The notes under the pieces are model-generated. The model did no database searches. It had not been told where the DNA came from and worked only from the letters and a program-made list of their open reading frames with translations. DNA of 64,000 nucleotides, taken from assembly GCA_021780375.1 (NCBI GenBank), contig JAJXYT010000127.1, positions 9,524 to 73,523 of the forward strand, given 5' to 3'. Positions 1 to 64,000 of the stretch are shown piece by piece. The translations under genes were made by a program, and so were the position numbers. This DNA comes from a bacterium. Its GTDB lineage: Bacteria > Verrucomicrobiota > Verrucomicrobiia > Limisphaerales > UBA11358. How positions within the stretch are numbered: position 1 is the stretch's first letter; each line of letters opens with the position of its first letter.

Positions 1-453
1 CGCCGTGACCGTGCTCAACAGGTTAGGGTGCAGGCTAGGGTTGAAGGGAGTGCCATACCCATTAAATATGCCCGTTCCCAAATCAAGGAGGAAAGGCTGG
101 TACGTATCGGCGATATTCGCGCCATTGAGAATCATGCTGAACGCGCTGAGTACGTTACCGTTGGCGCTCCCCGCCCAATTAAAAGTCTCTCCCCACCCCA
201 CCGCGCCGCCATAACCACCTTGAGCCTGCGCGCCGGCAATGGTTCCACCCGTCCCGGCACCAGGATTGATGGTTTCGAATGACAGGCTGCCGTTTGCCGC
301 GCTGATTGAGGCAGCCGGGAAGTCAGTGGCTGCTCCCACGGTGGAAGTAGTCGTGAAGATGCTGGCGTGAGAAGAGAAGGCGACTGACACACCTGCGACG
401 ACGCCACACATGACTCCGATGGACTTGTTGTATTGCTTCATAGTGATTTTCAT
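1..453 (-). CDS. Secreted hypothetical protein, N-terminal part only (gene runs off the left edge)
   Basis: Minus-strand frame is open from ATG at 453 (alternative ATG at 441) down to position 1. The N-terminus MKITMKQYNKSIGVMCGVVAGVSVAFSSHA looks like a signal peptide. It is absent from the ORF track, presumably because no stop lies inside the window. Confidence 0.5.
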   Translation of the reverse strand, partial: MKITMKQYNKSIGVMCGVVAGVSVAFSSHASIFTTTSTVGAATDFPAASISAANGSLSFETINPGAGTGGTIAGAQAQGGYGGAVGWGETFNWAGSANGNVLSAFSMILNGANIADTYQPFLLDLGTGIFNGYGTPFNPSLHPNLLSTVTA

Positions 454-524
454 AATTTGAATGTTGCTGTTCTGAGTCTCTGAGCTGGTAGAGAGACTAT
501 ACCCTGAATAACAATGTCATTTCT

Positions 525-542
525 ATACGACGAATGTCGTAT
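525..542. promoter_or_regulatory. Operator-like palindrome ATACGAC-N4-GTCGTAT (copy 1)
   Basis: ATACGACgaatGTCGTAT lies 72 nt upstream of the ATG at 453. The same 7+4+7 palindrome occurs at 12726 and 16457. Confidence 0.4.
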
Positions 543-587
543 TTCGCGGAGAAGTCACCCAACCATCACACGGAAATCATTTGTTGT

Positions 588-3299
588 TCAGGGCAAACGA
601 CCTCCAGGCAAGGTCGTTTGGATGGAAACCATGCCAACCTTGAGCCCGTCGGCCTTTGCGGTGAGCGTGATTTTTCCCGCCCTGCCGGGTTCTCCCCGGA
701 CGACGACCAGGCAAAGCCCGTTGAAGGCTTTGCGATCAGGTGATGGAAAGGATTCGAAGTCTGTCGGATCACCGTTGTCTGTCGCTACGATTTCGCCCGA
801 CCCTGTGATTTCAAAATGGATGCGATTGTCCGCGTGCGGAGCCATGACACCATGTTTGTCCATCACGGCGACGGTCACGAACGACAAATCCTTTCCATCC
901 GCGCGAATCGTGTTGCGGTCCGGCTCCAGTTTGAGCGTGGCGGCCGCTCCGGCGGTTTCAACTTCGTCGGTCGCCCACACTTTGCCGTTTCTATAGGCGA
1001 CCACTTTGAGCGTGCCCGGTTGATAAACCACGTCGTCCCAGCGGAGACGATATGCATAAGGCCCTTTCTTTTTTCGGCCAAGCGATTTGCCATTGAGGAA
1101 CAATTCGCCTTCGTCCCCGGAAGTAAAGACATGAACCGGTGTGACTTGCCCGACGCGTTCCGGCCAGGACCAATCCTGCGGCACGATATGGGCCATCGGA
1201 TAATCCGGACGCCAATGCGCTTGATAAAGGTAGAACCGGTCTTTCCTGAAGCCGGCCAGATCAATGAGGCCGTAGTACGAACTGCGCGAAGAATCAAAAG
1301 GTGTCGGTTCTCCAAGATAATCCCAACCGGTCCACACAAACTCCCCGGCGACATACGGATGCTGCTCTTGCGACGCAAACACCTTGTCCGGTGACGAGCC
1401 AAACGGCGTGCAATACAATTCATACGCGCTCACTTGATGTCCGCGTGTGTCTTCGCCGGCATGAGGGCCAACGGGCACGCTGTTGTTGGTCGCCACGGGG
1501 AATAGATACACGCCGCGGCTGCTGAGGGAGGCGGAGGTTTCACTGCCGAAAATGAATTTGTCCGGGAACTGCCTGTGAAAAGCCGGGTACTGTCCTGCCG
1601 CGCCGCGAATTCCGGCGCCCTGGTAATTCAGGCCAATGATATCCAGAACGCCGGGAAGCGGATCGTTGGGATGCGACCAATTCATCGCGCTGGTCTCGGG
1701 TCGGGTGGGATCCTCTTCATGCACGATGCCACCGAGTTGCTGGGCCAGGGCAGCGCCGTTCGTGCCGGTGAATTGCTCGCCAACTTCGTTGCCGATGCTC
1801 CACATAATGACCGACGGGGAATTGCGGTCCCGCCGGATTTGCGCCCGCGTGTCCGGTTCATGCCAGTCATCAAACAACAGATGATAATCATTGGGCGTCT
1901 TGCCGCGCTGCCAACAGTCGAACATTTCATCCATCACGAGGAATCCCATTTTGTCCGCCAATTCCAGCAATTCCGGCGCCGGCGGGTTATGGCTGGTGCG
2001 AAGGGCGTTGCATCCCATGCCGGCCAGCATTTCCAACTGCCGCTGCAACGCGCGATAATTCACCGCCGCACCCAGCGCCCCCAAATCATGGTGATCGCAC
2101 ACGCCGTGCAATTGAATGTGCTGGTTATTGATGAAAAATCCTTCGTTTGGATCGAAGCGGATCGTCCGAATGCCAAAAGGCGTTTCGTAAACATCCACCA
2201 CTTTGTCTCCCTGCGATAAAGTCGTCACCGCTACGTAACGGTTGGGGCGTTGTTGCGGCGGCGGTCCCCAAAGTTTTGGATTGGCGACGGTCCCGTCGCC
2301 TTCCGTGACCGCGCTTGAGCCTGCTGGAATGCTCAAACTCGCCGGTGCCACGGCGGCCACGGCGGCGCCGGTCTTATGACCATTTGCATCCAGCGGAAAA
2401 ATTTGCGTGGACACGCTGACGTTCGCTTCTTGCTTTGAATCGTTGTCCACCGTCACCTTCAAATCAACGCTGGCGGACGAGGAAGAAACCGCCGGCGTCG
2501 TGATGCAAGTCCCCCAGTGTCCCACGTGTACAGGCAGGGTTTTGACCAGCCACACGTTGCGATAAATTCCGGCGCCGGGATACCAACGCGACGAATTCGG
2601 CGGATTGTCCAGCCGGATGGCCAACTCGTTCGCGCCGCCCGGCTTCGCGTAAGGAGTCAGGTCCACGCGCCACGACGCATAACCATAAGGCCAGCCACCT
2701 GCCAATCGGCCGTTCAACCAAACCACCGCGCAGGACATCGCGCCATCCATATCGAGGAATATGGTCTTGCCGGAATCGATCGCCGGAATGTCCAGCTTTT
2801 TTCGATACCACCCCACGCCGGCCGTCGGCAAGCGGCCCATGCCGCCGCCGCCGGAGTGGGTGAACGGTCCGGCGATGGCCCAGTCGTGCGGCAGGTTTAC
2901 CTTTTGCCACGAGCTATCCTCAAAACCCGGCTGGACATATGCGATGTCGGCGCCGGGATTTCCCGGAGGCCGGATAAATCTACGGGACGGATTTTTTATG
3001 AAATCGCTGCTCGTGGGCAGAATCCATGGCTTGAGCACCAAAAGCGGCCTGGTTGCCGGCTCGTTCGTACGGGCCTCATAAACCACGTTCACGGCGCAGT
3101 TGGCCGGGTCTCCTTTCGTAAACCGCCAGTTGTCATTGAGGGAAATTCGTTCGCGCGGCGAATCGGATGCGATGGCCAATCCCGCACTGGCAATGAACAA
3201 AACGACCGGGTAAAGATATTTAAACCCTCTGAGATTTTGTTGAAGGGCCGTGCTGCTTCGGTTCGCCAAAATACCCGGGGATGACTTTTTGAAAATCAT
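588..3299 (-). CDS. Glycoside hydrolase family 2 (beta-galactosidase/beta-glucuronidase-like)
   Basis: 903-aa ORF with a hydrophobic N-terminal signal-like segment. GH2-like TIM-barrel segments are present (HNPPAPELLELADKMGFLVMDE, WSIGNEVGEQ). The length and multi-domain layout are typical of GH2. Confidence 0.85.
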   Translation of the reverse strand: MIFKKSSPGILANRSSTALQQNLRGFKYLYPVVLFIASAGLAIASDSPRERISLNDNWRFTKGDPANCAVNVVYEARTNEPATRPLLVLKPWILPTSSDFIKNPSRRFIRPPGNPGADIAYVQPGFEDSSWQKVNLPHDWAIAGPFTHSGGGGMGRLPTAGVGWYRKKLDIPAIDSGKTIFLDMDGAMSCAVVWLNGRLAGGWPYGYASWRVDLTPYAKPGGANELAIRLDNPPNSSRWYPGAGIYRNVWLVKTLPVHVGHWGTCITTPAVSSSSASVDLKVTVDNDSKQEANVSVSTQIFPLDANGHKTGAAVAAVAPASLSIPAGSSAVTEGDGTVANPKLWGPPPQQRPNRYVAVTTLSQGDKVVDVYETPFGIRTIRFDPNEGFFINNQHIQLHGVCDHHDLGALGAAVNYRALQRQLEMLAGMGCNALRTSHNPPAPELLELADKMGFLVMDEMFDCWQRGKTPNDYHLLFDDWHEPDTRAQIRRDRNSPSVIMWSIGNEVGEQFTGTNGAALAQQLGGIVHEEDPTRPETSAMNWSHPNDPLPGVLDIIGLNYQGAGIRGAAGQYPAFHRQFPDKFIFGSETSASLSSRGVYLFPVATNNSVPVGPHAGEDTRGHQVSAYELYCTPFGSSPDKVFASQEQHPYVAGEFVWTGWDYLGEPTPFDSSRSSYYGLIDLAGFRKDRFYLYQAHWRPDYPMAHIVPQDWSWPERVGQVTPVHVFTSGDEGELFLNGKSLGRKKKGPYAYRLRWDDVVYQPGTLKVVAYRNGKVWATDEVETAGAAATLKLEPDRNTIRADGKDLSFVTVAVMDKHGVMAPHADNRIHFEITGSGEIVATDNGDPTDFESFPSPDRKAFNGLCLVVVRGEPGRAGKITLTAKADGLKVGMVSIQTTLPGGRLP

Positions 3300-3317
3300 T
3301 GAGGTGCGCCGGGCGTC

Positions 3318-4553
3318 TTACTGAGAGAACAAATTCAAATCAATCGCATCGGCCATGGCGTGATAGCCGGTCGGATTCAAATGCAGATGATCGCCGCTGT
3401 CGTAAGCCGACAGCAGATTGGTAAGCGTCACCGGGTCGCGCACGACAGCGTCGAAGTCTATCACCCCGTCATACAGGGTGTTGGTGCGAATCCAGGTATT
3501 GACTGTCTCCCGCGCAGCCTCATGCGCCGTGGTGTAATAACCGTTGCCGCCGAACGGGGTAATGGTCGCGCCATACACGAGGATGTTATGCGCATGAGCC
3601 CTGGTGGCAAACTGCTGGTAGGCGGTGATCAGGCTGGCGGCGCTCGTTCCGCCGCCGATATCGTTGACGCCGATGAACATAATCAGCCACCGCACGGCGC
3701 TCTGGTTGATGACATCGCGATCAAACCGATTTAACCCCGCCGGGCCGAGGCCGCCGTAAACGCCGCCGCCACCGATGCCCATATTGTCCACCGCTACCAA
3801 GGCCGTGAGGGCGTTGGTGTTCAGCCGCGCGGCCAGATCATCCGGCCAGCGGTCGTTGCCATCGGTGTCGGAACCGCGACCATCGGTAATCGAATCTCCG
3901 AAGGTAATGAGGGCATGACTGGAGTCATCGACCAACACGTCAACACCGGTAATAATGTACCAATGTTGGGTCGTCGAAGCTGATGGCAGGCTCGCCGTGC
4001 CGACGACGTTGCCGGACTGAATGTAAGAGGTGGTCCGAGACCCCGGATGCCCATTAATGGTTGTCGCCGAGATATTGCCGAAATAAATGGTGATGGCCAG
4101 ATTCGTCAGCGCCGGAAGGTTGTAATCCAGGGGATCGGAAAACAACGCTTCGCCGGGCGGGATGGTAATCGAAGGCGCGCCGTGAAACGTGAGTGCCTTG
4201 TCGGTGGCGGTGTTGATGACTCCGTTGGCCGCGCTGCCGGTCCCGGCGGCCAGCGCTACGTGAACTGAATTCAGGACCACCGGGTCGGTTCCATAAGCAT
4301 TGGAAAACCGAATGCGCAGATGAGTTCCGCCAATGGTCAAGTGCACGAACTGGCGGAGCGTGCTGTTGGCCAGGGGCACAGGAGGCAGGTTCCCCGGTTC
4401 GGTCAACTGCGGTCCGCAACCCCAGGTGGTTACCCAATGACCCTGACCGGCAATCAATTTTGCCGGAGCGCAACAAAGGGACAGTGCAAACAAAACGCCA
4501 ACCGTCCTGCACCGGGGAATTCGCGATAGCAACAGGTTGGTCCAGTTATTCAT
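3318..4553 (-). CDS. SGNH/GDSL-family hydrolase (carbohydrate esterase-like) with an N-terminal accessory domain
   Basis: SGNH blocks are present: FGDSITDGRGS (block I), GVNDIG (block III) and DHLHLNPTGY (block V). The signal peptide is MNNWTNLLLS...CCAPAKLIAG. Start is taken at 4553 (alternative 4565); the track start at 4652 would overlap the upstream gene. Confidence 0.8.
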   Translation of the reverse strand: MNNWTNLLLSRIPRCRTVGVLFALSLCCAPAKLIAGQGHWVTTWGCGPQLTEPGNLPPVPLANSTLRQFVHLTIGGTHLRIRFSNAYGTDPVVLNSVHVALAAGTGSAANGVINTATDKALTFHGAPSITIPPGEALFSDPLDYNLPALTNLAITIYFGNISATTINGHPGSRTTSYIQSGNVVGTASLPSASTTQHWYIITGVDVLVDDSSHALITFGDSITDGRGSDTDGNDRWPDDLAARLNTNALTALVAVDNMGIGGGGVYGGLGPAGLNRFDRDVINQSAVRWLIMFIGVNDIGGGTSAASLITAYQQFATRAHAHNILVYGATITPFGGNGYYTTAHEAARETVNTWIRTNTLYDGVIDFDAVVRDPVTLTNLLSAYDSGDHLHLNPTGYHAMADAIDLNLFSQ

Positions 4554-6624
4554 TTTGAGGTGCATAAGAACGATAAAACCGCACGGGATTGGTGGCGTTG
4601 GTTTCGGTGAATTGCCATGCGCCGGCGGCATTGGCTGCGTTGGTGGACACATTCTGCCAGGAGGCAGTGGAGGTTAATGTGCCGGCGGCTTGAATAATAT
4701 TCGTAGAGCCCGGGCCGCCGAGGAAATACATGGTTACGCTTCCATCCGGATTATGAACGATGTTGGTAATCAACGCCGGCGGATAAGGAATGGCCACGCC
4801 GAACACGGTTCCCTCTCCGCCGGGTCCGCCGCTGAACGTCGTGCCGTACAATGAATTTCCCAACGGCAACACTCCGGCCACCGGCAGCGCGCCATCCCGG
4901 TTGGTGCCGGTGATCGGATCCATCGCGGTAAAGGCGTGGATTATTTGGAATTGCGTGCCGTTGGTGCTCACGGAGAAAACCGTTCCACTGGCATTGGCGC
5001 CGCCGGCGGACGCCGTTCCGAAAAGATGACCACCCGAAAATGCCAGGGGCGCGCAGGGCGAAGCCCCGTCCGAGTTGGTTCCCGCCAACGGATCGGGTGC
5101 AGAAAAGTTGTAAAGCACCGTGAATCCAGTTCCACTGGCGCCGATGGAAAAAATGACACCATTGCCGCCTGTTCCGCCGGCCAGGGTGGTTCCATACAGC
5201 ACGCCGTCGGACAGAACCAGACCGCTGGCAGGGAACGCGCCGTCGGTATTGGTGGCCGTAACCGGATCCAGAGGCGTGAAGTTGTGAAGGACCGTGAAAT
5301 TGTTGTCGCTGGTGTTGACGGAAAACACAACCCCGTTGCCGCCCGAGCCGCCGGCGGAGGCGGTCCCATAAAGCAGGTTGCCGGAGGAAATCAAACCTCC
5401 GGTCGGCAGGGCGCCGTCGGTGTTGGTGCCGGTGTTCGAGTCCAGCTCATTGAAGTCATGCAGGACGGCAAAAGTGGAACCGTTGGTGGACAGGGAAAAC
5501 ACCGTGCCGTTGCCGGCCGCGCCGCCGGCGGTGGTCGTTCCATAAAGGGTGTTGCCGGACAACGCCAACAGCGCGTTGGGGCTGGCGCCGCCGGCATTGG
5601 TGGCTTCGTCTGCGGAGACGGCGGCAAAACTCCGAAGGACGGAAATGCCGCCGTTGGTGTTTCCCAGAAAGATCGAACCCACCCCGTTGTTTCCGCCACC
5701 CAGACTGGTTCCGAAAAAGCCGTTGCCTGAAAGCGCCAGGTTGCCCTCCGGGTTGCCGCCGTCGGGAGCATTGGCAAAAGAATGGAAGGCATTAAAGTTT
5801 GTGCCATCCAGGCTCACATAAAAAGCCGTGCCACCTCCCTGCACGCCGCCGTCGAAGGTGGTTCCCATCAAAACGCCGCCGGAGTACGCGAGGCCGAAGG
5901 CAGGATTCGCGCCATCCAGGTTGAGACCATTGCTGACCGAACTGAACCGATGAATCGCGATGCCATCCGGCCCAAAGAAAGTGTTCGTGTTTGGATTGGT
6001 GGGCGCGGGAAGCGTTGCGGTGTCCAGGTTCGACACCGTGAAAGCGGTTCCCAGCGTGCCAAAGGCAAATTTGTCCAGGTCCAAACCGTTTTCGCGCGCG
6101 CCGATTTGAAAGGTTTGGACTAAACTGCCTGCGCTGACCGTGAAACTGACATTGCCGGCGAACTCCGAAAGGTTGATCCATTTCCAAACCAGGTCACCCG
6201 CGGTGCCCGCGCCGTTGACCACATCACTCGGGGCGGTGTAACCGACGCCGGCCAGTCCGTTCACGAAAATCCAATCCGAATTATTCGCAGGGTTTTTCGC
6301 CCCGAACCCGTTGCCATAAAACAAGCTATCATCGTTATACCCGCCCGGACCCACCAGAACACGCGCGTAAAGCTGATAGGTTCCGGCCGATGGAAATGTG
6401 ACCGTGTAAGTCGCCACCCGCGCGGCGCTGATGGGATTATATCCCGCGTCGTCGGTCAAAATGGTGATATAGGTTGGCGCGCTGTTGCTGACGGCCCAGT
6501 CCGAGCCGAGCGCGCCGGATTCCGCCTCAAAAGTAACGATGTCGTCCGCTCGGGAGAGAATCGAGCCGGCCGACAGGATAGCCGTCGCAGCAATGAAGAT
6601 CATTGAAGATCGGCGCAGTTTCAT
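4546..6624 (-). CDS. Secreted protein: CBM-like N-terminal domain, Gloeo_Verruco (GloVer) tandem repeats and a C-terminal FYR-ending domain
   Basis: Tandem ~50-aa repeats of the form GG..G.GTVF......G..F..LH.F match the TIGR03803-type GloVer repeat from memory. The signal peptide MKLRRSSMIFIAATAILSAGSILSRA fixes the start at 6624. The N-terminal ~160 aa are paralogous to residues ~473-633 of the GH43/GH30 protein. Confidence 0.8.
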   Translation of the reverse strand: MKLRRSSMIFIAATAILSAGSILSRADDIVTFEAESGALGSDWAVSNSAPTYITILTDDAGYNPISAARVATYTVTFPSAGTYQLYARVLVGPGGYNDDSLFYGNGFGAKNPANNSDWIFVNGLAGVGYTAPSDVVNGAGTAGDLVWKWINLSEFAGNVSFTVSAGSLVQTFQIGARENGLDLDKFAFGTLGTAFTVSNLDTATLPAPTNPNTNTFFGPDGIAIHRFSSVSNGLNLDGANPAFGLAYSGGVLMGTTFDGGVQGGGTAFYVSLDGTNFNAFHSFANAPDGGNPEGNLALSGNGFFGTSLGGGNNGVGSIFLGNTNGGISVLRSFAAVSADEATNAGGASPNALLALSGNTLYGTTTAGGAAGNGTVFSLSTNGSTFAVLHDFNELDSNTGTNTDGALPTGGLISSGNLLYGTASAGGSGGNGVVFSVNTSDNNFTVLHNFTPLDPVTATNTDGAFPASGLVLSDGVLYGTTLAGGTGGNGVIFSIGASGTGFTVLYNFSAPDPLAGTNSDGASPCAPLAFSGGHLFGTASAGGANASGTVFSVSTNGTQFQIIHAFTAMDPITGTNRDGALPVAGVLPLGNSLYGTTFSGGPGGEGTVFGVAIPYPPALITNIVHNPDGSVTMYFLGGPGSTNIIQAAGTLTSTASWQNVSTNAANAAGAWQFTETNATNPVRFYRSYAPQNE

Positions 6625-6798
6625 TTGTATGATTCTTTGCATTAACCGGCACAGAAAATTCAATCCGCGGAGCGTCAAAACCGACACAACACAACCAACC
6701 GATGGATAATCGTTCAACTTTTCAGGCAAGTAACCGCACCAAGAGGACTCAAAATGCACGACCTGCCTTTTTCCAAAAAAAGCCTTGCGATATATTCT

Positions 6799-7653
6799 TC
6801 AATTGCTCCACGTAGACTTTTGGGCGGACAAAGCTTTCAATTGTAACGAGGTAATGGGCACAGGTGCAGACTGCAGATCATCCAATCTCTGCCACCAAAA
6901 CCAGTCACGTTCGTGGACACCTTGGTAGGTGTGAAAGGCATACATGTCGGCAAAGTTAATCCATTTTGCTGAACCGTCGGCAAACACTTCGTTTCCGCCG
7001 GCAGGAATGTGTCCGCTGTCCGTGTGCGGCGGAATGTTATCCCAATACGGTTGTCCCTCGGTTGTGTCAGTCATCTGTCCCCAGTACGCGCCTGGGCCGG
7101 GGCCGCCTCTTACGTTCGCATCGGCAGCCAAACACCAATAAGGTTTCGAGGTGCCCAATTTGATTGGGCTGTGCCCGGTCACATTCTTGTTGTAGAGGGG
7201 AATATGCCAATTGGTCATGCACCCGAAATATTCATATCCGATGACCCATTGGGCTGCATTCGCCCCGTTTGCCGGAGTAAAGGTCGGAAGACGTCCAATG
7301 GTGCCGATCCGACTTGGACAAGTCCACACCGACGGTTTGTAATTGAGGCCCAATCCCACCGATTTTACGCCGTTGGACGCCCCTACCTCCAAAGCATTGG
7401 GCACATAAACTCCGCCTGTGTTTTTACAGGGAATCACAAGGTCGTGATTGTCTCCGGCATAAGCTGTCATACCGAGGGCGATTTGCCTCATGTTACTGGC
7501 GCAGGCAACGCGTCTGGCCCTTTCTTTCGCGCTCGCCAGAGCCGGAAGCAACATGGCAGCCAGGATGGCGATGATAGCGATAACAACCAATAGTTCAATC
7601 AAGGTAAATGCGCTCGTCTTTTCTTTGATTACTTTGTTTCGAGCTTTCATCAT
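6799..7653 (-). CDS. Prepilin-type N-terminal cleavage/methylation domain protein (DUF1559-like pseudopilin)
   Basis: The N-terminus [24 protein letters not shown] is a class III signal. The C-terminal [18 protein letters not shown] is an H-X9-DG-like motif typical of PVC pseudopilin-like proteins. Confidence 0.85.
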
Positions 7654-7674
7654 ATATCAAATTACACTTTGATC

Positions 7675-7709
7675 GCAGGAGCAACAGGCCCAATGCCTGC
7701 CACTCCTGC
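7675..7709 (-). terminator. GC-rich intercistronic hairpin (possible terminator or attenuator)
   Basis: GCAGGAGcaacaggcccaatgcctgccaCTCCTGC lies between the stop of the 1626-aa gene (7733) and the pseudopilin start (7653). No clear U-run follows it. Confidence 0.3.
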
Positions 7710-7732
7710 TTGATTCCACTTTTTTCAAACTG

Positions 7733-10700
7733 TCACTGCCGCAGGCGGTAAAATACCGCCCCATTGGTGCTGGTAATCGTCATGACACTCTGGGTCGAAG
7801 AGCTGCTGCCGGCCACATCAACCCAGTTGGTCCAAAGCCCCCTGGCCAGCGTGTTGGTTTGGGCCTGCAAGGTATAACCCAGGTAGGCCGACGGCCATGA
7901 TAGCGTCAATTGGTTTCCCGAAACCGACAAGCTGATGGGCGGATTCGACGGAGCCGCCGCCACCACGGTGGCAATCCCGGTGGCCGGATTAAAGTTCCAA
8001 GCCAGGCCGGCGCCCGGCGAACCGCTGAGGGTGGCAAAATTGCCGCTATAGTGTGCGTTGTTGAACAGCTTGAATGAGGCTCCATTCGTCAACGGCGCTA
8101 TCCCGCTGTTGGCAAGCTGCAGTGTGCCCGCATAACTGTTGGTTCCGACGACATTGATCAGGTCATTGGACACGCCGTTATCCAGGCTCACATCCATGGC
8201 CACAGTGCTGCCGAACGACAGGGCCAGGTTATTGCTGAAGGTCATGTATTGGACATTGCCGCCGCCGCCGGGACTGATGGTGGCACCGTTGTTCGCAACC
8301 ACATTGCCTTTGACATACGAACCGTTGTCGCCGCGCAGCGTCTGTCCACTGCCGAGGGTCAAGGTGCCATCCGTGCGACCACTGGCGTCCAAAGCGCCCG
8401 GGAACGCCTGGTTCGTGGTGATGCCCTGCAACGTAATGTTGAGTGAATTGTTGATGGAACCATTGCCCACCAGGCGCAAGACCGAGCCGGGACCGCTGCC
8501 ACAATCGACCACAATCGTGTCGCCGCTGTAAGTGTTGGCGGCTGCGAAGGTGACGTAACTTTGATATTGCACGGTCACGCCGCCCGCACCGGTAAGGACA
8601 TTGCTGAAAATCATCCCGTGGTAGAAGTTCGCATTCAAATTCACATTGCCGCCGATCAGCGTCACGGGACTGTTGAACACGTTGGTCGTGATGTTATATC
8701 CGTAGAGGGTCGAGTTGTTGCTGCACATCAGCGGCCGGACGCAGGCTGCGGCCGGGGTTCCCCAGGCGAATCCGGCGCCACTGCCGACCAGGATATTCTT
8801 GGTGGGATCACCCAGGCCCAGCGCCGATGAGGACTCGTAGCTGAAGATGCCTCCCAGGATGTCAATGGGGCCAAAGTTCGTGCTGACGGTTGCGACATAA
8901 CGCAGGCGGAATTGTCCGGTGCCTAATTTGGTCAAAGTGTAGGCGCTGCTCTGCGAATTCATTTGCGGCGTGCCGCCGTGACGAATGTTGATGTCACCGA
9001 CACCGCCAACGGTGGCATCGCCGGTCAGCGTCACATAACCGGGATCGGCGTTGTCATTGTTATTGGTGGAGCTGTTGACCAGCGCCCCATTGCCGCCGAC
9101 ACCGGAGCCGCTTAAGAGAACGTTGTAACCTGGCGGGCCATATTGTTGATAGTTCGGCACTTCCACGCCATTGATGTCCAATGTGCCGCCGTTGGCGACC
9201 GTCACATTGCCGAGGTTATTGTTCAATGCACCGCCACCATAAGGATAGCCATAGTTTTGGTCCGCCAGTTTTATGGTGCCGCCATTGATGTAGGTGCCGC
9301 CGATGAACGTGTTGTTCGTGCAGGCGATAGTCAGCGTGCCGGAACCATTCTTGACCAGGGTCCCGCTTCCGGTGATACCTGCTCCCACCGAGTTGGTCCA
9401 ATAATAGTTGTTTGTCGAGTTGACCGTAACGCCGCCGGGTTGGACTATTTGCGCAACAATCACGTTGTAACTGGTGGCGGTGTCGCCAAACACAACCGTC
9501 TGTCCGTCAGCATACGTCGTTGCCGAGGAGGAAGCCGGATCGTACCAGTTTTGCGTGCCGATGTCCCAAGCCGTTGAATTGGCTCCAGTCCACTGGATGC
9601 CGGCAGCCGTTACGTTCAGGTCAATCGTGTGATTGCCGGTGTTATTGACCAGGGTGGCGGTGACACCCGCAGGCAATGTTCCCAACTGAAGGCCGCCAAA
9701 GCCGCTTCCGCCAATGGTTCCGTCATATTTAATCAAGGGGAACTGGCCAATGGAATAACCGGCGCGCGGCGGGAGAATCACGCCGGCATTGATCGTCAGG
9801 TTTGTGGCATAAATTACCGGACTGGACGGCATGAAAGCCAGACGGGTAAAACCGATATTACCCGCGTAACCCAGGAGCGGGTCGTTTCCGATATGCAGCG
9901 TAAGGCTCGTCATGGAAAGCGTCGAATGGCCCGGGGCGACCGCGACATCCAAGGTGCCGGCGTCAGAAACGTCGTAACTGCCGCCGCCCTGGCTGGCGGT
10001 GGAGGTATAGAGCCAGATCAGGTTGGTAACGATCGTGGGACCGCCGTAGGTGTTGATTCCATTCAGGTAAACCACATTCCCGCCGTAAACCTCCGGGCTC
10101 GCACTGCCCAGCGCAATGAGGTCGCCGCCGATCGCCGTGATCCCTCCCGCCCCGCTGATATTTCCGTTCAACGTAATCTTCCCGAAGGAATCCTGGTTGT
10201 TGAATTGATTGGACGCAACGTACGAGACATTGGAGAAGGTCAGCGTGCTGTTGAGCGTGACGGGGCCGTTGTAGATGTCGGCATCAGGATGATTATACGG
10301 CGTGCGGTAATTGATGATCATGCCCGAACCGCCCACAATGATCGGATTATAAAAGGTCAGGCCTTGGTAGCCATTCAGCGGATTCCAGGTGTCAATAAAT
10401 CCGCCATTGGTCAAAGTAATGGTGGCCGTGGAGCCGGCCGCATCCGCATGGTCCCAGAACAGCACGCCGCCACCGGAAATCACCAGGCCGCCCAAGGGAC
10501 TTGCCGCTGCATGTTTCAAGTAGAGATAATTGGTCCCGATTTTTGTCAAAGTATGTCCATTCCCCACAATGCCCGAGCCCGTGTTACCAATTTGCCAGTT
10601 TGCGCTGGCGCTGATAGTCGCGTCGCCGGTCAAGGCAACGGTGCCGATGCCGGTGTCTCCGCCCCCGGAGGTCAAACCGCCACCAACGTTGTCAATGGCG

Positions 10701-12613
10701 CCGAGGGTTGGACTGGATCCAGTGCCGCTGATTTGAACGGCGCTCGTATAAGTGGCGTCCAAAGCGGCGCCGTTCAGCTCCAGGGTGCCGGTGCCGGAAA
10801 CCGTGGCCAGCGCGCCCGCCGGAGACCCCAAGGAGTGTAATACCAGGTTGGTGCCGGTCGAGTCGTAGCCGATCGCTAAAACGCCGTTACTGATGACGGT
10901 TCCACCCGAATAGGTGTTGGTGGTGGACAATGTTACTGTTCCGGCGCCGCCCTTGTTCAATGCCGTGGCCCCGGCGATCGTGCCTGACCCTGTCAAAGTG
11001 TAATTGCCGGAGGCATTAAAATTCACTTCAGCCGGATTAACGGTCACATTCAGCACCGGTTGGACGCCTGCGCCCAGGTCGGTGAAATTGTTCGTGTCAC
11101 CATCAAAAGAAACGTCGCTGCCGGCGCCGTTCAACCAGTTGGCAGTCGTATTAATGTCCCAAAGATTATTGACGCCGCCTTGCCAGACGAGATTTGCCGC
11201 CGAACCGCTGCTGGTCACCACCAATTGCACCTGCTTGCCCACATACTGCACGCTGTAAGACAAACTCCGGGTCTGCAGCGCGGCCACGTTGAAATTGGCC
11301 GGCGAGCCGCCCAACGTCCCGGTAACTGCGATCAAAATATACGTTCCCGGAGTCGGCGGGTTGTTGAGTTGGATACTGGTTACGCCGCTGGGTGAAAGGT
11401 TCCCGTCCACCATAATCATGTCGTTGGTTCCGCTCGAAAAGTCGCAGGACAACGTTGCGCCACCGCTCAAGGTCAGCGCACTCATCGCCAGATTCGCTGC
11501 GGCGCCTGCTCCACCCGGGCTGATCTTGCTGCCCGCGCCGGCCGTGACCGTTCCGGTTACCGTGCCGTTTCCCGCCAAAGTCTGGCCGCTGGCCAGGTTG
11601 AATCCTGCCGCCGAAGCGTCAAACGTTGCCGCGCTGCCCACCGTCACCGTATTGGAGCCAGCCAGCGCATTGGCGGCGCCTAAAATCAATGTGCCGCCAT
11701 TGGCCACCAGATTTCCGGTAAAGTTTGAAGCGTTTAAGGCGGAACCGAGTTGCACCAGGGTGCCGGCATTGGTCAAAGTCAAGGTGCCCCGCCCGCTCAG
11801 AGGCTCCGCGTTTGTCAGGATGATTCCCGAGGCGATGTCAAACCAACCCCCATTAGGCCCAATCGTTATGCCGCTGTTGGCATTGTTCAGACTAAAGCTG
11901 GCGGAAGGCCGCAAACCGCCATTGTCCAAAGTCAACTGGGCCGGATTAAAACTGGATGGATTGCCGCCCAGGTTGGCCTGGGAACCTACCTGAATGATTG
12001 TATTATTTATGGCAATTTGCGGACCGGTAAAAGCGGTGTTGTTTCCGGTATGAATAACCACGCCTTGCGCCGCCTGATGGAGCTGATTACTCCAAAACGG
12101 ATCTCCAGTGTAATTAGTCAATATCCCCGCACCAAACATGGTCGTCCCATTGGTGAGGGAGCGGTTGTCAGTGGAACTCGAATTTCCCGATCCCGTGTCC
12201 ATGGCGCCGCCGTTGGTGGGGACATACATGTTGCCAAGCACCGTGAAGGCCCCACCCTGGGCATTAACGACTCGCCCCATATTGGTCAAAGTGTTAACCG
12301 TCATCACGAGCGGATTGAGCTTTTGATAGAGCGCGCCACCAGGAGCAATCGTCAGTGAATCACCGGCAAAGGTTATGAAATTGGTTCCCGAGTTCGGACT
12401 TCTGATAATGTAAGGCCCGCTGAAGTAGTTATTGCCACTGGTCGGGGCTGCCCCTGAGTTCCAATGGCCTGCGGTGTTGAAAGAATGCTCTCCAAAGCCG
12501 TCGCTTGCGGTCATGGTCACGTCGGCAGCCATTGAGCTCATTGTCAGCGCCATTACGGTGAAAATAACGGCCGCGATTTTCTTTAGTACTCCGTCAAGGG
12601 TTTTGTGGTTCAT
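7733..12613 (-). CDS. Giant secreted autotransporter-associated beta-strand-repeat protein (adhesin-like), no beta-barrel domain
   Basis: 1626-aa ORF with a signal peptide (AAVIFTVMALTMSSMAADV). It has dozens of G/T/N-rich ~30-aa repeats with GTLTL.NAGT, G.G.L.K.G.GTLTL and N.Y.G.T.I..G.L signatures. The last ~70 aa form the FYR-ending domain (...AVFYRLRQ). Confidence 0.85.
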   Translation of the reverse strand: MNHKTLDGVLKKIAAVIFTVMALTMSSMAADVTMTASDGFGEHSFNTAGHWNSGAAPTSGNNYFSGPYIIRSPNSGTNFITFAGDSLTIAPGGALYQKLNPLVMTVNTLTNMGRVVNAQGGAFTVLGNMYVPTNGGAMDTGSGNSSSTDNRSLTNGTTMFGAGILTNYTGDPFWSNQLHQAAQGVVIHTGNNTAFTGPQIAINNTIIQVGSQANLGGNPSSFNPAQLTLDNGGLRPSASFSLNNANSGITIGPNGGWFDIASGIILTNAEPLSGRGTLTLTNAGTLVQLGSALNASNFTGNLVANGGTLILGAANALAGSNTVTVGSAATFDASAAGFNLASGQTLAGNGTVTGTVTAGAGSKISPGGAGAAANLAMSALTLSGGATLSCDFSSGTNDMIMVDGNLSPSGVTSIQLNNPPTPGTYILIAVTGTLGGSPANFNVAALQTRSLSYSVQYVGKQVQLVVTSSGSAANLVWQGGVNNLWDINTTANWLNGAGSDVSFDGDTNNFTDLGAGVQPVLNVTVNPAEVNFNASGNYTLTGSGTIAGATALNKGGAGTVTLSTTNTYSGGTVISNGVLAIGYDSTGTNLVLHSLGSPAGALATVSGTGTLELNGAALDATYTSAVQISGTGSSPTLGAIDNVGGGLTSGGGDTGIGTVALTGDATISASANWQIGNTGSGIVGNGHTLTKIGTNYLYLKHAAASPLGGLVISGGGVLFWDHADAAGSTATITLTNGGFIDTWNPLNGYQGLTFYNPIIVGGSGMIINYRTPYNHPDADIYNGPVTLNSTLTFSNVSYVASNQFNNQDSFGKITLNGNISGAGGITAIGGDLIALGSASPEVYGGNVVYLNGINTYGGPTIVTNLIWLYTSTASQGGGSYDVSDAGTLDVAVAPGHSTLSMTSLTLHIGNDPLLGYAGNIGFTRLAFMPSSPVIYATNLTINAGVILPPRAGYSIGQFPLIKYDGTIGGSGFGGLQLGTLPAGVTATLVNNTGNHTIDLNVTAAGIQWTGANSTAWDIGTQNWYDPASSSATTYADGQTVVFGDTATSYNVIVAQIVQPGGVTVNSTNNYYWTNSVGAGITGSGTLVKNGSGTLTIACTNNTFIGGTYINGGTIKLADQNYGYPYGGGALNNNLGNVTVANGGTLDINGVEVPNYQQYGPPGYNVLLSGSGVGGNGALVNSSTNNNDNADPGYVTLTGDATVGGVGDINIRHGGTPQMNSQSSAYTLTKLGTGQFRLRYVATVSTNFGPIDILGGIFSYESSSALGLGDPTKNILVGSGAGFAWGTPAAACVRPLMCSNNSTLYGYNITTNVFNSPVTLIGGNVNLNANFYHGMIFSNVLTGAGGVTVQYQSYVTFAAANTYSGDTIVVDCGSGPGSVLRLVGNGSINNSLNITLQGITTNQAFPGALDASGRTDGTLTLGSGQTLRGDNGSYVKGNVVANNGATISPGGGGNVQYMTFSNNLALSFGSTVAMDVSLDNGVSNDLINVVGTNSYAGTLQLANSGIAPLTNGASFKLFNNAHYSGNFATLSGSPGAGLAWNFNPATGIATVVAAAPSNPPISLSVSGNQLTLSWPSAYLGYTLQAQTNTLARGLWTNWVDVAGSSSSTQSVMTITSTNGAVFYRLRQ

Positions 12614-12725
12614 AACAACTTACGTGTATGGTGGTTGACGTTGACTGTCTCAACTAAAACACTCTTTCTACAATTAGGGACTGTTTGATCGTGAGAAGTT
12701 TATCTGGAAATCGGTCTCCGAAGCC

Positions 12726-12743
12726 ATACGACATATGTCGTAT
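12726..12743. promoter_or_regulatory. Operator-like palindrome ATACGAC-N4-GTCGTAT (copy 2, perfect)
   Basis: ATACGACatatGTCGTAT lies 113 nt upstream of the start of the 1626-aa gene. Confidence 0.45.
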
Positions 12744-12752
12744 TTTGATTTT

Positions 12753-15700
12753 TCAAGGCCCGATCTGAATCCTGTAAAAGCGCGCCGACTCATTTCGATT
12801 TGTGACGGTCAAGATAAACGGGGTCGAAGGCGAATTAGCCGTCTGCAACGATTGCCAATCCAACAGATTCGTTGAAGTCATAACCGTATAGTCAGGCCCG
12901 CTCGGACCGGTGATTGTCAAATTGAATGATGTCCCCGCATAGGGAACGAGGGAACTGATTGACGGCAGGCTGCTCAAGGGATTTACCGTTACGGCGAAAC
13001 TGTTCGTCGCGCTTAAACCCGGCGAGCCGTTGTCGGCCACCGCGACGGTGAATGAGTTTGTTGAGTCCGCCTGGCCGACGAGCGGACGCCAGGTAATCAG
13101 CGCGTTGGTTGAATTGAGCGTGACGAATGCGGCGTTGGTCGGCGCGGCCAGCAAAGCAAATGTCAGCGTTTGCGTCGGCAAATCCGGGTCGCCCGCAAAA
13201 TTGGTCACGAGCAGGGTCACACCGGCGTTGATGGTTGAATTCGCAACCGCCGCGAGCGTCGGCGGAGAATTTGGCGGAGAATTTGTTTGGCCGACAAATG
13301 TCACGACGCTTAAACCGGGCAGCGTGTAACTGAAGGTCGCGTTGGTCACGGCGACGTTGGCTTGAACGGCCAGCGAAACGTCCGGCGAAGTCATCCACGG
13401 CGTGAGCGCTCCGATGGGCGGGAAATCCTGGAGATTAAAGGTTGGCGTGAGCGCAATGCTGGTCGGGTTGATGGCGACGATGGTAAGCGCGGCGGAATTC
13501 GTGTTGCGATACGCCGTGACGAGCACCGCGCCGTTGAGGTTGGTCGCGCCAATGCGATGGTAGCCCGGGCGCACGAAGCGGCTGAATTGGGCCAGGACAA
13601 AGCCGCGCTTTTGCGGAATGCCGTGGCTGCTGAGGAGGCCGTTGATGTCCCCGATGCATTTCCACCAGAGATAGGCGCTCATGTTACCGGTCGCGAGGCA
13701 ATCGTGAATTTGCTGCGCGCTCTGGATTGCGGTGTTTATCGTCTGGTCGTTGATCAAATATTCCGTCATCCAGGTCGGGAGGCCTCGGTTGTGCGCGTTG
13801 GGGTAATCGGCAATCGTCCCGCCGTAAAGATGCCCTCCAACCAAGCCCACGTTCGTCACGGCCACTGGATCATTGAGGGTCGGGTCGGACAGCGTTGGGT
13901 CGAAGTGGAAGGATTCGGGCATCATGACCGGCGCGTTGGTAATGGCCGCGGCGTTGTTATGAAAGAAGGTTTGGAACTGCGTGGCTGTCCAGAGGCAGGA
14001 CTCGTAAGTGGCCAGGAAATCCGGCTCATTTTGAACTGAAACCGCGGCCAGGGGAGCGCGGTTGGACTTCATGTAGCCGGCGAAGGTATTCAGATAATTA
14101 GCGTAATTGGCATACTGGTTGGTCGCAAGTGACCCACCGACGGTATTGCTGTTGGTTTTCATGTTCGCGGGCGGAGTCCAGGGGGTGGCCAGAACCCCCG
14201 CCCCGCGCGCGACGGCTTGCTGGGCGTCGGAAAGACTGGTGGACCAGGCTGAAACATTGTTGGTCCAACTGTTGTTCGGCGCGATGCGCACCCGCAGTAA
14301 CGTCAGTCCGAGTTGATTCGCGTTGTTCGTGTTGAACAGCGTGTCCATGTTCGTGCCGGCGACGGGGTCGAGGCCGGAATCCAAAAACACTACGCCCGCG
14401 CCGAAGCCGTCAATGCGCTGGAGCACGTTTGTCCAGGTGATGGTGCAAGTTCCGGCGGCTGGCGGTGTGCCGTCCGTGCCGTTGTCGAGATCGGAAACGG
14501 TGTAAGTGAAACCGCTCAACCCGAAAACGAACGCGTCAAGGTCGAGACCGGTTTCGCGCCCGCCGATTTGAAACGTCTGAGTCAAATTTGTGCCGGGGAC
14601 AATGAAGGTCACGCCGGGTGTGACGAGTGAAAGGTCAATCCATTTCCAGACATTGGTCCCGGCAGTGCCACCGCCGGTGACGTTGTCGGTAGCATCGGTG
14701 AAACCGGTGTTGGCCAGGCCGTTGATTAAAATCCAACCGGAACTGTTCGTTGGATTTTTTATTCCGAAACCATTTCCATAAAACAGGCTGTCGTCGTTAA
14801 ATGCGCCGGCGCCGACTCGAACGTGTCCAAACAGATGGTACGTACCGGACGTGGGAAACGTGATGGTGTAGGTCGCTACGCGCATTGAATTGCTGGGAAT
14901 ATTTCCTGTGTCATCGGTCGTGATGGTGATATAAGCGGGCGCGGTGCTGTTGCTGACGGCCCAATTCGAACCAAGCGCGCCGGATTCGGCTTCGAACTTC
15001 ACCAGCGAAGCCGGAGATTGCGAATTTGTCGCAGATTGAAATTGCCAGGAATTGAAATTGAAAAGATTTGTCGGAGTGGCGCCGGTAAATTTCAGGTAAA
15101 GGTCGTGAACACCTTTCGCGCTGGCATACGTCACTCCGCATGACGCATTTGCCCAGGTCTGCCAACCACCCGTTGCCGGCACAGGACAGGTGCCAATCAA
15201 AGTTCCGGCGAGGCTGTCGAGATGCAGTTCGATATTTCCACCGGGACCGGCGCTGGCAATTCGCGCGGTGAAATTCGTCGCGCCCGCACTGGTGAAATCC
15301 ACGCCGCGCAGCATGATCCAATTGCCGTTCAAAATGTTTGTCACGTCCATCCCGCCTTCGCGGCACGGCCCGGTGTCAATGCCGCTGTCCTGCGCTATGG
15401 TTTCGGCTTCCACGCGGTGATAGGGATTCACATATTTCAATTGAGCGAGCCCGTTCGAGGTGCAGACGACCGTTGGCATGGTCCCATCGGCGTTGTAAAC
15501 GGCGCTGTCCAGACAGACGTTTCGTTTATAAGTCGTCGGTATTCCATTCAGCGCGGCAAGATACCGATTTTGATACACGACATATTCCGCGCTTTGAAAA
15601 GTGATAAATGCCGCGTGATTGTTGTTTCCATTGTTGGGAGCCTGCAACACGTTCCCGAGGTAAGTGAAACCCGACGTCGGACTGGTATTGGTCCCGTATT

Positions 15701-16418
15701 TTATCCATTCTCCCTGCGAACCACCTGTCTCATACGAAAAATAACAGGTCCCGTTGTGCTTGTGCATGTCAGAGGCTTCCAGAAAATACGGGACGGTTCC
15801 CCAGTTGGTCACCAGACCGAGGCTGACCATGTCGGAATTCAGCAAGGCCACCCGCGCATTATTCGAGTTGTTGCCTCCAAAATACAAATAAGCCTGGTTG
15901 CTTTCCATGAACACGCATGGATCGAAATACCATTGATTGGTGCCGGACGCGCCCGGCGTGCTGGAATTGATCAAGGCGCTTCCCCGGGCGTCCACAAAAG
16001 GACCCGTCGGGCTGGCATTGGTCGCAACGCCAATGCCACCGCCGGCATTGTTCCCGAAATACATGTAGAACAGACCGTTCCGGTAAATCACCGATGGCGC
16101 CCAGGAATAACTCGCCCACGAAGCATCGTCCGGCACGTTAAGAACCACGCCATGGTCGGTCCAGTTTTTCAGGTCGTCGGTCGAAATGCAGACAATCGAA
16201 TGCATCGCATAACCGCCGTTTGTCGAGTTGTCGTCGTCGTTTGAACAATAAACGTAAAGCTGGCCGTTGTACTCCAGCCCGTCCGGGTCGGCCAGATATC
16301 GGTGCCAGACCAATGGATAATCAGCAAAACCGACGGATGACATGCCAAGAATTACCAAGACGACTGGAGGAAAAAACAGGACACCCCTGCGACGATCATG
16401 AGGCTGCATGGTTGACAA
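12753..16418 (-). CDS. Multidomain glycoside hydrolase: GH43, CBM6, unassigned CBM-like domain, GH30, cadherin/Ig-like domain and FYR-ending C-terminal domain
   Basis: The GH43 five-bladed propeller is supported by YLADPDGLEYNGQLYVY and SWAPSVIYRNGLFYMYF. The CBM6-like block runs VEAE...GNWIML...GWQTW...NFNSWQF. GH30 is supported by ATPWTPPANMK, VSVQNEPDF and PTWMTEY. The Ig-like block runs PPTLAAV...FTVAVADNGSPGLS, and the protein ends in ARFYRIQIGP. Confidence 0.85.
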   Translation of the reverse strand: MSTMQPHDRRRGVLFFPPVVLVILGMSSVGFADYPLVWHRYLADPDGLEYNGQLYVYCSNDDDNSTNGGYAMHSIVCISTDDLKNWTDHGVVLNVPDDASWASYSWAPSVIYRNGLFYMYFGNNAGGGIGVATNASPTGPFVDARGSALINSSTPGASGTNQWYFDPCVFMESNQAYLYFGGNNSNNARVALLNSDMVSLGLVTNWGTVPYFLEASDMHKHNGTCYFSYETGGSQGEWIKYGTNTSPTSGFTYLGNVLQAPNNGNNNHAAFITFQSAEYVVYQNRYLAALNGIPTTYKRNVCLDSAVYNADGTMPTVVCTSNGLAQLKYVNPYHRVEAETIAQDSGIDTGPCREGGMDVTNILNGNWIMLRGVDFTSAGATNFTARIASAGPGGNIELHLDSLAGTLIGTCPVPATGGWQTWANASCGVTYASAKGVHDLYLKFTGATPTNLFNFNSWQFQSATNSQSPASLVKFEAESGALGSNWAVSNSTAPAYITITTDDTGNIPSNSMRVATYTITFPTSGTYHLFGHVRVGAGAFNDDSLFYGNGFGIKNPTNSSGWILINGLANTGFTDATDNVTGGGTAGTNVWKWIDLSLVTPGVTFIVPGTNLTQTFQIGGRETGLDLDAFVFGLSGFTYTVSDLDNGTDGTPPAAGTCTITWTNVLQRIDGFGAGVVFLDSGLDPVAGTNMDTLFNTNNANQLGLTLLRVRIAPNNSWTNNVSAWSTSLSDAQQAVARGAGVLATPWTPPANMKTNSNTVGGSLATNQYANYANYLNTFAGYMKSNRAPLAAVSVQNEPDFLATYESCLWTATQFQTFFHNNAAAITNAPVMMPESFHFDPTLSDPTLNDPVAVTNVGLVGGHLYGGTIADYPNAHNRGLPTWMTEYLINDQTINTAIQSAQQIHDCLATGNMSAYLWWKCIGDINGLLSSHGIPQKRGFVLAQFSRFVRPGYHRIGATNLNGAVLVTAYRNTNSAALTIVAINPTSIALTPTFNLQDFPPIGALTPWMTSPDVSLAVQANVAVTNATFSYTLPGLSVVTFVGQTNSPPNSPPTLAAVANSTINAGVTLLVTNFAGDPDLPTQTLTFALLAAPTNAAFVTLNSTNALITWRPLVGQADSTNSFTVAVADNGSPGLSATNSFAVTVNPLSSLPSISSLVPYAGTSFNLTITGPSGPDYTVMTSTNLLDWQSLQTANSPSTPFILTVTNRNESARFYRIQIGP

Positions 16419-16456
16419 ATTAATCGAAAGGTTACCACCTGTTTGTCATTGCGGCT

Positions 16457-16474
16457 ATACGACATACGTCGCAT
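16457..16474. promoter_or_regulatory. Operator-like palindrome (copy 3, one mismatch)
   Basis: ATACGACatacGTCGCAT lies 39 nt upstream of the GH43/GH30 start at 16418. Confidence 0.4.
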
Positions 16475-16620
16475 GGTCCGGGCAACACGCTCTGCTCCGC
16501 CACTTTTCCCAGGGTTCAATCCACGCCCCGTACGCACATGACTTTTGTTGGAACCCGGCCACAACAAGATTGGGGGTTGCCATTTTTTGAAATCGTTAAT
16601 CCCCCCGTGAAGCAATCAGG

Positions 16621-16638
16621 ATACGACGTTTGACGGAT
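16621..16638. promoter_or_regulatory. Degenerate copy of the operator-like palindrome
   Basis: ATACGACgtttGACGGAT has a perfect left half-site and two mismatches in the right half-site. It lies 98 nt upstream of the ROK regulator start. Confidence 0.2.
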
Positions 16639-16735
16639 TGTGGGTAAGAGGCCGCATAAGAATAATTGTACTCACTTAACGGGAATCACAATGACCATTC
16701 CCGCAGGCATATGAAGCCGGCCTTAGAGGATTTTT

Positions 16736-17947
16736 GTGCGTAAAATTGATCTGGTTAACTTTCAGGTGGCGACCAATGAAACCGCGCGCGAAATCAACAG
16801 TCGCGCCATGCTGAATCTGGTTCGCGAACACCAGCCAATATCCCGGGCAGACTTGATGCGGTACTCGGGCTTGCAACGCAGCACGGTATCGGTCATCACC
16901 GGGCAGTTGATTGCCGATCGCTGGCTGAAACAGGGGGCAACGGGACATTCGCCACGTGGCCGCAAGCCGGTCTTCCTGTGCCTCAATAGCGAACGTTGCG
17001 GGGTAGTGGGAGTGGATATCCAGCCGGACATCACGAGATTTGCGCTCGCCGATATTGACAACCGGTTTCTGGCTCAAGGATCCATACCAACGGAAAAGAA
17101 TCCGGAACAACTCGTTGCCCGGCTCGGCCGCCGGATCAATAATTTGCTCCAGGCGCATCCACACATTTCCTATGAAGGCGTCGGCATCAGCCTGCCCGGC
17201 CGCACGGATTCGTCGCCGCGACAGTTGATTTCTTCCCCTGCCTTGGGCTGGAGTGAAGTGGACTTGAGGTCAATGTTGGAACACAATGTGGGATTGCCGG
17301 TAGAACTGGAGAATGCCGCCAACGCGTGTGCGCTTGCCGAATTGTGGTCGGGACGACACCGGACCGGTGTGCATAACCTCGTAGCGGTGGTGGTGTCGGA
17401 TGAGATTGGGGTGGGCATGATCTTGAACGGCCGGTTGGTGCGCGGAGCAAATGGCACGGCCGGGGAATTTGGCCACGTCACACTCGTGCCGGACGGCTCC
17501 AAATGTCGCTGTGGCAACACCGGGTGCTGGGAGGTGCTGGCCTCTAATGCGGCCGCCGTGCGCTACTATTCCGAATCGGCTCCCGCCGGCAAAGGCAGCT
17601 CTGATCCGGCTGGCAACGCGGCTCGAATGTCGTTCAGTGATATTTTGCGGCTGGCGGACCGGAATGACTTCAGCGCCGGCAAAGCCTTGAATCGCATGGC
17701 GTATTACCTGGGTGCAGGGATTGCCATGCTGGTGACCGGATTGGCCCCGGATGTTTTAATCGTAGCAGGTGAAGTAACGCGAGCCTGGACAAGGGTGTGG
17801 CCGATTGTGGCCGACGCGGTCAAATGCCACGCCCATTCCTGTGCCGCTACCAGGATTGTAGCAGCTGACCCGGAGTCACCAGTGCAGTTGCGAGGCGCCA
17901 TCGCCCTGGTCCTCCGAAAACATTTCGATTCTCCGCTGATGGGATGA
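16736..17947 (+). CDS. ROK-family transcriptional regulator (NagC/XylR-like)
   Basis: GTG start. The N-terminal winged HTH is REINSRAMLNLVREHQPISRADLMRYSGLQRSTVSVITGQLI. The ROK zinc motif GEFGHVTLVPDGSKCRCGNTGCWE is present. Confidence 0.9.
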   Translation: MRKIDLVNFQVATNETAREINSRAMLNLVREHQPISRADLMRYSGLQRSTVSVITGQLIADRWLKQGATGHSPRGRKPVFLCLNSERCGVVGVDIQPDITRFALADIDNRFLAQGSIPTEKNPEQLVARLGRRINNLLQAHPHISYEGVGISLPGRTDSSPRQLISSPALGWSEVDLRSMLEHNVGLPVELENAANACALAELWSGRHRTGVHNLVAVVVSDEIGVGMILNGRLVRGANGTAGEFGHVTLVPDGSKCRCGNTGCWEVLASNAAAVRYYSESAPAGKGSSDPAGNAARMSFSDILRLADRNDFSAGKALNRMAYYLGAGIAMLVTGLAPDVLIVAGEVTRAWTRVWPIVADAVKCHAHSCAATRIVAADPESPVQLRGAIALVLRKHFDSPLMG

Positions 17948-17994
17948 GAACAAACCAATAAAATCAGCCATCATTCATTCTCGCCTGGACTTCA

Positions 17995-18582
17995 ATGAAC
18001 ACCGTCGAAACTGAATCAACTGCCCTGGCCGTACCGGATCGCGCCGGCTTTCAAATTAATTCCCGCGAACTGGAAACCATTTTCAAAATCGAGGAAAGCG
18101 TTGTGTACATGTTGCGTCACCTGAACAGGCCGTTACAGGTTGCGACGCTGGCCGCTCGAGTGGATCTCTCCAAATCCCACTTCACTGCTTTGTTCAAACG
18201 CTATGTCGGCGGCACGCCCATTGACTACTTTATCCGGCTGCGCCTGCGACAAGCCTGCCGTTTGTTGGAAGATACCCGGATGAGCGTGAAAGAAATCGGC
18301 TACACGCTGGGTTATGACGATCCCTTTTACTTTTCGCGAATCTTTAAATCCTTTAACCAAATCGCGCCAAGCCAATATCGCCTGCGAAAGCGTAAAACCG
18401 AGGAAGCGCCTCGGCGAATTCTGGCCGGCTGCGCCTGTTCCCGGTTTATGCCTGTTGAAAACGGCCTTCGAAATGCAATCCCTTCCGGCCCGGGCCCCAC
18501 AGGCAGTGAAGACCTCTGCCAACCTTCGCGCACTTTGTCTGAAAGTGAGGTTCGGCGAATGACCCGCCTGCGGCACCGCTGA
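17995..18582 (+). CDS. AraC-family HTH transcriptional regulator (DNA-binding domain plus a short tail, no obvious sensor domain)
   Basis: LATLAARVDLSKSHFTALFKRYVGGTPIDYFIRLRLRQACRLLEDTRMSVKEIGYTLGYDDPFYFSRIFKSFNQIAPSQYR is a typical double-HTH AraC domain. Confidence 0.85.
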   Translation: MNTVETESTALAVPDRAGFQINSRELETIFKIEESVVYMLRHLNRPLQVATLAARVDLSKSHFTALFKRYVGGTPIDYFIRLRLRQACRLLEDTRMSVKEIGYTLGYDDPFYFSRIFKSFNQIAPSQYRLRKRKTEEAPRRILAGCACSRFMPVENGLRNAIPSGPGPTGSEDLCQPSRTLSESEVRRMTRLRHR

Positions 18583-18724
18583 CTTATTAAGTCGGCTTTG
18601 CACTGTTTCGTGGTGGTTTAAAACTCGCTACCGAACGTGGTCATCGGGCAGTCCGGCAACAGCCGCGTCATCTCATCCATCACCAGTTGGCCTGTCCGGG
18701 TGATGTGACTTGGATCGCCATGAT

Positions 18725-18895
18725 TCACATCTCCAGGTTCATGGCCGGCTGCCGGCAGGCCTCGTTTTTGACGTTCACCAGCCTTTGGGCGAGTGCAAGG
18801 TCTCCGGTTTGAACGCTGGTCTGCCGGTTCTTCTCGACCTCCCGGCAGTCGAAATTCCCGTTGCCCCGCCTGAACAGATGGTTGGGCTGTTTCAT
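18725..18895 (-). pseudogene. Possible remnant of a tyrosine-integrase N-terminal (arm-binding) region
   Basis: A 56-aa frame (below the track cutoff) reads MKQPNHLFRRGNGNFDCREVEKNRQTSVQTGDLALAQRLVNVKNEA... The pattern LFRRG.G.(F/Y)..R......R.TS..T.D...A resembles the beginning of many phage-type integrases. No catalytic domain follows. It sits 166 bp from the distal tRNA-derived repeat. Confidence 0.25.
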
Positions 18896-19060
18896 GGGCT
18901 TTACGCTTTTTCAAGCCTGCTCCACAGTTCATCCGGGTGGTTAACGACTTCTGACAGGCTTTTGAGTGACTAAGTGATGCCAGCGCACCATTCATCGAGC
19001 GTCTCACTGACAATTGACGGTCGTGGCTTTCCAACCTTCTCCCTGGCAACCATCTGCAGA

Positions 19061-19084
19061 TGGAGCCAATGGCCGGGATTGAAC
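19061..19084. repeat. Distal att-like direct repeat (copy of the last 24 nt of tRNA-Thr)
   Basis: TGGAGCCAATGGCCGGGATTGAAC is identical to 30618-30641. The flanking sequence on both sides is unrelated. Confidence 0.8.
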
Positions 19085-19448
19085 AAACCCGCAGCGCACA
19101 AGCTCCTCAAAATCAAACGCCTATGGCATCGCTGATGTATTGACTGCAAAGCTGTTGCGTTTTATGTCAAGGATAACTCCATCCGACTTCTTTTAACTCC
19201 ATTTAACCCTCACCAAATGCGGTTTGCTGGCATTCCTGCCGGCACTTTTCAGCCGCCGTTTACATTTACCGGCGTAAAAAGTTCGAGGACGTGGCTCAAT
19301 GGCGGCATCCGGTGCATGTTCCGGAGTAACAAAACTCAAAGAGAGCGCAAAGGAATTGGGGTTGGAACCAGACCTATGGTCTTATGCAATTATTGGTCCC
19401 GTCCGTTACGTGGAAAATAAAATTCCCATCTTATAAATTCTCTCCCGA

Positions 19449-20516
19449 TTATTTCATCTGTGCCAGAATCTGGTCGGTGATGGCCTTCACCGCGGCCTCA
19501 GCTTCTGGATCGAGGCCGGCCGTAGTTTTGGCATTCGCGTCCACAGCGCAGGTGACGCCGGGGCGCCATTCCGCATTGTCACAGAGTTCGCATTCCTTCA
19601 TGCCGTAGCGCGGGTCCACGTAGCCGAGACTCTGCTTGATTTTGAGCAGGTCCTGAAGCTGGCCCGGCGTGAAGGTGTTCGGCGTTTTGCCGAGCTGCGC
19701 GGTGACCAGCAGGTTGCGGCAATACGCCTCAACGATTTCCACGCGCCAGTAGGCTTCCTCCAGATTGTTGTGGCTCCACGTCACGACGCCGTGGTTGGCC
19801 ATCAGGATCGTATTGTGCTTGTCCACCAGTTCAGCGACGAGCTTGCCCATTTCCGGCGTGCCGGGCGTGCGATACGGCGCCAAGGCCACGCTCAAAAACA
19901 CCTCGTATTCCGGGATCATGCACGTCGGCGGCACAATGCCCGCGATGGCGAATCCGGTGGCATAGGGCGGATGACAATGGCATGAGGCCACCGCCTTGGG
20001 CTGCTTTTGCATGATCTGCAAGTGCATCAAGATTTCACTGGTGCGTTTCTTGACGCCGCAGAGTTGGTTGCCCTCAAAATCCACGAGACACATGTCCTCC
20101 GGCTTGAGCGACCCCTTGCTGACGAGCGTCGGCGTGCAAATCGCGATGTCTTCGCCCGCGCGAATAACCATGTTGCCGCCATTGCCGTCCACGTAGGCGC
20201 GCTGCCAGAGACGACGGCCGATTTCGCACATCTGCTCCTTCAAACTGTGCGCGTAAGACGAATGGAAAAAGGCCTCCAATTCCGATCGGGACGACTTCGA
20301 ACTCAGCGGCCGGGAAGGCGGCGCGGGTTTGTCCCCGTTCGCAATGACACCGGAGTTGTTTTTGTCGGCGGTTACTTTCGTTCCGCCATTGGTTTCCAGT
20401 TCAAAAAGAAGGTCACGCGCGGACGGCGTGAGGATGGCATCGGCCGGAAGATTCTTCACGTCCTGGCCGCTACGAACCATTTCCCGCACATCCCGAACAC
20501 TGATAATCCTGTTCAT
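19449..20516 (-). CDS. Class II aldolase (fuculose/rhamnulose-1-phosphate aldolase-like), BMC-associated, with N-terminal extension and C-terminal encapsulation-peptide-like helix
   Basis: The class II aldolase/adducin core runs GNGGNMVIRAG...HCHPPYATGFAI...LMANHGVVTW. Start is set at ATG 20516 (MNRIISVRDV...), 16 nt after the upstream stop. The C-terminus EAEAAVKAITDQILAQMK is amphipathic. Confidence 0.85.
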   Translation of the reverse strand: MNRIISVRDVREMVRSGQDVKNLPADAILTPSARDLLFELETNGGTKVTADKNNSGVIANGDKPAPPSRPLSSKSSRSELEAFFHSSYAHSLKEQMCEIGRRLWQRAYVDGNGGNMVIRAGEDIAICTPTLVSKGSLKPEDMCLVDFEGNQLCGVKKRTSEILMHLQIMQKQPKAVASCHCHPPYATGFAIAGIVPPTCMIPEYEVFLSVALAPYRTPGTPEMGKLVAELVDKHNTILMANHGVVTWSHNNLEEAYWRVEIVEAYCRNLLVTAQLGKTPNTFTPGQLQDLLKIKQSLGYVDPRYGMKECELCDNAEWRPGVTCAVDANAKTTAGLDPEAEAAVKAITDQILAQMK

Positions 20517-20532
20517 AAAATCAAAATCCAAC

Positions 20533-20838
20533 TCAGCCCCGCCACGGGCTGTAAAACATTTCGTCCACGAGCACGGTGTTGATTGCGTCCACCGGTGTCG
20601 GCCGGGCAAACGGCTGGGCGGCCTCGCGGCCTTCCTCGTAACCAATGATTTGCCGCGCGTCTGCGCCCAGATCGTCGTAAACGACAAGGCTGGGGTCTTG
20701 GCCCATGCCCGCGGGCGCGTTGAGACCGGCGGCGAACTGCTCGCGGCTGAATGGACTGACGATCAAAAATCTCCCGCCTTTGAGCGAGTCCATGGCCTGG
20801 CTCAAAGTCACCCGGCCGATGACGGTTCCGAGTTTCAT
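20533..20838 (-). CDS. BMC-P pentameric vertex protein (EutN/CcmL family), paralog 3
   Basis: MKLGTVIGRVTLSQAMDSLKGGRFLIVSP...PVDAINTVLVDEM is consistent with the EutN fold. The ATGA start/stop overlap with the upstream BMC-P at 20835-20838 suggests translational coupling. Confidence 0.8.
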   Translation of the reverse strand: MKLGTVIGRVTLSQAMDSLKGGRFLIVSPFSREQFAAGLNAPAGMGQDPSLVVYDDLGADARQIIGYEEGREAAQPFARPTPVDAINTVLVDEMFYSPWRG

Positions 20839-21113
20839 ATTCTTTTTCCGGGTTCGTGTTCGTCCACGATGCCAATCACCAGCCAGCGCACCGGGCTTCG
20901 GTCGTCGCCCACCGCCCGCCGTGCCGCCAAACCGTCCGACGAAATGATCACTGCCTGGTGCATCCCCGCGCCGTGCGAATCTATCGCCAACTGCGGCGCG
21001 CCTTCCGGCTTGCCGCTCGCGCCGACGGGCTGGCAAATGACGAGACGCCAGCCGTGGAGACTCGGATGCTTCCGGGTCGCCACGACGTTGCCTTCAACGC
21101 GCGCGAGCAGCAT
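20835..21113 (-). CDS. BMC-P pentameric vertex protein (EutN/CcmL family), paralog 2
   Basis: MLLARVEGNVVATRKHPSLHGWRLVICQPV...AIDSHGAGMHQAVIISSDG...WLVIGIVDE matches the EutN family. Confidence 0.9.
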   Translation of the reverse strand: MLLARVEGNVVATRKHPSLHGWRLVICQPVGASGKPEGAPQLAIDSHGAGMHQAVIISSDGLAARRAVGDDRSPVRWLVIGIVDEHEPGKRI

Positions 21114-21116
21114 AAA

Positions 21117-22631
21117 TCAATAGATCCTCAATTGGTCCACCATCACGCAGCGGCGGACGCGTGTAAATGTGCGCGGATTTGTCACCCCTTCGCCGGTCGG
21201 CGTGGCGATGGAATAGCTCAAGTAACCTTCGCCGCCCAGGCCAAGGCCAGCCATGCACGGGCCATTCTTGATGAATAGCGTCGTGTCCAGCGCACGTGCC
21301 ATCGCTGTCATGTTTTCCACGTCATGCGAATGGATGATGCTCGTATGTTTGTACCCGTGCTCGGCTTTCAGTGCGTGTTCAATACCTTCCTCTATGCTCT
21401 GCACACGGACAATGGGCACAAATGGCATCATTTGTTCCTCTTCGACGAATGGATGGTTTGCGTCCGTTTCGGCGAACAGCAATTGCGTGTCCGGCCGGAT
21501 GTCCACGCCCGCCGCGCGCGCGAGGATAACCGGGTCTTTGCCAATGAATTCTTTGTTTACGCTCGCGCGGGCGCAACCACCGCCCTGGCCATCCGTGATG
21601 GTAAAGGCCGCCTTCGTCAACTGGTCGAGCTGCGCGGAATTCAGCTTCATTCCGCCATTTTCCGACATTTGTTGGATCAGATTATCGGCCACGTGGTCGA
21701 GCACGAAAATTTCCTTTTCGCCGATGCACAGCAGATTGTTGTCGTATGCGGCGCCGGCGATGATTGCCCGGGCGGCGCGCTTCAGACAGCAGGTGTCGTC
21801 CACGAACACCGGCGGATTGCCGGGGCCGGCGCAGATGGCACGCTTGCCCGTTTGCATGGCGGCTTTCACGACTGCCGGACCGCCGGTGACCAGCAGCAAC
21901 CGGACGGATTCGTGTTTGCAAATTGCATTGAAACTTTCGAGGGTTGGCTTTTCGACAAGGCAGGCGATATTCTCGATGCCCGTTTCACGGTAAATCGCTT
22001 CATTGTAGGTCCGCACCGCGTGGGCGGCGCAACGCGCGGCGCCCGGATGCGGATTGAAAACCACCGCGTTGCCGGCGGCGGCGATGTTCACAATGTTGCC
22101 GGTCATCGTCGGCACCGAATGCGTGCTGGGCGTGACCGCGCCGACGACGCCGAACGGCGTGTACTCTTCCAGCGTGATGCCGTGATCACCGCTCCGGCCG
22201 TCCGGATGGAGCCAGTCCACGCCGGGCACCAGCTTGATGATTTTCAACTTCTCGATTTTGTGATCCAGCCGGCCGATGTTGGTCTCGTCAAGTTCCAGCT
22301 TGCCCCACGCCTCGGCGTTTTTTCCGGCGAGGGTCTTGACAATTTCCTCAATTTTTCGGCGGGCTTCGATCCCTTTTTGTTTGAGCTGCAAATAAGCTTC
22401 CTGGGCGGCGGCACAAGCTTCATTCGCATCCTGAAACACACCGAATTTGCCGCGCAGGGAGACGTTCGCTGCGGAAGATTTCCTCGTTTCGCAACCGCAC
22501 GCTGGCGTTAGTGCGCGCCGTGGGGCGGACGGAGCCGGGAGCGGCCTGGCATCCGCGCCCGGGGCGCTGCCCAATTTGCCGAGCACTTCGGCCACCACGT
22601 CGCGGATCAAAGTTTCGTTCACGGCATTCAT
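21117..22631 (-). CDS. CoA-acylating aldehyde dehydrogenase (PduP/EutE family) with N-terminal encapsulation peptide
   Basis: 504-aa ALDH-fold protein (GGPAVVKAAMQTGKRAICAGPGNPP, catalytic Cys region NNLLCIGEKE). The N-terminal MNAVNETLIRDVVAEVLGKLG is a classic amphipathic encapsulation-peptide-like helix followed by a linker. Confidence 0.9.
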   Translation of the reverse strand: MNAVNETLIRDVVAEVLGKLGSAPGADARPLPAPSAPRRALTPACGCETRKSSAANVSLRGKFGVFQDANEACAAAQEAYLQLKQKGIEARRKIEEIVKTLAGKNAEAWGKLELDETNIGRLDHKIEKLKIIKLVPGVDWLHPDGRSGDHGITLEEYTPFGVVGAVTPSTHSVPTMTGNIVNIAAAGNAVVFNPHPGAARCAAHAVRTYNEAIYRETGIENIACLVEKPTLESFNAICKHESVRLLLVTGGPAVVKAAMQTGKRAICAGPGNPPVFVDDTCCLKRAARAIIAGAAYDNNLLCIGEKEIFVLDHVADNLIQQMSENGGMKLNSAQLDQLTKAAFTITDGQGGGCARASVNKEFIGKDPVILARAAGVDIRPDTQLLFAETDANHPFVEEEQMMPFVPIVRVQSIEEGIEHALKAEHGYKHTSIIHSHDVENMTAMARALDTTLFIKNGPCMAGLGLGGEGYLSYSIATPTGEGVTNPRTFTRVRRCVMVDQLRIY

Positions 22632-22638
22632 GATTCAA

Positions 22639-22953
22639 TCACTGCGACTTCGCACTAAAGATTTGTTTTCCGAAGACATCCACGGTGTCCACGATGCCGA
22701 TGATGACGGCATCCACCGGCGCCTCCTTCAGGCCTGGCGCCAGGCGCGAGCTGCTGCCCTGGCAGAACAAAACCATCTCGCCTTCGCCGCAGCCGACGCT
22801 GTCCACGGCCACGATGGTGTTCACACCCGGACGGAATTTCGCCGGGTTCTTTTCGTCCACGAGTTGCGGACGGAGCAACAAGAGTTTGCGCCCCGACAGG
22901 TTCGGGCTTTTCTTGGTGGCGACCACGGTGCCTTCGACTTTGGCCAGAAACAT
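22639..22953 (-). CDS. BMC-P pentameric vertex protein (EutN/CcmL family), paralog 1
   Basis: MFLAKVEGTVVATKKSPNLSGRKLLLLRPQ...AVDSVGCGEGEMVLFCQGSS...AVIIGIVDTVD matches the EutN family. Start is set at the internal ATG 22953. Confidence 0.85.
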   Translation of the reverse strand: MFLAKVEGTVVATKKSPNLSGRKLLLLRPQLVDEKNPAKFRPGVNTIVAVDSVGCGEGEMVLFCQGSSSRLAPGLKEAPVDAVIIGIVDTVDVFGKQIFSAKSQ

Positions 22954-23040
22954 AAATGTTGGGCAGTTAGGAGACGGGAGTTGGAACTCAGGAATAACAG
23001 CGGGTAAAAACCCATCTGCCATCCGCCAACTCCAATCCGC

Positions 23041-23322
23041 TTATTTCTTTTTCGGCAACACCGCCTCGACATCGTTGTGCGGACGGGCGATGACATGAAC
23101 GCTAACCAGCTCGCCTTTGATGGCTTTGATAGCCTGTGCGCCGGCGTCCGTCGCCGCCTTGACCGCGGCGACGTCGCCAACGACACACGCTGTGACGAGC
23201 GCATTGCCGACCTGCGTCACCGGGCCGACCAGTTCGACATTGGCGGCCTTGAGCATGGCATCCGTGCCCTCGACGAGGGCGACGAGTCCGCGTGTTTCAA
23301 TGAGTCCGATTGCTTGTGGCAT
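23041..23322 (-). CDS. BMC-H hexameric shell protein (PduA/EutM type, Pfam00936-like)
   Basis: MPQAIGLIETRGLVALVEGTDAMLKAANVELVG...[14 protein letters not shown]...VSVHVIARPH is a canonical BMC domain. Confidence 0.95.
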   Translation of the reverse strand: MPQAIGLIETRGLVALVEGTDAMLKAANVELVGPVTQVGNALVTACVVGDVAAVKAATDAGAQAIKAIKGELVSVHVIARPHNDVEAVLPKKK

Positions 23323-23360
23323 AGTTTTATTTCGTTGATGGTTGAACCTTGTTCGTTAAA

Positions 23361-24551
23361 TCAATTTTTCTTCGCTTCCAAAAATCGCTTGGCTTCGCGC
23401 GCCACAACCAGTTCCTCGTTCGCGGGAATGACAAACAATTTTACCGCCGAATCCGCGGTGCTGATAACGGCTTCGGCCGCGCGCGCGGAGTTGTTCCTGC
23501 CCGCATCCAGTTTGATTCCGAGGTTTTCCAGGTTCGTGCAAATCGCCGCGCGCAACGCCGGATGGTTCTCCCCCGTGCCGGCGGTGAACACCATGGCATC
23601 CGCGCCGTTCAATTCCAGGAAATAGCTGCCGATCCAATGCCGCGCGCTGGCGACGAAAACGTCGAGCGCAAGTTTGGCCCTGGTGTTTCCTTTGGCTGCC
23701 GCAGCGGTGATGTCGCGCACGTCGTTGGAAACGCCGCTCAATCCGAGCAACCCGGACTGTTTTGTGAGCTGTTCCCGCGCTTTTTCCACGCTCAGGCCGA
23801 GGGTTTTCATGGCGTAAGGCAGGGCCTCGGCGTCAAGGTCGCCGACGCGGTTGTTCTGCGGCAGGCCGGATTGCGGGCTCATGCCCATGCTCGTGCCGAT
23901 GGAGACGCCGTTCAGGACCCCGGTGATGCTTGAACTGCCACCCAAATGGCAGGAAATCACCCGCAACGGCGCGCCGGAAATTTTCGCCGGGCCGCTCTGG
24001 ACGTATAGCTGCCGCGCGCGCTCGGCCACGTCGGGCCGGCCGAGCAGCTCCGCCGAACGCTCGGCAATGAACTTGTGGCTCGCCCCGTGAAAACCCCAAC
24101 GGCGAATGCCAATGTTCAGCCATGCTTCCGGCACGGCGTAGCGTTGGGAAGCTTCGGGCGCAAACTGGTGAAACGCCGTTTCAAACAATCCAATGAGCGG
24201 GACGCGGGGCACACGTTGCGCAAATAGCTTGATGCCGGCGAGGTACGACGGATTGTGCGCGGGCGCAAGGGCGCTGTAATCGGCCATCGCCTGCAACACG
24301 CGCTGGTCCAGCTCCACGCAGCCGGTGATATTTTTGGCGATGACGGTTTTGAAGCCGACCGCGCTCAACTCACCTTCGCCCTGAATCGCGTTCGTTTTTT
24401 TCAACTCAACCAGACAATCCTCAATCGCCCGGGAGTAATCCGTCACCCGCTCGAAGCCGCCTTCATGCACAAGGCGCTCGGCGCTGTTTGAAAAGTCAAA
24501 CAGGCGCCACTTCAGCGAAGTCGAACCAATGTTGGCGACAAGGATCTTCAT
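23361..24551 (-). CDS. ackA: Acetate/propionate kinase family protein (BMC-locus acyl-phosphate kinase)
   Basis: MKILVANIGSTSLKWRLFDF..., RRWGFHGASH and ISCHLGGSSS are acetate kinase signatures. The true start is ATG 24551; the 108 upstream codons in the track ORF are Arg-rich shadow. Confidence 0.9.
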   Translation of the reverse strand: MKILVANIGSTSLKWRLFDFSNSAERLVHEGGFERVTDYSRAIEDCLVELKKTNAIQGEGELSAVGFKTVIAKNITGCVELDQRVLQAMADYSALAPAHNPSYLAGIKLFAQRVPRVPLIGLFETAFHQFAPEASQRYAVPEAWLNIGIRRWGFHGASHKFIAERSAELLGRPDVAERARQLYVQSGPAKISGAPLRVISCHLGGSSSITGVLNGVSIGTSMGMSPQSGLPQNNRVGDLDAEALPYAMKTLGLSVEKAREQLTKQSGLLGLSGVSNDVRDITAAAAKGNTRAKLALDVFVASARHWIGSYFLELNGADAMVFTAGTGENHPALRAAICTNLENLGIKLDAGRNNSARAAEAVISTADSAVKLFVIPANEELVVAREAKRFLEAKKN

Positions 24552-24637
24552 ATTGGCAATCTTGGATTCATGATTTGCGAGTGTTACTGACGCACGGAAT
24601 TTTCCCGGCGCGTCCCGCATCAATCGCAACCCATAAA

Positions 24638-24916
24638 TCACTCCAGCCACTTGCCCAGTCCGCTCAATCCTTCGTGCGGGCGCGGAATCACCTGGACGCT
24701 GACAACCGAGCCGACTTGCGACGCGGCGGCGGCGCCCGAATCCGTCGCGGCCTTGACGGCGGCAACGTCGCCGCGGAAAAACACAGTGACGTATCCGCTG
24801 CCGATTTTTTCCCAGCCGGTGATATGGACGCTTGCGGATTTTAGCGCGGCATCGGCGGCCTCCATGGCCGCGCAAAATCCCTTGGTTTCAATCATGCCCA
24901 CAGCTTGCTTTGACAT
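24638..24916 (-). CDS. BMC-H hexameric shell protein
   Basis: [61 protein letters not shown]...VQVIPRPH is a BMC domain. Only the last 92 codons of the 191-aa track ORF are real. Confidence 0.9.
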
Positions 24917-24950
24917 AAATGTGAATGGTTTGGGTTGTGTGTTGAGATAA

Positions 24951-25235
24951 TCATTTCTTTGCGCCCTGGCCGAGGAAGGCCTGGAGCAATTCGTCATGAG
25001 GGCGCGCAATGACGTGCGAACAAATGAGTTCGCCGACTTTGGCCGCAGCCCTGGCGCCGGCGTCCACTGCGGCCTTGATGCTGCCGACGTCACCCCTGGC
25101 GAGGACGGTGATGAGCCCGCCACCGATGGGGATGGTTTTGACCAACGTGACGTTGGCCGCCTTGACCATGGCGTCGCTGGCTTCCACACTGCCAACGTAG
25201 CCCTTGGTTTCAATCATTCCTATTGCTTCACTCAT
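24951..25235 (-). CDS. BMC-H hexameric shell protein
   Basis: [34 protein letters not shown]...[14 protein letters not shown]...SHVIARPH is a BMC domain. Confidence 0.95.
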
Positions 25236-25281
25236 GTTTTGTTTTGGTTGCTGGTTGAGGTTGTCGAAAATGTTCCGGCAA

Positions 25282-25959
25282 TCATTTGACGAGTTCTACC
25301 GGTGTGTCCGGTTCCAGGTTGCACGCGTTGCCCTCGTCGGTGTCAATGTGGACCTCCAGTTTGAACACCTTGTCCACCCGGCAAAGCATTTTGTCGAGGA
25401 AGATGCCGCACTCGCCGCCAATTTTGAGCTTTATGGCATCGCCGCCTTTTACACCGTAAAATTCCGCGTCCGCCGGGCTCAGGTGCACGTGCCGCATCGC
25501 GCGAATGACGCCCTGCTCCATTTCAAAAAAACCTGCCGGCCCCATCAACATCGCCCCGGGCGTGCCTTGAATGTTGCCCGAAAGCCGCAGGGGAACGTTG
25601 AAGCCAAGCGCGATGGCGTCGCTATAGGCCAGTTCCACCTGATTCAAATTCCGGCACGGGCCGAGGATGCGCAGATTGGAGATCACGCGGCTGCGCGGGC
25701 CGATGAGTGTGACCGTTTCCTTTGCCGCGAACTGGCCTTCCTGATAAAGCCATTTGTGCACGCCAAGTTGGTGGCCCTTGCCAAAAAGAAGTTCCACGGT
25801 TTCAGGCGTGAGGTGGCAATGCCGCGCGCTAACGTTGACGACCAGCGGATTCGGCGCCACAGCCACACGCGGCAACGGTTTGCCCAAGCGCGCGTAAACT
25901 GCCCGTCGGACGAGATGTTCGACCACAGCGCGATGAGGTGCAGGCATCACGGCATTCAT
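25282..25959 (-). CDS. pduL: PduL-type phosphotransacylase with N-terminal extension
   Basis: Two PduL repeats are present: [20 protein letters not shown] and [18 protein letters not shown]. The N-terminal [18 protein letters not shown] is amphipathic and encapsulation-peptide-like. Confidence 0.9.
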
Positions 25960-25962
25960 AAA

Positions 25963-26033
25963 AATCTGATTGAAATTGACAGATTATGAAATAAAGTCAA
26001 CATTTTTCTTGCAAAATATTCCACAATCTGTCA
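25963..26033. promoter_or_regulatory. AT-rich divergent promoter region with AATCTG/CAGATT words (candidate DeoR operator)
   Basis: AATCTGATT (25963), TGACAGATT (25977) and its inverted partner AATCTGTCA (26025) lie in the 86-bp gap between pduL (minus) and the DeoR gene (plus). Confidence 0.3.
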
Positions 26034-26045
26034 CTCTAGTGAAAA

Positions 26046-26834
26046 ATGACGGCAGAAGAGCGTAAACATCGCATTGAAACCTATCTTCAACGGGTTGAAT
26101 TCGCGTCACTGGAGGAATTATCCCGGCATGTGAATGCCTCTATTTCCACCATTCGGCGCGATTTAACAACGCTCGAAGCGGCAGGAAATTTGCGCCGCAC
26201 TCATGGTGGCGCACGCTTGGTGACACCAAAGACCGACGAATTTGCGTTTACGGCACGCGATACACACCAGGTTTCGGAAAAGGAAGCCATCGGCAAAGCC
26301 TGCGCCGCACTGATTGACGCGAACCAAAGCGTGATTCTCGACGCGGGGACGACGGTTTATCACGTCGCACGGCATCTCGAAGAAAGGGCACTGCAGATCG
26401 TGACGAACTCTCTGCCAGTCGCAAATCTTTTTGCCTCCGCAAACAAGATGGAAATCATTCTGGCGGGCGGGGTGATTTATCCGCGACTTGGCGTGCTGGT
26501 CGGGCCGATGACGGTCGAAGCGTATTCCAAGCTGCGTGCCAGCGTGGCGATCATGGGCGCGGGCGGCATTACGCTTGAAGGCATCACGAATTCGCACGCG
26601 CTGTTGATTGACATCCAGCGCGCGATGCTGAAAGCGGCACAGAAAATCATTTTTTGTCTCGACCACACAAAATTTGGGCGGCCGTCCGTCTCCCCACTCT
26701 GCGAACTCGACCGGGCGGACACCATCGTCACAGACAGCCACGCCCCGCAAGAGCTAGTTGCTGGTTTGCGTGCACGGGGAATCGAAGTGATTGTGGCGCC
26801 GGAAACACCAGACCGGCTGGACAACTGCGGATAG
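26046..26834 (+). CDS. DeoR-family transcriptional regulator
   Basis: The N-terminal HTH is EELSRHVNASISTIRRDLTTLEAAGNLRRTHGGA. The C-terminal DeoR sugar-phosphate sensor domain includes SVILDAGTTVYHVARHL and IVTNSLPVA. Confidence 0.9.
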   Translation: MTAEERKHRIETYLQRVEFASLEELSRHVNASISTIRRDLTTLEAAGNLRRTHGGARLVTPKTDEFAFTARDTHQVSEKEAIGKACAALIDANQSVILDAGTTVYHVARHLEERALQIVTNSLPVANLFASANKMEIILAGGVIYPRLGVLVGPMTVEAYSKLRASVAIMGAGGITLEGITNSHALLIDIQRAMLKAAQKIIFCLDHTKFGRPSVSPLCELDRADTIVTDSHAPQELVAGLRARGIEVIVAPETPDRLDNCG

Positions 26835-26842
26835 AATTAAAA

Positions 26843-28159
26843 ATGAACCTGGCAGAAGAAGTCAGATTAGCCGGTGTCGTCGGGGCGGGCGGCGGCGGAT
26901 TTCCCACCCACGTCAAGCTTAACGCCAAGGCTGAAACTGTGATTGCCAACGGCGCGGAATGCGAGCCACTCCTGCACAAGGACGCTGTCATCATGGAAGA
27001 AAGCGCCGCCGAAGTGGTGCGCGGAATGCAGCTGGCCATCGAAGCTGTGGGCGCGAAGGAAGGCGTCATCGGCATCAAAGGCAAAAAGAAGCGCGCCGTC
27101 GAGGCGGTCGCCGCCGCCTGCCAGGGCAGGAATATTCGCGTCCAGTTGCTGGGCGACTATTATCCGGCCGGCGATGAATTCGATTTGGTTTACAGCGTCA
27201 CCGGCAAGTTAATTCCGCCCGGGGGCATTCCCCTTGACGTCGGCGTTCTTGTCAACAACGTCGAGACGTTCGTGAACATTGCCGCCGCCCACGACGGCCA
27301 GCCGCTTACGCATAAAATGCTGACGATTGCCGGCGCGGTAAAATCGCCGGCGACCCTGAAGGTGCCGTTGGGCACGACGTTCCGCGAGTGCATCCAACAT
27401 GCCGGCGGCCTGGCGACGGACGATCCGGTGTTGGTCATCGGAGGTCTGATGATGGGCCGGCACACCGACGACCTCGACACCCCTGTCACCAAGACTTCGA
27501 CCGGCGGCGTCATTCTGCCTCGCACACATCACGTCATCGAACGCAAGCTCAAGCCCAGCCGGGCGCAAGCGAGCATCGGCAAGTCCGCATGCGACCAATG
27601 CCGTTACTGCACCGAGTATTGTCCGAGATATTTACTCGGTTACTCCGTCGAGCCCCACCAAGTCATGCGCACGCTCGCCTTCACCGGCACGGGCGCGGAT
27701 TATTACAATCAGTGGGCGGCCCTGTGCTGCGCGTGTGGACTCTGCACGCTTTACGCCTGCCCGGAGGAGTTGTTTCCGAAGGAAGCCTGCGACGACGCCA
27801 AAGCGGTCATGCGTGCCAAACAAATCAAGTGGACCGGCCCCATGCATCCCAAGCCGCACGCGATGGCGGATGGGCGCCATGTGCCCATCCAGATGCTGGC
27901 GAAAAAACTGCACGTGCTTGATTATGATTTGCCCGCGCCGCTGCTCGAAGAGGCAATTGCACCAGGCCGGCTCATTCTGCCGCTCAAGCAAAGTGCGGGA
28001 ACAGCGTGCTTGCCGAAAGTGAAGATTGGCGACCGCGTGAGTGCCGGTCAAGTCATCGGTGAACCGGCCCCGAACGCGCTCGGTGCATTATTGCACGCGC
28101 CGGTTGCCGGCGTCGTCAACGGGGTAAATGCTCAACAAATCATTCTAGAGATATCATGA
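26843..28159 (+). CDS. RnfC/PduS-like Fe-S (flavo)protein
   Basis: GVVGAGGGGFPTHVKL is an RnfC-type motif, and an SLBB-like segment is present. There are two ferredoxin-type Cys clusters: CDQCRYCTEYCP and CCACGLCTLYACP. The C-terminal barrel-sandwich-like tail is VKIGDRVSAGQVIG. Start is ATG 26843; the track ORF start at 26654 overlaps DeoR. Confidence 0.8.
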   Translation: MNLAEEVRLAGVVGAGGGGFPTHVKLNAKAETVIANGAECEPLLHKDAVIMEESAAEVVRGMQLAIEAVGAKEGVIGIKGKKKRAVEAVAAACQGRNIRVQLLGDYYPAGDEFDLVYSVTGKLIPPGGIPLDVGVLVNNVETFVNIAAAHDGQPLTHKMLTIAGAVKSPATLKVPLGTTFRECIQHAGGLATDDPVLVIGGLMMGRHTDDLDTPVTKTSTGGVILPRTHHVIERKLKPSRAQASIGKSACDQCRYCTEYCPRYLLGYSVEPHQVMRTLAFTGTGADYYNQWAALCCACGLCTLYACPEELFPKEACDDAKAVMRAKQIKWTGPMHPKPHAMADGRHVPIQMLAKKLHVLDYDLPAPLLEEAIAPGRLILPLKQSAGTACLPKVKIGDRVSAGQVIGEPAPNALGALLHAPVAGVVNGVNAQQIILEIS

Positions 28160-28707
28160 ACGAAAAATCTATCGGCCTGCTTGAACTCTCGAGCATTGCG
28201 GCAGGTTTCCTGGTCGCCGACACTATGCTCAAAGCCAGCAACGTGCGCATCCTGCTCTCGCGTTCGATCTGCTCGGGTAAATACATGGTCCTGATTGGAG
28301 GTGAGACGGCGGCGGTCGAGGCCGCCACAGCGGCGGGCGAGTCGGCGGCCAACGGCTGCCTGATTGACAGCCTCACGCTCGCCAATCTGCATCCGGACGT
28401 GATCACGGCAATCGGCCGCACGCAGCCAGTCCAGCCGGACGGCGCGCTGGGCGTCCTTGAATCATTTAACGTGGCCACCATGATCAAGGCGGCCGATGCA
28501 GCGGCCAAGGCGGCCGATATAGAATTGTTGGAACTCCGGCTGGCGATGGCGCTGGGCGGCAAGGCGTTCTGCACCATGACCGGCGATGTGGCCTCGGTGC
28601 AGGCCGGCGTGGCTGCCGGCCGCGCGGTTATTGCTGAAGCCGGCGTGCTGGTGAATGCGGTGGTGATTTCACGGCCGCATCCGGACGTTTACCGTGAAGT
28701 GATTTGA
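28156..28707 (+). CDS. BMC-T tandem-domain shell protein, PduT-like
   Basis: There are two BMC domains. By recall it aligns with Salmonella PduT ([21 protein letters not shown] vs [33 protein letters not shown] vs DSLVLANIHPSV), including the pore Cys that ligates a [4Fe-4S] cluster in PduT. An ATGA overlap links it to the preceding gene. Confidence 0.85.
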   Translation: [183 protein letters not shown]

Positions 28708-28940
28708 TTTCGATGCGCCGCCGGTCAACGGTGATTGCTCCTGCAGTGTTTTGACCCGTTGCTGCTGAAAGCGATGGGCGGGTGAAAAATCAGTTTATGC
28801 GCCGGGGGACTTCCCGCCGGTCAGGGGCGTCCCAAGGGCGGAAGCCGCCATCAAAACCTGACCCTGGCCCAAGAGCAAGCCGTGCTGGCTCCGTGGCAAC
28901 GGCTATACAGAAGCGCATAAATAACGCTACATTATGGCGA

Positions 28941-29676
28941 TCAAAAAAACGGCGCGAGCAAACCCTGGATTTTTTCGGGGTGTTTCTGCACCGCGTCAAA
29001 AGTGCGAAACAAACTACCGCAAAGATCGGCGGGCTTTTCAAAGAACCGGTGATGGGTGGCCTCCCGACGAGTGTAATGCCAGAGCCGTTCCTGAGCGTTG
29101 AGTTCGGGCGAGTATTTGGGCAGCGGAAAGCCTTCCGGTGTCACCACAACTGCGATCACCAGTTGCGCGCGATCGGGCCGATGATCCCGGGAATAGCCGC
29201 GCGCCGCTTTTTCGACGCCTTCCGCCTCCCCTTCGAAATACGTGCTGGTCAGGTCGTAGAGCAGCACGTCGAAACTGGCGCCAAAGAGATCGCGCCATTT
29301 ATCGGCCAGATGCCGCTCCAACGCGTCCTTGTGCCCCACCATCCGGTCCAGGGCCCGATACAGCCGATCCTTCTGCGCCACCGCTGCGCTGCCACCGTTC
29401 CACCTGCGTGGTGTTCAGTTCGCCCAAGTGCAGCACCCTGCGTTGCACCACGCGTTGGCGGCTGACGCGAAGACTTTCCGTGAGGCTATAGTAAACATGG
29501 CGCTTGCCGTCTTTACAACGCTTGTGCGCCTTCAGAAACGTGTCGGCATTCTGACAACGGGCGAGCGGCGCCTGTCTACGGGCTGGGTCTTCCCACAGGC
29601 TTCCAGCGCTCGGCTCATGCAAAATCGCCAGCAAATCGCCACCGACGTTCGCAAAAAAAAATCCAAATCGCTGCAT
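28941..29676 (-). mobile_element. Decayed transposase debris: frameshifted IS1634-family N-terminal part fused to an IS630-family C-terminal fragment
   Basis: Frame A (29299-29676) reads KDGKRHVYYSLTESLRVSRQRVVQRRVLHLGELNTTQVERW. Frame B (29121-29381) reads LLYDLTSTYFEGEAEGVEKAARGYSRDHRPDRAQLVIAVVVTPEGFP, which is IS1634/IS4-like. Residues encoded at 28944-29120 read LPKYSPELNAQERLWHYTRREATHHRFF, an IS630 DDE_3 tail. No intact transposase and no inverted repeats were recognised. Confidence 0.6.
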
Positions 29677-29763
29677 ATCTGCGAAAGTCAGGTTAGATGT
29701 TGGCTTCCCCCTCGACAGGGAAAATTAGAGCCGTTTTGGCACGCTGCCTGCCGCAATTGTCCC

Positions 29764-29949
29764 ATGCAACCGCGACTGCACATCAAAGACATTTGCCGGA
29801 TTTACGGCTTCTCGAGGTCCACCCTGTACCGCCGGCTTCGTGACGGCCGTTTCCCCAGGCCGATCCGGAGCCTGGGACTGATCTGGCAGCCCGAGGACCT
29901 GGCCCTGGCAGAATCCGCGGGACAGGTCCCGCCGCGGCAGTCCCCTTAA
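29764..29949 (+). CDS. alpA: AlpA/excisionase-type small HTH protein
   Basis: The 61-aa product contains LHIKDICRIYGFSRSTLYRRLRDGRFPRPIR, the AlpA-family pattern (SRST.YR....G.FP.P). Its location between IS debris and the att/tRNA site fits this call. Confidence 0.65.
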   Translation: MQPRLHIKDICRIYGFSRSTLYRRLRDGRFPRPIRSLGLIWQPEDLALAESAGQVPPRQSP

Positions 29950-30070
29950 TTGTCCCGCCTTTAACCTGGATTTGAGCTTGGAAAGGGCTTTGCCCCGTCA
30001 AATTGTCCCCGGTTTTGTCCCATCAATCTGTCCCAAGGATGTCCCTTGAAATTGTCCCGCCAAATGTCCC
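29950..30070 (+). repeat. Iteron array: direct repeats of (A/T)TGTCCC, six of them at 11-13 bp spacing
   Basis: TTGTCCC occurs at 29950, 30003, 30015 and 30052; CTGTCCC at 30028; ATGTCCC at 30039 and 30064. One more TTGTCCC at 29757 abuts the alpA ATG. All copies have the same orientation. Confidence 0.75.
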
Positions 30071-30132
30071 AGATCGGCATCCGGGACGGAAAAGTGTCTT
30101 GAAAGGGGTACAAAGCATGTTGTCATTTTGAT

Positions 30133-30393
30133 ATGAAGCAAATTTTGATTCGGGAAGTAGAAGACGATTTTGTTGAGATCCTGGATCGGGAAGCCAAACG
30201 GCACCGGCGAAGTCGTGAGAAACATGCCCTGTTCCTTATCGAGCAGGGACTGGGTCAGCGGCCATTGGAGACTGCCGGTGAACTGCTGGACGCGCTTGAA
30301 GCGGCGCCAGCGCCAAATCTCGTGAGTGAGCAGGAGATCGAAAAGATTCTTCGGCAGCGAGGACGCAGATCGAATCGTCCGGCAACGCCATGA
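30133..30393 (+). CDS. Ribbon-helix-helix antitoxin (FitA/VapB/Arc-like)
   Basis: MKQILIREVEDDFVEILDREAKRHRRSREKHALFLIEQGL matches the RHH antitoxin N-terminal pattern. An ATGA overlap joins it to a PIN-like start. Confidence 0.6.
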   Translation: MKQILIREVEDDFVEILDREAKRHRRSREKHALFLIEQGLGQRPLETAGELLDALEAAPAPNLVSEQEIEKILRQRGRRSNRPATP

Positions 30394-30491
30394 TTGCGGA
30401 CACGACTTTTCTAAGCGATTTGGTGAGAGAATTCCGGGACAACCGGACGGGACCGGCAACAAGAATTTTTCCGGCCACTCGCGCCCGATAA
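30390..30491 (+). pseudogene. Truncated PIN-domain (VapC/FitB-like) toxin, first 33 codons only
   Basis: MIADTTFLSDLVRE... matches the PIN N-terminal strand with the first acidic residue (M-I-x-D-T-x-x-L/I-x-D/E-L). The frame stops after 33 aa, whereas normal PIN toxins are ~130 aa. Confidence 0.45.
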
Positions 30492-30617
30492 TTTGGATCA
30501 ATTCCTGGTGATATTCGCGCGTCCTCTGCCTCACGACGCCAGCCCTCAAAGCAGCCCACGTGAGAAGTGAATCCCGTAAACACACAAGGCAGAATTCACC
30601 CGGGCTAAAAGCAAGTT

Positions 30618-30641
30618 TGGAGCCAATGGCCGGGATTGAAC
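30618..30641. repeat. tRNA-proximal att-like repeat (3' 24 nt of tRNA-Thr)
   Basis: Identical to 19061-19084. Confidence 0.8.
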
Positions 30642-30692
30642 CGGCGACCGACGGTTTACGAAACCGTTGCTCTACCGCTGAGCTACATTGGC
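30618..30692 (-). tRNA. tRNA-Thr (anticodon CGU), CCA encoded
   Basis: Hand-folded cloverleaf: GCCAATG TA GCTC AGCGGTA GAGC A ACGGT TTCGTAA ACCGT CGGTC GCCGG TTCAATC CCGGC CATTGGC T CCA. All four stems are fully paired, the T-loop is TTCAATC, and the total length is 75 nt. Confidence 0.9.
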
Positions 30693-30821
30693 TTGCACAA
30701 CCGAATCAACCGATGCAGTCGATTTCAGAGTTTCGACAACCGCATCCGATTCGTCCGTAATATTAATTTTTTTTGCCGTGAAATCAACCTTGTTTCCGCT
30801 CGGCAGTCCCCTTGAATCAAT

Positions 30822-31631
30822 TCAACGCCAAACCGGATTGAACGATTCCAGGGCCGCGTTCATACCCGCGACCAACGCATTCACGCGAACCGGCAATGGA
30901 AAATCCGAGGGCGCCTCCAGCGTACAACCCAGCCGTGATTTGTTCATAATCAAATAAAATGCCTCGGCCCATTGCGGGCGCGTGTTGGGATCGAGCTTCG
31001 GTCGGATAATGCCGCCGTTCGCCGGGCGGTCCTCGATGATTTCCGACGGATCAATCGGGCAGACCTTTCGGACTGCTTCGATGATTTTCTCCGCAAGCGC
31101 AGGTTGTTGGTCAGGATTCTGTTCATAGAGGTAAAAACCATGTGCTTCCCAATCTTCGTGCAGGCAAAGATACAAATCGAACTGCGGCTGGCGTTCCAAC
31201 CACGCAATGTGGGCACGGACTTCGGCGGTTTCCAGATGCCGGTAATCGCGGTTCAAATCCTTGCCGTCGGGATTCTCCCGGCGGTTCAAAACAAAACCCA
31301 CCGGGTTCAAGCAGGGACAAAACCAGAGTTCGGCATCCGCCGGCCAGTGGTTTTCCTGAAGCAATCGCAACGCGGCCATGGGTCCCGCCGGTTCGTCGCC
31401 ATGAATGCCGGCACTCAGGTAAACACGGGTCGAGTGAAGCGGGGGGAGAGACGCGGCCCGGTGCAGGGTGAACAGGTTGAATTCGCCTTGTCGGCCAAAA
31501 TTTTCCGGAGTCCAGCCGTGCTGCTGTGCCGCGATTCCGATGTCACGCAACACGGCGCGGATGTCAATCGTTTCGCCGTGGTAGCCACCGTGATTTTTGC
31601 CAAGCCTTTCCACGCGGAGAATTTCACGCAA
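30822..31631 (-). CDS. M14-like zinc carboxypeptidase / succinylglutamate desuccinylase-aspartoacylase superfamily protein
   Basis: Supported by SAGIHGDEPAG (the H-x-x-E zinc motif), CLNPVGF, GKDLNRDY and LCLHED. Confidence 0.7.
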   Translation of the reverse strand: MREILRVERLGKNHGGYHGETIDIRAVLRDIGIAAQQHGWTPENFGRQGEFNLFTLHRAASLPPLHSTRVYLSAGIHGDEPAGPMAALRLLQENHWPADAELWFCPCLNPVGFVLNRRENPDGKDLNRDYRHLETAEVRAHIAWLERQPQFDLYLCLHEDWEAHGFYLYEQNPDQQPALAEKIIEAVRKVCPIDPSEIIEDRPANGGIIRPKLDPNTRPQWAEAFYLIMNKSRLGCTLEAPSDFPLPVRVNALVAGMNAALESFNPVWR

Positions 31632-31662
31632 AGATGAAAAGACGCCAACACATTTTATTCGT

Positions 31663-32520
31663 TCACGCCGGCTGCGGAATCAGGCGGTCTTGCTCAACGC
31701 GGGGCGAACTTTCCCAGGCAATCATCGCGCGCTTGCGGATTGGTCCCCACCGGTAGTTCCCAATCACCCCGGTTTCGCGGATGACGCGGTGGCAGGGGAT
31801 AAGATACGCCAGCGGATTTTGTCCTACGGCGGCACCGACGGCGCGCGCGGCGGCCGGCCGGCCCAGCGTCGCCGCCAAACGGCCGTAGCTGGTGAGCGAA
31901 CCGGGCGGGACCTGTAATAACGCCCGCCAGACGCGCACTTGAAACGGCGTGCCGCGCACAAACGCGCGCAACCCTGGGCGTGAATGTGTTCCGGAAGGCG
32001 GCGCAAAGATTTTTGCGGCGAGGCGGCTGGCAACGGAATCGTCGCGTTTTATTTTTGCCTGCGGCCAATCGTTTTGAAGTCCGGCCAACGCTGATTTTTC
32101 GTCTTCGACAAATGAAAGATGGCAGACGCCGCGCGGACTTTCGGCGATGAGACATTTTCCAAACGGGCTTTCCGCGAAGCCAACGGAAATCATCCAGCCG
32201 GTGCCGCCGGATTTCCATTCGCCGGGTGAAGCGGCTTCCAGATTCACGCAGAGATCGTGCAGTCGGCCCGGCCCGGACAGGCCGGATTCCAGCGCGGCAT
32301 CCAAAACGCTTTCGCCCTCGCGGAGCAATTTCTGCGCGTGGGCGAGCGTGAGGCATTGGAGAAAATCCTTTGGGGTGACGCCCGCCCACGCGGAAAAAAG
32401 CCGGAGCAAATGAAACGGACTCAAACCGGCGTGCGCCGCCAACGCCGCCAAATCGGGCTGCTCGGCGCGACGCTCGTCCAGATAACGGATGATTTGGGCG
32501 ATGCGTTCGTAATCGTTCAT
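31663..32520 (-). CDS. Ada-like bifunctional protein: AraC-type HTH plus methylated-DNA-protein-cysteine methyltransferase
   Basis: The N-terminal HTH is LAALAAHAGLSPFHLLRLFSAWAGVTPKDFL. The C-terminal MGMT active site IPCHRVI and the FQVRVWRALLQVPPG helix are present. Start is set at MNDYERI (32520). Confidence 0.85.
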   Translation of the reverse strand: MNDYERIAQIIRYLDERRAEQPDLAALAAHAGLSPFHLLRLFSAWAGVTPKDFLQCLTLAHAQKLLREGESVLDAALESGLSGPGRLHDLCVNLEAASPGEWKSGGTGWMISVGFAESPFGKCLIAESPRGVCHLSFVEDEKSALAGLQNDWPQAKIKRDDSVASRLAAKIFAPPSGTHSRPGLRAFVRGTPFQVRVWRALLQVPPGSLTSYGRLAATLGRPAAARAVGAAVGQNPLAYLIPCHRVIRETGVIGNYRWGPIRKRAMIAWESSPRVEQDRLIPQPA

Positions 32521-32625
32521 GGGCACACTTTGCCACCAGATAACGGCCGCTCCCACCCGTTTCTTGCGCCTTTTATTTCCTCTTCGTTGGGCGAGGAGCG
32601 GAAGAAGATTATTGCGTTGCGCGAT

Positions 32626-33729
32626 TTATTTCGCGGTTGTCAGTTCGGCTTCTGTTCTGCAACCCGCTTTTCCGCAGCCGCAGCCGGCTTCGTCCTGATC
32701 ACTGAAGCCGTGATGGTCCCAACTCGGATCCAGACCGAGGTCTTTGAGCATCTGCAGGTCTTTCTCGACGGGCTGATTCAGCGTGGTGAGATAGTTGCCA
32801 ACCATGAGGGCGCTGGCGCCAGCCAGGAAAATCATGCTTTGTGCGTCACGCAGGTTCACCGTGCGGCCGCCGGCAATCATGATTTCCTGCCGCGGCAAGA
32901 TGAACCGGAAACAAGCGATGGTTTTTAAAATTTCCATGACCGGCAGCGGCGGATGGTTTTCAAACGGCGTGCCCTTGATGGGATTGAGGATATTGAGGGG
33001 CACAACGTTCGCGCCGATTTCCTTGAGCGCAAAGGCCAGGTCGCAGCGGTCTTCGCGCGTCTCGCCCATGCCGATGATGCCGCCGGAACAAATCTTGATG
33101 CCCGCTTTTTTTAAGTAGCCGATGGTTTCGAGGCGGTCATCGTAGGTATGCGTGGTGCAGGTTTCGGGGAAAAAGCGGCGCGAGCTTTCGAGATTGTGGC
33201 CATAGCATTCAACGCCCGCTTCCTTCAAACGGTCGGCGACACGCTGGTGCTTGAGGAGACCGAGCGAGACATCGGGCCGGGTTTTGCCGCCGGCCTTCAA
33301 TTCGCGGATGCGGTCGCAGACTTCGTCCAGCATCGGACCTTCGTTCAAACCTTTCCACGCCGCCACCAGGCCGACGGCGGTGACGCCGTTTTTGTTCGCT
33401 TCTTCCGCCGCCGCCTGAACCGGTTCGGGATCAACAAAACCGTATCGGGGCGAGCCGGTTTGATAAAACGACGACTGCGCGCAAAAACTGCAATTCTCCG
33501 AGCACGCGCCGGCCTTGGCATTCACGATGGAGCAGAGGTGGATCTTGTTGCCCTTGAACTGTTCGCGAATCCGGTTCGCCCAGGACAACAAATCAAAAAT
33601 GTCGGCGGTGTTTTCGAGGTGGAAGAGCCACAACACCTCGGCGCGGGTGAGGTTAACGCCGTCGAGCACGCGCCGGCCCAGTCCGGCGATTGGGGCGTGG
33701 TTGGTTGCGTCAACCAATTCAAGTGTCAT
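32626..33729 (-). CDS. bioB: Biotin synthase (radical SAM) with a Cys-rich C-terminal tail
   Basis: Supported by CSENCSFCAQS (the CxxxCxxC motif), YGHNLESS and ICSGGIIGMGE. The extra tail is ...DQDEAGCGCGKAGCRTEAE. Confidence 0.9.
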   Translation of the reverse strand: MTLELVDATNHAPIAGLGRRVLDGVNLTRAEVLWLFHLENTADIFDLLSWANRIREQFKGNKIHLCSIVNAKAGACSENCSFCAQSSFYQTGSPRYGFVDPEPVQAAAEEANKNGVTAVGLVAAWKGLNEGPMLDEVCDRIRELKAGGKTRPDVSLGLLKHQRVADRLKEAGVECYGHNLESSRRFFPETCTTHTYDDRLETIGYLKKAGIKICSGGIIGMGETREDRCDLAFALKEIGANVVPLNILNPIKGTPFENHPPLPVMEILKTIACFRFILPRQEIMIAGGRTVNLRDAQSMIFLAGASALMVGNYLTTLNQPVEKDLQMLKDLGLDPSWDHHGFSDQDEAGCGCGKAGCRTEAELTTAK

Positions 33730-33798
33730 GGTTGACAGCCTAGCACCGGGGATAACGGACGCAAGCGGGGATTAGCGAAATCAACCAGGATTTGCCCC

Positions 33799-34371
33799 TT
33801 ACTCAACCACCTTGCCGAGGATGTCCTGGCGCGAAACGGCTCCAAAAACACGGCTGTCCAGGCTGTTGTTGCGGTTGTCGCCCATGACAAAATATTTGTC
33901 GCCGTAGCTGATAAACTCGTTCCCATCGCGATCGTAAGCATAGGTGGGCGTGCCGGGCAAAAGATACGGCTCGCGCAACAACCGGCCATCCACATAAACC
34001 TTGCCGTTCTTGAGACACACCGATTCACCGGGCGTGGCAATGATGCGTTTAACCAGCAGCATATGATCCTGCGGATCCCTGACGGCGACGATGTCGTCAC
34101 GTTGCGGTTCACCTATCAAATAGCTATAGCGATCCAGCCAATAGTGCCCTGAATTGATGAGCGTGGGGTACATGCTGTCACCGACGACCTGGACTGATTG
34201 AATAACAAACCGGCTGACCAACAAATAACTAAACGCCGACAATGCGAGAATCATTGCCAGACTGCAACAATGGCGGAAGAACCAGGACCACGACATTCGC
34301 AAGCGCCAGACTTTCAAATAAAACCCCAAAACCCCGGAGAACTTCTTAAAGGCAAGATACGTCATGTCCAC
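33799..34371 (-). CDS. lepB: Signal peptidase I
   Basis: Supported by VVGDSMYPTL (catalytic Ser box), the VKRIIATPGE Lys box and the GDNRNNSLDSR box. Confidence 0.9.
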   Translation of the reverse strand: MDMTYLAFKKFSGVLGFYLKVWRLRMSWSWFFRHCCSLAMILALSAFSYLLVSRFVIQSVQVVGDSMYPTLINSGHYWLDRYSYLIGEPQRDDIVAVRDPQDHMLLVKRIIATPGESVCLKNGKVYVDGRLLREPYLLPGTPTYAYDRDGNEFISYGDKYFVMGDNRNNSLDSRVFGAVSRQDILGKVVE

Positions 34372-34513
34372 AATTCAACTGTACCAATTTGATACATTTT
34401 TGCAAGCAAAAAACGGCGAAATTGTCCAAAAACCGCACATCAAAATCCTTAACGATAAAACCTTGAAATCAATCCTTTGTACGGGGATTGTCAGCGAAGT
34501 GGCCCCTCTGCAA

Positions 34514-35506
34514 TTAATGGCTCTTTATAGATTCATTAAGATACGTAGCCAGCGAAGAGATTTGCATGTCTGACAGCGGGCCGCCGTCGGTACCGGAAAA
34601 CGCCGGCATCAGCGAACCGGGTTTGCCATGGGCGATCCAGATGCGCCAGAATTCGAAATTGGTCGGCGTTTTGAGCGCGTGCAAATCCGGCACCATCGTC
34701 GCGCGATGTGCACTGTCATGGCAAATGGCGCAATCGGCCTGGTAAAGTGCCTGGCCGTATTTGCCTTCACCCTGCCGGACATGGCACGTCGCGCATTCTG
34801 CCTTAAAGACCAACTGCCGATCGGCCACCGCCAGCTTCCGGTTGGTTTCACGCTCGGCTTCCGACATTTCAGGCATCTGGAAAGGCAGAATGGTGATTTT
34901 CAGCATCAAGGTTTTGGAACCTTTATCCGTATAGACCATCAATGTCTTGTACAACGTTCCAGTCGCAACATATAAGTTCACCGTTGCTTCGATCCGGCCG
35001 TTGGAGCCGGGCGCGAGGGTCCAGGGCAACGGCGGCAATTTTGTCGTGGTGCAGCCGCAGGACGGGCGCACACTCAAAATTGTGACCGGAGCCGGCGTCA
35101 CGGAATTTGTGACCGTGACCATGTTGGTGTGGCTGGTCACGCGGGCAATCCGGGTAATTTTTCTTCCAACCAGTCGCGCCCAAAAACTGGAATTGGTGAC
35201 CGTCGCGAAGTTGGTGACGCTGGTAATATTGGTGGCCAGGCCAAGATTAATTTGGGTTGCAACGTTGGTGAAACTGAAGACGAAATGTGCCGGCCCGGTA
35301 TTCGCGGTAACATTGGTTTCTTTCGTCGTCGCGTCCCAGGCCAGAACCCCATCGGGCAACGGCCCCGACGCGTGCGACAAATTCGGCACATAAACCGGCG
35401 GGGTGGCCACCGTGCTGTTGGATGGCTTGACCTCGGCAGCCACGAGGCCCGCGCCGGCCAGAATAATACCCGCAATCGCAAAAAGAAAATGACGGCTTGA
35501 TTTCAT
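34514..35506 (-). CDS. Secreted DUF1573-domain protein fused to a di-CxxCH c-type cytochrome-like module
   Basis: A signal peptide is present. The DUF1573 core is SVRPSCGCTTTKLPPLPWTLAPGSNGRIEATV. The C-terminus carries CATCH and CAICH motifs and ends in GSLMPAF. Confidence 0.7.
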   Translation of the reverse strand: MKSSRHFLFAIAGIILAGAGLVAAEVKPSNSTVATPPVYVPNLSHASGPLPDGVLAWDATTKETNVTANTGPAHFVFSFTNVATQINLGLATNITSVTNFATVTNSSFWARLVGRKITRIARVTSHTNMVTVTNSVTPAPVTILSVRPSCGCTTTKLPPLPWTLAPGSNGRIEATVNLYVATGTLYKTLMVYTDKGSKTLMLKITILPFQMPEMSEAERETNRKLAVADRQLVFKAECATCHVRQGEGKYGQALYQADCAICHDSAHRATMVPDLHALKTPTNFEFWRIWIAHGKPGSLMPAFSGTDGGPLSDMQISSLATYLNESIKSH

Positions 35507-35573
35507 AACAACGCCGAATGCTAAAAAGCCCGCCTTCGTTTGACGAGCAGGAAATGATTGAACTTCCGCCCAA

Positions 35574-37229
35574 TCACAACCGGTTTAACGCACTTAAAAC
35601 GGCGCGCACGGACGCCAGCTCAATGTTCGTATCCACACCCGCACCCCAGCGCGATTTGCCGTCGGCGGTTTTAATTTGGATGTAGGCAATCGCCGCGGCT
35701 TCCTCACCGGAACTCAAGGCGTGCTCGCTGTAAGCCGTGATCTCAAAACGCGGCCCGCCCGCTTTGTTGAATCCGTGCACCAACGCGGCCAGCGGGCCAT
35801 TGCCCTGCCCGGCCAGTTCCACCAGCTTCCCGTCGCGCAATAATTTCGCGCGGCATTTGACGATGCCATTTTTGCTCTCCGTTTCAAATTTCTTAAGCTG
35901 CCAGGGCGCCGTGCGCTCGAGGTATTCCTTCCAGAACATCTGTTTCAATTCGGCGGCGGTCACTTCGCGGCCCCGCTTGTCCACTTCATCATTGGCAATC
36001 GGACCGAACTCGCGCTGCAGGTCCTTGGGCAATTCGATGCCGAACTGGCTTTCCAGCAAATAGGCCACACCGCCTTTGCCGGACTGGCTGTTGACCCGGA
36101 TGACCTCGCGGTATTCGCGGCCGATGTCCGTCGGGTCAATCGTGAGATACGGCACATCCCAGTGCGTACGGCGGTTTTCCTTCCATTCATTCAATCCTTT
36201 GCGAATGGCGTCCTGGTGCGAACCGCTGAAGGCAGTGAAGACCAGTTCGCCCGCGTAAGGCTGGCGCGCCGGGACCGTCATGCCCGTGCAACGTTCGTAA
36301 ACCTCGATCAGTGAATTGAGGTCGGTAAAATCCAATTTCGGATCAATGCCGTGCTGGTAAAGGTTCAAGGCCACGGTCACGATGTCCAAATTGCCGGTGC
36401 GCTCGCCATTGCCGAATAACGTGCCTTCGACGCGTTCCGCGCCCGCGAGCAGGCCAAGTTCCGTCGCCGCCACGCCGGTGCTGCGGTCGTTGTGCGTGTG
36501 GACGCTGACAACCAGCGAATCACGGTTTTTGATGTTCCGGCAAATCCATTCGACCTGGTCGGCATAAACGTTCGGCATCGCGACTTCCACCGTGTCCGGC
36601 AAGTTTAAAATCATCTTCCGCTTCGGCGTCGGTTGCCAGATCTCCATGACGGCTTCGGAAATTTCCTTCGCAAATTCCACTTCGGTCGCGGAAAAACTTT
36701 CCGGCGAATACTGGAGCAGGATTTCCGTGCCCTTGAGCCGCGGCAAACGGTCCTTGATCCACTGCGCGCCGCGCACGGCGACTTCGATAATTTCTTTCTC
36801 CGATTTGCTGAAGACGACGCGGCGTTGCGCGGGCGAGGTTGAGTTATAAAGGTGAATGATGGCCCGCTTCGCGCCGAGGAGCGATTCCACCGTGCGCTCG
36901 ATCAAATCCTCACGCGCCTGCACGAGCACCTGGAGCCAGACGTCCTCCGGCGCGCGATTTTCCTCGATGAGCCGGCGGTTGAACGCAAACTCGGTGTTCG
37001 ACGCGGAGGGAAAGCCAATTTCGATTTCCTTGAAACCGGTTTTCACCAGCGTCTGGAACAACTCCAACTTCTGCGAAACGTTCATCGGCACGGCGAGCGC
37101 CTGGTTGCCGTCGCGCAAGTCCACGCTGCACCAGCGCGGCGCGTGGCTGAGGACGCGGTTCGGCCACTGCCGGTCAGGCAAACTGACCGGCGGAAACGGA
37201 CGGTATTTCTTCGACGGATTCTTGTGCAT
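35574..37229 (-). CDS. leuA: 2-isopropylmalate synthase (long, LeuA type 2)
   Basis: Supported by RWCSVDLRDGNQAL, SVHTHNDRSTGVA, and a C-terminal regulatory domain. Start is set at MHKNPSKKYRPF (37229). Confidence 0.9.
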   Translation of the reverse strand: MHKNPSKKYRPFPPVSLPDRQWPNRVLSHAPRWCSVDLRDGNQALAVPMNVSQKLELFQTLVKTGFKEIEIGFPSASNTEFAFNRRLIEENRAPEDVWLQVLVQAREDLIERTVESLLGAKRAIIHLYNSTSPAQRRVVFSKSEKEIIEVAVRGAQWIKDRLPRLKGTEILLQYSPESFSATEVEFAKEISEAVMEIWQPTPKRKMILNLPDTVEVAMPNVYADQVEWICRNIKNRDSLVVSVHTHNDRSTGVAATELGLLAGAERVEGTLFGNGERTGNLDIVTVALNLYQHGIDPKLDFTDLNSLIEVYERCTGMTVPARQPYAGELVFTAFSGSHQDAIRKGLNEWKENRRTHWDVPYLTIDPTDIGREYREVIRVNSQSGKGGVAYLLESQFGIELPKDLQREFGPIANDEVDKRGREVTAAELKQMFWKEYLERTAPWQLKKFETESKNGIVKCRAKLLRDGKLVELAGQGNGPLAALVHGFNKAGGPRFEITAYSEHALSSGEEAAAIAYIQIKTADGKSRWGAGVDTNIELASVRAVLSALNRL

Positions 37230-37267
37230 GTTGTCTTTCAGTTGTGGCAGTGGCGCTTCCGTTTGGC

Positions 37268-37303
37268 AAAACAAAAACCCCACCGCCGGTTTGGCAGTGG
37301 GGT
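37268..37303 (-). terminator. Rho-independent terminator for the small minus-strand gene ending at 37325
   Basis: On the minus strand the sequence reads CCCCACTGCC-AAAC-CGGCGGTGGGG followed by TTTTTGTTTT. Confidence 0.55.
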
Positions 37304-37324
37304 TCGCTAAAACTTATCAATGAA

Positions 37325-37810
37325 TCAGAACCCGACCGCCGCGCGGCACAACCGCAGCGCGTTCAGCAGCAGGTTCAGATTTAAATGACGATTCACTGGC
37401 ACCATCATAGCCACTCGGGTTCCGGGGGTCAAATCGTTTTTCTTCCTTTCAAAACACCCTTTTTCTCCGTGCCAGGCCACGTTCACATGCAGGGTGGAAT
37501 CCAACCGTGGAACGAGCAGACAGATGGCACGGTTCATTTCGGCCACATTTTCAAATTCGCATTTGATTCTTTCCCCGTGCCGCACGACCAGATTCAGCCG
37601 TCCGGCCTTTCCGATGGCCACAAACCGGGACGGCGCTTCCACGGCGGCATCACGAATTTCGGCCAGATTCAACTTGAAGTTGGCCTTGCTTTCACGCAGC
37701 AATTCCTCTGGATCCTTGTTTTCCAACCGGCGCCGCTTCGCTTTGGTTTCCCGAATTGTTTTCCCGCTTGCTTTCCGCGGTCGGTTGAGAAAACACTCGC
37801 TTTCATGCAA
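37325..37810 (-). CDS. Hypothetical small protein (start uncertain, possibly TTG at 37810)
   Basis: The C-terminal ~160 codons of the 346-aa track ORF read like a natural protein (KDPEELLRESKANFKLNLAEIRDAAVEAPSRFVAIGKAGRLNLVVRHGERIKCEFENVAEMNRAICLLVPRL...). A good terminator follows. The rest of that ORF is antisense shadow of GH31. Confidence 0.35.
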   Translation of the reverse strand: MHESECFLNRPRKASGKTIRETKAKRRRLENKDPEELLRESKANFKLNLAEIRDAAVEAPSRFVAIGKAGRLNLVVRHGERIKCEFENVAEMNRAICLLVPRLDSTLHVNVAWHGEKGCFERKKNDLTPGTRVAMMVPVNRHLNLNLLLNALRLCRAAVGF

Positions 37811-40186
37811 TCCAAACCAGGTTCTCCCACCGGCAGGATTCCCATCTTCAAACGACAGTGGCCTGAACCGCTCGCCATCACTCTTGCCGCGATCGCCACG
37901 GCCCTCCTGCCGGCCTGCCGCACCACCACGCCAGTGTCCGACGTGCGGAAGGAATCGGATGGCGTGGCGCTCGCGACACCAGCCGGCGTGACGCGGTTGC
38001 AGGTGTGGTCGGACCGCATTATTCGCGTAACGTTCGCGCCGGGAACGGAATTGCCCGCGGAGAAAAGCCTGTGCGTCATTGCCAGGCCCACGCCAACGAA
38101 ATGGTCGCTGTCCAAGTCGCCCGACACCGTGATGCTGCAAACAGATGCGTTGCAGGTGCGCCTGGACCGCCAGACCGGCGCCGTCGGATTTTACGATTTG
38201 AAAGGCCATCCCATTTTGCAGGAGGCAGCGGGTGGAGCGGGAATTCCCCCGGCACCCGGCGCGTCGGGCGCGCGGCAATCGTTCGTCCTCGCGCCGGACG
38301 AGGCGATTTTCGGCCTCGGCCAGCACCAGCGCGGCGTCTGGAATTATCGCGGCAAGACGGTGCACCTGCAGCAGAAGAACATGGAAGTGGCGATTCCGGT
38401 GCTCGTCTCGTCCAGGGGTTATGGTGTGCTCTGGGACAACCCCGCCATCACTGAGGTGGACGCGGGAAAAACTGACGCGGGCATTTTGTCGTGGACATCA
38501 GAGGCAGGGAAGGCGGTGGATTATTATTTCATGTTTGGCCCGGCGGCGGACGGGGTGATCCGGGATTATCGCGCGCTGACGGGCGCGGCGCCGATGATGG
38601 GCCGGTGGGTCTGGGGTTTCTGGCAATCCAAGGAGCATTACGCCAGCCAGGAGGAACTGACGAACGTGGTCGCCGCCTATCGAAAACTCCAGGTGCCCTT
38701 GGACGGAATCATTCAGGACTGGCAATACTGGCCGAAGGACGGCTGGGGCTCGCACCAGTTCGATCCGGCGCGCTATCCGGATCCGGCGGAGATGATTCGC
38801 GACCTCCACGCGATGCACGCGCATGTGATGATTTCCGTCTGGCCGAAATTCGACGTGGGCACGGCGAACTGCAAGGAACTGGAACGCGCCGGCGCGCTTT
38901 ATGCGCCGGTGCTGCGCAGTGTCTATCCGCCGGGCTGGCAGAAATGGTATGACCCGTTCAACCCGATTGGCCGGCGGATTTACTGGCAGCAGATTTCCAA
39001 AGACCTGTTTCAACCCGGCATTGACGCCTGGTGGCTGGACGCGTCGGAACCGGAATTAAGCGGGCATTGGGGCGAGTTCCGCACATTCCAAACGGCACTC
39101 GGCCCCGGCTCAAACGTGTTCAACGCCTATCCCCTGATGCACACGGCGGCGATTTATCAGGGCCAGCGCGCGGCAACCGACCAAAAGCGCGTCTGCATCC
39201 TCACGCGCTCGGCCTGGGCCGGCCAGCAACGCAACGCCGCCATCACCTGGTCGGGCGACATTCAGGGGCGATGGAACGTCTTCGCCCGTCAAATTCCCGC
39301 CGGGTTGAATTTTTCCATCAGCGGCATCCCCTATTGGAACACCGACATTGGCGGTTTCTTCGGCCGGAAAACGACGGACAAAGAGTATCAGGAACTGTTC
39401 ACGCGCTGGTTCCAATTTGGCGCCTTCTGTCCCATGTTCCGGGTGCATGGCACGGTGGCGCCGAAAGAATTGTGGCGCTGGGATGAGCCAACGCAAAAAA
39501 TCTGGGAGAAGTTCGTGGACCTCCGCTACCGGCTGCTGCCTTATATTTATTCCGTCTCGTGGCAGGTCACGAGTGATGGCGGTACGATGATGCGCCCCCT
39601 GGTGATGGATTTCGCGGACGACCCGCAGGCGCTCGACATCGGCAACCAATATCTCTTTGGCCCGGCGTTGATGGTTTGTCCGGTCACACAACCGGGAGCG
39701 ACCAACTGGAGCGTTTATCTGCCGAAGCAAAACACCTGGTACGATTTTTGGACCGGCCGGCGGATCGCCGGCGGCCAGCGCGTGGATGCGGCGGCGCCGA
39801 TTGATTCACTGCCCTTATTTGTGCGCGCGGGCGCCATCGTACCGATGGGGCCAGTCGTGCAATACGCCGCCGAAACGCCGGACGCCCCGCTGGAAATCCG
39901 CATTTATCGCGGCGCGGACGGCAAGTTCACGTTATATAACGACGAAGGTGACAATTACGACTATGAAAAAGGCGAATACTCGACAATTCCTCTCACATGG
40001 AATGACTCAACGGGAACGCTGACCCTGGGACCGCGCCGGGGAGAATTTCCCGGCATGGCAACTGAGCGGACCTTCCGCATCGTATTCGTTGGCGCAGGAC
40101 ATGGCAATGGTGTTGCCGAGACTGAATCTCCCGATGCCGTTGTGAAATACACCGGCGATCCAGCCACGGTGAAGGCGGAGCAATGA
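37805..40186 (+). CDS. Glycoside hydrolase family 31 (alpha-xylosidase/alpha-glucosidase-like) lipoprotein
   Basis: Supported by WGFWQSKEHYASQEEL, DGIIQDWQYW, GIDAWWLDASEPE and WSGDI. A lipobox-like LLPAC follows the ATG at 37805. Confidence 0.9.
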   Translation: MQSKPGSPTGRIPIFKRQWPEPLAITLAAIATALLPACRTTTPVSDVRKESDGVALATPAGVTRLQVWSDRIIRVTFAPGTELPAEKSLCVIARPTPTKWSLSKSPDTVMLQTDALQVRLDRQTGAVGFYDLKGHPILQEAAGGAGIPPAPGASGARQSFVLAPDEAIFGLGQHQRGVWNYRGKTVHLQQKNMEVAIPVLVSSRGYGVLWDNPAITEVDAGKTDAGILSWTSEAGKAVDYYFMFGPAADGVIRDYRALTGAAPMMGRWVWGFWQSKEHYASQEELTNVVAAYRKLQVPLDGIIQDWQYWPKDGWGSHQFDPARYPDPAEMIRDLHAMHAHVMISVWPKFDVGTANCKELERAGALYAPVLRSVYPPGWQKWYDPFNPIGRRIYWQQISKDLFQPGIDAWWLDASEPELSGHWGEFRTFQTALGPGSNVFNAYPLMHTAAIYQGQRAATDQKRVCILTRSAWAGQQRNAAITWSGDIQGRWNVFARQIPAGLNFSISGIPYWNTDIGGFFGRKTTDKEYQELFTRWFQFGAFCPMFRVHGTVAPKELWRWDEPTQKIWEKFVDLRYRLLPYIYSVSWQVTSDGGTMMRPLVMDFADDPQALDIGNQYLFGPALMVCPVTQPGATNWSVYLPKQNTWYDFWTGRRIAGGQRVDAAAPIDSLPLFVRAGAIVPMGPVVQYAAETPDAPLEIRIYRGADGKFTLYNDEGDNYDYEKGEYSTIPLTWNDSTGTLTLGPRRGEFPGMATERTFRIVFVGAGHGNGVAETESPDAVVKYTGDPATVKAEQ

Positions 40187-40194
40187 TGTGAACG

Positions 40195-40219
40195 AAATCA
40201 ACCCCTGAGGTTTGATTTT
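40195..40219 (+). terminator. Possible rho-independent terminator after GH31
   Basis: AAATCAACC-CCTGA-GGTTTGATTTT has a stem with one bulge and a short T-run. Confidence 0.4.
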
Positions 40220-40304
40220 CCGGGACCGGATCCTCAAAGAAAAGCAGGGAGCCGGATTTTCACGCTTGCTTCTTTCCAACCATCGCCGGGAGACTGGCGT
40301 GTCT

Positions 40305-40673
40305 ATGGCTTGGAAACGCAAAATCTCCGGCGGCACTTTGGCAACGATCGGTTACGTGCTCTCGCCGCTCTCATGGTGGAATGATGCCTTCGTGAACATT
40401 CCCCTCGCGCTGGTCTTTGCCTGGCTGGTGAGTTTCTTTTACAAGCCGGCGTTCACCGCGAGCTTGATCGTCGGTTACTGGCTGACGAACGTGCTTGGCC
40501 TGGTGCTCCTGCACAAGGGCGCGCGGCAGATGTTTTCGGAAAAACCGCCGCCGGACTCACGCCGGGAATTATGGACAGACGTGGTGGTTTCGTTGATTTA
40601 CACCGCCATCGTCATCGCCTTGGTCAAACTGGAAATTCTCAAGCCGTTCGCCGCTTATTTCAAAAGCGATTGA
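40305..40673 (+). CDS. Small integral membrane protein, unknown function
   Basis: The 122-aa product from ATG 40305 has 3-4 hydrophobic segments (e.g. LATIGYVLSPLSWW, IPLALVFAWLVSFF, VVVSLIYTAIVIALV). Confidence 0.5.
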   Translation: MAWKRKISGGTLATIGYVLSPLSWWNDAFVNIPLALVFAWLVSFFYKPAFTASLIVGYWLTNVLGLVLLHKGARQMFSEKPPPDSRRELWTDVVVSLIYTAIVIALVKLEILKPFAAYFKSD

Positions 40674-40676
40674 ATT

Positions 40677-41903
40677 TCAGCATCCGATAAACGCGGCGTG
40701 GACCGCCTGCATCGCCTGTTCCCCCTTGGCCAGATCAATCACCACGGAGACTTTGATTTCACTGGTGGAAATCATGTCAATGTTCACCCCTTCGTTGGCC
40801 AGCGTCTCAAACAGCTTGGCGGCCACGCCAGTGTGGCTGCGCATGCCAACGCCGACGATGGAGAGTTTGCCGATCTTTTCAGTGGCAATCACGTCGCGGA
40901 AGCCGAGCTCCTTTTTCAAGCCGTCGATGACCTTTTGCGCTTTGAGCAAGTCCGGCTTGTCCACCGTGAACGAAAGGTCGGTGGCCCCGACCTTGTCGAG
41001 GCTGCCGTGGCTGATGTTTTGGACAATCATGTCCACGTTGACCGTCGCGTCGCCCAGTGCCTTGAAAATGCGGGCCGCCACGCCGGGTTTGTCCGGCACG
41101 CCGACGAGCGTGACCTTCGCCTGGTTTTTGTCGAGTGAAACGCCGCGCACCACGACGTCTTCCATGCTTTTGGTTTCTTCTTTCACAACGGTTCCGGGAT
41201 TGTCATTCAAGCTGGAGCGAACTTCAAACACGACGTCAAATTTTTTCGCGAATTCCACCGAACGGCTCTGCATCACTTTCGCACCCAGACTGGCGAGTTC
41301 AAGCATTTCGTCGTAGGAAATTTCCTCCAGTTTCTTCGCCTCCTTTACAATGCGCGGGTCGGCGGTGTAAACGCCGTCCACATCCGTGTAAATCTGGCAC
41401 AGGTCGGCCTGGAGCGCCGCCGCCAGCGCAATGGCCGTCAAATCCGAACCCCCGCGGCCCAGCGTCGTAATCTGGCCTTCCGGCGTTTCGCCTTGAAAAC
41501 CGGCGACGATAACGACGTTGCCCTGCTTCAAAAGCTCGCGGACCTTTTTCGGCGTGAGGTTGTGAATTTTCGCCTTGGTATGCACGCCGTCGGTCACGAT
41601 GCCCGCCTGCGCCCCGGTGAGTGAAACCGCCGGCACGTTCAACGAATGCAGCGCGATCGCCGTCAGCGCAATGGTCTGTTGTTCGCCGGTTGCCAGCAAC
41701 ACATCCATTTCGCGTTCACTCGGCAACGGCGCAATGTCCTTGGCTAATTTGATCAAACCATCCGTCACGCCGCTCATGGCCGAAACCACGACGACGACCC
41801 GGTCGCCCCGCGAACGATATTCCGCCACCCGCCGGGCGACATTTTTAATACGGTCGGGGTTGCCAACCGACGTCCCGCCGTATTTTTGAACGATCAAGGC
41901 CAT
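40677..41903 (-). CDS. lysC: Aspartate kinase
   Basis: MALIVQKYGGTSVGNPDRIKNVARRV... and VVVVSAMSGVTD are present, with two C-terminal ACT domains. Start is set at ATG 41903. Confidence 0.9.
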   Translation of the reverse strand: MALIVQKYGGTSVGNPDRIKNVARRVAEYRSRGDRVVVVVSAMSGVTDGLIKLAKDIAPLPSEREMDVLLATGEQQTIALTAIALHSLNVPAVSLTGAQAGIVTDGVHTKAKIHNLTPKKVRELLKQGNVVIVAGFQGETPEGQITTLGRGGSDLTAIALAAALQADLCQIYTDVDGVYTADPRIVKEAKKLEEISYDEMLELASLGAKVMQSRSVEFAKKFDVVFEVRSSLNDNPGTVVKEETKSMEDVVVRGVSLDKNQAKVTLVGVPDKPGVAARIFKALGDATVNVDMIVQNISHGSLDKVGATDLSFTVDKPDLLKAQKVIDGLKKELGFRDVIATEKIGKLSIVGVGMRSHTGVAAKLFETLANEGVNIDMISTSEIKVSVVIDLAKGEQAMQAVHAAFIGC

Positions 41904-42248
41904 GGTTTCTTCTGCTGCGCCAAATTTGACTTTCCCGCCGGCTATTATTTTTTTTGAGCGGTCGCGAAGGATAGCAATTTTGCCGTGATTGGCAAGGCGT
42001 GGAAAATTAAAGTGATGTTCTGATTCGGGTTGCCGTGCCGGCGTTGTTCGCTGATTTATTCGAGCCCTGGTTTCGAAGCGGCAACCAATCACGACGCTGC
42101 CCGCTATTTGCGTCCGGTAAAATATTTCGTTATTTGGATAAAAATTCCGAGCACAACCATCGAAGGTGGACTATGTTGGTTTAGAAATGGCGCTTGCACT
42201 AAAGTAAGTTTGCCAAAAGCAAAAAAGCATGAAAAGAAAGGACAGGTT

Positions 42249-42554
42249 ATGACCAACGAAGCAAACATGGAAAAACTCGGCTCGGAGTTGAAGGAGTTGT
42301 CGAGCGACGCGGAGGCGATGTTGCAGGCTACCGCCGGACAGACCGGGGAAAAAATGAGCGAGCTGCGTCATCGTTTGTCCACGGCCCTCAACTCAGCCAA
42401 AGCCACGTACCATCGGATTCAAGAAAAGACCGTGGCCGGTGCGAAGGTCGCGGACAAAACGATCCGCGAACATCCGTACGAATCCATCGGCATCGCGGCG
42501 GGCGTGGCCTTTGGCCTGGGACTGTTGATCGGCGTGCTGGCCGGTCGCAAGTAA
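42249..42554 (+). CDS. DUF883/ElaB-YqjD-family membrane-anchored protein
   Basis: The 101-aa product has a coiled N-terminal part and a C-terminal HPYESIGIAAGVAFGLGLLIGVLAGRK anchor typical of ElaB/YqjD. Confidence 0.7.
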   Translation: MTNEANMEKLGSELKELSSDAEAMLQATAGQTGEKMSELRHRLSTALNSAKATYHRIQEKTVAGAKVADKTIREHPYESIGIAAGVAFGLGLLIGVLAGRK

Positions 42555-42558
42555 GTTC

Positions 42559-42945
42559 ATGGGCAACACGCCTCAGGCCGAGGGTGGCATTCTGGCCACC
42601 CTCACGCGAATGCTAAAGACACTGCGCGACGTGGTGGAAAACCGCGTCGAACTCTTTCTCGTCGAATGGCGGGAGGAACGGCTGCGGTTGATGGAGTTGC
42701 TGCTGCTGTTGCTGGCCGGGACGGTGTGTGCGTTGATGGCGCTGCTCATGATCACGCTCGCGGTCGTGGCGTTTTTCTGGGACACGCACCGCCTGCTGGT
42801 GCTGACGCTGATTATTCTGGCCTACGCCGGCGCGGCGGCAGCGGCGTTTGGAACGCTGCGCTCCCGGCTCCGGCGGTGGCGGGCCTTTGCCGCCACGCTG
42901 GAACAAATCAGGAAGGACCAGGCATGTTTCAAGGAAAAGAGTTAG
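42559..42945 (+). CDS. YqjE-like (DUF1469/holin-X-like) membrane protein
   Basis: Two TM segments are present. Its position directly after a YqjD-like gene resembles the E. coli yqjD-yqjE-yqjK arrangement (from memory). Confidence 0.55.
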   Translation: MGNTPQAEGGILATLTRMLKTLRDVVENRVELFLVEWREERLRLMELLLLLLAGTVCALMALLMITLAVVAFFWDTHRLLVLTLIILAYAGAAAAAFGTLRSRLRRWRAFAATLEQIRKDQACFKEKS

Positions 42946-43241
42946 AGCAACTCCGGTTCCAGAAGGAGCAGCTCGTATCCCAAAGCGACGCCCACCGGCA
43001 ACGGTTGCTGGACGACTGGCGACGGCTTCAATCGTCGGAGGTTTGGCTGGATGAAATCCTTGGCTTCGTGCGCCGTCATCCCTGGTGGAGCGCGGGGCTG
43101 GCCGCGGCCGCGGGGGCTTTGACGGTCAAGACCTTGCGCCGACCCCGCACCATCATAAACGGAATTGGCCGGCTGGGAAAAATGGTTCCCTTGGCGCTGT
43201 CAGTTTGGAGATTGCTCCGAAGAAAAAGACGGCAATCATAA
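42924..43241 (+). CDS. YqjK-like small protein
   Basis: ATG at 42924 overlaps the end of the previous gene. The product MFQGKELEQLRFQKEQLVSQSDAHRQRLLDDW... is a coiled coil plus a hydrophobic segment. Confidence 0.45.
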   Translation: MFQGKELEQLRFQKEQLVSQSDAHRQRLLDDWRRLQSSEVWLDEILGFVRRHPWWSAGLAAAAGALTVKTLRRPRTIINGIGRLGKMVPLALSVWRLLRRKRRQS

Positions 43242-43254
43242 TTCAGCCGGGCCG

Positions 43255-44610
43255 TTACGCCGCGTGTTTGTGGATCAAGTACGCCTTGAACTCTTCATAA
43301 TCCGCGCCCATCCGGTCGAAATCCTCCGGCATTTTGATGGCGGCTGCCATCGCCCGCGGAACGTCCGGAGGCCAGCCGACAACTTTTTCGACTTCTGCCG
43401 GGAACTTCGCCGGGTTGGCGGTTTCGATAATCACGGCAGGCGTGTCGCCAGGCGACTCGACGGCGAGCCAGTCGAGAAAGCCCTGCCACGCCACCGCCCC
43501 GTGTGGCTCCAGCAACAATTGATATCGGGTCCAGAAATCCCGGATCGCCGTACGCGTCCGGTCGTCGGAAACCGAACTGGAAAACAAATCCCGGCGCATC
43601 GCGGCAAGGTCCGGCTGCCGGTGGAGCCTGCCGGTCTCATCCATCTGCCCGCCGTAAATCGCCACGAGCCGCGCCAGGTTGCTCGGATGGCCGACGTTCA
43701 TCGCGTTCGAGAGCGAGTTGCGCGAGGGCACGACTTTTTCGTAATGGCCGCTGGCAAGGAAACGCGGGAAGGCATCGTTGTCATTCACCGGCACCATCAG
43801 CTTTTTCACCGGCAAACCCATCTCCCGCGCGAACACGGCACCCATCGCGTCGCCAAAATTGCCGCTGGGAATGGAAAAGACCATCGGTTCGCCGGGTTTC
43901 GCCAGCCGGGAAGCGGCGTAAAAATAATAAACGCTCTGCGGCAGGAGCCGGCCAATGTTGATGGAATTGGCGGACGACAGCGGAAGGTGCTTCAACTCCG
44001 GATCGGCAAAGGCGCGTTTCACCATCGCCTGGCAATCGTCAAATTTTCCATCAATCGCAACCGTGCGGATATTGTTGCGCAGCGTGGTCATTAACTTGCG
44101 CTGGCTGTCGCTGACTTCGGCGATGGGAAACAACACGATGACGCGCACTCCCGGTACTCCGTGAAACGCGTGCGCCACCGCCGAGCCGGTGTCGCCGCTG
44201 GTGGCGGTGAGAATGGTCACCGGCCGGCCGTCCTCACGCAGAAAATGCCCGAACATTCGCGCCATCATTTGTGCGGCGAAATCCTTGAACGAGGCCGTCG
44301 GCCCCTGGTCCAGCCGCATCAGGAAGACGCGGTCGCGAATTTTTTCCAGCGGAATCGGGAACTGGTACGCGTCGCGGCACAGGGCGGCCAAATCATGGTC
44401 GGAGATGATCCCCTCGGTAAATTTTGAGAGGACGCGAAAGGCGATTTCGTGATAGGGCCATTGGGCAAACGCAGCGATTTCGTCCGGCGCCAGTCGCGGA
44501 AATTTCTCCGGCAAATAAAGCCCGCGGTCGGGAGCAAGTCCGGCATGAAATGCCCCGCGCAAATTGACGAGGGGCGCCTGGCCGTTGGTGCTGCGGAAAA
44601 GGAGCGGCAT
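43255..44610 (-). CDS. thrC: Threonine synthase (long form)
   Basis: The PLP lysine motif TASFKDFAAQMMARM is present, with SGNFGDAMG and an overall length of 451 aa. Confidence 0.9.
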   Translation of the reverse strand: MPLLFRSTNGQAPLVNLRGAFHAGLAPDRGLYLPEKFPRLAPDEIAAFAQWPYHEIAFRVLSKFTEGIISDHDLAALCRDAYQFPIPLEKIRDRVFLMRLDQGPTASFKDFAAQMMARMFGHFLREDGRPVTILTATSGDTGSAVAHAFHGVPGVRVIVLFPIAEVSDSQRKLMTTLRNNIRTVAIDGKFDDCQAMVKRAFADPELKHLPLSSANSINIGRLLPQSVYYFYAASRLAKPGEPMVFSIPSGNFGDAMGAVFAREMGLPVKKLMVPVNDNDAFPRFLASGHYEKVVPSRNSLSNAMNVGHPSNLARLVAIYGGQMDETGRLHRQPDLAAMRRDLFSSSVSDDRTRTAIRDFWTRYQLLLEPHGAVAWQGFLDWLAVESPGDTPAVIIETANPAKFPAEVEKVVGWPPDVPRAMAAAIKMPEDFDRMGADYEEFKAYLIHKHAA

Positions 44611-44704
44611 GTCAGAATGCAGAAGACGACGTGAAGAGTCTCATTCTTGCATTTTTAGTCAGAGACTCTTTACCTCGTTTCCATCAGTTTTTGAATGAAT
44701 TCCA

Positions 44705-46072
44705 TCATTCGAAATTTTCCACCCGAATCATCACCGGCTCGCTTTTGACCACGGACAATTTGGCGATTCTGGTCAACGCCTTCATCACTGCGCCGTTGGT
44801 CGCGTAGTGCAGCATGAAAATCAGCGGTACGCTTTCGCCTTCGTGGCCTTCGGGTTGAATCACCGACGAAATGCCGATTTTCGACCGGCCGAAAATGGCC
44901 GCGATTTTTGCCAGCACTCCCGGCCGGTCGGCGACATTCAGACGCACGAAATATTGGGAAACGACGTCCTCGATCGGCACGACGGCGCCGGCGCCCTCGT
45001 GCGGCACAAAGGGCGGCACGCGGTGTTTGGTGCCGAATTTCAGGTCGAGCGCCGCGTCCGCCAGATCGCTTAAGACCGCGCTGGCGGTGGCGTCCTTGCC
45101 CGCGCCGCGCCCATAAAAAAGCGTGTCGCCGACAATGTCACCGCGGACAAAGACGGCATTGAAAACATGATTTACCCCCGCCAAAACATGCGCGTTCGGA
45201 ATCAGGGTCGGATAAACCGAGACCTGCACTCTGCATTTGCGATTTTCGCTTGACGATTTACGCGCCGATGGGCCGGTTGCAGCGTCCGTCGTCAATCGTA
45301 AACCTTCAATCTGTTTGACGATTCCAAGCAGTTTGATCGTGTAACCGAGTTCACCGGCGAATTTGATGTCCATTGCCGAAACCGGGCGGATGCCTTCCAC
45401 GTGAATTTCCCTGGGACGCACCCAGAAACCGTGCGCAAGCGAGGCGAGGATGCCGATCTTGTGCTGGGCATCCCAGCCGTCCACGTCGAGGTCCGGCGGT
45501 GTCTCGGCGTAACCCTGTCTTTGCGCATCCGCCAGCACCGTGGCAAAGCCCGCACCTTCCAATTTCATGCGGGTCAGGATGTAATTGCACGTGCCGTTGA
45601 CGATGCCGTAAAGCGCATGGATGCGGTTGCCGACGAAACCTTCGCGCAATGATTTGATGATGGGAATGCCACCGCAAACGCTGGCCTCGTAATAGAGATT
45701 GGTGCCGTATTTTTTGGCGGCGGCGAAAAGCTGCTCGCCATGCGCCGAAAGCAACGCCTTGTTTGCCGTGATGACCGGCTTGCCGAGTTGGAGCGCGGTA
45801 AGAATCATCGTCCGGGCGAGAGTCGTGCCGCCGACGAGTTCAGCGATGAGGTGGATGTCCGGATCATGCACCACGCTTTGCCAGTCGGTGGTCATCACGG
45901 CGCGGGGAATTTCGTAAGGGCGCGGTTCGTCAAACGCCTTGACCGCGATTTTGCGGACGGCGACCTTGACGCCGATGCGCGAGGCCATGAGCCCGCCGTT
46001 GAGCTGAAGCGCGTGAAACACGCCGCTGCCCACGGTGCCACCGCCAATCATTCCCAGGTTCACCTGCTGCAT
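44705..46072 (-). CDS. hom: Homoserine dehydrogenase with C-terminal ACT domain
   Basis: Supported by LGMIGGGTVGSGV (Rossmann motif), NKALLAHG-like ITANKALLSAHGEQL, and the C-terminal ACT region YFVRLNVADRPGVLAKIAAIFG. Start is set at ATG 46072. Confidence 0.9.
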   Translation of the reverse strand: MQQVNLGMIGGGTVGSGVFHALQLNGGLMASRIGVKVAVRKIAVKAFDEPRPYEIPRAVMTTDWQSVVHDPDIHLIAELVGGTTLARTMILTALQLGKPVITANKALLSAHGEQLFAAAKKYGTNLYYEASVCGGIPIIKSLREGFVGNRIHALYGIVNGTCNYILTRMKLEGAGFATVLADAQRQGYAETPPDLDVDGWDAQHKIGILASLAHGFWVRPREIHVEGIRPVSAMDIKFAGELGYTIKLLGIVKQIEGLRLTTDAATGPSARKSSSENRKCRVQVSVYPTLIPNAHVLAGVNHVFNAVFVRGDIVGDTLFYGRGAGKDATASAVLSDLADAALDLKFGTKHRVPPFVPHEGAGAVVPIEDVVSQYFVRLNVADRPGVLAKIAAIFGRSKIGISSVIQPEGHEGESVPLIFMLHYATNGAVMKALTRIAKLSVVKSEPVMIRVENFE

Positions 46073-46168
46073 CGGAGCGCACAGCTTGCCGTGAAAGGTA
46101 TCGGGGAACAATCCATTTTTGAAGACGGCCGTCCCCAACGGCCGGTTTGCAGCCGAAACGCAACGGCC

Positions 46169-48025
46169 TCAAATGTCGTAATCACCGATGTCTTTGAGCA
46201 CTCCGGTATCGCTGTCCAGCGGACGGCCGTAAAACAGCCGGACATCGGCTTTCTGCGGCAGCAGTTCCCGGGCGCGCACCAGTGCCCGCTTGGTGGCAAT
46301 CGTTGGATTGATTTCAGCCGGAAAAATATTTTCTTCGCCGATTTGTTTCAACAGACCGCTGTTGCGCAGAACGCGGGTGACATCGGGACTGCTGCCGCTG
46401 ATCAGCAGACGACGGCCCGTCTTGCGCAGGTAATCGTGGAGCGATTCCAGCGCCATGACGGTGCTGGCATCGAGATGCCGCGCATTTTTCATGCGGAGTA
46501 TGAAAACGCGGATGTTTTCGTCCTCGGCCTGCCGACGAATCTGGTTTTGGAACAGGTCCGCCGCGCCGAAAAACAGCTCGCCTTCGACGTGAATGATGGA
46601 AATCTGGGGATTGGGACGCTGGCTTCGGTCGCGCAACTCGGCCAGTTGGCCGCTTTCGTTGAACGTATATTCCACAAGAGTTGGCGTGCTGGTTTTTTGC
46701 AGAAACAACGCCAGGGCCACGCCAATGCCCGCGTAAATGGCGACGTCGAGCTTTAGAAAAAGCGCTGCCCCCAATGTCGCAAAAAACACGACGGCGTCCG
46801 AGCGGGTAGAACGGGTCGAGACGCGGATTTGCGAGCGGTTGATGAGCTTGTACCCCACCCGGATCAGATGGGCGGCCAGCGCGGGCACCGGGATGTAATT
46901 GAACACCGGGGTCAGGAACAAAATGATGAGCAGCACCGCGCCGCTGCTCAACATGGATGACAGTTGCGTTACTGCGCCGCTCTGGAGGTTCACCGCCGAG
47001 CGCGTGAAGGAGGACGACGCCGGCGGCAAACCGAACAAGCCCACCGCCAAGTTGCCCGCGCCCATGCCCATCAACTCCTGGTTGGGGTCCAAATGCTGGC
47101 CGCTCCGCGCGGCGAGCGATTTGGTAATGGCGGTGGCTTCCAACATGCCGATGATGGCGATGGCGATGGCACTGCCGGCGGTTTCGTGCAAGATGTCCAA
47201 TTGTTTACCCAACGGCGGCAGCGGGCTGAATTGGGGCAAGCTGGCGGTGATCTTGACCAGATCAAACGGCAACGCCGGGTGAAAATAGGCAAAAACACGG
47301 GCGGCAATCGCCAACGATCCCAGCCCGATCAACGGCTCCGGCCACGTCGGCCGCAAAAATTTGATTCCCTCGAAAATAACCAGCGTCAGGACGGCAATGC
47401 CAATGGCCCACCACGAAAAACTCCCGCCGCCGAGCGCCTCGCCCACCTGGCGCAAGGTGTCCCGGAACGGTTCGCCCGGCTGGATCGCGAAACCCATGCC
47501 ATTCCCCAATTGACTGGCCATCAGCAGGACGCCGATCGCCGTGGTGTAGCCCACCACCACCGAGCGGGAGATGAATTTGGTCACCTCGCCGAAATTGAAC
47601 ATCCCGGCGATAAATTGCATCACACCAATCATCAGGGCCAGATAGGCGGCCAGTTGCAGCGGACTCAAACCCAAGCGCGACATCAGGCTGGCGTTGGCCG
47701 CCAAGGTCGCCGCCGTGATCAGGAAGACCGACGTTGTCGGTCCGAAGACGTGATGGTAGGAAGAGAAGAACAAGGCGCTGAAAAATCCTCCCACCACCAC
47801 CGCCAAGATCACCGGCATGGCCGGCAGGCCTAGAATCAGCGCGAATCCAATCGCCTGTGGGATGGAAACCAACGTCAGGGTGGCGCCGGCAATCAGGTCA
47901 TGGCGGAACTTGTCCCAGGAATAACGCCGCAGTTCGTTGACGAACGGAAAACGAATCCGGGGCGGAGACAATTGCCAGCCGCCCACGCCGATTCCCGCCT
48001 TGGAAAAAAAGCTCATCGAGAACAA
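46169..48025 (-). CDS. SulP-family anion transporter with C-terminal STAS domain
   Basis: A polytopic membrane core (DLIAGATLTLVSIPQAIGFA...) is followed by a STAS-like tail (ISIIHVEGELFFGAADLF...ILRMKNARHLDASTVMALE). Confidence 0.9.
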   Translation of the reverse strand: MFSMSFFSKAGIGVGGWQLSPPRIRFPFVNELRRYSWDKFRHDLIAGATLTLVSIPQAIGFALILGLPAMPVILAVVVGGFFSALFFSSYHHVFGPTTSVFLITAATLAANASLMSRLGLSPLQLAAYLALMIGVMQFIAGMFNFGEVTKFISRSVVVGYTTAIGVLLMASQLGNGMGFAIQPGEPFRDTLRQVGEALGGGSFSWWAIGIAVLTLVIFEGIKFLRPTWPEPLIGLGSLAIAARVFAYFHPALPFDLVKITASLPQFSPLPPLGKQLDILHETAGSAIAIAIIGMLEATAITKSLAARSGQHLDPNQELMGMGAGNLAVGLFGLPPASSSFTRSAVNLQSGAVTQLSSMLSSGAVLLIILFLTPVFNYIPVPALAAHLIRVGYKLINRSQIRVSTRSTRSDAVVFFATLGAALFLKLDVAIYAGIGVALALFLQKTSTPTLVEYTFNESGQLAELRDRSQRPNPQISIIHVEGELFFGAADLFQNQIRRQAEDENIRVFILRMKNARHLDASTVMALESLHDYLRKTGRRLLISGSSPDVTRVLRNSGLLKQIGEENIFPAEINPTIATKRALVRARELLPQKADVRLFYGRPLDSDTGVLKDIGDYDI

Positions 48026-48177
48026 CCTTGCGGAAGCGCGCTAAAACCACCCGCCCGTTCCCCAGCGAAGCCGATTTGAGACCGTTGCTTGAACACGCTA
48101 TCAGCTTAAACCGTGGCCCTGCGAAATCAACGCGAACTTGTTGCCTTGGGACCCTGTCCCGCCACCATGAGTCCGTC

Positions 48178-48726
48178 CTACCAGTTCACCGGCACGGTCA
48201 TTTTTTTGCCGAAACGATTGTGGTAGTGTAACTGGCGATGCTTCCGGCCGTATTCATGCACGAGCTTCGTCAACTTCACGTCATAGCAGCAATACTCCGC
48301 TATTTCCGCGAGCTTGCCGTCCCTGAACCAGCGGATGGCCTGCATGCCCTCCGCCGTTTTTTCCACGCCGAACGTCGCCGTCGCAATCGAGTCGAGCGAG
48401 AGCCGGTGCTGCAGTTTGTTCTGCAGCTCCACCATCAGGTCCAGCGTGGGCAACTGGCGTAAATCGAACGTCGTATAACCATGCAGCACCTCATAATCGA
48501 ACCGCAAAATGTTGAAACCCACCACCAGGTCGGCACGCTGTAAATCCACGATCAGCTCGTTCACCTGTTTCTCGCCATAAATCTTGTAATCACCGCGACC
48601 GGTGCCGAAAGTCACGCCAATGCTCATGCCCATTTTGGAAATGTGGTTCCAGCCGCCCACTTCCTCGGCGGATTTCTGTGTTTCCAGGTCGAAATAGAGG
48701 ATGTTCTTTGCCACGGTTTTAATCAT
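48178..48726 (-). CDS. RNase H-like / DEDD 3'-5' exonuclease-fold protein
   Basis: ILYFDLETQ is Exo I-like, VGFNILRFDYEVL is Exo II-like, and EYCCYDVKLT is Exo III-like. Start is set at ATG 48726, directly abutting a REP-like hairpin, so it is uncertain. Confidence 0.6.
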   Translation of the reverse strand: MIKTVAKNILYFDLETQKSAEEVGGWNHISKMGMSIGVTFGTGRGDYKIYGEKQVNELIVDLQRADLVVGFNILRFDYEVLHGYTTFDLRQLPTLDLMVELQNKLQHRLSLDSIATATFGVEKTAEGMQAIRWFRDGKLAEIAEYCCYDVKLTKLVHEYGRKHRQLHYHNRFGKKMTVPVNW

Positions 48727-48728
48727 TA

Positions 48729-48753
48729 GTAGCAGCGGACGTGAGTCCGCTCC
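48729..48753 (-). repeat. REP-like hairpin, type 1 (GGAGCGGAC-TCAC-GTCCGCT-GCTAC on the minus strand)
   Basis: The plus strand reads GTAGCAGCGGACGTGAGTCCGCTCC. The core is identical to the copies at 50857 and 51279. Confidence 0.75.
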
Positions 48754-48830
48754 ATTCAAAATTGAACCTGTTACACCCGTCACTCCAATTTTAGACTTTG
48801 AACTTTGAGCCTTGGATTTATATTCCGCCC

Positions 48831-49406
48831 ATGGCACTGACACCTTCAACCATGCTGCCGCTCGGCACGACGGCGCCCGATTTCAGGTTGCCGGACACCG
48901 ATGGCAACTTCGTTTCGCCGGCGGATTTCAAAGACAAATCCGCATTGCTGGTTTTGTTCATCTGCAACCATTGCCCTTACGTCAAGCACATCCGCACCGG
49001 CCTGGCGCAACTGGCGCGCGACTATCAGCCGAAGCAGGTTGCCGTCGTCGGTATCAACGCCAACGACGTGGCGAATTATCCCGAAGACAGCCCGGCCCGG
49101 ATGAAGGAGGAAGTCAAATCCGCGGGCTGCACTTTCCCGTACCTTTACGACGAATCACAGGCCGTCGCCAAAGCCTACCGCGCCGCCTGCACCCCGGACA
49201 TCTATCTCTTCGACAAGAACCACAAGCTCGTTTATCGCGGCCAATTCGACGACAGCCGTCCGGGTAATGGGATTCCCGTGACTGGAAAGGATTTGCGCGC
49301 CGCGCTCGACGCGGTGCTCACCGGCAAGCCCGTTCCGGCAAACCAAAAGGCCAGCATCGGCTGCAACATCAAGTGGAAATCGGGCAACGAGCCGGACTAT
49401 TTTTAG
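48831..49406 (+). CDS. Thioredoxin-fold (AhpC/TSA/redoxin-like) protein
   Basis: Supported by APDFRLPDTDGNFVSPADFKDKSALLVLFICNHCPYV, with a CxxC-type motif in thioredoxin-fold context. Start is set at ATG 48831. Confidence 0.8.
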   Translation: MALTPSTMLPLGTTAPDFRLPDTDGNFVSPADFKDKSALLVLFICNHCPYVKHIRTGLAQLARDYQPKQVAVVGINANDVANYPEDSPARMKEEVKSAGCTFPYLYDESQAVAKAYRAACTPDIYLFDKNHKLVYRGQFDDSRPGNGIPVTGKDLRAALDAVLTGKPVPANQKASIGCNIKWKSGNEPDYF

Positions 49407-49407
49407 A

Positions 49408-49470
49408 CACGGATTGCACGGATTTTCACAGATTGAAAAACAGGAAACCATTCCGTGCTAATCTGTGAAA
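49408..49470. repeat. Intergenic palindromic element built from CACGGAT/CACAGAT words (bidirectional terminator-like)
   Basis: CACGGATT occurs twice (49408 and 49417). It is followed by an 11-bp stem, TTTCACAGATT (49424-49434) / AATCTGTGAAA (49460-49470). The element lies between two convergent genes. Confidence 0.6.
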
Positions 49471-49478
49471 TTCGCGTC

Positions 49479-50045
49479 TCATTTTCGGGGCAGTTTTGCT
49501 TCCACCATTTCGCAAAGCGCGTGCATAAGCAGCTTGTGGCCTTCCTGAATGCGCGCCGTTTTGTCGCCCGGCACCAGTAAATCCAGCGTGGCCACCCCTT
49601 TCGTAAACCCGCCATCGCGACCCAGGAAACAAATGCTTTCAACGCCCTTGCGTTTGGCCTCTTCGAGCGCCCGCAACACATTGCTGGACTTGCCGCTGGT
49701 CGTTAACGCAATCAACACGTCACCTTTCTCCGCCAGCCCGCGAATCTGGCGCGCAAACATTTCGTCAACACTGTAATCGTTGCAGACGGCGGTCAGGAAC
49801 CCGCCGTCGGCGGTGAGCGAAATGGCCGGATACGGCCGGCGGTCTTCCACAAAACGGCAGAGAAATTCCGAGGCCAGATGCGTGGCGTCCGACGCGCTGC
49901 CGCCGTTGCCGCAGGTGAACACCTTGTGGCCGGAGGTCAGGCAGCGCAAAACCATCTGCGCGGCGCGATTCAGCGGTTCTTCCAAATCCGCCAATCCACG
50001 GCAGGTCTTGACGGAATCTTCAATCGCCCGTTCCAAGAGAGTCAT
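49479..50045 (-). CDS. gmhA: D-sedoheptulose-7-phosphate isomerase (SIS domain)
   Basis: Supported by FTCGNGGSASDATHLASEF and ALTTSGKSSNV, with a length of 188 aa. Confidence 0.9.
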   Translation of the reverse strand: MTLLERAIEDSVKTCRGLADLEEPLNRAAQMVLRCLTSGHKVFTCGNGGSASDATHLASEFLCRFVEDRRPYPAISLTADGGFLTAVCNDYSVDEMFARQIRGLAEKGDVLIALTTSGKSSNVLRALEEAKRKGVESICFLGRDGGFTKGVATLDLLVPGDKTARIQEGHKLLMHALCEMVEAKLPRK

Positions 50046-50103
50046 GCGGAAAGACTAATTGTTGGCCATTGAAAGAAAAAGCGAAATGAGGTAGGGCCTG
50101 GGC

Positions 50104-50852
50104 ATGGCCTCCCGCGCAAACATTCGGCCTTCACCCTGATTGAGCTTCTGACTGTCGTCGCCATCATCGGAATTCTGGCGGCGCTTTTGCTGGCGGTAAT
50201 TTCTCATGCAAAGGGAAGAGCACAAAGAGTTCAATGCGCGAACAACTTGCGTCAACAGGGTATAGCGGTGCATGTTTTCCTCGCAGATAACCATGGTTAT
50301 CCTATGGTTTATGCAAATAAAAATGACGGCTATCCCGACCACGATAGAAGCTGGATTGCCCAACTGGAACAAGTAGGATTTGGAATTTCTCAACCTAAAA
50401 CAAATTATTTTAAAAACGAAATTTGGCTGTGCCCTTCAGCTCAATGGACATCTAATGTTTTGGGGTCTCCGCCTTGTTGCTACGGCTACAACTGTGGCAG
50501 CGTTGATCAAAACGACTCTAATTATACCAATTGGCTTGGTCTTGGAGGTCGGTACAGCCGGACTTCGCACACTTTTATCCCAATCTCTGAATCAGAAGTG
50601 GTGGCGCCAAGTGATATGATGGCAATAGGAGATAGTTTTAATGGAACGATCATTCTGTCGCGTGTAGATGTGATCGAAAATGAGAAATACGGGAACATCC
50701 TTACCCGCCATCAAGGCCGCGCCAACGTGGTATTTTGTGACGGTCATGTCGAATCACCGACGCTGCAATTTCTTTTCCAAGACACCAGTGACGCCGCTTT
50801 GAGCCGCTGGAACCGCGACCATCAGCCGCACCGCGAAAAATTATCACCGTGA
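50104..50852 (+). pseudogene. Prepilin-type (DUF1559-like) gene with a 1-nt frameshift inside the signal sequence
   Basis: ATG 50104 gives [11 protein letters not shown] then a stop. The next frame continues from 50130 as [28 protein letters not shown]...[15 protein letters not shown]. That frame has no ATG, GTG or TTG start between its upstream stop (50070) and the FTLIELL motif. Confidence 0.6.
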
Positions 50853-50856
50853 TCTT

Positions 50857-50932
50857 GTTGCAGCGGACGTGAGTCCGCTCCAATTTCCCCTTCCTTAAAA
50901 TGAGTTTTGAGCCAACTCACGTTGGCTGCTAC
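50857..50932. repeat. Inverted doublet of REP-like hairpins (type 1 reversed + type 2 forward)
   Basis: GTTGCAGCGGACGTGAGTCCGCTCC (50857-50881) is followed by a 27-nt spacer and then GAGCCAACTCACGTTGGCTGCTAC (50909-50932). Confidence 0.75.
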
Positions 50933-50996
50933 GAGCCGGAAGGAACGTCAATTGGGATTCACTTGAGATTTCTGCGGGGCCAGTTACCTTTGGTGC

Positions 50997-51224
50997 ATGC
51001 CGATTTACGAATTTCATTGCGAAAAATGCGAACACGACAGCGAAATCCTCGTCCGTTCCAGCGATTGGAAAGGGACCGAGTGCCCGCATTGCGGCTCAAC
51101 CAAATTGTCCAAGAAGCTTTCGGTCTTCGCTTCCGCCGGTGGTGATGGCCATTCCGCGCCAGCCTCTGCTGGCAGAGGCCATGGCGGCGGACATTGCTGC
51201 GGTGGCGGATGCAGTTGCCATTGA
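50997..51224 (+). CDS. FmdB-family CxxC-CxxC zinc-ribbon protein with a Gly/Cys/His-rich tail
   Basis: MPIYEFHCEKCEHDSEILV...CPHCGSTKLSKKLS matches the family. The tail is GHGGGHCCGGGCSCH. Confidence 0.8.
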   Translation: MPIYEFHCEKCEHDSEILVRSSDWKGTECPHCGSTKLSKKLSVFASAGGDGHSAPASAGRGHGGGHCCGGGCSCH

Positions 51225-51230
51225 AGCCTT

Positions 51231-51303
51231 GTTGCAGCAGCCGACGTGAGCCGGCTCTGACCTCTCGAAAGAAAAAATGGAGCGGACTCACGTCCGCTGC
51301 TAC
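51231..51303. repeat. Inverted doublet of REP-like hairpins (type 2' reversed + type 1 forward)
   Basis: GTTGCAGCAGCCGACGTGAGCCGGCTC (51231-51257) is followed by a 21-nt spacer and then GGAGCGGACTCACGTCCGCTGCTAC (51279-51303). Confidence 0.75.
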
Positions 51304-51980
51304 GATTTACAAACGTCCCGCGCGTTCACCCGCGTCAAATCTTCCACCGCCCAATCGGGCTCGTGCTTCCTTAATTGATCCAGTTTGGCGCCGCCGGTGG
51401 CCACGGCCAGCGTTTTCGCGCCAATGAACCGTCCGCACCGGATGTCATGCGGCGTGTCGCCTACCACGACGATTTCCTCGCCGCGCAGTGGCCGGCCCAG
51501 CACGCGGCTCCCGCGTTCGAGCGCCGCGACGGCGATTTGGTTGCGGTCTTCGCTGTCATCGGCAAAGCCACCGGTCTCGAAAACATCCCAAAGATGGTAA
51601 CGGCGCAATTTGATTTCCGCGCCCAGCCGGATGTTGCCGGTGAGCAAACCCAGCCTCGGCGGATTCGGCAGGGCGAGCAGGCCGTCAATGAACTCCAACA
51701 CACCCCGGCAGGCGCCGCCGTTGCTTTGGGCAACGGTTTGGTCCAGCCAGAAAACGTAATTTTCGAAGAAGCGCTGGAAATTTTCCGGCGTCGCCGCAAT
51801 CCGGTGCAGCCCGAAGAATTCGCGCACGAGATTCACATCCGTGCGGCCGGCAAAACTGATTTTTTCAACGCCGTCGAGGGCGTTGAATTCGGTCGCAAAC
51901 GTCCTGGCAAATGCCTTGATACCCGCCCCACCGGTGTGAACGAGCGTGCCGTCAATGTCGAATAATACCAGCCGCACCAT
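51300..51980 (-). CDS. HAD-superfamily hydrolase (phosphoglycolate phosphatase-like)
   Basis: Supported by LFDIDGTLVHTGGAG (motif I), LLTGN (motif II) and VVVGDTPHDIRCG (motif IV). Confidence 0.85.
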   Translation of the reverse strand: MVRLVLFDIDGTLVHTGGAGIKAFARTFATEFNALDGVEKISFAGRTDVNLVREFFGLHRIAATPENFQRFFENYVFWLDQTVAQSNGGACRGVLEFIDGLLALPNPPRLGLLTGNIRLGAEIKLRRYHLWDVFETGGFADDSEDRNQIAVAALERGSRVLGRPLRGEEIVVVGDTPHDIRCGRFIGAKTLAVATGGAKLDQLRKHEPDWAVEDLTRVNARDVCKS

Positions 51981-52109
51981 GCGAAGAGGTTAACCGTTGT
52001 CGGGCAGACAGGCAATGCAGCGGTATCAACGGTGAATAAGTTTCTCTGGACATTTTTCTAATATTTGTTTTATCGGACTTATTCATCCAGGGGTGTTGGA
52101 CGATAAACC

Positions 52110-52760
52110 ATGCCACGAACTCGGGCATTTACGCTTATCGAACTGCTGATGGTAATGGGGATTATTGCCATCCTGGCCGCGTTGTTGTTGTCCGTCATCG
52201 GCCACGCCAAAGCCTCGGCGCAGGCAGCCACCTGCCGGAATAATCTCAAACAATGGGGAACGGCCACGCACCTTTACGCGGCGGACCATGGCGATCGTCT
52301 GCCCAAAGATGGTTCTTTCGACGGAGGTTCCATAAAGGAAGGTTGGTATATTGATTTGCCCCGCACGTTGGGCCTGCCCACTTACCGGGAAATGCCGTGG
52401 CGCACCAACAAACACATCGAACCCGGTCGCTGTATTTGGATTTGTCCCTCGAATTCCCGCCGCAGCAACAGCAACGAGCTGTTTCATTATTGCCTCAACA
52501 AAAATGTGAACGGCACCGGCACCGGCAATCAAATCCGGCTCGTCTCCATTCCGCATCCTTCCGTTACGGTCTGGTTGTTTGACAACGGCGGGATTGCCGC
52601 AGTGGCGCAATGGAACAACGTTCACTCCAATTTACACAGTCACGGGGCACAGTTTACCCTCCTCGATGGCCACGCCACATGGTTCAAAAACACGGAATAT
52701 TGGAACTTCAAAACCAACAAAGGCCTTACCAATAATCCCAAGCTGGTCTGGTTTCCGTGA
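52110..52760 (+). CDS. Prepilin-type N-terminal cleavage/methylation domain protein (DUF1559-like pseudopilin)
   Basis: Supported by [27 protein letters not shown] and the C-terminal [17 protein letters not shown]. Confidence 0.85.
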
Positions 52761-52768
52761 ACTCGAGG

Positions 52769-54865
52769 TCACGGCGTGCGATAGACGCGGAAGAATCGGG
52801 GCGCATCCGATATATTGGTTTGAAAAGTGCAATCGGCCCCGGTGGCAATCAGGTTGCTGGCCAGCGGCGTCCACGTCATCAGATTCGACGAAACTTCGAG
52901 GCGATACGACCGGTTGCTCTGCGATTCCCAGGTCAATGAAACGATTTGATTCGTCCTCCCCAGGGACAGCAACCGGAATGGCCCGTTGAACGGATTGGCA
53001 AAGGCCATGAACACCGGCAGATGGTCGGAGGCGGTCCGGTCGTCGTTGCTATACAGGTTGGCGGGCGCCGGGTTCAGCAAATCCGTGCGGAAAACCTGGC
53101 CGCCGGTGATATTCGAGAACAACATTGCGCACGGCAGGATGTAATCGTAGCGCAACGTCGGCCCGGAATTGGTGTTCTGAATGGACCAGGTCACTTCGCG
53201 GCCGGTGAGCGGATTAAGCGGTGTCGTCAGATGCAAACCGGTTGGCGCACTGACCAGGCGCTGGAGAGATTGCGGTTGGCTTGCCGATGGCCAGAGAATG
53301 TCTTCGTTCATGTCGCCGCTCAATACACAGGGTTCATCGCCGTGGGCCGGCAGATAAACGGTGGCGAAAAAATTGGAAATGGCGCCTGCCTCCGCGGCTC
53401 GCTTTGCCGCCGACCCGGCGTCCTGGCCCGATTTTAAGTGGGCCACAAAAACGTGTAACGGCCGGGGAAAATCCGGCACGGAAATTTCCGCTTCAAACAA
53501 ATCCCGGGTAAAATAAGGGGCCGGTACGGGATTGGTGTAACCGAACAGCACGAGGTCAGCGCCATGCAGCCAACTGCGCGACGCAACGATGGGATACCGG
53601 CTGAGAATGACGCTGTGAATGGCACCGTCGTCCGCGGAATTGGTGACGAGGTAATAACCGGGGCGGAACGCCGTGACAAAATCCGCCATTTGGGCCGTGC
53701 AATTGTTGGTAACCGGGATTTCGTTGAAGGTGATGATGTCCGGGTTGAGGTATTGCATCTGGCGGCCGATGGCCTGCACGTGCCACAGGTTCGTGCTCCA
53801 ATTGGTCAGCCCATTGCCATGCACGTTGTACGTCAGATAAGAAAAAGCCGGCGGGGCGGCGCGCCAGACACTCAAGGCCGCTGCGTCGCTGATGGTTGAA
53901 CCAACGGCGTTGGTGACGGAAACTGTATAAAAGCCGGCTTGGGCAAAAGTCACTCCGGCCAGGGTGAGATTGGAATTGACCGCCCCAGGCAGGTTGGTTC
54001 CGTGAACCCCGTCAGCCGATGTCGGGGTGAACTGCCACTGATAGGCCAACGGCGGTGCGCCGGTGGCCGTTACGCTGAAAACAACATCGGCGCCGTTCGT
54101 AATGGTTTGAGGTTGCGGCCCGGAGACAATGGTGGGCGGCTCGGCAGCCGGCCCGCTGGCAACGACATCGGCAAAAGTGGTGCCGATTTTTAAATTATCC
54201 ACGCTCATCACGCCTTCCCCCGTGTTCTCGCGAAATGCATAGCCAACCACAGTAAAAGTTGAACCCCCTTCGCTGGTTGAAACACTGGTATCCGTTTCTG
54301 CGGTCGGATTGATCCAAAGGGTGCTGACCGAATTACTGTTCACCAGCCGGGTCACAACGATGTAATCCGTGTTGAGCCGCAAATCGATGGGATTGGTTAC
54401 ATTTATGATCGAGCTGCTGGTGGAAGAGATTCCCAGACGGAATCGGCCGGGCGCCGCGCCGCTCGTCAACGCCCAGACGCGCGCCCGAAAACCGTTGCCC
54501 GAATCTTTGAAATGGGTGAAATAGGTTCCACTGCCGCCCGGCAGCGTGGTGAATTTCACCTTGAAACCGGCATAAAATATATTCGTGGTGCCGGAAGCGG
54601 GATAGGGCTGGCCGGCCAGCAACGCGTGGACATCCTCGGTATTGGCTTCACTCAAAAAAACACGGTCCGAAGCCACCATGACCTCGCCGGTGACCGAACC
54701 GCTGTGGTGTGACCATAAATTGGCGCCAACCGTCACCAACGCACCGTCGGGATAATCGAAGGAATCGCTGAACAATACGGCCGCCTCCGCCGCGATGGCG
54801 AAAACCATGAATACGGCCAGTCCGCAGGCAGCTTGCTTCACGATGATTGCGGGACATGTTCCCAC
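52769..54865 (-). CDS. Secreted endonuclease/exonuclease/phosphatase (EEP)-family protein with N-terminal lectin-like domain, Ig-like domain and FYR-ending C-terminal domain
   Basis: GTG start with a signal peptide. The Ig I-set-like block is PPTIVSGPQPQTITNGADVVFSVTATGAPPLAYQWQF...AGFYTVSVTNAVGS. The EEP core runs FSYLTYNVHG...DIITFNEIP...ASDHLPV. The protein ends in APRFFRVYRTP. Confidence 0.8.
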   Translation of the reverse strand: MGTCPAIIVKQAACGLAVFMVFAIAAEAAVLFSDSFDYPDGALVTVGANLWSHHSGSVTGEVMVASDRVFLSEANTEDVHALLAGQPYPASGTTNIFYAGFKVKFTTLPGGSGTYFTHFKDSGNGFRARVWALTSGAAPGRFRLGISSTSSSIINVTNPIDLRLNTDYIVVTRLVNSNSVSTLWINPTAETDTSVSTSEGGSTFTVVGYAFRENTGEGVMSVDNLKIGTTFADVVASGPAAEPPTIVSGPQPQTITNGADVVFSVTATGAPPLAYQWQFTPTSADGVHGTNLPGAVNSNLTLAGVTFAQAGFYTVSVTNAVGSTISDAAALSVWRAAPPAFSYLTYNVHGNGLTNWSTNLWHVQAIGRQMQYLNPDIITFNEIPVTNNCTAQMADFVTAFRPGYYLVTNSADDGAIHSVILSRYPIVASRSWLHGADLVLFGYTNPVPAPYFTRDLFEAEISVPDFPRPLHVFVAHLKSGQDAGSAAKRAAEAGAISNFFATVYLPAHGDEPCVLSGDMNEDILWPSASQPQSLQRLVSAPTGLHLTTPLNPLTGREVTWSIQNTNSGPTLRYDYILPCAMLFSNITGGQVFRTDLLNPAPANLYSNDDRTASDHLPVFMAFANPFNGPFRLLSLGRTNQIVSLTWESQSNRSYRLEVSSNLMTWTPLASNLIATGADCTFQTNISDAPRFFRVYRTP

Positions 54866-54886
54866 ATCGTGAACAAATGTAAATGG

Positions 54887-55588
54887 TCAGCGCCTGGTTA
54901 TAAATTCCGGTTGGGAATATTTCTGACGGACTAATGCTTCCGCCCGTTCACGCAACGGCCCGTCCGGTTCGAACTCCTGCCATCCGACTCCAAAGTCGGC
55001 CCGCGCGACATCGCACATCGCCTTTTCCCATTCCGTGCGGGCCAATGTTGTGGGTGGCTGGACCGAGCCCTGGATCAACAACCCCAATTGGTTGCGTCGT
55101 TGGGCCGCACCAGCGGTTTTTTTGCCGTGCCAAAGCAAATCAAATTTTACATGGCCGACAAAACACGCACTGGGAAGTGACGAGGGTCGAGGGTCGAGGG
55201 TCGAGTGCCGGCCGCCGGGTGCCAGTTCGGTTTCGATCTTTAGTCGGGAAAAGGCGGATTGGATCCAGGCGTGGACGCGCCGGTAACTTTCCTCGGCCTT
55301 GAGCGAATGCCATTCGTGGGCGGGCGGAAAGGCGAGGCTGTAGGTCCAGTCGGCGTCGTGCGGCACGATGCCGCCGCCGGTGGGCCGGCGGATGAGCGGA
55401 CGCAACAAGGTCGCGCGTTCGACCTCGGCATATTTCTGGAAGTAGCCGAAGGAAGCCGCCGGTTCCGTCCAGCCGTAGAACCGCAGCGCCGGCCGGCCCA
55501 GGCGCGCCGCAGACTCCAGCAACGCCTCGTCCAACGCCATGTTGAACGCCGGACCGCCCTTGCCGGAATTGAGCAAAAGCCAATTCAT
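54887..55588 (-). CDS. Lipoate-protein ligase / octanoyltransferase-family (BPL_LplA_LipB) protein
   Basis: Supported by PAFNMALDEALLES...RFYGWTEPAASFGYFQ...RRPTGGGIVPHD...GKKTAGAAQRR. Confidence 0.8.
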   Translation of the reverse strand: MNWLLLNSGKGGPAFNMALDEALLESAARLGRPALRFYGWTEPAASFGYFQKYAEVERATLLRPLIRRPTGGGIVPHDADWTYSLAFPPAHEWHSLKAEESYRRVHAWIQSAFSRLKIETELAPGGRHSTLDPRPSSLPSACFVGHVKFDLLWHGKKTAGAAQRRNQLGLLIQGSVQPPTTLARTEWEKAMCDVARADFGVGWQEFEPDGPLRERAEALVRQKYSQPEFITRR

Positions 55589-55593
55589 TTTTT

Positions 55594-55742
55594 AACCACA
55601 GATGGACACGGATAAACACGGATGGCCAAACGTAGAATCCCCTCACCCGACCTTCGGCCACCCTCGCCCCGCCGGGCGGGGAGAGGGATGAGGCGAGGGG
55701 CGCACCGGCCAAATCTGTGTCCATCCGTGTCCATCCGTGGTT
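55594..55742. repeat. Nested palindromic intergenic element: inverted arms of three decamers (nnnCAC[A/G]GAT) around a GC-rich core hairpin
   Basis: The left arm is AACCACAGAT-GGACACGGAT-AAACACGGAT-GG (55594-55625). The right arm is CCAAATCTGTGTCCATCCGTGTCCATCCGTGGTT (55709-55742). The core palindrome is CCCTCGCCCCGCC|GGGCGGGGAGAGGG (55661-55687). The element fills the whole gap between nth and the lipoate ligase-like gene. Confidence 0.75.
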
Positions 55743-56401
55743 CAGATTCCTTTCACTCCAATCTGCGGGCACAATTTCAGCACCTCGCAGTTCGCGCAAT
55801 CGGGCCTGCGCGCAAAACAGCGGCGGCGGCCATGCCAGATGAGCCAGTGACTGAACAGCGTCCATTGGTTTTGCGGCGCCAGCGCCATCAAATCTTTTTC
55901 AATTTTCTCCGGCGTCTTCTGCTTCGTCAATCCGAGCCGGCAGGACAACCGCGCAACGTGCGTATCCACGACGACACCGGCATTGATACCAAAGGCGTTG
56001 CCCAGGACCACGTTGGCCGTTTTGCGCCCGACACCACCGAGCTGGACTAATTCCTCCATCGTTTGCGGGACCTGCCCGCCATGTTTTTCGACGATGGCCT
56101 GACCGGCGGCTTTGATGCTGCGCGCTTTGTTGCGGAAGAAGCCGGTCGTTTTGATGGCCTGTTCGAGTTCGGCGAGCGGGGCATTCGCATAATCCGCCGC
56201 CGAATGGTAGCGTTTGAACAAATCCGGCGTGACGAGATTGACCCGCTTGTCGGTGCACTGCGCGGAAAGAATCGTCGCAATGAGCAGCTCTAGCGGGCTT
56301 TTGTGGTCCAACTCGCAGTGGGCTTCGGGATAAGTATCGTCGAGCGCGGCGATAATCTTCTTCAGTCGCGTGATTTCAGCCTTGAGCGTTTCGCGTGGCA
56401 T
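55742..56401 (-). CDS. nth: Endonuclease III
   Basis: HhH-GPD is supported by LVQLGGVGRKTANVVLGNAF and VDTHVARL. The C-terminal Fe-S cluster motif is CFARRPDCANCEVLKLC. Confidence 0.9.
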   Translation of the reverse strand: MPRETLKAEITRLKKIIAALDDTYPEAHCELDHKSPLELLIATILSAQCTDKRVNLVTPDLFKRYHSAADYANAPLAELEQAIKTTGFFRNKARSIKAAGQAIVEKHGGQVPQTMEELVQLGGVGRKTANVVLGNAFGINAGVVVDTHVARLSCRLGLTKQKTPEKIEKDLMALAPQNQWTLFSHWLIWHGRRRCFARRPDCANCEVLKLCPQIGVKGI

Positions 56402-56517
56402 TTACAGCAAAATTCAAGCATGAAGGCATAAAGGCGCAAAGAAAAACTTCATTCTTGAACGAACTTGACCCTGCGTCATCAGACCTCTCAGACCGTCACG
56501 CCTCTTCCTGCGCGGCA

Positions 56518-57360
56518 CTATACCCGCAGGTAAACGTAAATGGCAAAGGCGACGGCGGCGAGGCCGGCGACGGCGGCGAGGGTCCAGAGCAGATTCCGTT
56601 GCCGCGCGGCCATGGCAAAGGTGGAAACAATAATGCCGGCCTGCGCAGCGAGCATGCCAAGGAACAATTTCTGGCTGCGGCTATGATGTCGTTCCGCCGA
56701 GAGGTTCGCCTTGCGGACCTGTAGTTCCAGCAGATAGCCGATGTCCTGGTTCAAGGCGGCTTCGGCATCGTAACGCGCGGCAGAGAAACGCATTTTAGTG
56801 GCGGTCAAATCCCGGGCGGCGGATTTATCACCGGCGGGCAGTGATTTTTCAAGCCGGGCGATGGCTTGATTGGCCGGGGCGAGCGCGGCATCAAACTTCC
56901 GCGCCTGATCGCGGGCGGCCTGCAACGCCGCGGCGAGAGTTTTGTCATCCACCCGCTTCAAGTCCCCGGTAATCTCGGTCTCGGGGTCCTCCGTCTTAAC
57001 CGCTTCGAGAGCGGTCTGCACGTTTGCGTCGAGCGCGGGAGCAGCCACGGACGGAATTTTTTCCAGCGCCGGATTTTCGAGCGGGTGGACGTCGGTAGTG
57101 GCCTGGAGGAGTTCGAGCGAATTGCGCATCATGGCGGCGCGCAGTTTCTTGGCCTGGAAATAACCCCACTGGTCGCCGGCCTTGGATTGAAGTTGCGCGC
57201 CAAAGGCGCGGTCGTATTGGGCGCGGGTCATCTCGCTGGAGGCAAGTCCGGCCAGCAACGTGGCGATGACGGTCATGACGATGGGTGTGGCCGAGAGGAT
57301 TTTGCCCCAGGTGGTTTGGGGAATATCCTTCTTCAACTCTTCAGGGATCGTGACTTTCAT
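56518..57360 (-). CDS. DUF4337-like membrane protein (enlarged)
   Basis: Start is ATG 57360 (MKVTIPEELKK...). There is an N-terminal TM (ILSATPIVMTVIATLLAGLAS), a long helical middle region, and the C-terminal HHSRSQKLFLGMLAAQAGIIVSTFAMAA...LAAVAGLAAVAFAIYVYL. The C-terminus recalls the DUF4337 tail from memory and has not been checked. Confidence 0.55.
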   Translation of the reverse strand: MKVTIPEELKKDIPQTTWGKILSATPIVMTVIATLLAGLASSEMTRAQYDRAFGAQLQSKAGDQWGYFQAKKLRAAMMRNSLELLQATTDVHPLENPALEKIPSVAAPALDANVQTALEAVKTEDPETEITGDLKRVDDKTLAAALQAARDQARKFDAALAPANQAIARLEKSLPAGDKSAARDLTATKMRFSAARYDAEAALNQDIGYLLELQVRKANLSAERHHSRSQKLFLGMLAAQAGIIVSTFAMAARQRNLLWTLAAVAGLAAVAFAIYVYLRV

Positions 57361-57382
57361 GGCCGTAAGTTTAACCGGTGAA

Positions 57383-59716
57383 TTACGGCTTGGGCGGAGG
57401 CACCGGCGCCGTCGGTGCGACCGGTGTGGCCGGCGCCGTCGGGGCCGCCGGAGCCACCCCGGTCGCGGCGGCAGCTTTGGCTTTGTCAGCCGCGGCCTGG
57501 TCGAGCTTGTCTTTGGCAATTTGTTCCCGGACGGCCAGCGGCGGGGTACCGTATTTGCCATCGGTCCAATTATAAAGTCGGCCCTGACTGTCATTGAGAA
57601 ACGCCCAAATGAACCAGACGACAAACGCAAAGAGCAGCAGTTTGGGCCAGACAGAGGGTTTTTCGGCGTACTTGTCCGCCGCGCTAAACGTGGACCCGGG
57701 AGGCAAAGCCGCCACGCCGGTCAGGGCGCCGCCGAACGGCACATTCATCCGGGCTTTGGCATTCACCGCCCAGCCGTTGGCGTCGAGAATCGGGCCGAGG
57801 TTGCGCTTGCGCAATTTCAACCAGGCGATGGCCATGGACGGAGCGGAAATGACGAGCATGATCCCGGCAATGACCAGCGGCACCTGCCACGATTCAAATC
57901 CTTTAAGGAACCCCAGCAGGCCGGCAAACGCCGCCGCCAAAGTGCCCAGGGCCAAACTCAGCAGGGCGATGACACTCGGATCAAAGGCGGGTTTGGCCGG
58001 TGTTGCCGGAGCCGCCGGAGCGGTCGAGGCCGCCGGAGCCGCCGGGGTAATGGGCGCATTGGCCACGGTCGTCAATTGCGCGTTGGCACTGGCATCGGCA
58101 GCAGCGGCCTGTTTGGCAGCGCGTTCCTCAATCATGCGCACCAGTTTTTTGTAAGGCGACCAGAACGCCTGCCGGATGCTGATCGGGTTGTCCACAATCT
58201 TGGTGATGGTGGCATCCCAGTCGCGACCCTGGCGGTCATAGAAAATCCCGTTGCGGCCAACGATGAGATTGTCGGAATCGCCGCCGGTGAACGCGGCGAC
58301 AATGGACAATTTATCCCCGCTGCCCTTGCGCACGCAATCGCAATAGGCGAGATAGGTGCCCGCCATGCCCGCCATCGCCGCGTGTTTACCCACGTCATCC
58401 ACCGTGAGGCAGAGATCGCAACTGCGCTGGTCGAGATAAAGCGTGCCCGCCTGGAAAATGGCCTTGTCCTTCCGGCCATAAAATTCACCGAAGTTGACGA
58501 AGTTGCGGCAAAGCCTGGCGAGGTCGCGATAATAATGGATCAATCGGTGCAGGCCGATGATGGCCTGGGCATGGCCTTCCTCGGCCTTGTCCTTGGCGAT
58601 GAGCGCAGCCAACGTGTCTTTGGCTTTGGCGCCGAGAATTTCCCGTGTGCGTTTCAATCCGATTTTTTCGACCGAACCGCCGGTCTTGCCCGCGTTCCAG
58701 GCATCGAAAGCGGCGAGTTTGCCGAGCAGCGCATTCCAATCCGCCTCCGTCAGCACGGTCCGGGCGCCGAGCAGCGGCACGATGGCATTGGTTTGCAGCG
58801 CGGCAATGGCATTGGCCCACGCCGGATTAATACCCTGGCTCAACGGCAATGGAGTGGTGGCCCCGACTTGCGCCAGCGGCAGGCTGGCAATGTCGGCGTG
58901 CGTATTGGTCAGGTCTTTGGCGCTCAACGCGGCGTATTCCTTCTCGTCACGGTTCAGCGCGTTGATAGAACGCGGATCGAAAGCGGCCAGCCGTCCGCGC
59001 GCAAAATAGTCGTCCACCTTGGCCCTGACCGCCTGCACGGCCCCGGAGGCGGCTTCGGTGTTCACGCCCAGCGGCAATACGGCAACGTCGCCTTCGGCCT
59101 TTTTCCACCAATCGGAATAAGCAGTGGCGTCGGAGAAAAACCGATCCGCTTTGGCCTGGCTGACGCCAGGTTTGCCGCTGGCATCGGTGTCCGCGCCAAG
59201 GCAGGTGATGATATCGGCGATGACGGCCCGGGTGAGGTCGTCACTGGCGGAATCGGCGGGTACGATGCCGTCGCCGTTGAACGGTTTGGCGGCGAAGGTC
59301 TGGGCGGCGGCGGCGGCATCGTCAATGGTGATTTCCGCGTTGTCCGTCTTGCCCAGCACTTGCCTGGCAAAACTGGCAATCAGTTTGCCCTCCGGATGGG
59401 CGTCGTTGACCGCCGCCAGCGGCAGCGTCGGGCTCCCTTTGAGCAGGTCATCCGGGTTTTTAAGCAAGCCGCCGGCCCATTTGACGGCCGCAATCAGCTC
59501 CGGCGCGCGGATCCGACCATCCTTGTCCGTGTCCATCAGCGCGAGCGTGGTTTTATCAAACTCAACCCCCGTGGTGGGACAGGCCAGAGCGACCCAGAGC
59601 TTCTGGTCGAGCTGGTCCAGGTTAAGGAGGTCGGCCCCGGAACTGATGACGACCTGATTAAAGCCGCCGGCGCGAAAGAACCGCCAGCGATAGGAGGATG
59701 TCGCGGAATTTTTCAT
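57383..59716 (-). CDS. Large (777 aa) membrane-anchored protein of unknown function with an EF-hand-like Ca-binding loop
   Basis: The sequence looks like a natural protein, unlike the Arg/Gly-rich plus-strand shadow ORF. A DTDKDGRIRAPEL loop lies near the N-terminus, within a ~560-aa soluble region. Ala/Pro-rich linkers are present, and three hydrophobic segments lie near the C-terminus (VIALLSLALGTLAAAFAGLLGFL, VPLVIAGIMLVISAPSMAIAWL, LLLFAFVVWFIWAFL). Confidence 0.7.
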   Translation of the reverse strand: MKNSATSSYRWRFFRAGGFNQVVISSGADLLNLDQLDQKLWVALACPTTGVEFDKTTLALMDTDKDGRIRAPELIAAVKWAGGLLKNPDDLLKGSPTLPLAAVNDAHPEGKLIASFARQVLGKTDNAEITIDDAAAAAQTFAAKPFNGDGIVPADSASDDLTRAVIADIITCLGADTDASGKPGVSQAKADRFFSDATAYSDWWKKAEGDVAVLPLGVNTEAASGAVQAVRAKVDDYFARGRLAAFDPRSINALNRDEKEYAALSAKDLTNTHADIASLPLAQVGATTPLPLSQGINPAWANAIAALQTNAIVPLLGARTVLTEADWNALLGKLAAFDAWNAGKTGGSVEKIGLKRTREILGAKAKDTLAALIAKDKAEEGHAQAIIGLHRLIHYYRDLARLCRNFVNFGEFYGRKDKAIFQAGTLYLDQRSCDLCLTVDDVGKHAAMAGMAGTYLAYCDCVRKGSGDKLSIVAAFTGGDSDNLIVGRNGIFYDRQGRDWDATITKIVDNPISIRQAFWSPYKKLVRMIEERAAKQAAAADASANAQLTTVANAPITPAAPAASTAPAAPATPAKPAFDPSVIALLSLALGTLAAAFAGLLGFLKGFESWQVPLVIAGIMLVISAPSMAIAWLKLRKRNLGPILDANGWAVNAKARMNVPFGGALTGVAALPPGSTFSAADKYAEKPSVWPKLLLFAFVVWFIWAFLNDSQGRLYNWTDGKYGTPPLAVREQIAKDKLDQAAADKAKAAAATGVAPAAPTAPATPVAPTAPVPPPKP

Positions 59717-59934
59717 AGATTACCTTAATGATGTTGTTGATTCAAAGACTGCCATGCCAATCAAGGGTTTAACCACGGCACAACAAACCGGACAACTCGT
59801 CACCCTCGAGTTGCCACCCTTCAAGGAGGAAGGATTGCAGCCGGCGTTGGCCACGGCAAGCCCGGAACGCTCCCTAAAATAAACTTCCTCCCGCGCCCGG
59901 ACGGTTCCCAGGCTCGCCATCGCCAGGGTGGCGC

Positions 59935-60456
59935 TTACTTGCCCAACAGATTGCCAACGCTGTTGACCGCGTTGGACACCGTCTGATTCGACATGAGGTT
60001 TTGGATTTGCGTCTTGAGATCGCCCACCGTTTTCTGCTGCTCCGGCGTCAGACTGAAGTTGTTCAACTGTTTCAAAGTATTCAAGGCGTCCTGATATTTC
60101 TGTTCACCCACCAGATTCTTCGCCTGATCAATCAGATTCTGAACCTGGGTCCCAGCGGCTTCCGTCTGAGTTGAAGCCGTCGTAACCGCCTGCGTTACCG
60201 CCTGGGTTGTCTGCGTGACCGCCGTGGCCGTAGTCGTTACGACCGTATTCGTTTCGGCCGTAGTCGCGGCGGTCGCAGCTTCCGGCGCATTTGTCGTCGC
60301 GCTTTCAGCAGCCGCCGCCGCATTCGTCGTGACACTTTCCGCAGCTGTTGGGGCCTCCGTCGTCGCAGGAGGCGGGGTTTCCTTGTTTCCGCATCCGCCG
60401 AGCGTTGCGATAATCAAACACGACACGAAACCAGCACCAATCATTTTAATTTTCAT
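59935..60456 (-). CDS. Lipoprotein with Thr/Ala-rich low-complexity region and helical C-terminal domain
   Basis: The lipobox is [13 protein letters not shown]-rich linker follows. The C-terminus is [28 protein letters not shown]... Confidence 0.65.
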
Positions 60457-60655
60457 ATGCAGTCCTCTCTATTTTTAGGCCGCCGGATCCATCAACCACC
60501 ACCGGCACATTTTTTCATTTGAAACGTTGAAAATCGCTTTTAAACGACCAAAGCATTCTGATTATAAGGAGATATAAAGCAAAGTAAAGACAAATAAAGA
60601 AAAAATATCTCTTCGGCGTTGCCACTGCCCGGGGAAACGAAGATGGCCTCGAAGA

Positions 60656-61894
60656 TTAAACCAACTCTGGTTGTTTGATCTCTTTCGGCGGCGTGGACTG
60701 CGGCGTGCCATCCTCGGCTTCGGGATACTCGAAAACTTTCCCTTCGTAATTGCGGATGAGCACGCGGCCCGCGTTACGGCACAGAACGTATTCGGGATTA
60801 ATGGGCACCTTGCCGCCGCCGCCGGGCGCGTCAATGACGTATTGCGGCACCGCGTAGCCGGTCGTGTGCCCGCGCAATTGTTCCATAATTTCCAATCCCT
60901 GGCTGACGCTCGCCCGCAAATGCGCCGAGCCGGAAATCAAGTCGCATTGGTAAAGGTAATACGGCTTCACGCGGCACATGAGCAGTTTCTGAACGAGCGC
61001 CTTCATCACCGTGGCATCGTCGTTGACATGCTTAAGCAGCACGGACTGGTTGCCGAGCGGGATGCCGGCGTCGGCCAGGCGCCCGACCGCGTCGCGGACT
61101 TCCGTTGTCAGTTCGCGCGGATGGTTCGAGTGAATGCTCAGGAACAGCGGATGAAATTTCTTTAACATCGCACAAAGTTCCGGCGTGATGCGTTGCGGCA
61201 GAAAAGTCGGGATGCGCGAGCCGATCCGCAAGAATTCAACGTGCGGAATGGCGCGCAGCCGGCCCAGCAGATTTTCCAGCCTGTCATCGCTCAATAACAA
61301 CGGGTCGCCGCCGCTCAGCAACACGTCACGGACTTCCTGGCGCCGCGCGATATATTCAATCTGCTTGTCGAATTCGGGATGAAAATCATACCCGTTCGCG
61401 TTGCTGACAAGCCGCGAGCGCGTGCAATAACGGCAATACGAGGCGCACCGGTCGGTGACCAGAAACAGCACGCGGTCGGGATACCGATGCACCAGACCGG
61501 GCACGGGCGAGTGCGAATCCTCGCCGCACGGGTCGCTCATTTCCCACGGCGCGGTGTGCGTTTCCTCGACGCGGGGAATGACCTGCCGCCGGATGGGGCA
61601 ATTTTGGTCCGCCGGATCAATCAGGTTGAAAAAATACGGCGTGATGGCCAGGGCGAGCTTGTGATTGGCGAGTTTCGCGCCGGCGAATTCCTCCGGCGTG
61701 AGCGTGGGCATCAGGCGCTGTAACTGTTCGGGCGTCGTGATGCGATGTTTGAGCTGCCAGCGCCAGTCGTTCCAGCCGGCATCGGAAACGTCATGCCAGA
61801 AACCGCGCCCGGCGGAGCGAAACTCCTTCAAGCTTTGGAGTCGGTGGTCTGACGGCGACTCCTCGCCGTTCGCCAGTGAATTGTCGTCCTTCAT
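60656..61894 (-). CDS. kamA: KamA-family radical SAM enzyme (lysine 2,3-aminomutase-like)
   Basis: Supported by WNDWRWQLKHRIT and CASYCRYCTRSR (CxxxCxxC), with a length of 412 aa and GGGGKVPI near the C-terminus. Confidence 0.85.
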   Translation of the reverse strand: MKDDNSLANGEESPSDHRLQSLKEFRSAGRGFWHDVSDAGWNDWRWQLKHRITTPEQLQRLMPTLTPEEFAGAKLANHKLALAITPYFFNLIDPADQNCPIRRQVIPRVEETHTAPWEMSDPCGEDSHSPVPGLVHRYPDRVLFLVTDRCASYCRYCTRSRLVSNANGYDFHPEFDKQIEYIARRQEVRDVLLSGGDPLLLSDDRLENLLGRLRAIPHVEFLRIGSRIPTFLPQRITPELCAMLKKFHPLFLSIHSNHPRELTTEVRDAVGRLADAGIPLGNQSVLLKHVNDDATVMKALVQKLLMCRVKPYYLYQCDLISGSAHLRASVSQGLEIMEQLRGHTTGYAVPQYVIDAPGGGGKVPINPEYVLCRNAGRVLIRNYEGKVFEYPEAEDGTPQSTPPKEIKQPELV

Positions 61895-61976
61895 GGTCTT
61901 GGTAGCGAACTATAGATTTGAATTGCGCCCTGTCAAGTTGACCATTTTCCCGCCACCCCGTTCAAGGGGCTGAAGC

Positions 61977-63347
61977 TTATGGCCGCCAGATGTCCGTTTT
62001 GATGGATGATTCGATGGTGCGTCTTTGGGCGTCGAGCGTGTCCAATTTGGACAACGTGTCGCGCGCGCTGGCTCTTGGCGGTCCGGCCAATGGGTGCTTG
62101 CCGAAAGGGAACGCGGGCACCGTTTCCCGGCTTGGGCCCAGGTAATCAGCCAGGGCGGTGCGATAACCGGCCGTCAGGGCAGCCAGGGGCCGGGCCATGC
62201 GGAATTGTGCCAGTTCCAGGTCGCGTAATTTGGTCTGGAGAATCGCCATCTGCCGCGCGGAATCGAAGTTGCGAATTACGGCCTGAAGCGAAACTTCCGC
62301 ATGCACTGGCAGGGCGTTCGATGCCATGCGGAAGTCCACCGGCACGTTGAGAATCTGGTCGAGCTTTTTGCGGCTGGTTTCCGGCGTCCACGTCGGACCG
62401 GGATCGCGTGCGACAAAGCCGATCACCTGCAACGCCCACCATTTTTCCACATCCAACGGCCGGGCAAAATCGCTGTGAAAGGCGTTTTGAAAAGCGGTTT
62501 GCCAGTTGAAAAAATCGGGCGAGGCCTGCAACATCGCGCGCAAGTGCGCCGGGCCGTTTCTCAGTTTCAGCAGGTCAGTGACAAACAGCTGCGCGCTGGC
62601 GTGATACACACCGCCATCGGCGCCGGAGACCTGCGCCTCCGTCGGCCAGCTTAATTGCTCAAACGTGAGCACGGGATGATCACGCAACACGTCCCGCGCA
62701 TCGGCAAGCGGGTCAAGGCCGCGTTCGGTCGCGCTCATCCGGCTTTCCATCAGGCCGTTCGCGGTCCGGCCGGGCGAGGACAGGACAACTTCGACCGCGC
62801 CCGTCGCCAGCAACTGCTGGGACAGGCCATCGGTCAGCCAGGCGGGGATTTCCGCCGATTGCGCACCGGCGTTGCGATTGGCGAATTCCAGCAACACCAC
62901 GCTGGTCAGGGCGCGCACGAAACGGAGGCGGGGCAGGACATCCGGCAGGACAACATGATAATTCCAGCCATCCACAAACCGTTCCGAAAAGATGGTGACA
63001 TTTTCGTCCAGCGACCGGGCCGGGTGCAGCGTGAGAAAAATCTTCCCGTGCCACGGTGTTGCCGGATTAATGCCGAGCTGGCGCCACAAGATTCGTTTGA
63101 TTCGTTCGGCGGACACGGCCAGCACCGCCGGTTCCAGCCGGACGAAACCGGCGTTGGTCACCGTCGCGGCCAGGGGCGATACGCGAGAGCCGGGCCCGGC
63201 ATCGGTGATCACAAATTGGCCGGAAACACTGCGCGTTAAATTCACATTCGGCCACGAGAGTTGAGCGGGGGCGTTCCCGCAGAAAACGCCGAACAGAGCA
63301 GCGGCGCAACCCAGGCCGCGCAGGCAACGCTTCCAGGACATGATCAA
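61977..63347 (-). CDS. Secreted hypothetical protein
   Basis: 456-aa ORF with a signal peptide (LGCAAALFGVFCGNAPAQ). No family was recognised. An ATGA overlap joins it to the upstream zinc-ribbon gene. Confidence 0.6.
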   Translation of the reverse strand: MIMSWKRCLRGLGCAAALFGVFCGNAPAQLSWPNVNLTRSVSGQFVITDAGPGSRVSPLAATVTNAGFVRLEPAVLAVSAERIKRILWRQLGINPATPWHGKIFLTLHPARSLDENVTIFSERFVDGWNYHVVLPDVLPRLRFVRALTSVVLLEFANRNAGAQSAEIPAWLTDGLSQQLLATGAVEVVLSSPGRTANGLMESRMSATERGLDPLADARDVLRDHPVLTFEQLSWPTEAQVSGADGGVYHASAQLFVTDLLKLRNGPAHLRAMLQASPDFFNWQTAFQNAFHSDFARPLDVEKWWALQVIGFVARDPGPTWTPETSRKKLDQILNVPVDFRMASNALPVHAEVSLQAVIRNFDSARQMAILQTKLRDLELAQFRMARPLAALTAGYRTALADYLGPSRETVPAFPFGKHPLAGPPRASARDTLSKLDTLDAQRRTIESSIKTDIWRP

Positions 63348-63673
63348 GCTTTGGCCGATGTCGGCCTGGCGGGTTTGCTTTCCGGCCTGGCGGCAGGTTT
63401 GGCGTCACCGCCGGCCGGTTTGGCCGGCGTGGAATCTTTTTTCGCCGCCTGTTTATAGCCCTCGCTACGGTAGTCGGTAATATAAAAACCACTGCCTTTG
63501 AACAAGAGCCCTGCGCCGGCGCTGATTTTGCGTTTGACCCGGCCCCGGCCCCATTCTTTTTGCGGGCAGAGGTTCTCCGGACAGACTTTCAACGGCTGGG
63601 CGGAAATAGATTGAAACGTCTCGAACTCACACCCGCATTTTCGGCAGAGGTATTCGTACGTCGGCATGGGCAA
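63344..63673 (-). CDS. FmdB-family zinc-ribbon protein with a Lys/Ala/Pro-rich tail
   Basis: MPTYEYLCRKCGCEFETFQSISAQPLKVCPENLCPQ... matches the zinc-ribbon family. Confidence 0.75.
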   Translation of the reverse strand: MPMPTYEYLCRKCGCEFETFQSISAQPLKVCPENLCPQKEWGRGRVKRKISAGAGLLFKGSGFYITDYRSEGYKQAAKKDSTPAKPAGGDAKPAARPESKPARPTSAKA

Positions 63674-63700
63674 TCAATAAGCGACCCGTTTCGGAGCGCC

Positions 63701-64000
63701 TTACGGTGACGACACATTGGTCGTCGCCGGCGCGTTGGTCATGGTCGGAACCACCTGCACCGAGCCATCCGAACCGACTTCGACGTTCAAGTCGTAGTGC
63801 GCCGGTCCGACCATCCGGTTGGTCACGGATCCACGCGCCATGAGCAACTGGCCTCCTTTGCGTTGCTGGCTGGGATCGGTCCCTTCGCGCATCCATTGCA
63901 ACCGGCGCGCAATGAGCAAGTCGTCCCGCAATTTCCTCACCTGGGTGCGGACCTGGGTCAAATTGTTAAACTTGCGTTCCAGCTCGGCCTTTTGAGCCAC
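63701..64000 (-). CDS. Hypothetical protein, C-terminal part only (gene runs off the right edge)
   Basis: The open frame ends at 63701. A coiled-coil-like segment (AELERKFNNLTQVRTQVRKLRDDLLIARRLQW) is present. No family was recognised. Confidence 0.4.
   Translation of the reverse strand: MAQKAELERKFNNLTQVRTQVRKLRDDLLIARRLQWMREGTDPSQQRKGGQLLMARGSVTNRMVGPAHYDLNVEVGSDGSVQVVPTMTNAPATTNVSSP

Follow-up and report, generated by a model that had tools for sequence, protein, structure and literature searches.

The question raised by this locus is why secreted proteins of different kinds should end in one and the same small domain. Within the window, a 64,000-nucleotide stretch of DNA from a bacterium of the Limisphaerales, four minus-strand genes encode a common terminal domain of ~70 aa, here called the tail, which closes with F-[YF]-R and a further 2-8 residues (Table 1). 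The original prediction took it for a candidate C-terminal sorting or anchoring domain on four otherwise unrelated proteins. The four reading frames and their tails lie where they had been placed, and the cargo labels GloVer, PATR, GH43+CBM6+GH30 and EEP are borne out, but between the GloVer and GH proteins there is a relation, a 177-aa domain common to both at 63% identity. The GloVer label derives from TIGR03803 (E 6e-65, 7 repeats); the protein begins with a signal-peptide-like sequence, MKLRRSSMIFIAAT..., an identical protein is called on Logan contig L160, and among 120 orthologues at 58-100% identity, all close ones as retrieved by the full-length query, the tail is kept in 117. In the 1626-aa PATR protein the sole Pfam/NCBIfam matches are PF12951/TIGR02601, in the GH protein the only fn3 match to Pfam lies upstream of the tail, and the EEP domain (PF03372, E 2.5e-10) emerges only from a separate scan of residues 335-625. 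All four tail proteins have Sec signal-peptide-like N-termini, three flagged by a crude rule and the fourth, with a GTG start, judged by eye.

Table 1. Tail-bearing genes, their tails, pseudopilin genes and tail-less genes of the same gene string in the window.
Feature	Position	Strand	Details
GH2 beta-galactosidase GalB, tail-less	588-3299	-	same gene string
GDSL esterase, tail-less	3318-4652	-	same gene string; start uncertain
GloVer-repeat protein gene	4546..6624	-	ORF to 6759; likely start ATG 6622-6624
GloVer tail	4549..4782	-	...STNIIQAAGTL...WQNVSTN...RFYRSYAPQNE; external HMM E 1.6e-7; GloVer-type external HMM E 1e-38
Cassette pseudopilin, prepilin N-terminus, DUF1559/HX9DG-like	6799..7653	-	PF07963+PF07596; GspG-like N-terminus
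1626-aa PATR protein gene	7733..12613	-	signal peptide; autotransporter-passenger-type repeats, without autotransporter barrel
PATR tail	7736..7951	-	...LTLSWPSAYLGYTLQAQTNTL...NWVDV...VFYRLRQ; external HMM E 1.3e-23; AF2 pLDDT 89, beta-sandwich
GH43+CBM6+shared 177-aa domain+GH30 (XynC-like endoxylanase)+Ig-like domain+tail	12753..16409	-	ORF to 16418; likely start 16409
GH43/CBM6/GH30 tail	12756..12968	-	...GPDYTVMTSTNLLDWQSL...ARFYRIQIGP; external HMM E 1e-12; GH-type HMM E 2e-25
Third pseudopilin paralogue	50073..50852	+	stop-to-stop frame; H-X9-DG C-terminal motif; TIGR04294 E 2e-6; prepilin motif
Second pseudopilin, DUF1559/HX9DG type	52110..52760	+	N_methyl + DUF1559; convergent with EEP gene
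698-aa exported protein: lectin-like N-terminal region, Ig_3, EEP domain, tail	52769..54865	-	
Ig+EEP tail	52772..52990	-	...VSLTWESQSNRSYRLEVSSNLMTW...PRFFRVYRTP; external HMM E 9.2e-7; EEP-type HMM E 1e-43; AF2 pLDDT 83

Homology of the four tails was assessed non-circularly with an external HMM of 406 tails from other contigs and zero window sequences, which among 883 six-frame ORF fragments of the window picks out exactly these four C-termini (E 1.3e-23 to 9.2e-7; next-best match E 0.5). Profile-profile alignments between tail subtypes are all in register, scoring 95.6% for GH-EEP (E 1e-8), 94.7% for GH-GloVer (6e-8), 57.6% for PATR-GH (1e-4) and 51% for EEP-GloVer; the PATR tail is thus the most divergent member. 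The PATR-type HMM alone does not detect the other three window tails, to which the PATR tail is linked by profile-profile alignment and the pooled external HMM. Scans of the window proteins and of isolated tails bring up no Pfam or NCBIfam model for the domain, in keeping with the earlier impression of a family with no named equivalent; no published account of the domain, or of the gene cassette described below, was found in a literature search of incomplete coverage. Thousands of clusters at 50% identity make this a large family, drawn mainly from subdivision 3 of the Verrucomicrobiota (Limisphaerales). Named matches come from Verrucomicrobiota, mostly that subdivision, plus one Hydrogenedentota protein, and the original ascription to PVC bacteria was thus too broad. 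The exhaustive-search total of 12,873 is inflated, as the N-terminal half of the profile cross-matches ordinary FN3 repeat proteins. Some of these repeat proteins end in genuine T9SS CTDs. Related loci were collected with subtype alignments, a mixed-subtype alignment being too diverse, and each locus set is therefore subtype- and orthologue-biased.

The suggestion of an FN3/Ig-like fold proved right. AlphaFold predicts a six-stranded FN3-like sandwich (AF2 pLDDT 89 for the PATR tail, 83 for the EEP tail), W43 and F67 are invariant in the alignment, and the best Foldseek matches, in a set of structural matches that is weak throughout (E >= 0.01), are FN3 scaffolds and domains. The tail profile matches titin FN3 at E 7e-5 with the A-B-C strand motifs aligned (P-x-N-I-x..., L-T-L-S-W-P and a C-strand aromatic), and PF00041 matches 2 of 44 isolated tails, at best at E 0.026, below the Pfam threshold. 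The likeness to FN3 extends to a sandwich with a B-strand Trp and an F-strand aromatic, and the F-Y-R-L motif of the tail resembles the Y-x-F-R-V motif of the FN3 F strand. Unlike FN3, however, the tail is ~20 residues shorter and has six rather than seven predicted strands; it seems to end at the F strand. Matches to CBM56/CBM32-type modules are weak, and the tail carries a conserved polar surface sequence (DHTGW, QTN/STNL). Because the fold is generic FN3/Ig and its structural matches weak, a spacer or carbohydrate-binding role would also be compatible with it.

The position of the tail is strict. All 208 copies found in 1.9 Mb of related loci end no more than 5 residues before the stop codon (107/107 in 79 genome loci and 101/101 in 80 metagenome loci, at 0-5 residues), and the genome-locus seeds, picked by a motif near the domain start (the predicted B strand with its following loop), were therefore not selected for being terminal. 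Likewise, a copy lies within 6 aa of the C-terminus in 140 of the top 143 exhaustive-search matches. Internal copies, which would tell against a sorting or anchoring tail if frequent, do exist, but only in tandem arrays of 2-8 copies that occur in about 10 of these 143 (~7%) and have a terminal copy in every case; the copies each end in FYR and a Pro-rich linker, and one protein, P0066, consists almost wholly of tails. One array protein is annotated as cohesin-domain-containing. A terminal proline (210/300 tails) at a fixed spacing of 3-5 residues after FYR was considered as a C-terminal recognition motif and rejected, FYRLxxP being found also internally between tandem copies.

The idea of a sorting or anchoring tail thus stands as regards a distinct last domain on diverse cargo with N-termini resembling signal peptides. 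Signal-peptide-like N-termini are found in 127/162 tail ORFs as against 237/492 background ORFs, by a crude detector with a 48% background rate. The cargo includes PATR, LamG, SASA+BNR, GxGYxYP, GH28, GH30, BNR_4, polysaccharide deacetylase, RGI lyase and Ig/cadherin-like types, with PATR proteins making up 39 of the top 61 tail-bearing proteins. GloVer-repeat cargo is paired with at least three tail subtypes, which implies modular shuffling; tail subtypes nonetheless largely track cargo families, and because they do so and the seeds are not independent in phylogeny, independent support is less than the counts suggest. Within loci the tail-bearing enzymes are endo-acting or polymer-binding, and the exo-acting enzymes, namely the GH2 of the window and GH78 rhamnosidases (0/10), are tail-less. 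PATR and GloVer proteins are, moreover, cargo classes for which a C-terminal device for export or anchoring is normally required: PATR repeats are those of autotransporter passengers, yet the 1626-aa protein lacks the C-terminal barrel (PF03797), and the GloVer family bears the NCBI name 'choice-of-anchor', a label that we take to mark families with interchangeable C-terminal sorting signals. GloVer-repeat proteins elsewhere are reported, in the TIGR03803 description, to bear PEP-CTERM, and the tail would fill the slot that PEP-CTERM has there. On sequence grounds, the strict terminal place on secreted enzymes and adhesin-like proteins looks like that of a surface-targeting tag.

The same observations bear on a plainer explanation, namely that the tail has no part in sorting and is a common FN3-like module, structural or carbohydrate-binding, whose terminal place is a historical accident of multidomain exoenzyme assembly. 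FN3-like sequence and fold, the weak CBM-type matches, tandem repetition as in other Ig/FN3 modules, and the tendency of each subtype to travel with its own cargo family are all what such a module would show; a last-domain position without exception over more than 10 unrelated cargo types is not the usual distribution of FN3 or CBM modules, and typical bacterial FN3 linkers are not strictly C-terminal. Given also the non-CAZyme cargo (EEP, PATR, GloVer), the conserved polar surface sequence, and a window GH protein already provided with CBM6 and another putative binding domain, this explanation appears unlikely.

Gene neighbourhoods supply a candidate partner for one class of tails. Two of the four tail genes had been said to adjoin pseudopilin genes; three do, because the cassette pseudopilin lies between the PATR and GloVer genes. 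The pseudopilin beside the EEP gene is a distant paralogue of it. Across related loci a pseudopilin stands directly beside PATR-type tail genes in 55/107 cases against 85/540 in the background (16%), on the same strand and immediately downstream in 40 and upstream in 15, with gaps of tens to ~200 bp. One homologous pseudopilin family accounts for 43 of 79 PATR-seeded loci, and the window cassette pseudopilin belongs to it, with 41-49% full-length identity to those beside PATR-tail genes in L052, L028, L060, L043, L015 and L036, of which L052 is syntenic with the window. In the recurrent cassette a PATR-tail gene is joined by a pseudopilin gene and, in many cases, by another tail gene, with the pseudopilin often flanked by tail genes on both sides. 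Beside GH-type tail genes, by contrast, pseudopilins show no enrichment (5/37 versus 29/181 background); the proposed pseudopilin link is thus a property of the PATR-pseudopilin cassette and not of the domain in general. In the 79 loci the only recurrent genes are those for glycosidases, histidine kinases, a LuxR-type response regulator and the pseudopilin; besides the pseudopilin and two-component regulators no dedicated machinery gene recurs.

These associations might mean that the tail is a pilin-docking module that attaches to the globular portion of a DUF1559/HX9DG pseudopilin, for instance through edge-strand pairing with its exposed last strand, so that large adhesin-like proteins and enzymes would be shown on a fibre resembling a type IV filament, as PilY1-type adhesins are on minor pilins. 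The single pseudopilin family, window copy included and often between two tail genes, is consistent with docking, and with six predicted strands against seven in canonical FN3 an edge strand would be free. The association is nevertheless limited to cargo of the PATR type and could stem from the PATR protein rather than the tail, GH-type tails remaining at background; and the related loci have the look of regulated clusters for glycan utilisation (HK/RR, GH78), in which pseudopilins could be co-functional without physical docking. This docking account of the tail is rated as quite unlikely.

Another possibility is an outer-membrane translocation signal, read by a secretion machine and possibly cleaved later, analogous to the type A CTD of the T9SS in Bacteroidota (TIGR04183/PF18962). 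That CTD, like the tail, is a ~70-80 aa beta-sandwich, strictly C-terminal on many unrelated Sec-dependent enzymes and adhesins and present in multiple copies per genome. Solved T9SS CTDs do appear among the fold matches (5hfs_A at rank 8, TM 0.49/0.53, E 0.078, with FN3 domains equal or better; 7pq4 at rank 45), and the pseudopilins beside three of the four tail genes of the window and about half of the PATR-type ones would suit a machine that could be either a T9SS-like translocon as yet unknown or the T2SS/pseudopilus apparatus that abounds in these genomes. The T9SS CTD, however, is a seven-stranded Ig-like sandwich, whereas the tail has six predicted strands and FN3-like sequence motifs and occurs in tandem arrays, and PF18962/TIGR04183 match neither the four full proteins (E<=0.1) nor 44 isolated tails (E<=5). 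No T9SS core genes (PorK/L/M/N, Sov, PorU/V) are among the recurrent neighbours in the +/-10 kb loci, 159 related loci (L001-L159) contain no recurrent candidate for a translocon or signal peptidase, and GH-type tails have no pseudopilin linkage. The T9SS is known only from the FCB group, and none is known in the host phylum of the tail. The tandem arrays argue further against a simple cleaved secretion signal, since up to eight copies, and a protein made almost entirely of them, are ill-suited to a signal that is consumed, and they fit a binding or attachment module better. A translocation signal is judged unlikely.

Other C-terminal devices resemble the tail in part. PEP-CTERM/exosortase, LPXTG/sortase and related tripartite signals are likewise C-terminal tags on diverse exported proteins, but the tail lacks their signature-motif/TM-helix/basic-cluster architecture, and no PEP-CTERM-type hydrophobic helix is found in tail sequences. 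Separate small PEP-CTERM proteins occur in the same lineages (14 in 1.9 Mb), and the tail is therefore a parallel device and not a PEP-CTERM variant. A PEP-CTERM gene downstream of GH-type tail genes was rejected as a general rule, being present in 6 of 76 cases, three of them near-identical contigs (L149-L151). Dockerin, SLH and LysM-type anchors and PilY1-minor-pilin complexes similarly place a terminal module on many enzymes, sometimes in tandem and sometimes encoded beside a small, envelope-anchored partner, for which the tail would have a candidate in the pseudopilin; the functional analogy with them is a possible one and lies in architecture alone. In sequence and fold the tail is unrelated to dockerin (EF-hand-like), SLH or LysM, and neither dockerin (PF00404) nor PPC (PF04151) matches any of the 44 tails. 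The one PPC match lay in another part of a cargo protein. Unlike a T5SS autotransporter, the PATR protein follows its repeats with a 70-aa tail and not with a 12-stranded beta-barrel.

The terminal position, the diverse cargo, the signal-peptide-like N-termini, the arrays, the lack of tails on exo-acting enzymes and the cassette lead us to favour, tentatively and short of real confidence, a module for non-covalent surface targeting or attachment. The tail would be a compact, independently folding FN3-like sandwich of ~70 aa with F-[YF]-R on its last strand, recruited in Verrucomicrobiota, mainly Limisphaerales, to the end of proteins that are exported through Sec and have polymers as substrates or ligands, among them glycanases with endo activity, lyases, esterases, PATR proteins of a beta-helical, adhesin-like kind, GloVer-repeat proteins and the EEP hydrolase. 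After export it would bind, presumably uncleaved, a partner in the cell envelope, and its cargo would thereby be directed to or retained at the cell surface, although such cargo could instead remain periplasmic. In the PATR subclass this partner is probably the pseudopilin encoded alongside, or a fibre formed by it. A further reading, itself improbable, would make the tail the cargo tag of an undescribed Verrucomicrobiota surface-display or secretion route, in which the expanded and functionally orphan DUF1559/HX9DG pseudopilins serve as receptors or carriers, the one in each cassette capturing the adjacent tail-bearing adhesin or enzyme, perhaps through edge-strand pairing with the six-stranded tail, for display on a fibre of type IV-filament kind.

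The tail bears on how large glycan-degrading enzymes and adhesin-like proteins of Verrucomicrobiota and related PVC bacteria leave the periplasm and are held at the surface, and on why orphan pseudopilins are so numerous in these bacteria. As a widespread C-terminal module that Pfam and NCBIfam lack and that picks out a defined set of exported proteins, it offers, together with the recurrent cassette, a testable handle on both, with an HMM for cargo prediction and defined partner candidates. Even if merely an attachment or binding module, the tail merits a family model, with which thousands of proteins from soil and peat metagenomes now labelled 'hypothetical' or 'autotransporter-associated' would be better annotated. 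The pseudopilin-receptor route, if true, would be a pilus-based counterpart of the PUL surface machinery of Bacteroidota.

The four window proteins do end in one common domain, a tail of some 70 residues closing with F-[YF]-R, as the original prediction had proposed. Given that the window tails are only weakly similar when compared pairwise (BLAST E 5e-6 to 0.05), it is the family context that settles their homology. An external HMM built from 406 pooled tails of other contigs, with the window sequence excluded, was run on every six-frame ORF fragment of the window (883 in all) and matches just those four C-termini (E 1.3e-23, 1e-12, 1.6e-7 and 9.2e-7; next match 0.5). Likewise, profile-profile alignments between the tail subtypes, which are named after their cargo, are in register, with probabilities of 95.6% for GH-EEP (E 1e-8), 94.7% for GH-GloVer (E 6e-8), 57.6% for PATR-GH (E 1e-4) and 51% for EEP-GloVer; of the four, the PATR tail diverges most. 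The carriers had been described as otherwise unrelated, which does not hold for the GloVer and GH proteins, since they have a further 177-aa domain in common (63% identity, E 5e-62) that matches nothing in Pfam or NCBIfam and is possibly a carbohydrate-binding module that still lacks a name. Other genomes have the GloVer protein fused behind GH43 and CBM6 (P0209, 1141 aa). The EEP domain of the fourth carrier escaped a scan of the full 698-aa protein at E<=0.1 and emerged from a scan of the sub-region, so that full-length scans can hide real domains.

The expectation of an FN3- or Ig-like fold was supported by structure prediction. AlphaFold models of the PATR and EEP tails (pLDDT 89 and 83) place beta strands in the same order; for both, Foldseek ranks FN3 domains and engineered scaffolds of that fold highest (all E >= 0.01), with a T9SS CTD (5hfs_A) at rank 8. 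Among PDB entries the tail profile weakly matches FN3 domains of titin (E 7e-5), along the FN3 A/B/C strands (P-x-N-I..., L-T-L-S-W-P). No solved relative fell below that value in the PDB profile search. W43 and F67 are invariant, and L17 and R69 nearly so. Canonical FN3 has seven strands whereas the tail model has six; the closing F-Y-R-[LIV] resembles the FN3 F-strand motif, and the G strand may be the one missing from the model. That the tail is a generic FN3 spacer or carbohydrate-binding module, as its fold might suggest, is considered unlikely. The FN3 fold is already known, and T9SS offers a precedent for a beta-sandwich tag at the C-terminus; the tail family itself has no entry in the 2025 Pfam and June 2026 NCBIfam libraries. 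Pfam-A and NCBIfam were searched with the full window proteins and with 44 isolated tails at E<=5, and neither library has a model that covers the tail; no account of it emerged from the literature searched.

Searched exhaustively with HMMER, 1.84 billion cluster representatives gave 3,248 matches at E<=1e-10 and 12,873 at E<=1e-3, the latter figure being inflated because the N-terminal half of the profile also picks up common FN3 repeat proteins, among them some with a genuine T9SS CTD at the end. Five such top-ranked giants of 2,100-3,900 aa (P0051, P0052, P0058, P0068 and P0106), ending in a T9SS CTD (...GVYFVRM...LLLK), were rejected as family members, as their many FN3 repeats match that half only. 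Where a source is named, it is Verrucomicrobiota, for the most part subdivision 3, Limisphaerales and Pedosphaera MAGs, except for one protein from Hydrogenedentota. The C-terminal position that had been predicted proved strict: a tail copy ends within 6 residues of the C-terminus in 140/143 top matches with a core match, and in raw DNA every copy ends 0-5 residues before the stop, both in 79 genome loci seeded by TLSWPxDH[TL]G, a motif near the domain start (predicted B strand and following loop; 107/107 copies, 28 of them unseeded), and in 80 metagenome loci seeded on GH-type tails (101/101). About 10 of the 143 top matches carry tandem arrays of 2-8 copies, the last being terminal and each ending in FYR and a Pro-rich linker. 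Arrays of 3-8 tails are found in P0053 (533 aa), in P0066 (511 aa; essentially a signal peptide and six tails), in P0057 (960 aa; GloVer repeats and eight tails) and in the Hydrogenedentota protein P0195 (371 aa), annotated as cohesin domain-containing.

Among the cargo, PATR beta-helix proteins make up 39/61 top tail-bearing matches; other types include LamG and Ig/cadherin-like proteins, and the enzymes include SASA esterase with BNR, GxGYxYP, GH28, GH30, BNR_4, polysaccharide deacetylase, RGI lyase and GH79C. GloVer repeats are paired with three or more tail subtypes, which marks the tail as a shuffled module; even so, each subtype travels mostly with one cargo family. All four window carriers have Sec signal-peptide-like N-termini, and a crude signal-peptide rule was positive for 127 of 162 ORFs with a tail, compared with 237 of 492 in the background. 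Within loci the carriers are endo-acting or polymer-binding proteins, while exo-acting enzymes (GH2 GalB in the window, GH78 rhamnosidases in 8 loci) have no tail, a division that would fit an outermost location.

Taken from sequence, the best fit to these facts, still a tentative one, is that the tail would serve as a terminal targeting or attachment module, in view of its strict last-domain position, the diversity of its Sec-exported cargo, its place where a barrel would be expected to follow the PATR repeats, the 'choice-of-anchor' class of the cargo, and the occasional multivalent arrays. A secretion signal that is consumed in the manner of the T9SS CTD is less likely, and indeed improbable, given the tandem arrays and the failure to find a recurrent translocon or peptidase gene in related loci. 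Ordinary PEP-CTERM proteins coexist in the same lineages (14 in 1.9 Mb, all small), which makes the tail a device in parallel to them rather than a replacement. In several metagenome contigs, PEP-CTERM-like proteins of 240-330 aa lie directly 3' of GH30-type tail genes and may represent another type of neighbour anchored in the envelope; as a general rule this arrangement was rejected as too infrequent.

The window carriers GH, PATR and GloVer belong to a co-directional gene string (GH, PATR, pseudopilin, GloVer, GDSL esterase, GH2 GalB) with a ROK regulator divergent to it. The 3' end of the GloVer gene, part of the tail included, shares ~100 nt with the longest esterase ORF; on L160, a Logan contig matching the locus, the esterase is called with a later start (415 aa), which reduces the overlap to ~20 nt, the GloVer protein called is identical, and the locus extends into a PA14 and HisKA_3 kinase. 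Elsewhere in the window lies a bacterial microcompartment (BMC) locus encoding class II aldolase, EutN/CcmL, aldehyde dehydrogenase, BMC-H, acetate kinase, an RnfC/Nuo51-like protein and a tandem-BMC shell protein, which resembles the Planctomycetes/Verrucomicrobia type for fucose and rhamnose breakdown.

Positions of tail-bearing genes, their domains and neighbouring features in the window and in related loci
Feature	Source	Positions	Strand	Remarks
GloVer-repeat protein ORF	window	4546-6759	-	TIGR03803 E 6e-65; probable start ATG 6622-6624; tail ~4549-4782
PATR-repeat protein	window	7733-12613	-	PATR repeats; autotransporter barrel absent; tail 7736-7951
GH43 + CBM6 + GH30/XynC-like enzyme	window	12753-16418	-	probable start 16409; tail 12756-12968
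Ig_3 + EEP protein	window	52769-54865	-	tail 52772-52990
EEP domain	window	52991-53863	-	PF03372 E 2.5e-10 on residues 335-625 scanned alone
177-aa domain, GloVer protein	window	6013-6540	-	
177-aa domain, GH43/GH30 protein	window	14475-15005	-	
Cassette pseudopilin	window	6799-7653		
DUF1559/HX9DG pseudopilin paralogue	window	50073-50852	+	
DUF1559/HX9DG pseudopilin paralogue	window	52110-52760	+	
GDSL esterase, longest ORF	window	3318-4652	-	
BMC locus	window	~19449-28707	both	
PA14 + HisKA_3 kinase	L160	8635-9427		
Cassette-flanking regulator or histidine kinase	L044	3585-4487		
Cassette-flanking regulator or histidine kinase	L071	301-3465		
Cassette-flanking regulator or histidine kinase	L042	1617-4958		
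PEP-CTERM-like neighbour	L091	4293-5285		
PEP-CTERM-like neighbour	L125	660-1379		
PEP-CTERM-like neighbour	L132	650-1492		
PEP-CTERM-like neighbour	L156	5086-5844		
PEP-CTERM-like neighbour	L149	10368-11186		near-identical contig to L150, L151
PEP-CTERM-like neighbour	L150	8389-9207		near-identical contig to L149, L151
PEP-CTERM-like neighbour	L151	10368-11186		near-identical contig to L149, L150

The original prediction further tied the tail to pseudopilins, counting two of the four window tail genes beside one where there are three. This link stands for the PATR class and fails for GH-type tails. In the PATR-seeded loci a prepilin-type gene is directly adjacent on the same strand to 55/107 tail ORFs (40 downstream, 15 upstream; gaps of tens to ~200 bp), against 85/540 among the remaining ORFs of 300 aa or more, whereas GH-type tail genes show no enrichment (5/37 vs a background of 29/181) and, in the GH-seeded metagenome loci, no consistent downstream partner. 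Consequently, the link is a property of the PATR-pseudopilin cassette and not of the tail in general. All-against-all clustering places one pseudopilin family in 43/79 loci as the most recurrent neighbour, and the window cassette pseudopilin is 41-49% identical to it over its full length; the window order of PATR-tail, pseudopilin and GloVer-tail genes is repeated in locus L052, and a second tail-bearing gene often follows the pseudopilin (L015, L036, L043, L061, L005). Two more window pseudopilin paralogues, within 3 kb of each other, are distant from the cassette pseudopilin (27-40% identity, partial). Behind the pseudopilin in recurrence come a LuxR-type response regulator, in 17 loci, and Reg_prop/Y_Y_Y histidine kinases; cassettes in L001-L079 are often flanked by such a regulator together with Reg_prop/Y_Y_Y or HisKA_3 kinases, an organisation resembling a polysaccharide-utilisation locus. 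The PATR-pseudopilin cassette sits in regulated, glycan-utilisation-like loci. Judged from gene order, docking of the PATR-class tail onto its co-encoded pseudopilin would be an attractive arrangement for that class but is quite doubtful. If such a pseudopilin-linked display route is real, interest in the tail family would be high.

Follow-up and report, generated by a model that had tools for sequence, protein, structure and literature searches.

Horizontal spread in the form of autonomous modules is a long-standing view of bacterial microcompartment (BMC) loci, although the vehicle is rarely resolved. A 'selfish operon' view of BMC transfer has long been held (PMC4207490). BMC loci on genomic islands have been described, namely a 15-kb choline-BMC island in Moritella yayanosii (PMC8477399) and GI_50 in Pectobacterium wasabiae (PMC3486870). 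The PVM-type locus of Planctomycetes and Verrucomicrobia is defined in PMC4207490, with reference to Erbilgin et al. 2014, and serves the degradation of L-fucose and L-rhamnose. Tandem accretion and the CIME concept are established for the ICESt1/ICESt3 family of Streptococcus, where an integrase-less remnant flanked by att sites lies beside an ICE or an IME (PMC5704250).

The locus analysed here lies in a 64,000-nucleotide stretch of verrucomicrobial DNA, called the window. It is a PVM-type locus of 13 genes (19449–28707) arranged in two divergent operons, as assigned with Pfam and the gene calls on the identical contig. The structural and enzyme operon (19449–25959, minus strand), with a gene order as in about 80 related loci, consists of a class II aldolase (19449–20480; Aldolase_II, E = 3.9e-40) adjoining two BMC-P genes (20533–20838 and 20835–21113), an aldehyde dehydrogenase (AldDH, 21117–22631; Aldedh), a third BMC-P (22639–22953), a BMC-H (23041–23322), an acetate kinase (23361–24551; Acetate_kinase), two further BMC-H (24638–24916 and 24951–25217) and PduL (25282–25959; PTAC). 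The Aldedh, Acetate_kinase and PTAC matches pass the Pfam cut-offs. The second operon (26046–28707, plus strand) encodes a DeoR regulator (26046–26834; DeoRC and HTH_DeoR, both passing their cut-offs), an RnfC/PduS-like flavo-FeS protein (26843–28159) and a BMC-T (28156–28707). The shell set comprises three EutN/CcmL proteins (the BMC-P), three single-domain BMC proteins and one tandem BMC protein. The class II aldolase signature enzyme, the acylating aldehyde dehydrogenase, PduL, acetate kinase and DeoR are shared with the PVM-type locus, as are the BMC-P-rich shell complement and the verrucomicrobial host. Unlike in the PVM-type locus, no lactate/malate-dehydrogenase-type alcohol dehydrogenase, the proposed means of NAD+ regeneration, was found with Pfam within 19449–28707; it is absent also from the related verrucomicrobial loci.

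The BMC proteins share 80–91% identity with their closest homologues, which belong to the same verrucomicrobial lineage; flank genes reach comparable values (BioB at most 94%, ROK 90%). In GC content and tetranucleotide usage, 19–29 kb stays inside the range spanned by the conserved flank, so that the compositional deviation sought in an earlier interpretation (hereafter the sequence-only reading) is missing. In sequence, gene order and composition, the BMC locus is ordinary for its lineage. Unlike its PVM-type relatives, it is located inside island remnants and is not flanked by FucI/FucK or RhaM/RhaT/RhaI. These genes, or glycoside hydrolases, are the usual neighbours of related loci. Of the closest AldDH homologues, the one on the longest contig (86% identity) comes from a relative that carries FucK and FucI beside BMC-T and GatB beside the aldolase, and others have RhaM, RhaT and RhaI as neighbours. 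The Fuc/Rha neighbours seen in relatives are missing here, and neither FucI nor FucK occurs anywhere in the window. Homology to the related loci ends at 19445–19453 and 28700–28722, that is, at the two operon-end stop codons.

The BMC locus is enclosed by a direct repeat. The 24-mer TGGAGCCAATGGCCGGGATTGAAC occurs exactly twice in the window by exact match search, at 19061–19084 and 30618–30641, in the same orientation and 11,557 bp apart. Between 18.4 and 30.8 kb there is no other perfect long direct repeat. No third copy was found in the window at up to three or up to six mismatches, the 19 kb to the left of the distal copy contain no third core, and no 24-mer match was obtained in 100 dinucleotide-preserving shuffles (0/100). 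The tRNA-proximal core (30618–30641) forms the 3′-terminal 24 nt of an intact tRNA-Thr(CGU) (30618–30692, minus strand; ARAGORN; Rfam RF00005, 71 bits). It includes one T-stem base, the T-loop, the 3′ strands of the T-stem and of the acceptor stem, the discriminator and CCA. The tRNA differs at no position from its orthologues in four other species (L003, L004, L013 and L021; 100% identity) and was left intact at the insertion, the mobile DNA beginning at its last base. The distal core (19061–19084, minus strand) is an exact copy of these terminal nucleotides, oriented as the tRNA, and the DNA flanking one copy could not be aligned with that flanking the other. The duplication of a tRNA 3′ end between unrelated flanks, as first noticed in the sequence-only reading, is thereby confirmed, and the 24-mer does not behave as a dispersed repeat within the window. 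The 24-bp repeat is a genuine attachment-site scar. The arrangement is not an assembly artefact, since both island junctions recur in independent assemblies. It is identical in all four samples, and therefore no polymorphism was seen.

The tRNA neighbours a conserved chromosomal flank encoding an M14-like peptidase, an Ada-like regulator and BioB (30822–33729, minus strand; Pfam), which anchors the orthology of the tRNA locus in other genomes, all of which are MAGs or metagenome contigs. The synteny LeuA-BioB-M14 peptidase is kept across dozens of genomes and stops exactly at the tRNA. Downstream of the tRNA, the DNA differs in all five cases compared, i.e. the window and relatives L013, L015, L021 and L046. 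A tyrosine integrase and a TrwC relaxase are found there in L015, and an integrase fragment in L046. Four more contigs end 30–820 bp past the tRNA. The interrupted synteny, the variable downstream DNA and the integrases of relatives together show that the 3′ end of tRNA-Thr is an integration hot spot in the lineage. In L175, an aberrant contig end leaves the tRNA at the anticodon loop.

In four relatives, 7 kb or more of sequence is available past the tRNA, and none of them has BMC genes there. The tRNA loci of L013, L015, L021 and L046 lack the segment, each having different downstream DNA, and no genome joins the two flanks of the window. No relative therefore presents the BMC at tRNA-Thr without the repeat, an arrangement that would have signified vertical ancestry. 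Likewise, a tRNA-Thr neighbour or a match to a 16-nt core probe was found for 0 of about 80 related BMC loci, so that the idea of BMCs generally spreading among PVC bacteria in this way is not supported. The clean empty site that had been predicted was not found either: the flanks are joined neither in L013, the closest relative by BioB (94%), nor in L170, the closest by the left flank (90% DNA identity), so that insertion is deduced from the geometry and not seen directly. In L015, the tRNA is followed instead by an intact integrase homologous to 18.66–18.90 kb of the window. This stretch is consequently the integrase end of another element and not chromosomal flank.

The homologous stretch is a tyrosine-integrase pseudogene (18660–18895, minus strand; tblastn), recognizable over about 85 N-terminal codons at 39–45% identity and interrupted by an in-frame stop and a frameshift. 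Located outside the distal repeat, it had been overlooked previously. The L015 integrase, a member of Pfam PF00589, matches it with 39% identity over 74 residues (E = 3e-8, tblastn against the window), the match continuing in another frame; the intact L088 integrase matches with 45% identity over 47 residues. The spacing from the core to the integrase start is 165 nt in the window versus 160 nt in L015. This putative former attL arm (18896–19060, minus strand) carries TGTCAGTGA at 19004–19012, 48 nt from the core. In the alignment, the distal copy of the window, L046 and L015 all have a TGYCAG motif at an offset of 48 nt from the tRNA end, and a direct-repeat motif like that of the arm is present upstream of the L088 integrase. 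A relic at the spacing of relatives, with the arm motif, beyond the distal core argues that the distal repeat is a former tRNA/integrase junction. The relic appears to be part of another element, which lies beyond that core.

Further to the left, positions 9735–11754 of L170 align with 16463–18490 of the window with 90.3% identity (blastn), ending 14 nt before the AraC stop of L170. The AraC C-termini differ (195 aa versus 181 aa), that of the window having a foreign C-terminal extension. The junction zone that follows (18491–18659, no strand assigned) is best read as a deletion or rearrangement endpoint, where the second element was truncated.

The content of the bounded segment is as proposed in the sequence-only reading: between the cores are the BMC locus and about 1.9 kb of mobile debris at the tRNA end (28708–30617). 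About 1 kb of insertion-sequence (IS) debris (28790–29733, minus strand) separates BMC-T from the alpA backbone. An IS630-type DDE_3 transposase is represented in this debris by its C-terminal end (28941–29381; 26 bits, under the 28.6-bit Pfam cut-off), and no family could be assigned to the remaining ORFs. The backbone (29734–30090, plus strand) consists of an alpA/excisionase-type HTH gene (29764–29949, 61 aa; Phage_AlpA, 27.7 bits, above the 21-bit cut-off), flanked by eight TGTCCC iterons on the same strand (29758–30070). Positions 29734–30034 share 87% DNA identity with L172, where a MazEF-like pair and then a P-loop NTPase come after the alpA-iteron module, a gene context unlike that of the window; L172 diverges from the window left of 29734. 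An RHH antitoxin (30133–30393, plus strand; FitA-like RHH, 23.4 bits, below the 27-bit cut-off) is followed by a truncated toxin gene (30390–30491, plus strand), which overlaps the antitoxin stop and is cut short at 33 codons, about 125 bp away from the core. The translation of this remnant (MIADTTFLSDLVRE...) has no Pfam match. It is presumed to be VapC/PIN from its MI-DT-FLSDL N-terminus, which resembles the N-terminal motif of VapC proteins. Of the debris previously listed, alpA and the iterons are retained, the RHH and DDE_3/IS630 assignments fall below Pfam gathering scores, the IS1634 fragment could not be confirmed, and no PIN match was obtained.

On the aldolase side, a non-coding stretch of 364 bp (19085–19448, no strand assigned) leads straight from the aldolase stop to the core, without trace of IS and without homologue in any fetched locus. 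No integrase was detected inside 19085–30617 with Pfam or tblastn, and no relaxase or type IV secretion genes are present in the bounded segment, where alpA alone remains. No part of the segment backbone is common to the integrase-bearing relatives.

The locus is probably a decayed tandem ('accretion') array of two elements integrated at tRNA-Thr, with the BMC in an integrase-less segment bounded by att sites. The tRNA-Thr(CGU) 3′ end would be the att site of a tyrosine integrase family circulating in the verrucomicrobial lineage (Limisphaerales or near, by MAG names). Starting from the tRNA, the array is composed of the intact tRNA with its core, the 11.5-kb integrase-less segment, the second core, the integrase pseudogene and the probable deletion junction, at which a chromosomal AraC gene is joined by its 3′ end. 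Within the segment, the order from the tRNA is the RHH antitoxin with the truncated toxin, the iterons, alpA, the IS debris and the whole BMC locus. The sole origin of a second core ending exactly at the tRNA 3′ end would be site-specific recombination with a core-carrying molecule, so that the segment would have entered, or been bracketed, by integrase action. The segment may have entered the integrase-bearing element at its tRNA-proximal att site, or the latter may have integrated into the distal att site of the segment. The BMC would have been cut from a fucose/rhamnose neighbourhood exactly at both operon ends. It most likely reached the island as cargo from a close relative, or via IS-mediated recruitment. 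Of the acquisition by a tRNA-targeting island proposed in the sequence-only reading, the att scar, the hot spot and the enclosure of the BMC thus stand, while the single island gives way to a tandem array upon comparison with L015.

This array shares with the CIME and ICESt1/ICESt3 elements the integration at a tRNA 3′ end and the direct repeats of the tRNA end that bound each unit. The window segment keeps attL and attR, both with perfect cores, and has no integration or transfer genes. A neighbouring unit has an integrase of the same site specificity, a pseudogene in the window, and the relative L015 has integrase and relaxase at the same tRNA. Unlike in the Streptococcus elements, both units are decayed, since a deletion has truncated the neighbouring integrase, now a pseudogene, and no cis-mobilisation partner is left; the host, moreover, is a Verrucomicrobium. 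As in islands integrated at tRNAs by tyrosine integrases, the tRNA is intact at the 3′ insertion and its end is repeated distally. Unlike these, the segment is without internal integrase and does not deviate in composition.

A single tRNA-targeting island could instead have carried the BMC in from the start. An integrase of its own, once located between the tRNA and the toxin gene, would then have been deleted, and the distal relic would be an unrelated neighbour. The interruption of the toxin gene near the core fits such a deletion, perfect cores bound the segment, and alpA, iterons and a toxin-antitoxin pair form a typical island backbone. This history is nevertheless unlikely: the segment holds no integrase trace, IS debris parts the BMC from a backbone that in L172 continues otherwise left of alpA, the BMC composition is native, and no other genome has a BMC on such an element. 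That the island has lost its integrase was an inference only, as the sole integrase relic is attributed to the neighbouring element. The notion of the BMC as island cargo is likewise not borne out, given the native composition, the same-lineage homologues and the intervening debris, in view of which the element may have moved without the BMC.

Capture without horizontal acquisition is also conceivable. A small island with alpA, iterons and toxin-antitoxin genes would have occupied the tRNA, and the BMC operons of the host would have moved in by IS transposition or recombination, leaving FucI/FucK or Rha genes behind. The IS630-type debris adjoining BMC-T, the exact end of homology at the operon ends, the host-like composition and the identities to lineage relatives, which resemble those of flank genes, are all consistent with this. 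The IS remains are on one side of the BMC only, and the absence of any trace on the aldolase side makes this course of events distinctly improbable.

It is more doubtful still that the segment is a working cis-mobilizable cassette, the cores of which a live integrase of the L015/L088 family, from the genome or an incoming ICE, would recombine with the help of alpA and the iterons. Were this so, the excised circle would carry a complete self-regulated PVM organelle, movable between Verrucomicrobia by conjugative elements at the tRNA, and the L175 contig end would be the trace of an alternative junction. With both att sites but no integrase, and the sole nearby integrase dead, the segment is rather to be considered a fixed relic than an active cassette. 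An ancestral BMC, with the distal 24-mer arising by secondary partial tRNA duplication, chance or assembly artefact and no island at all, would fit the native composition and the constancy among the four samples but is very improbable and already largely refuted, as no relative has a BMC at tRNA-Thr, the repeat stops precisely where the tRNA does, with an integrase relic beyond it at canonical spacing, both junctions are reproduced by independent assemblies, and no shuffle matches the 24-mer.

Within the decayed tandem array, the BMC looks relocated or captured within its lineage and appears immobile now. Like the Moritella and Pectobacterium islands, the locus is a whole metabolosome set of about 9–15 kb in strain- or lineage-variable DNA near mobile genes, which fits the 'selfish operon' view. 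Whereas those islands had been recognized from their composition or from their absence in compared genomes, the present case resolves the att repeats, the target tRNA and the integrase family alike; the BMC composition is native, and the donor was apparently of the same lineage. Since BMC loci on genomic islands have been described already, this case is a clear example of a known phenomenon and not a new mechanism. The evidence points to a one-off, now-fixed event in a lineage that already owned this BMC, not to a general mechanism of dissemination, and the conceptual gain is therefore small. For the PVM-type locus of an uncultured soil or peat Verrucomicrobium, it is nonetheless possible to name the att site, the tRNA targeted and the integrase family. 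The tRNA site is a recurrent hot spot, occupied in a relative by a conjugative or mobilizable element, and the locus provides a concrete, testable example of the relocation of an organelle locus.

Two copies of the 24-mer TGGAGCCAATGGCCGGGATTGAAC are present in the window, at 19061-19084 and 30618-30641; it is the sole perfect long direct repeat of the region. In dinucleotide-preserving shuffles, matches to it were obtained in 0 of 100. The second copy is the final 24 nt of a tRNA-Thr(CGU) gene on the minus strand (30618-30692; found by ARAGORN, 71 bits with Rfam), comprising the last 5' T-stem base, the T-loop, the acceptor strand and the encoded CCA, so that the end of the repeat is the exact terminus of the tRNA. 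The DNA flanking one copy does not align with that flanking the other. The exact two-copy duplication of the tRNA 3' end, with dissimilar flanks, that the sequence-only reading had described is therefore confirmed, and a search for further copies gave none in the window, not even a degenerate third att core, with up to six mismatches allowed. To the left of the distal core (19061-19084), the remaining 19 kb contain no third core. Elsewhere in the window, 12-mers of the tRNA are absent, save for one inverted 12-mer at 3114, judged to be a chance match.

The DNA to the left of the distal core had been taken for unrelated flank. It encodes instead the N-terminus of an integrase of the family found next to this tRNA in relatives. 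The relic occupies 18895-18660 of the minus strand, is interrupted by one in-frame stop codon and by one frameshift, and corresponds to residues 5-88 of the tyrosine integrase of a related contig, L015 (39% identity over 74 residues, E value of 3e-8). It is also 45% identical over 47 residues to the intact integrase of another, L088. Its start codon is 165 nt from the core, compared with 160 nt in L015. The motif TGTCAGTGA lies 48 nt from the distal core, and at the same offset are found TGTCAGTGA in the related contig L046 and TGCCAGCAG in L015. The integrase match, the spacing and the offset of the motif together mark the distal core with the adjoining stretch as a former tRNA-end/integrase junction, an attL.

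The relic is cut short near 18660. In the closest left-side relative, L170, a ROK gene and an AraC gene are followed by an arabinofuranosidase-domain gene; the contig ends 1.5 kb further on, and no tRNA, integrase or BMC gene is met before that end. DNA identity to the left flank of the window is 90% over ROK and AraC and ceases at 18490, 14 nt short of the L170 AraC stop codon. At its C-terminus, the AraC-family gene of the window (17995-18582) carries about 30 residues that have no counterpart in the 90%-identical orthologue of L170, as a rearrangement junction at about 18490 took out the original stop codon. The break in the relic, the end of homology and the foreign tail indicate that the stump of a second element was joined to the chromosome by a deletion.

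The tRNA side was compared using BioB-anchored loci from 80 species genomes. By these loci, with a closest BioB of 94% identity, the window belongs to Verrucomicrobiota, among Limisphaerales or Pedosphaera-like MAGs. A block of genes for LeuA, cytochrome c, signal peptidase, BioB, (Ada) and M14 peptidase is kept in dozens of relatives, and in eight it terminates at an orthologous, identical or nearly identical tRNA-Thr(CGU). Downstream of this tRNA, the DNA differs in every genome compared. It consists of an alcohol dehydrogenase and an efflux system in L013, a fragment of the L015 integrase in L046, and yet other genes in L021. In L015 (13742-18811), the tyrosine integrase lies 160 nt past the tRNA and a 913-residue TrwC relaxase/helicase 1 kb further, which suggests that an integrative conjugative or mobilizable element occupies this position. 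Four of the eight contigs (L003, L004, L009 and L010) end 30-820 bp past the tRNA, as would be expected from assemblers at a variable or repeated island junction. Downstream of the tRNA, 7 kb or more can be followed in four relatives, and none of these has a BMC gene there. The tRNA-Thr(CGU) gene is thus an integration hot spot.

Between the two cores lie 13 BMC genes (19449-28707), encoding a class II aldolase, three BMC-P, an aldehyde dehydrogenase, three BMC-H, acetate kinase, PduL, a DeoR regulator, an RnfC/PduS-like flavo-iron-sulfur protein and a BMC-T. The third BMC-H gene (24638-24916, 92 residues), flanked by the genes for acetate kinase and for the BMC-H at 24951-25217, was taken from gene calls on an identical contig. 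The locus is a standard PVM-type locus as defined previously (PMC4207490). All features of this type are present save the lactate/malate-dehydrogenase-type enzyme, which the verrucomicrobial relatives also lack.

Beside the BMC locus are about 1.9 kb of debris: an IS630-type DDE_3 fragment, alpA, eight TGTCCC iterons, an RHH antitoxin and, adjoining the tRNA, a toxin gene reduced to a stub of 33 codons. Of the sequence-only description of this debris, alpA and the iterons stand; the IS630-type and RHH matches are candidates that score below the Pfam gathering thresholds, and neither the IS1634 identity nor Pfam support for a PIN toxin was obtained. The mobile backbone is real: the alpA-iteron module (29734-30034) recurs with 87% identity on L172, a contig from an unrelated sample. 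There (303-1930), alpA and the TGTCCC iterons are followed by an 86-residue open reading frame without family match, a weakly PemK/MazF-like toxin and a P-loop NTPase. This toxin-antitoxin pair differs from the RHH/toxin pair of the window, and the corresponding slot of the backbone appears exchangeable. L172, at 2.2 kb, is the only relative of the backbone found and is too short to reveal an integrase or att site.

The gene order of the BMC locus is common to about 80 related metagenomic loci, with protein identities of 70-97%. Neither the tRNA-Thr nor a 16-nt core probe was found at any of these. Their recurrent neighbours are sugar-catabolic and ordinary chromosomal genes. In the relative with the longest contig among the closest aldehyde dehydrogenase homologues (86% identity), BMC-T neighbours FucK and FucI, and the aldolase neighbours GatB; others adjoin RhaM, RhaT and RhaI, and in yet others the neighbours are glycoside hydrolases, or a transporter together with a radical-SAM gene. 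No FucI or FucK is present in the window, nor any remnant of them in the debris, and the stop codons of the aldolase and BMC-T genes mark, to within a few bases, the limits of homology to all relatives. The BMC locus has clearly been displaced from its usual setting.

The GC content and tetranucleotide usage of the segment match those of the conserved flank, with no sign of foreignness. The single clear tetranucleotide outlier of the window, at 6-13 kb, corresponds to a PATR autotransporter-repeat protein (7733-12613, 1626 residues) and is likely due to repetitiveness, not foreign origin. The closest aldehyde dehydrogenase homologues (91, 90, 89 and 86%) belong to the same lineage and are about as similar as those of the flank genes.

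The order intact tRNA, segment, second core, integrase is the signature of tandem accretion, and it is probable that the BMC locus lies in a decayed, att-bounded island unit within a tandem array. Arrival of the two elements in either order would produce the same map. A tRNA-adjacent integrase may have been lost through a deletion, given that the toxin gene is cut after 33 codons. That the BMC locus was the cargo of one single island seems unlikely. Of the proposed tRNA-targeting island, the location inside an att-bounded segment at an integration hot spot holds, but the composition is native and no internal integrase is found. Secondary capture of the locus into an island is more doubtful still. 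About 1 kb of IS debris separates BMC-T from the alpA backbone; with the native composition and the same-lineage homologues, this argues against a foreign origin of the BMC genes. The BMC genes may have been brought in as cargo from a close relative, or a locus that the host already had may have been captured through IS activity; the data are compatible with both.

It is improbable that the BMC cassette can be mobilised in trans by a live integrase of the family to which those of L015 and L088 belong. In L088 (10001-13485), an RnfC-like/BMC-T pair stands alone directly after the housekeeping genes for glycogen phosphorylase, PurA and UppS, and the 10 kb upstream contain no other BMC gene. After the pair come HicAB-like debris, TGTCAG direct repeats and the intact integrase; no att site was identified from direct repeats around the latter.

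The empty site predicted by the sequence-only reading was not found from either flank among the relatives compared: none of the eight tRNA orthologs from the 80 species genomes is joined to the left flank of the window, and ROK homologues and their contigs gave none. Exact look-ups of AraC, BioB, M14 peptidase and BMC-T returned the occupied arrangement only, with no polymorphism. The window sequence is also found on two contigs, one from ENA and one of 82.8 kb from NCBI; a search beyond its left end gave only short contigs. As the distal junction (AraC, integrase relic, core, aldolase) was recovered in two samples and the BMC-T/IS/alpA junction in four, the arrangement is not an assembly chimera; an artefact, or a BMC locus ancestral at this position, is highly improbable. 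L175 (ERZ27236853), from another sample, is 99.9% identical to 26032-30663 and diverges within the tRNA gene, at the anticodon loop. Its terminal 39 nt (4633-4671, corresponding to 30664 onward) match none of the sequences compared. The divergence may reflect an artefact of the contig end, or else a genuine alternative junction with the tRNA 3' half alone.

The locus is mechanistically like CIME/ICE accretion at a tRNA gene. The 11.5-kb segment fits the definition of a cis-mobilizable element, as both cores are kept and it contains no integrase, relaxase or transfer gene. Of the features of classical tRNA islands, the target tRNA and the direct repeat are present, whereas an internal integrase and an atypical composition are absent. 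The idea of a general mechanism for BMC spread is not borne out, as the arrangement occurs in none of the about 80 related loci; no relative appears to share the present island, which is decayed. BMCs on genomic islands are already known, namely the 15-kb choline-BMC island of Moritella yayanosii (PMC8477399) and GI_50 of Pectobacterium wasabiae (PMC3486870), and the travelling of BMC loci as self-sufficient modules is a standard idea (PMC4207490). The present case therefore adds another example, not a new mechanism, and one whose att sites are resolved unusually well.

Follow-up and report, generated by a model that had tools for sequence, protein, structure and literature searches.

We found that two overlapping genes in a 64,000-nucleotide stretch of bacterial DNA (hereafter, the window) probably form the cofactor-recycling module of a PVM fucose/rhamnose metabolosome, a pair of the MNdh/BMC-T^SE (PduS/PduT) type that would regenerate NAD+ by exporting electrons from the organelle. 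This assignment draws on sequence comparison and on analogy with a clostridial pair. It is reasonable but not new: Sutter et al. 2024 (PNAS, PMC11626177) had renamed the PduS/PduT pair MNdh/BMC-T^SE and proposed the same mechanism, in which luminal NADH is oxidized and electrons pass out through the shell, with in-vitro support from NADH-oxidation assays, EPR and voltammetry on the pair from Clostridium botulinum (GRM1). The same study counted 361 loci without an alcohol dehydrogenase, the situation behind its model, found the MNdh and BMC-T^SE genes adjacent in 97% of cases, and listed PVM as one of the BMC types in which the pair occurs. Our analysis is mainly a confirmation of that model, reached independently from raw sequence.

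The host compartment is encoded by a structural operon that we identified with Pfam, NCBIfam and independent gene calls, and in which the CoA-acylating aldehyde dehydrogenase (AldDH) is the source of NADH:

19449-25959, minus strand: PVM structural operon, comprising the genes below
25282-25959, minus strand: PduL
24951-25235, minus strand: BMC-H
24638-24916, minus strand: BMC-H
23361-24560, minus strand: AckA (acetate kinase)
23041-23322, minus strand: BMC-H
22639-22953, minus strand: BMC-P
21117-22631, minus strand: AldDH
20835-21113, minus strand: BMC-P
20533-20838, minus strand: BMC-P
19449-20516, minus strand: class II aldolase (PF00596), the PVM signature enzyme

The aldolase ends in a conserved amphipathic tail, EAEAAVKAITDQILAQMK, a helix resembling an encapsulation peptide. 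The shell set consists of three EutN_CcmL (BMC-P) and three single-domain BMC (BMC-H) genes, so that BMC-P genes are at least as numerous as BMC-H genes. Independent gene calls for the same locus in another assembly were concordant, and the nearest relatives of the locus are metagenome-assembled genomes (MAGs) of Verrucomicrobia subdivision 3 / Limisphaerales. Pfam and NCBIfam agreed with the enzymes that had been named from the sequence (aldolase, CoA-acylating AldDH, PduL and acetate kinase). An aldolase with its tail, AldDH, PduL, acetate kinase, a DeoR regulator, the shell set and the host together identify this, at the level of sequence, as a PVM locus. The sequence-only reading had called it 'PVM-like'; the affiliation stands but the 'like' does not, as the locus is PVM proper.

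The pair itself lies on the opposite strand, directly behind the regulator gene:

26046-26834, plus strand: DeoR-family regulator gene (Pfam HTH_DeoR 4e-14, DeoRC 3e-44), separated by 8 nt from the MNdh gene that follows
26843-28159, plus strand: gene for the MNdh (PduS/RnfC-like) NADH dehydrogenase, assigned by Pfam, 438 aa, ATG at 26843 and TGA at 28157-28159
26882-26908, plus strand: GAGGGGFPT, glycine-rich motif of the flavin/nicotinamide site, residues 14-22 (counterpart in RnfC, GMGGATFPT)
27590-27622, plus strand: first [4Fe-4S] motif, C250-x2-C253-x2-C256-x3-C260-P, inside the Fer4_17 match 249-310
27725-27760, plus strand: second [4Fe-4S] motif, C295-x2-C298-x2-C301-x4-C306-P, read from the sequence
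28156-28159, plus strand: ATGA start/stop overlap of the MNdh and BMC-T genes, read from the sequence
28156-28707, plus strand: gene for BMC-T^SE, a PduT-like single-layer tandem-BMC shell protein, 183 aa, ATG at 28156 and stop at 28705-28707
28270-28272, plus strand: codon for Cys39, predicted to bind a [4Fe-4S] cluster at the pore, in the motif SICSGK, aligned with PduT Cys38

Consistent with an MNdh-type protein, the product of the first gene contains, in order, PF01512 (Complex1_51K, residues 7-147), PF10531 (SLBB, 160-205), Fer4_17 (249-310) and RnfC_N (PF13375, 369-432), and the Complex1_51K profile is covered full-length within the 438 residues (1.1e-47). The protein aligned with the RnfC subunit in three Rnf complexes of known structure (PDB 7zc6, 9eri and 8ahx; E values from 1e-54 to 3e-44), with the best of these alignments, to 7zc6_C at 1e-54, spanning the whole of MNdh; NuoF aligned as well, and the score for the NCBIfam rnfC subfamily (254 bits) exceeded the 246-bit cutoff. 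The RnfC_N barrel-sandwich domain forms the C terminus of MNdh, where residues 368-428 align with RnfC 24-83, a circular permutation relative to RnfC. The sequence-only reading had described an RnfC/PduS-like protein with two four-cysteine clusters and a GGGGFPT motif, and Pfam and the motifs found at those positions confirmed this. Across the window protein and 79 orthologues, the flavin-site motifs GAGGGGFP, NGAECEP and YPAGDE were conserved at the sequence level in 80/80 and all eight Fe-S cysteines of both motifs were invariant, with the longer stretch GVVGAGGGGFP at least 98% conserved among the 80 sequences. The nucleotide or flavin site that the earlier reading had asked for is thus present in its motifs throughout. 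Judging by its four permuted domains, its FMN/NADH site and two four-cysteine motifs, the neighbouring BMC-T^SE gene and the AldDH in the locus, this is an MNdh-type protein; its NADH oxidation and luminal association with the shell, known for homologues (PMC11626177), are predicted here.

The second gene encodes two PF00936 (BMC) domains (2.8e-40), and its best matches in the PDB were trimers of the PduT type, namely 3nwg (E 2e-47, 47% identity) and PduT itself (3pac/3n79, E ~1e-40, 41% identity). The NCBIfam eut_PduT model gave 125 bits, below its 250-bit cutoff. Alignment of SICSGKY with KTICPGKF of PduT placed Cys39 on PduT Cys38, bearing out the proposal that the first domain keeps the cysteine of the PduT ICxGK motif, with C-S-G-K here against C-P-G-K in PduT. 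This pore cysteine was retained in the window protein and all 73 orthologues (74/74), with CSGK throughout; relative to the published pore consensus CP(G/S)K (PMC11626177), the cysteine, glycine and lysine are kept and the second position is serine rather than proline, a difference that may affect cluster binding. An identity of 41-47% to crystallized PduT-type proteins points to a putative [4Fe-4S] cluster on the axis of the trimer and, together with the E value of 1e-54 to RnfC cryo-EM chains, fixes the folds and ligand positions of the two proteins.

These features would fit the following mechanism. Inside the shell, the CoA-acylating AldDH would convert lactaldehyde to lactyl-CoA and reduce NAD+ to NADH, and this NADH would be oxidized at the FMN site of MNdh, itself bound to the luminal side of the BMC-T^SE trimer. 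Electrons would then pass through the two [4Fe-4S] clusters of MNdh to a further [4Fe-4S] cluster, which three Cys39 residues would coordinate at the pore of the trimer, and on to a cytosolic acceptor. In this way NAD+ would be restored without lactaldehyde being lost to 1,2-propanediol. NADH oxidation, the redox activity of the clusters and the docking model are carried over by analogy from the clostridial homologue (PMC11626177), for which AlphaFold docking was evenly split between the luminal and outer faces. We infer the luminal location, the direction of electron flow and the physiological importance of the pair in this organism. The electrons could also serve another purpose, such as inward delivery from a cytosolic donor, maintenance of Fe-S clusters or NADH-dependent scavenging of O2 in the lumen; O2 accepted electrons in vitro (PMC11626177), flow through PduT has been considered possible in either direction and PVM compartments function in aerobes (Axen 2014, PMC4207490). 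We regard this as quite improbable, as no enzyme encoded in the locus would require low-potential electrons within the lumen, and the fact that the pair strictly co-occurs with an NADH-producing AldDH fits export (PMC11626177).

PduS was first described as a cobalamin reductase (Cheng & Bobik 2010; Parsons 2010, both as cited in PMC4207490), and this historical annotation would favour a role for MNdh in serving a B12-dependent enzyme. The signature enzyme of PVM, however, is a class II aldolase, and Pfam detected no B12-dependent enzyme, adenosyltransferase or reactivase in the locus or the window. Sutter et al. 2024 (PMC11626177) further argued that the RnfC-like fold leaves scant space for a corrin. 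In a locus without a B12 enzyme this role is barely credible, and we rejected it in favour of NADH oxidation.

The gene order further ties the pair to the organelle. The claim that a DeoR gene is followed by an RnfC/PduS-like gene and then, with an ATGA overlap, by a tandem-BMC gene proved exact in its coordinates, and the DeoR gene is divergent from the structural operon. MNdh and BMC-T genes were adjacent in all related loci showing both, in line with the 97% of the 2024 study, with the -4 (ATGA) overlap in 22/72 orthologous pairs and a spacing of 1-26 nt in most others. Among 57 classifiable loci of Verrucomicrobia subdivision 3, 25 had the order DeoR-MNdh-BMC-T in the main locus and 28 had the pair in a satellite. 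In relatives, genes for rhamnose/fucose catabolism and LutABC are neighbours of the pair, a setting that links even the satellite copies with the PVM pathway. A conserved gene for a cytosolic electron acceptor, sought beside the pair in related loci, was not found, the neighbours being sugar- or lactate-catabolic genes or unrelated housekeeping genes; nor were there rnfABDEG genes near MNdh. All locus counts were made by tblastn with defined queries. Longest-ORF calling and greedy clustering of the related loci were used only for recurrent neighbours; we rejected the clusters for counting, as DNA of 58% GC yielded antisense ORFs, for example spurious ORFs in the 'DeoR' cluster. The att-like repeats noted earlier on either side of the locus are real, being a perfect 24-nt direct repeat:

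19061-19084: first copy of the 24-nt direct repeat
30618-30641: second copy, the 3' end of tRNA-Thr

We then considered other enzymes that might recycle NAD+. Pfam, run on all major ORFs, detected no PF00465, Zn-type alcohol dehydrogenase or Ldh/Mdh (PF00056/PF02866) protein in the 64 kb, and six-frame tblastn of the window gave no match to E. coli FucO and AdhP (E<=0.01) or to two Ldh-type PvmO-like proteins of related loci (E<=1e-5). A FucO/AdhP homologue was likewise found in 0/80 related loci. The earlier statement that no iron- or zinc-type alcohol dehydrogenase lies between the repeats therefore extends to the entire 64 kb. That statement took an alcohol dehydrogenase to be the recycler to look for, which holds only in part: such enzymes are absent, but in the canonical PVM locus the task is presumed to fall to an Ldh/Mdh-family gene (Axen 2014, PMC4207490), and this too is missing here. 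The sequence-only reading had listed a reductase encoded elsewhere, an unconserved pore cysteine and a missing flavin site as findings that would count against electron export; no candidate alcohol or lactaldehyde reductase turned up in the 64 kb, and none of the points that could be tested told against export.

The pair may nevertheless have an auxiliary role and not be the only recycler, by analogy with Salmonella, in which the alcohol dehydrogenase PduQ and PduS/T coexist and single knockouts merely slow growth (PMC11626177). It could be used only under some conditions, while most NAD+ is recycled by an enzyme whose gene lies outside the window, either a lactaldehyde reductase or one of the Ldh type. 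Published loci with both systems number 1,725 (PMC11626177), two related loci (L032 and L078) have an Ldh-family gene after the aldolase together with the pair, and the satellite location in 28 related genomes suggests modular or optional use. By contrast, no such gene was found in the 64 kb, and no gene of either type adjoined 15 of the 16 window-type loci with a visible aldolase end. The position of the pair 8 nt behind the regulator of the locus also speaks for joint expression with the organelle and against a regulon of its own. On balance we consider bulk recycling from outside the window unlikely and favour the pair as the recycling module.

The distribution of Ldh genes bears on the same question. 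An Ldh gene follows the aldolase in 13 of the 54 aldolase-centred loci whose aldolase end is visible, and the Ldh/Mdh-family gene (PvmO) is thus an accessory, not a defining, feature of PVM. It is rare together with a main-locus pair (1/20 versus 6/15 loci). That Ldh and the main-locus pair exclude each other was not established in the unbiased aldolase-centred set (Fisher p=0.26); a pooled test gave p=0.027, but phylogeny confounds the pooled set, and both are present in two loci. The Ldh-family protein has no terminal extension that could serve as an encapsulation peptide, and in two collinear loci (87-89% nucleotide identity) the slot between aldolase and MNdh is filled by an L-LDH in one and by LutABC in the other. 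The absence of an extension, this swap and the rarity with a main-locus pair fit an Ldh equivalent to LutABC. We tentatively raise the possibility, for which we would not claim even odds, that in Verrucomicrobia subdivision 3 the PVM organelle recycles NAD+ solely through the pair, placed in the transcription unit of the regulator, and that the Ldh-family gene instead belongs to a cytosolic lactate-oxidizing module equivalent to LutABC. If so, this would be an 'alcohol-free' metabolosome in which all lactaldehyde becomes lactate, and electron export through the shell could be the general solution to NAD+ recycling in PVM, often encoded in satellites.

Compartments of the PVM type abound in polysaccharide-degrading Verrucomicrobia and Planctomycetes, and whether carbon from fucose and rhamnose escapes as 1,2-propanediol depends on how they recycle NAD+. 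This locus offers a clear-cut natural example of a metabolosome that has an electron-export module and lacks an alcohol dehydrogenase. The concept itself is not new; our survey adds the invariance of the cofactor residues across 73-79 orthologues, the CSGK motif of the clade, the common DeoR-MNdh-BMC-T order in the main locus and the rarity of Ldh there, and helps the choice of an experimental system. It suggests that the module is much commoner in PVM hosts than the 20 cases, 18 of them satellites, given in the main text of the 2024 study (PMC11626177), and that it is often integrated in the main locus.

Among known systems, the MNdh/BMC-T^SE pair of C. botulinum GRM1 has the four Pfam domains of the MNdh described here, permuted in the same way, and its Fe-S and flavin-site motifs, and the loci of Sutter 2024 share the adjacent tandem-BMC gene with its pore cysteine, the AldDH and the lack of an alcohol dehydrogenase. 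The host compartment here is instead a PVM with its aldolase signature, in Verrucomicrobia, and is known from sequence; the pore reads CSGK rather than CP(G/S)K, and the pair follows deoR within the main locus, unlike 18/20 PVM cases in the main text of that study, which are satellites. In the Pdu system of Salmonella enterica and Citrobacter freundii, PduT is 41% identical to the BMC-T described here and PduS has the architecture of MNdh, but the Pdu locus has the PduQ alcohol dehydrogenase and a B12-dependent diol dehydratase, neither of which is in the window locus. RnfC (7zc6, 9eri, 8ahx) is homologous to MNdh over the FMN/NADH, SLBB and dicluster domains; its barrel-sandwich domain is N-terminal and its partner a membrane complex, whereas in MNdh this domain is C-terminal and the partner is a shell protein. 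The canonical PVM locus of Planctopirus limnophila (PMC4207490) shares the aldolase, AldDH, PduL, acetate kinase, DeoR, three BMC-P and three BMC-H; it has an Ldh/Mdh-family gene and no BMC-T, whereas the window locus has no Ldh and carries MNdh/BMC-T^SE.

Two adjacent genes encode MNdh, a PduS/RnfC-like flavo-Fe-S protein, and BMC-T^SE (BMC-T below), a PduT-like shell protein; a DeoR regulator gene precedes them.

26046–26834: DeoR regulator gene, ending 8 nt ahead of the MNdh gene
26843–28159, + strand: MNdh gene (ATG 26843 to TGA 28157–28159; 438 aa)
28156–28707, + strand: BMC-T gene (ATG 28156, within the 26843–28707 stretch; 183 aa), with an ATGA overlap with the MNdh gene

An earlier sequence-only reading had noted this overlap, and the motifs that it named were all present: GAGGGGFPT and two four-cysteine clusters (CxxCxxCxxxCP and CxxCxxCxxxxCP) in MNdh and, in BMC-T, SICSGKY, located in the first of the two BMC domains. 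Pfam assigned to MNdh a Complex1_51K (Nuo51 FMN-binding) domain (E 1.1e-47, profile positions 1–149 of 150) together with SLBB, 4Fe-4S dicluster (Fer4_17) and C-terminal RnfC_N barrel-sandwich domains, and to BMC-T two BMC (PF00936) domains (2.8e-40). MNdh matched the RnfC chains of three cryo-EM structures of Rnf (E 1e-54 to 3e-44), with a weaker match to NuoF, and reached the NCBIfam rnfC subfamily (254 bits; cutoff 246). The best matches of BMC-T among solved structures were PduT-type trimers (3nwg, E 2e-47, 47% identity; PduT 3pac/3n79, E about 1e-40, 41% identity), and its Cys39 aligned with the cluster-binding Cys38 of PduT; NCBIfam leaves it unnamed because it scored 125 bits against eut_PduT (cutoff 250). 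The functions ascribed to both proteins are predictions by homology to characterised clostridial and enterobacterial proteins.

With each species represented by a single genome, the scan yielded 562 relatives, of which we analysed the best 80 (68–88% identity), nearly all Verrucomicrobia-labelled MAGs and many from subdivision 3/Limisphaerales. An unconserved pore cysteine among orthologues, or an MNdh without a flavin or nucleotide site, had been named as evidence against electron export through the shell; the cysteine was invariant in 74/74 sequences (window counted in), and the eight cluster cysteines and the motifs of the probable flavin site were invariant in 80/80. The two genes were neighbours in every related locus showing both, with an intergenic gap of −4 nt in 22 pairs and 1–26 nt in most of the remaining pairs. 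A second BMC-T cysteine, Cys68 (in GCLID), was conserved in 73/74 sequences.

On the strand opposite to the pair lies a complete structural operon (Pfam, NCBIfam) of the Planctomycetes–Verrucomicrobia-type fucose/rhamnose metabolosome (PVM), in the order PduL, two BMC-H, acetate kinase, BMC-H, BMC-P, CoA-acylating aldehyde dehydrogenase, two BMC-P and a class II aldolase whose C-terminal amphipathic tail is conserved. Independent gene calls on an ENA metagenome contig reproduced this map. The aldolase also carries an N-terminal extension of ~80 aa (20276–20516, residues 1–80) with no Pfam match, which is conserved as a block over its first ~40 residues (I5, R8, D9, G17, P24 and AI..TPSA.D invariant in seven aligned sequences); the collection's gene call begins 12 codons later, cutting into this block.

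A Pfam scan of all substantial ORFs of the 64 kb found no PF00465, Zn-ADH or Ldh/Mdh gene, an absence that refers to the window itself, and E. coli FucO and AdhP had no match in the window or the 80 related loci (six-frame tblastn, E≤0.01). Axen et al. (2014, PMC4207490) presume that canonical PVM loci recycle NAD+ via an Ldh/Mdh-family gene, not an ADH of the Fe or Zn type, so we extended the search to that family; two such genes from related loci gave no window match (tblastn). The claim that the locus has no alcohol dehydrogenase is therefore confirmed in a wider form, covering Fe-ADH, Zn-ADH and Ldh/Mdh across 64 kb.

Arrangement of 80 PduS-centred genome loci (best 80 of 562 relatives)
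Window arrangement (PduL leftward; DeoR, MNdh and BMC-T rightward): 25/80
Probably window arrangement, locus cut: 4/80
Main operon upstream, co-directional: 4/80
Satellite (at least 5 kb upstream without a PVM core gene): 28/80
Not assignable: 19/80

Given the 25 loci with the window arrangement (and 4 probable ones), main-locus integration of the pair is common in this clade, compared with 2/20 reported, the other 18 PVM occurrences being satellite (Sutter et al. 2024, PMC11626177). A second sample comprised 80 aldolase-centred metagenome loci not selected for MNdh, with both ends visible in 19.

Ldh after the aldolase in the 19 aldolase-centred loci
MNdh/T behind DeoR: Ldh 0, no Ldh 4
No MNdh/T in main locus: Ldh 6, no Ldh 9

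Pooling with the genome loci gave Ldh in 1/20 loci with main-locus MNdh/T versus 6/15 without (p=0.027, confounded by phylogeny), but the aldolase-centred set gave a Fisher p of 0.26, and two of the MNdh-centred loci, L032 and L078, carry both. Mutual exclusivity of Ldh and main-locus MNdh/T is thus suggestive at most. Loci with neither may well have satellite copies.

Sugar and lactate genes often adjoin the pair in relatives: rhaA/rhaT/rhaB or fucI/fucP (L006, L032, L051, L061; L015, L021, L023, L028), and LutA, LutB and LutC (CCG, LUD and Fer4 domains), no more than 10 kb from the gene for MNdh (L015, L018, L020, L021, L023, L027, L028, L047, L048). This argues that satellite copies belong to the same pathway. 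None of these genes occurs in the 64-kb window, and no conserved candidate external electron acceptor was found beside the pair in the window or related loci. L032 (5307–6373) and L047 (5760–8703) are collinear on both sides (87–89% nucleotide identity) and differ solely in the aldolase–MNdh slot, which L032 fills with an L-lactate dehydrogenase gene and L047 with lutABC, suggesting that these lactate-oxidising modules can replace each other downstream of the PVM pathway. This swap, and the lack of a terminal extension in the common Ldh-type gene after the aldolase, hint that the presumed NAD+ recycler 'PvmO' may oxidise lactate in the cytosol instead of recycling NAD+ in the lumen, a reading that we consider rather unlikely.

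A perfect 24-nt direct repeat, TGGAGCCAATGGCCGGGATTGAAC, flanks the entire PVM locus (19061–19084 and within 30618–30692), and the copy on the right forms the 3' end of tRNA-Thr(CGT). Between BMC-T and this tRNA lie the following, with no intact integrase among them.

28941–29676, − strand: DDE_3 transposase fragments
About 29765–29949: small AlpA-like HTH ORF
29940–30080: TGTCCC repeat run
30133–30450: vapB-like gene and truncated PIN remnant

The organelle locus looks like cargo of an 11.5-kb tRNA-integrated island; related loci keep the gene order, with different flanks and without tRNA-Thr. The gene for a secreted DUF1573–cytochrome c fusion protein (34514–35506, − strand) lies beyond the repeat-bounded segment, 6 kb away from the locus, and we found no evidence tying this protein to the organelle. 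Other window neighbours (Pfam) include GH2, GH43+CBM6 and GH31 glycoside hydrolases, regulators of the ROK and AraC types, a PATR autotransporter, DUF1559 prepilin-like proteins, and genes for the biosynthesis of amino acids and biotin.

The electron export put forward in the sequence-only reading, which homology supports for this pair, is identical to the thesis of Sutter et al. (2024, PMC11626177), who renamed PduS MNdh and its partner BMC-T^SE. They reported 2,172 loci with the pair (genes adjacent in 97%), 361 of them without alcohol dehydrogenase, and proposed that NADH is oxidised in the lumen and electrons leave via a shell cluster, avoiding an alcohol by-product; activity assays, EPR, voltammetry, modelling and X-ray footprinting on a C. 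botulinum pair support this. As they named PVM among the pair-carrying types, the concept is already published and the present locus is one more instance. It is PVM proper, not 'PVM-like', a label that they classed with types having neither system. Residues 368–428 at the C terminus of MNdh pair with N-terminal residues 24–83 of RnfC, matching the circular permutation that they describe as the hallmark separating MNdh from RnfC. The pore motif (28270–28281 and 73 orthologues) is CSGK in all members of the Verrucomicrobia clade, deviating slightly from their universally conserved CP(G/S)K.
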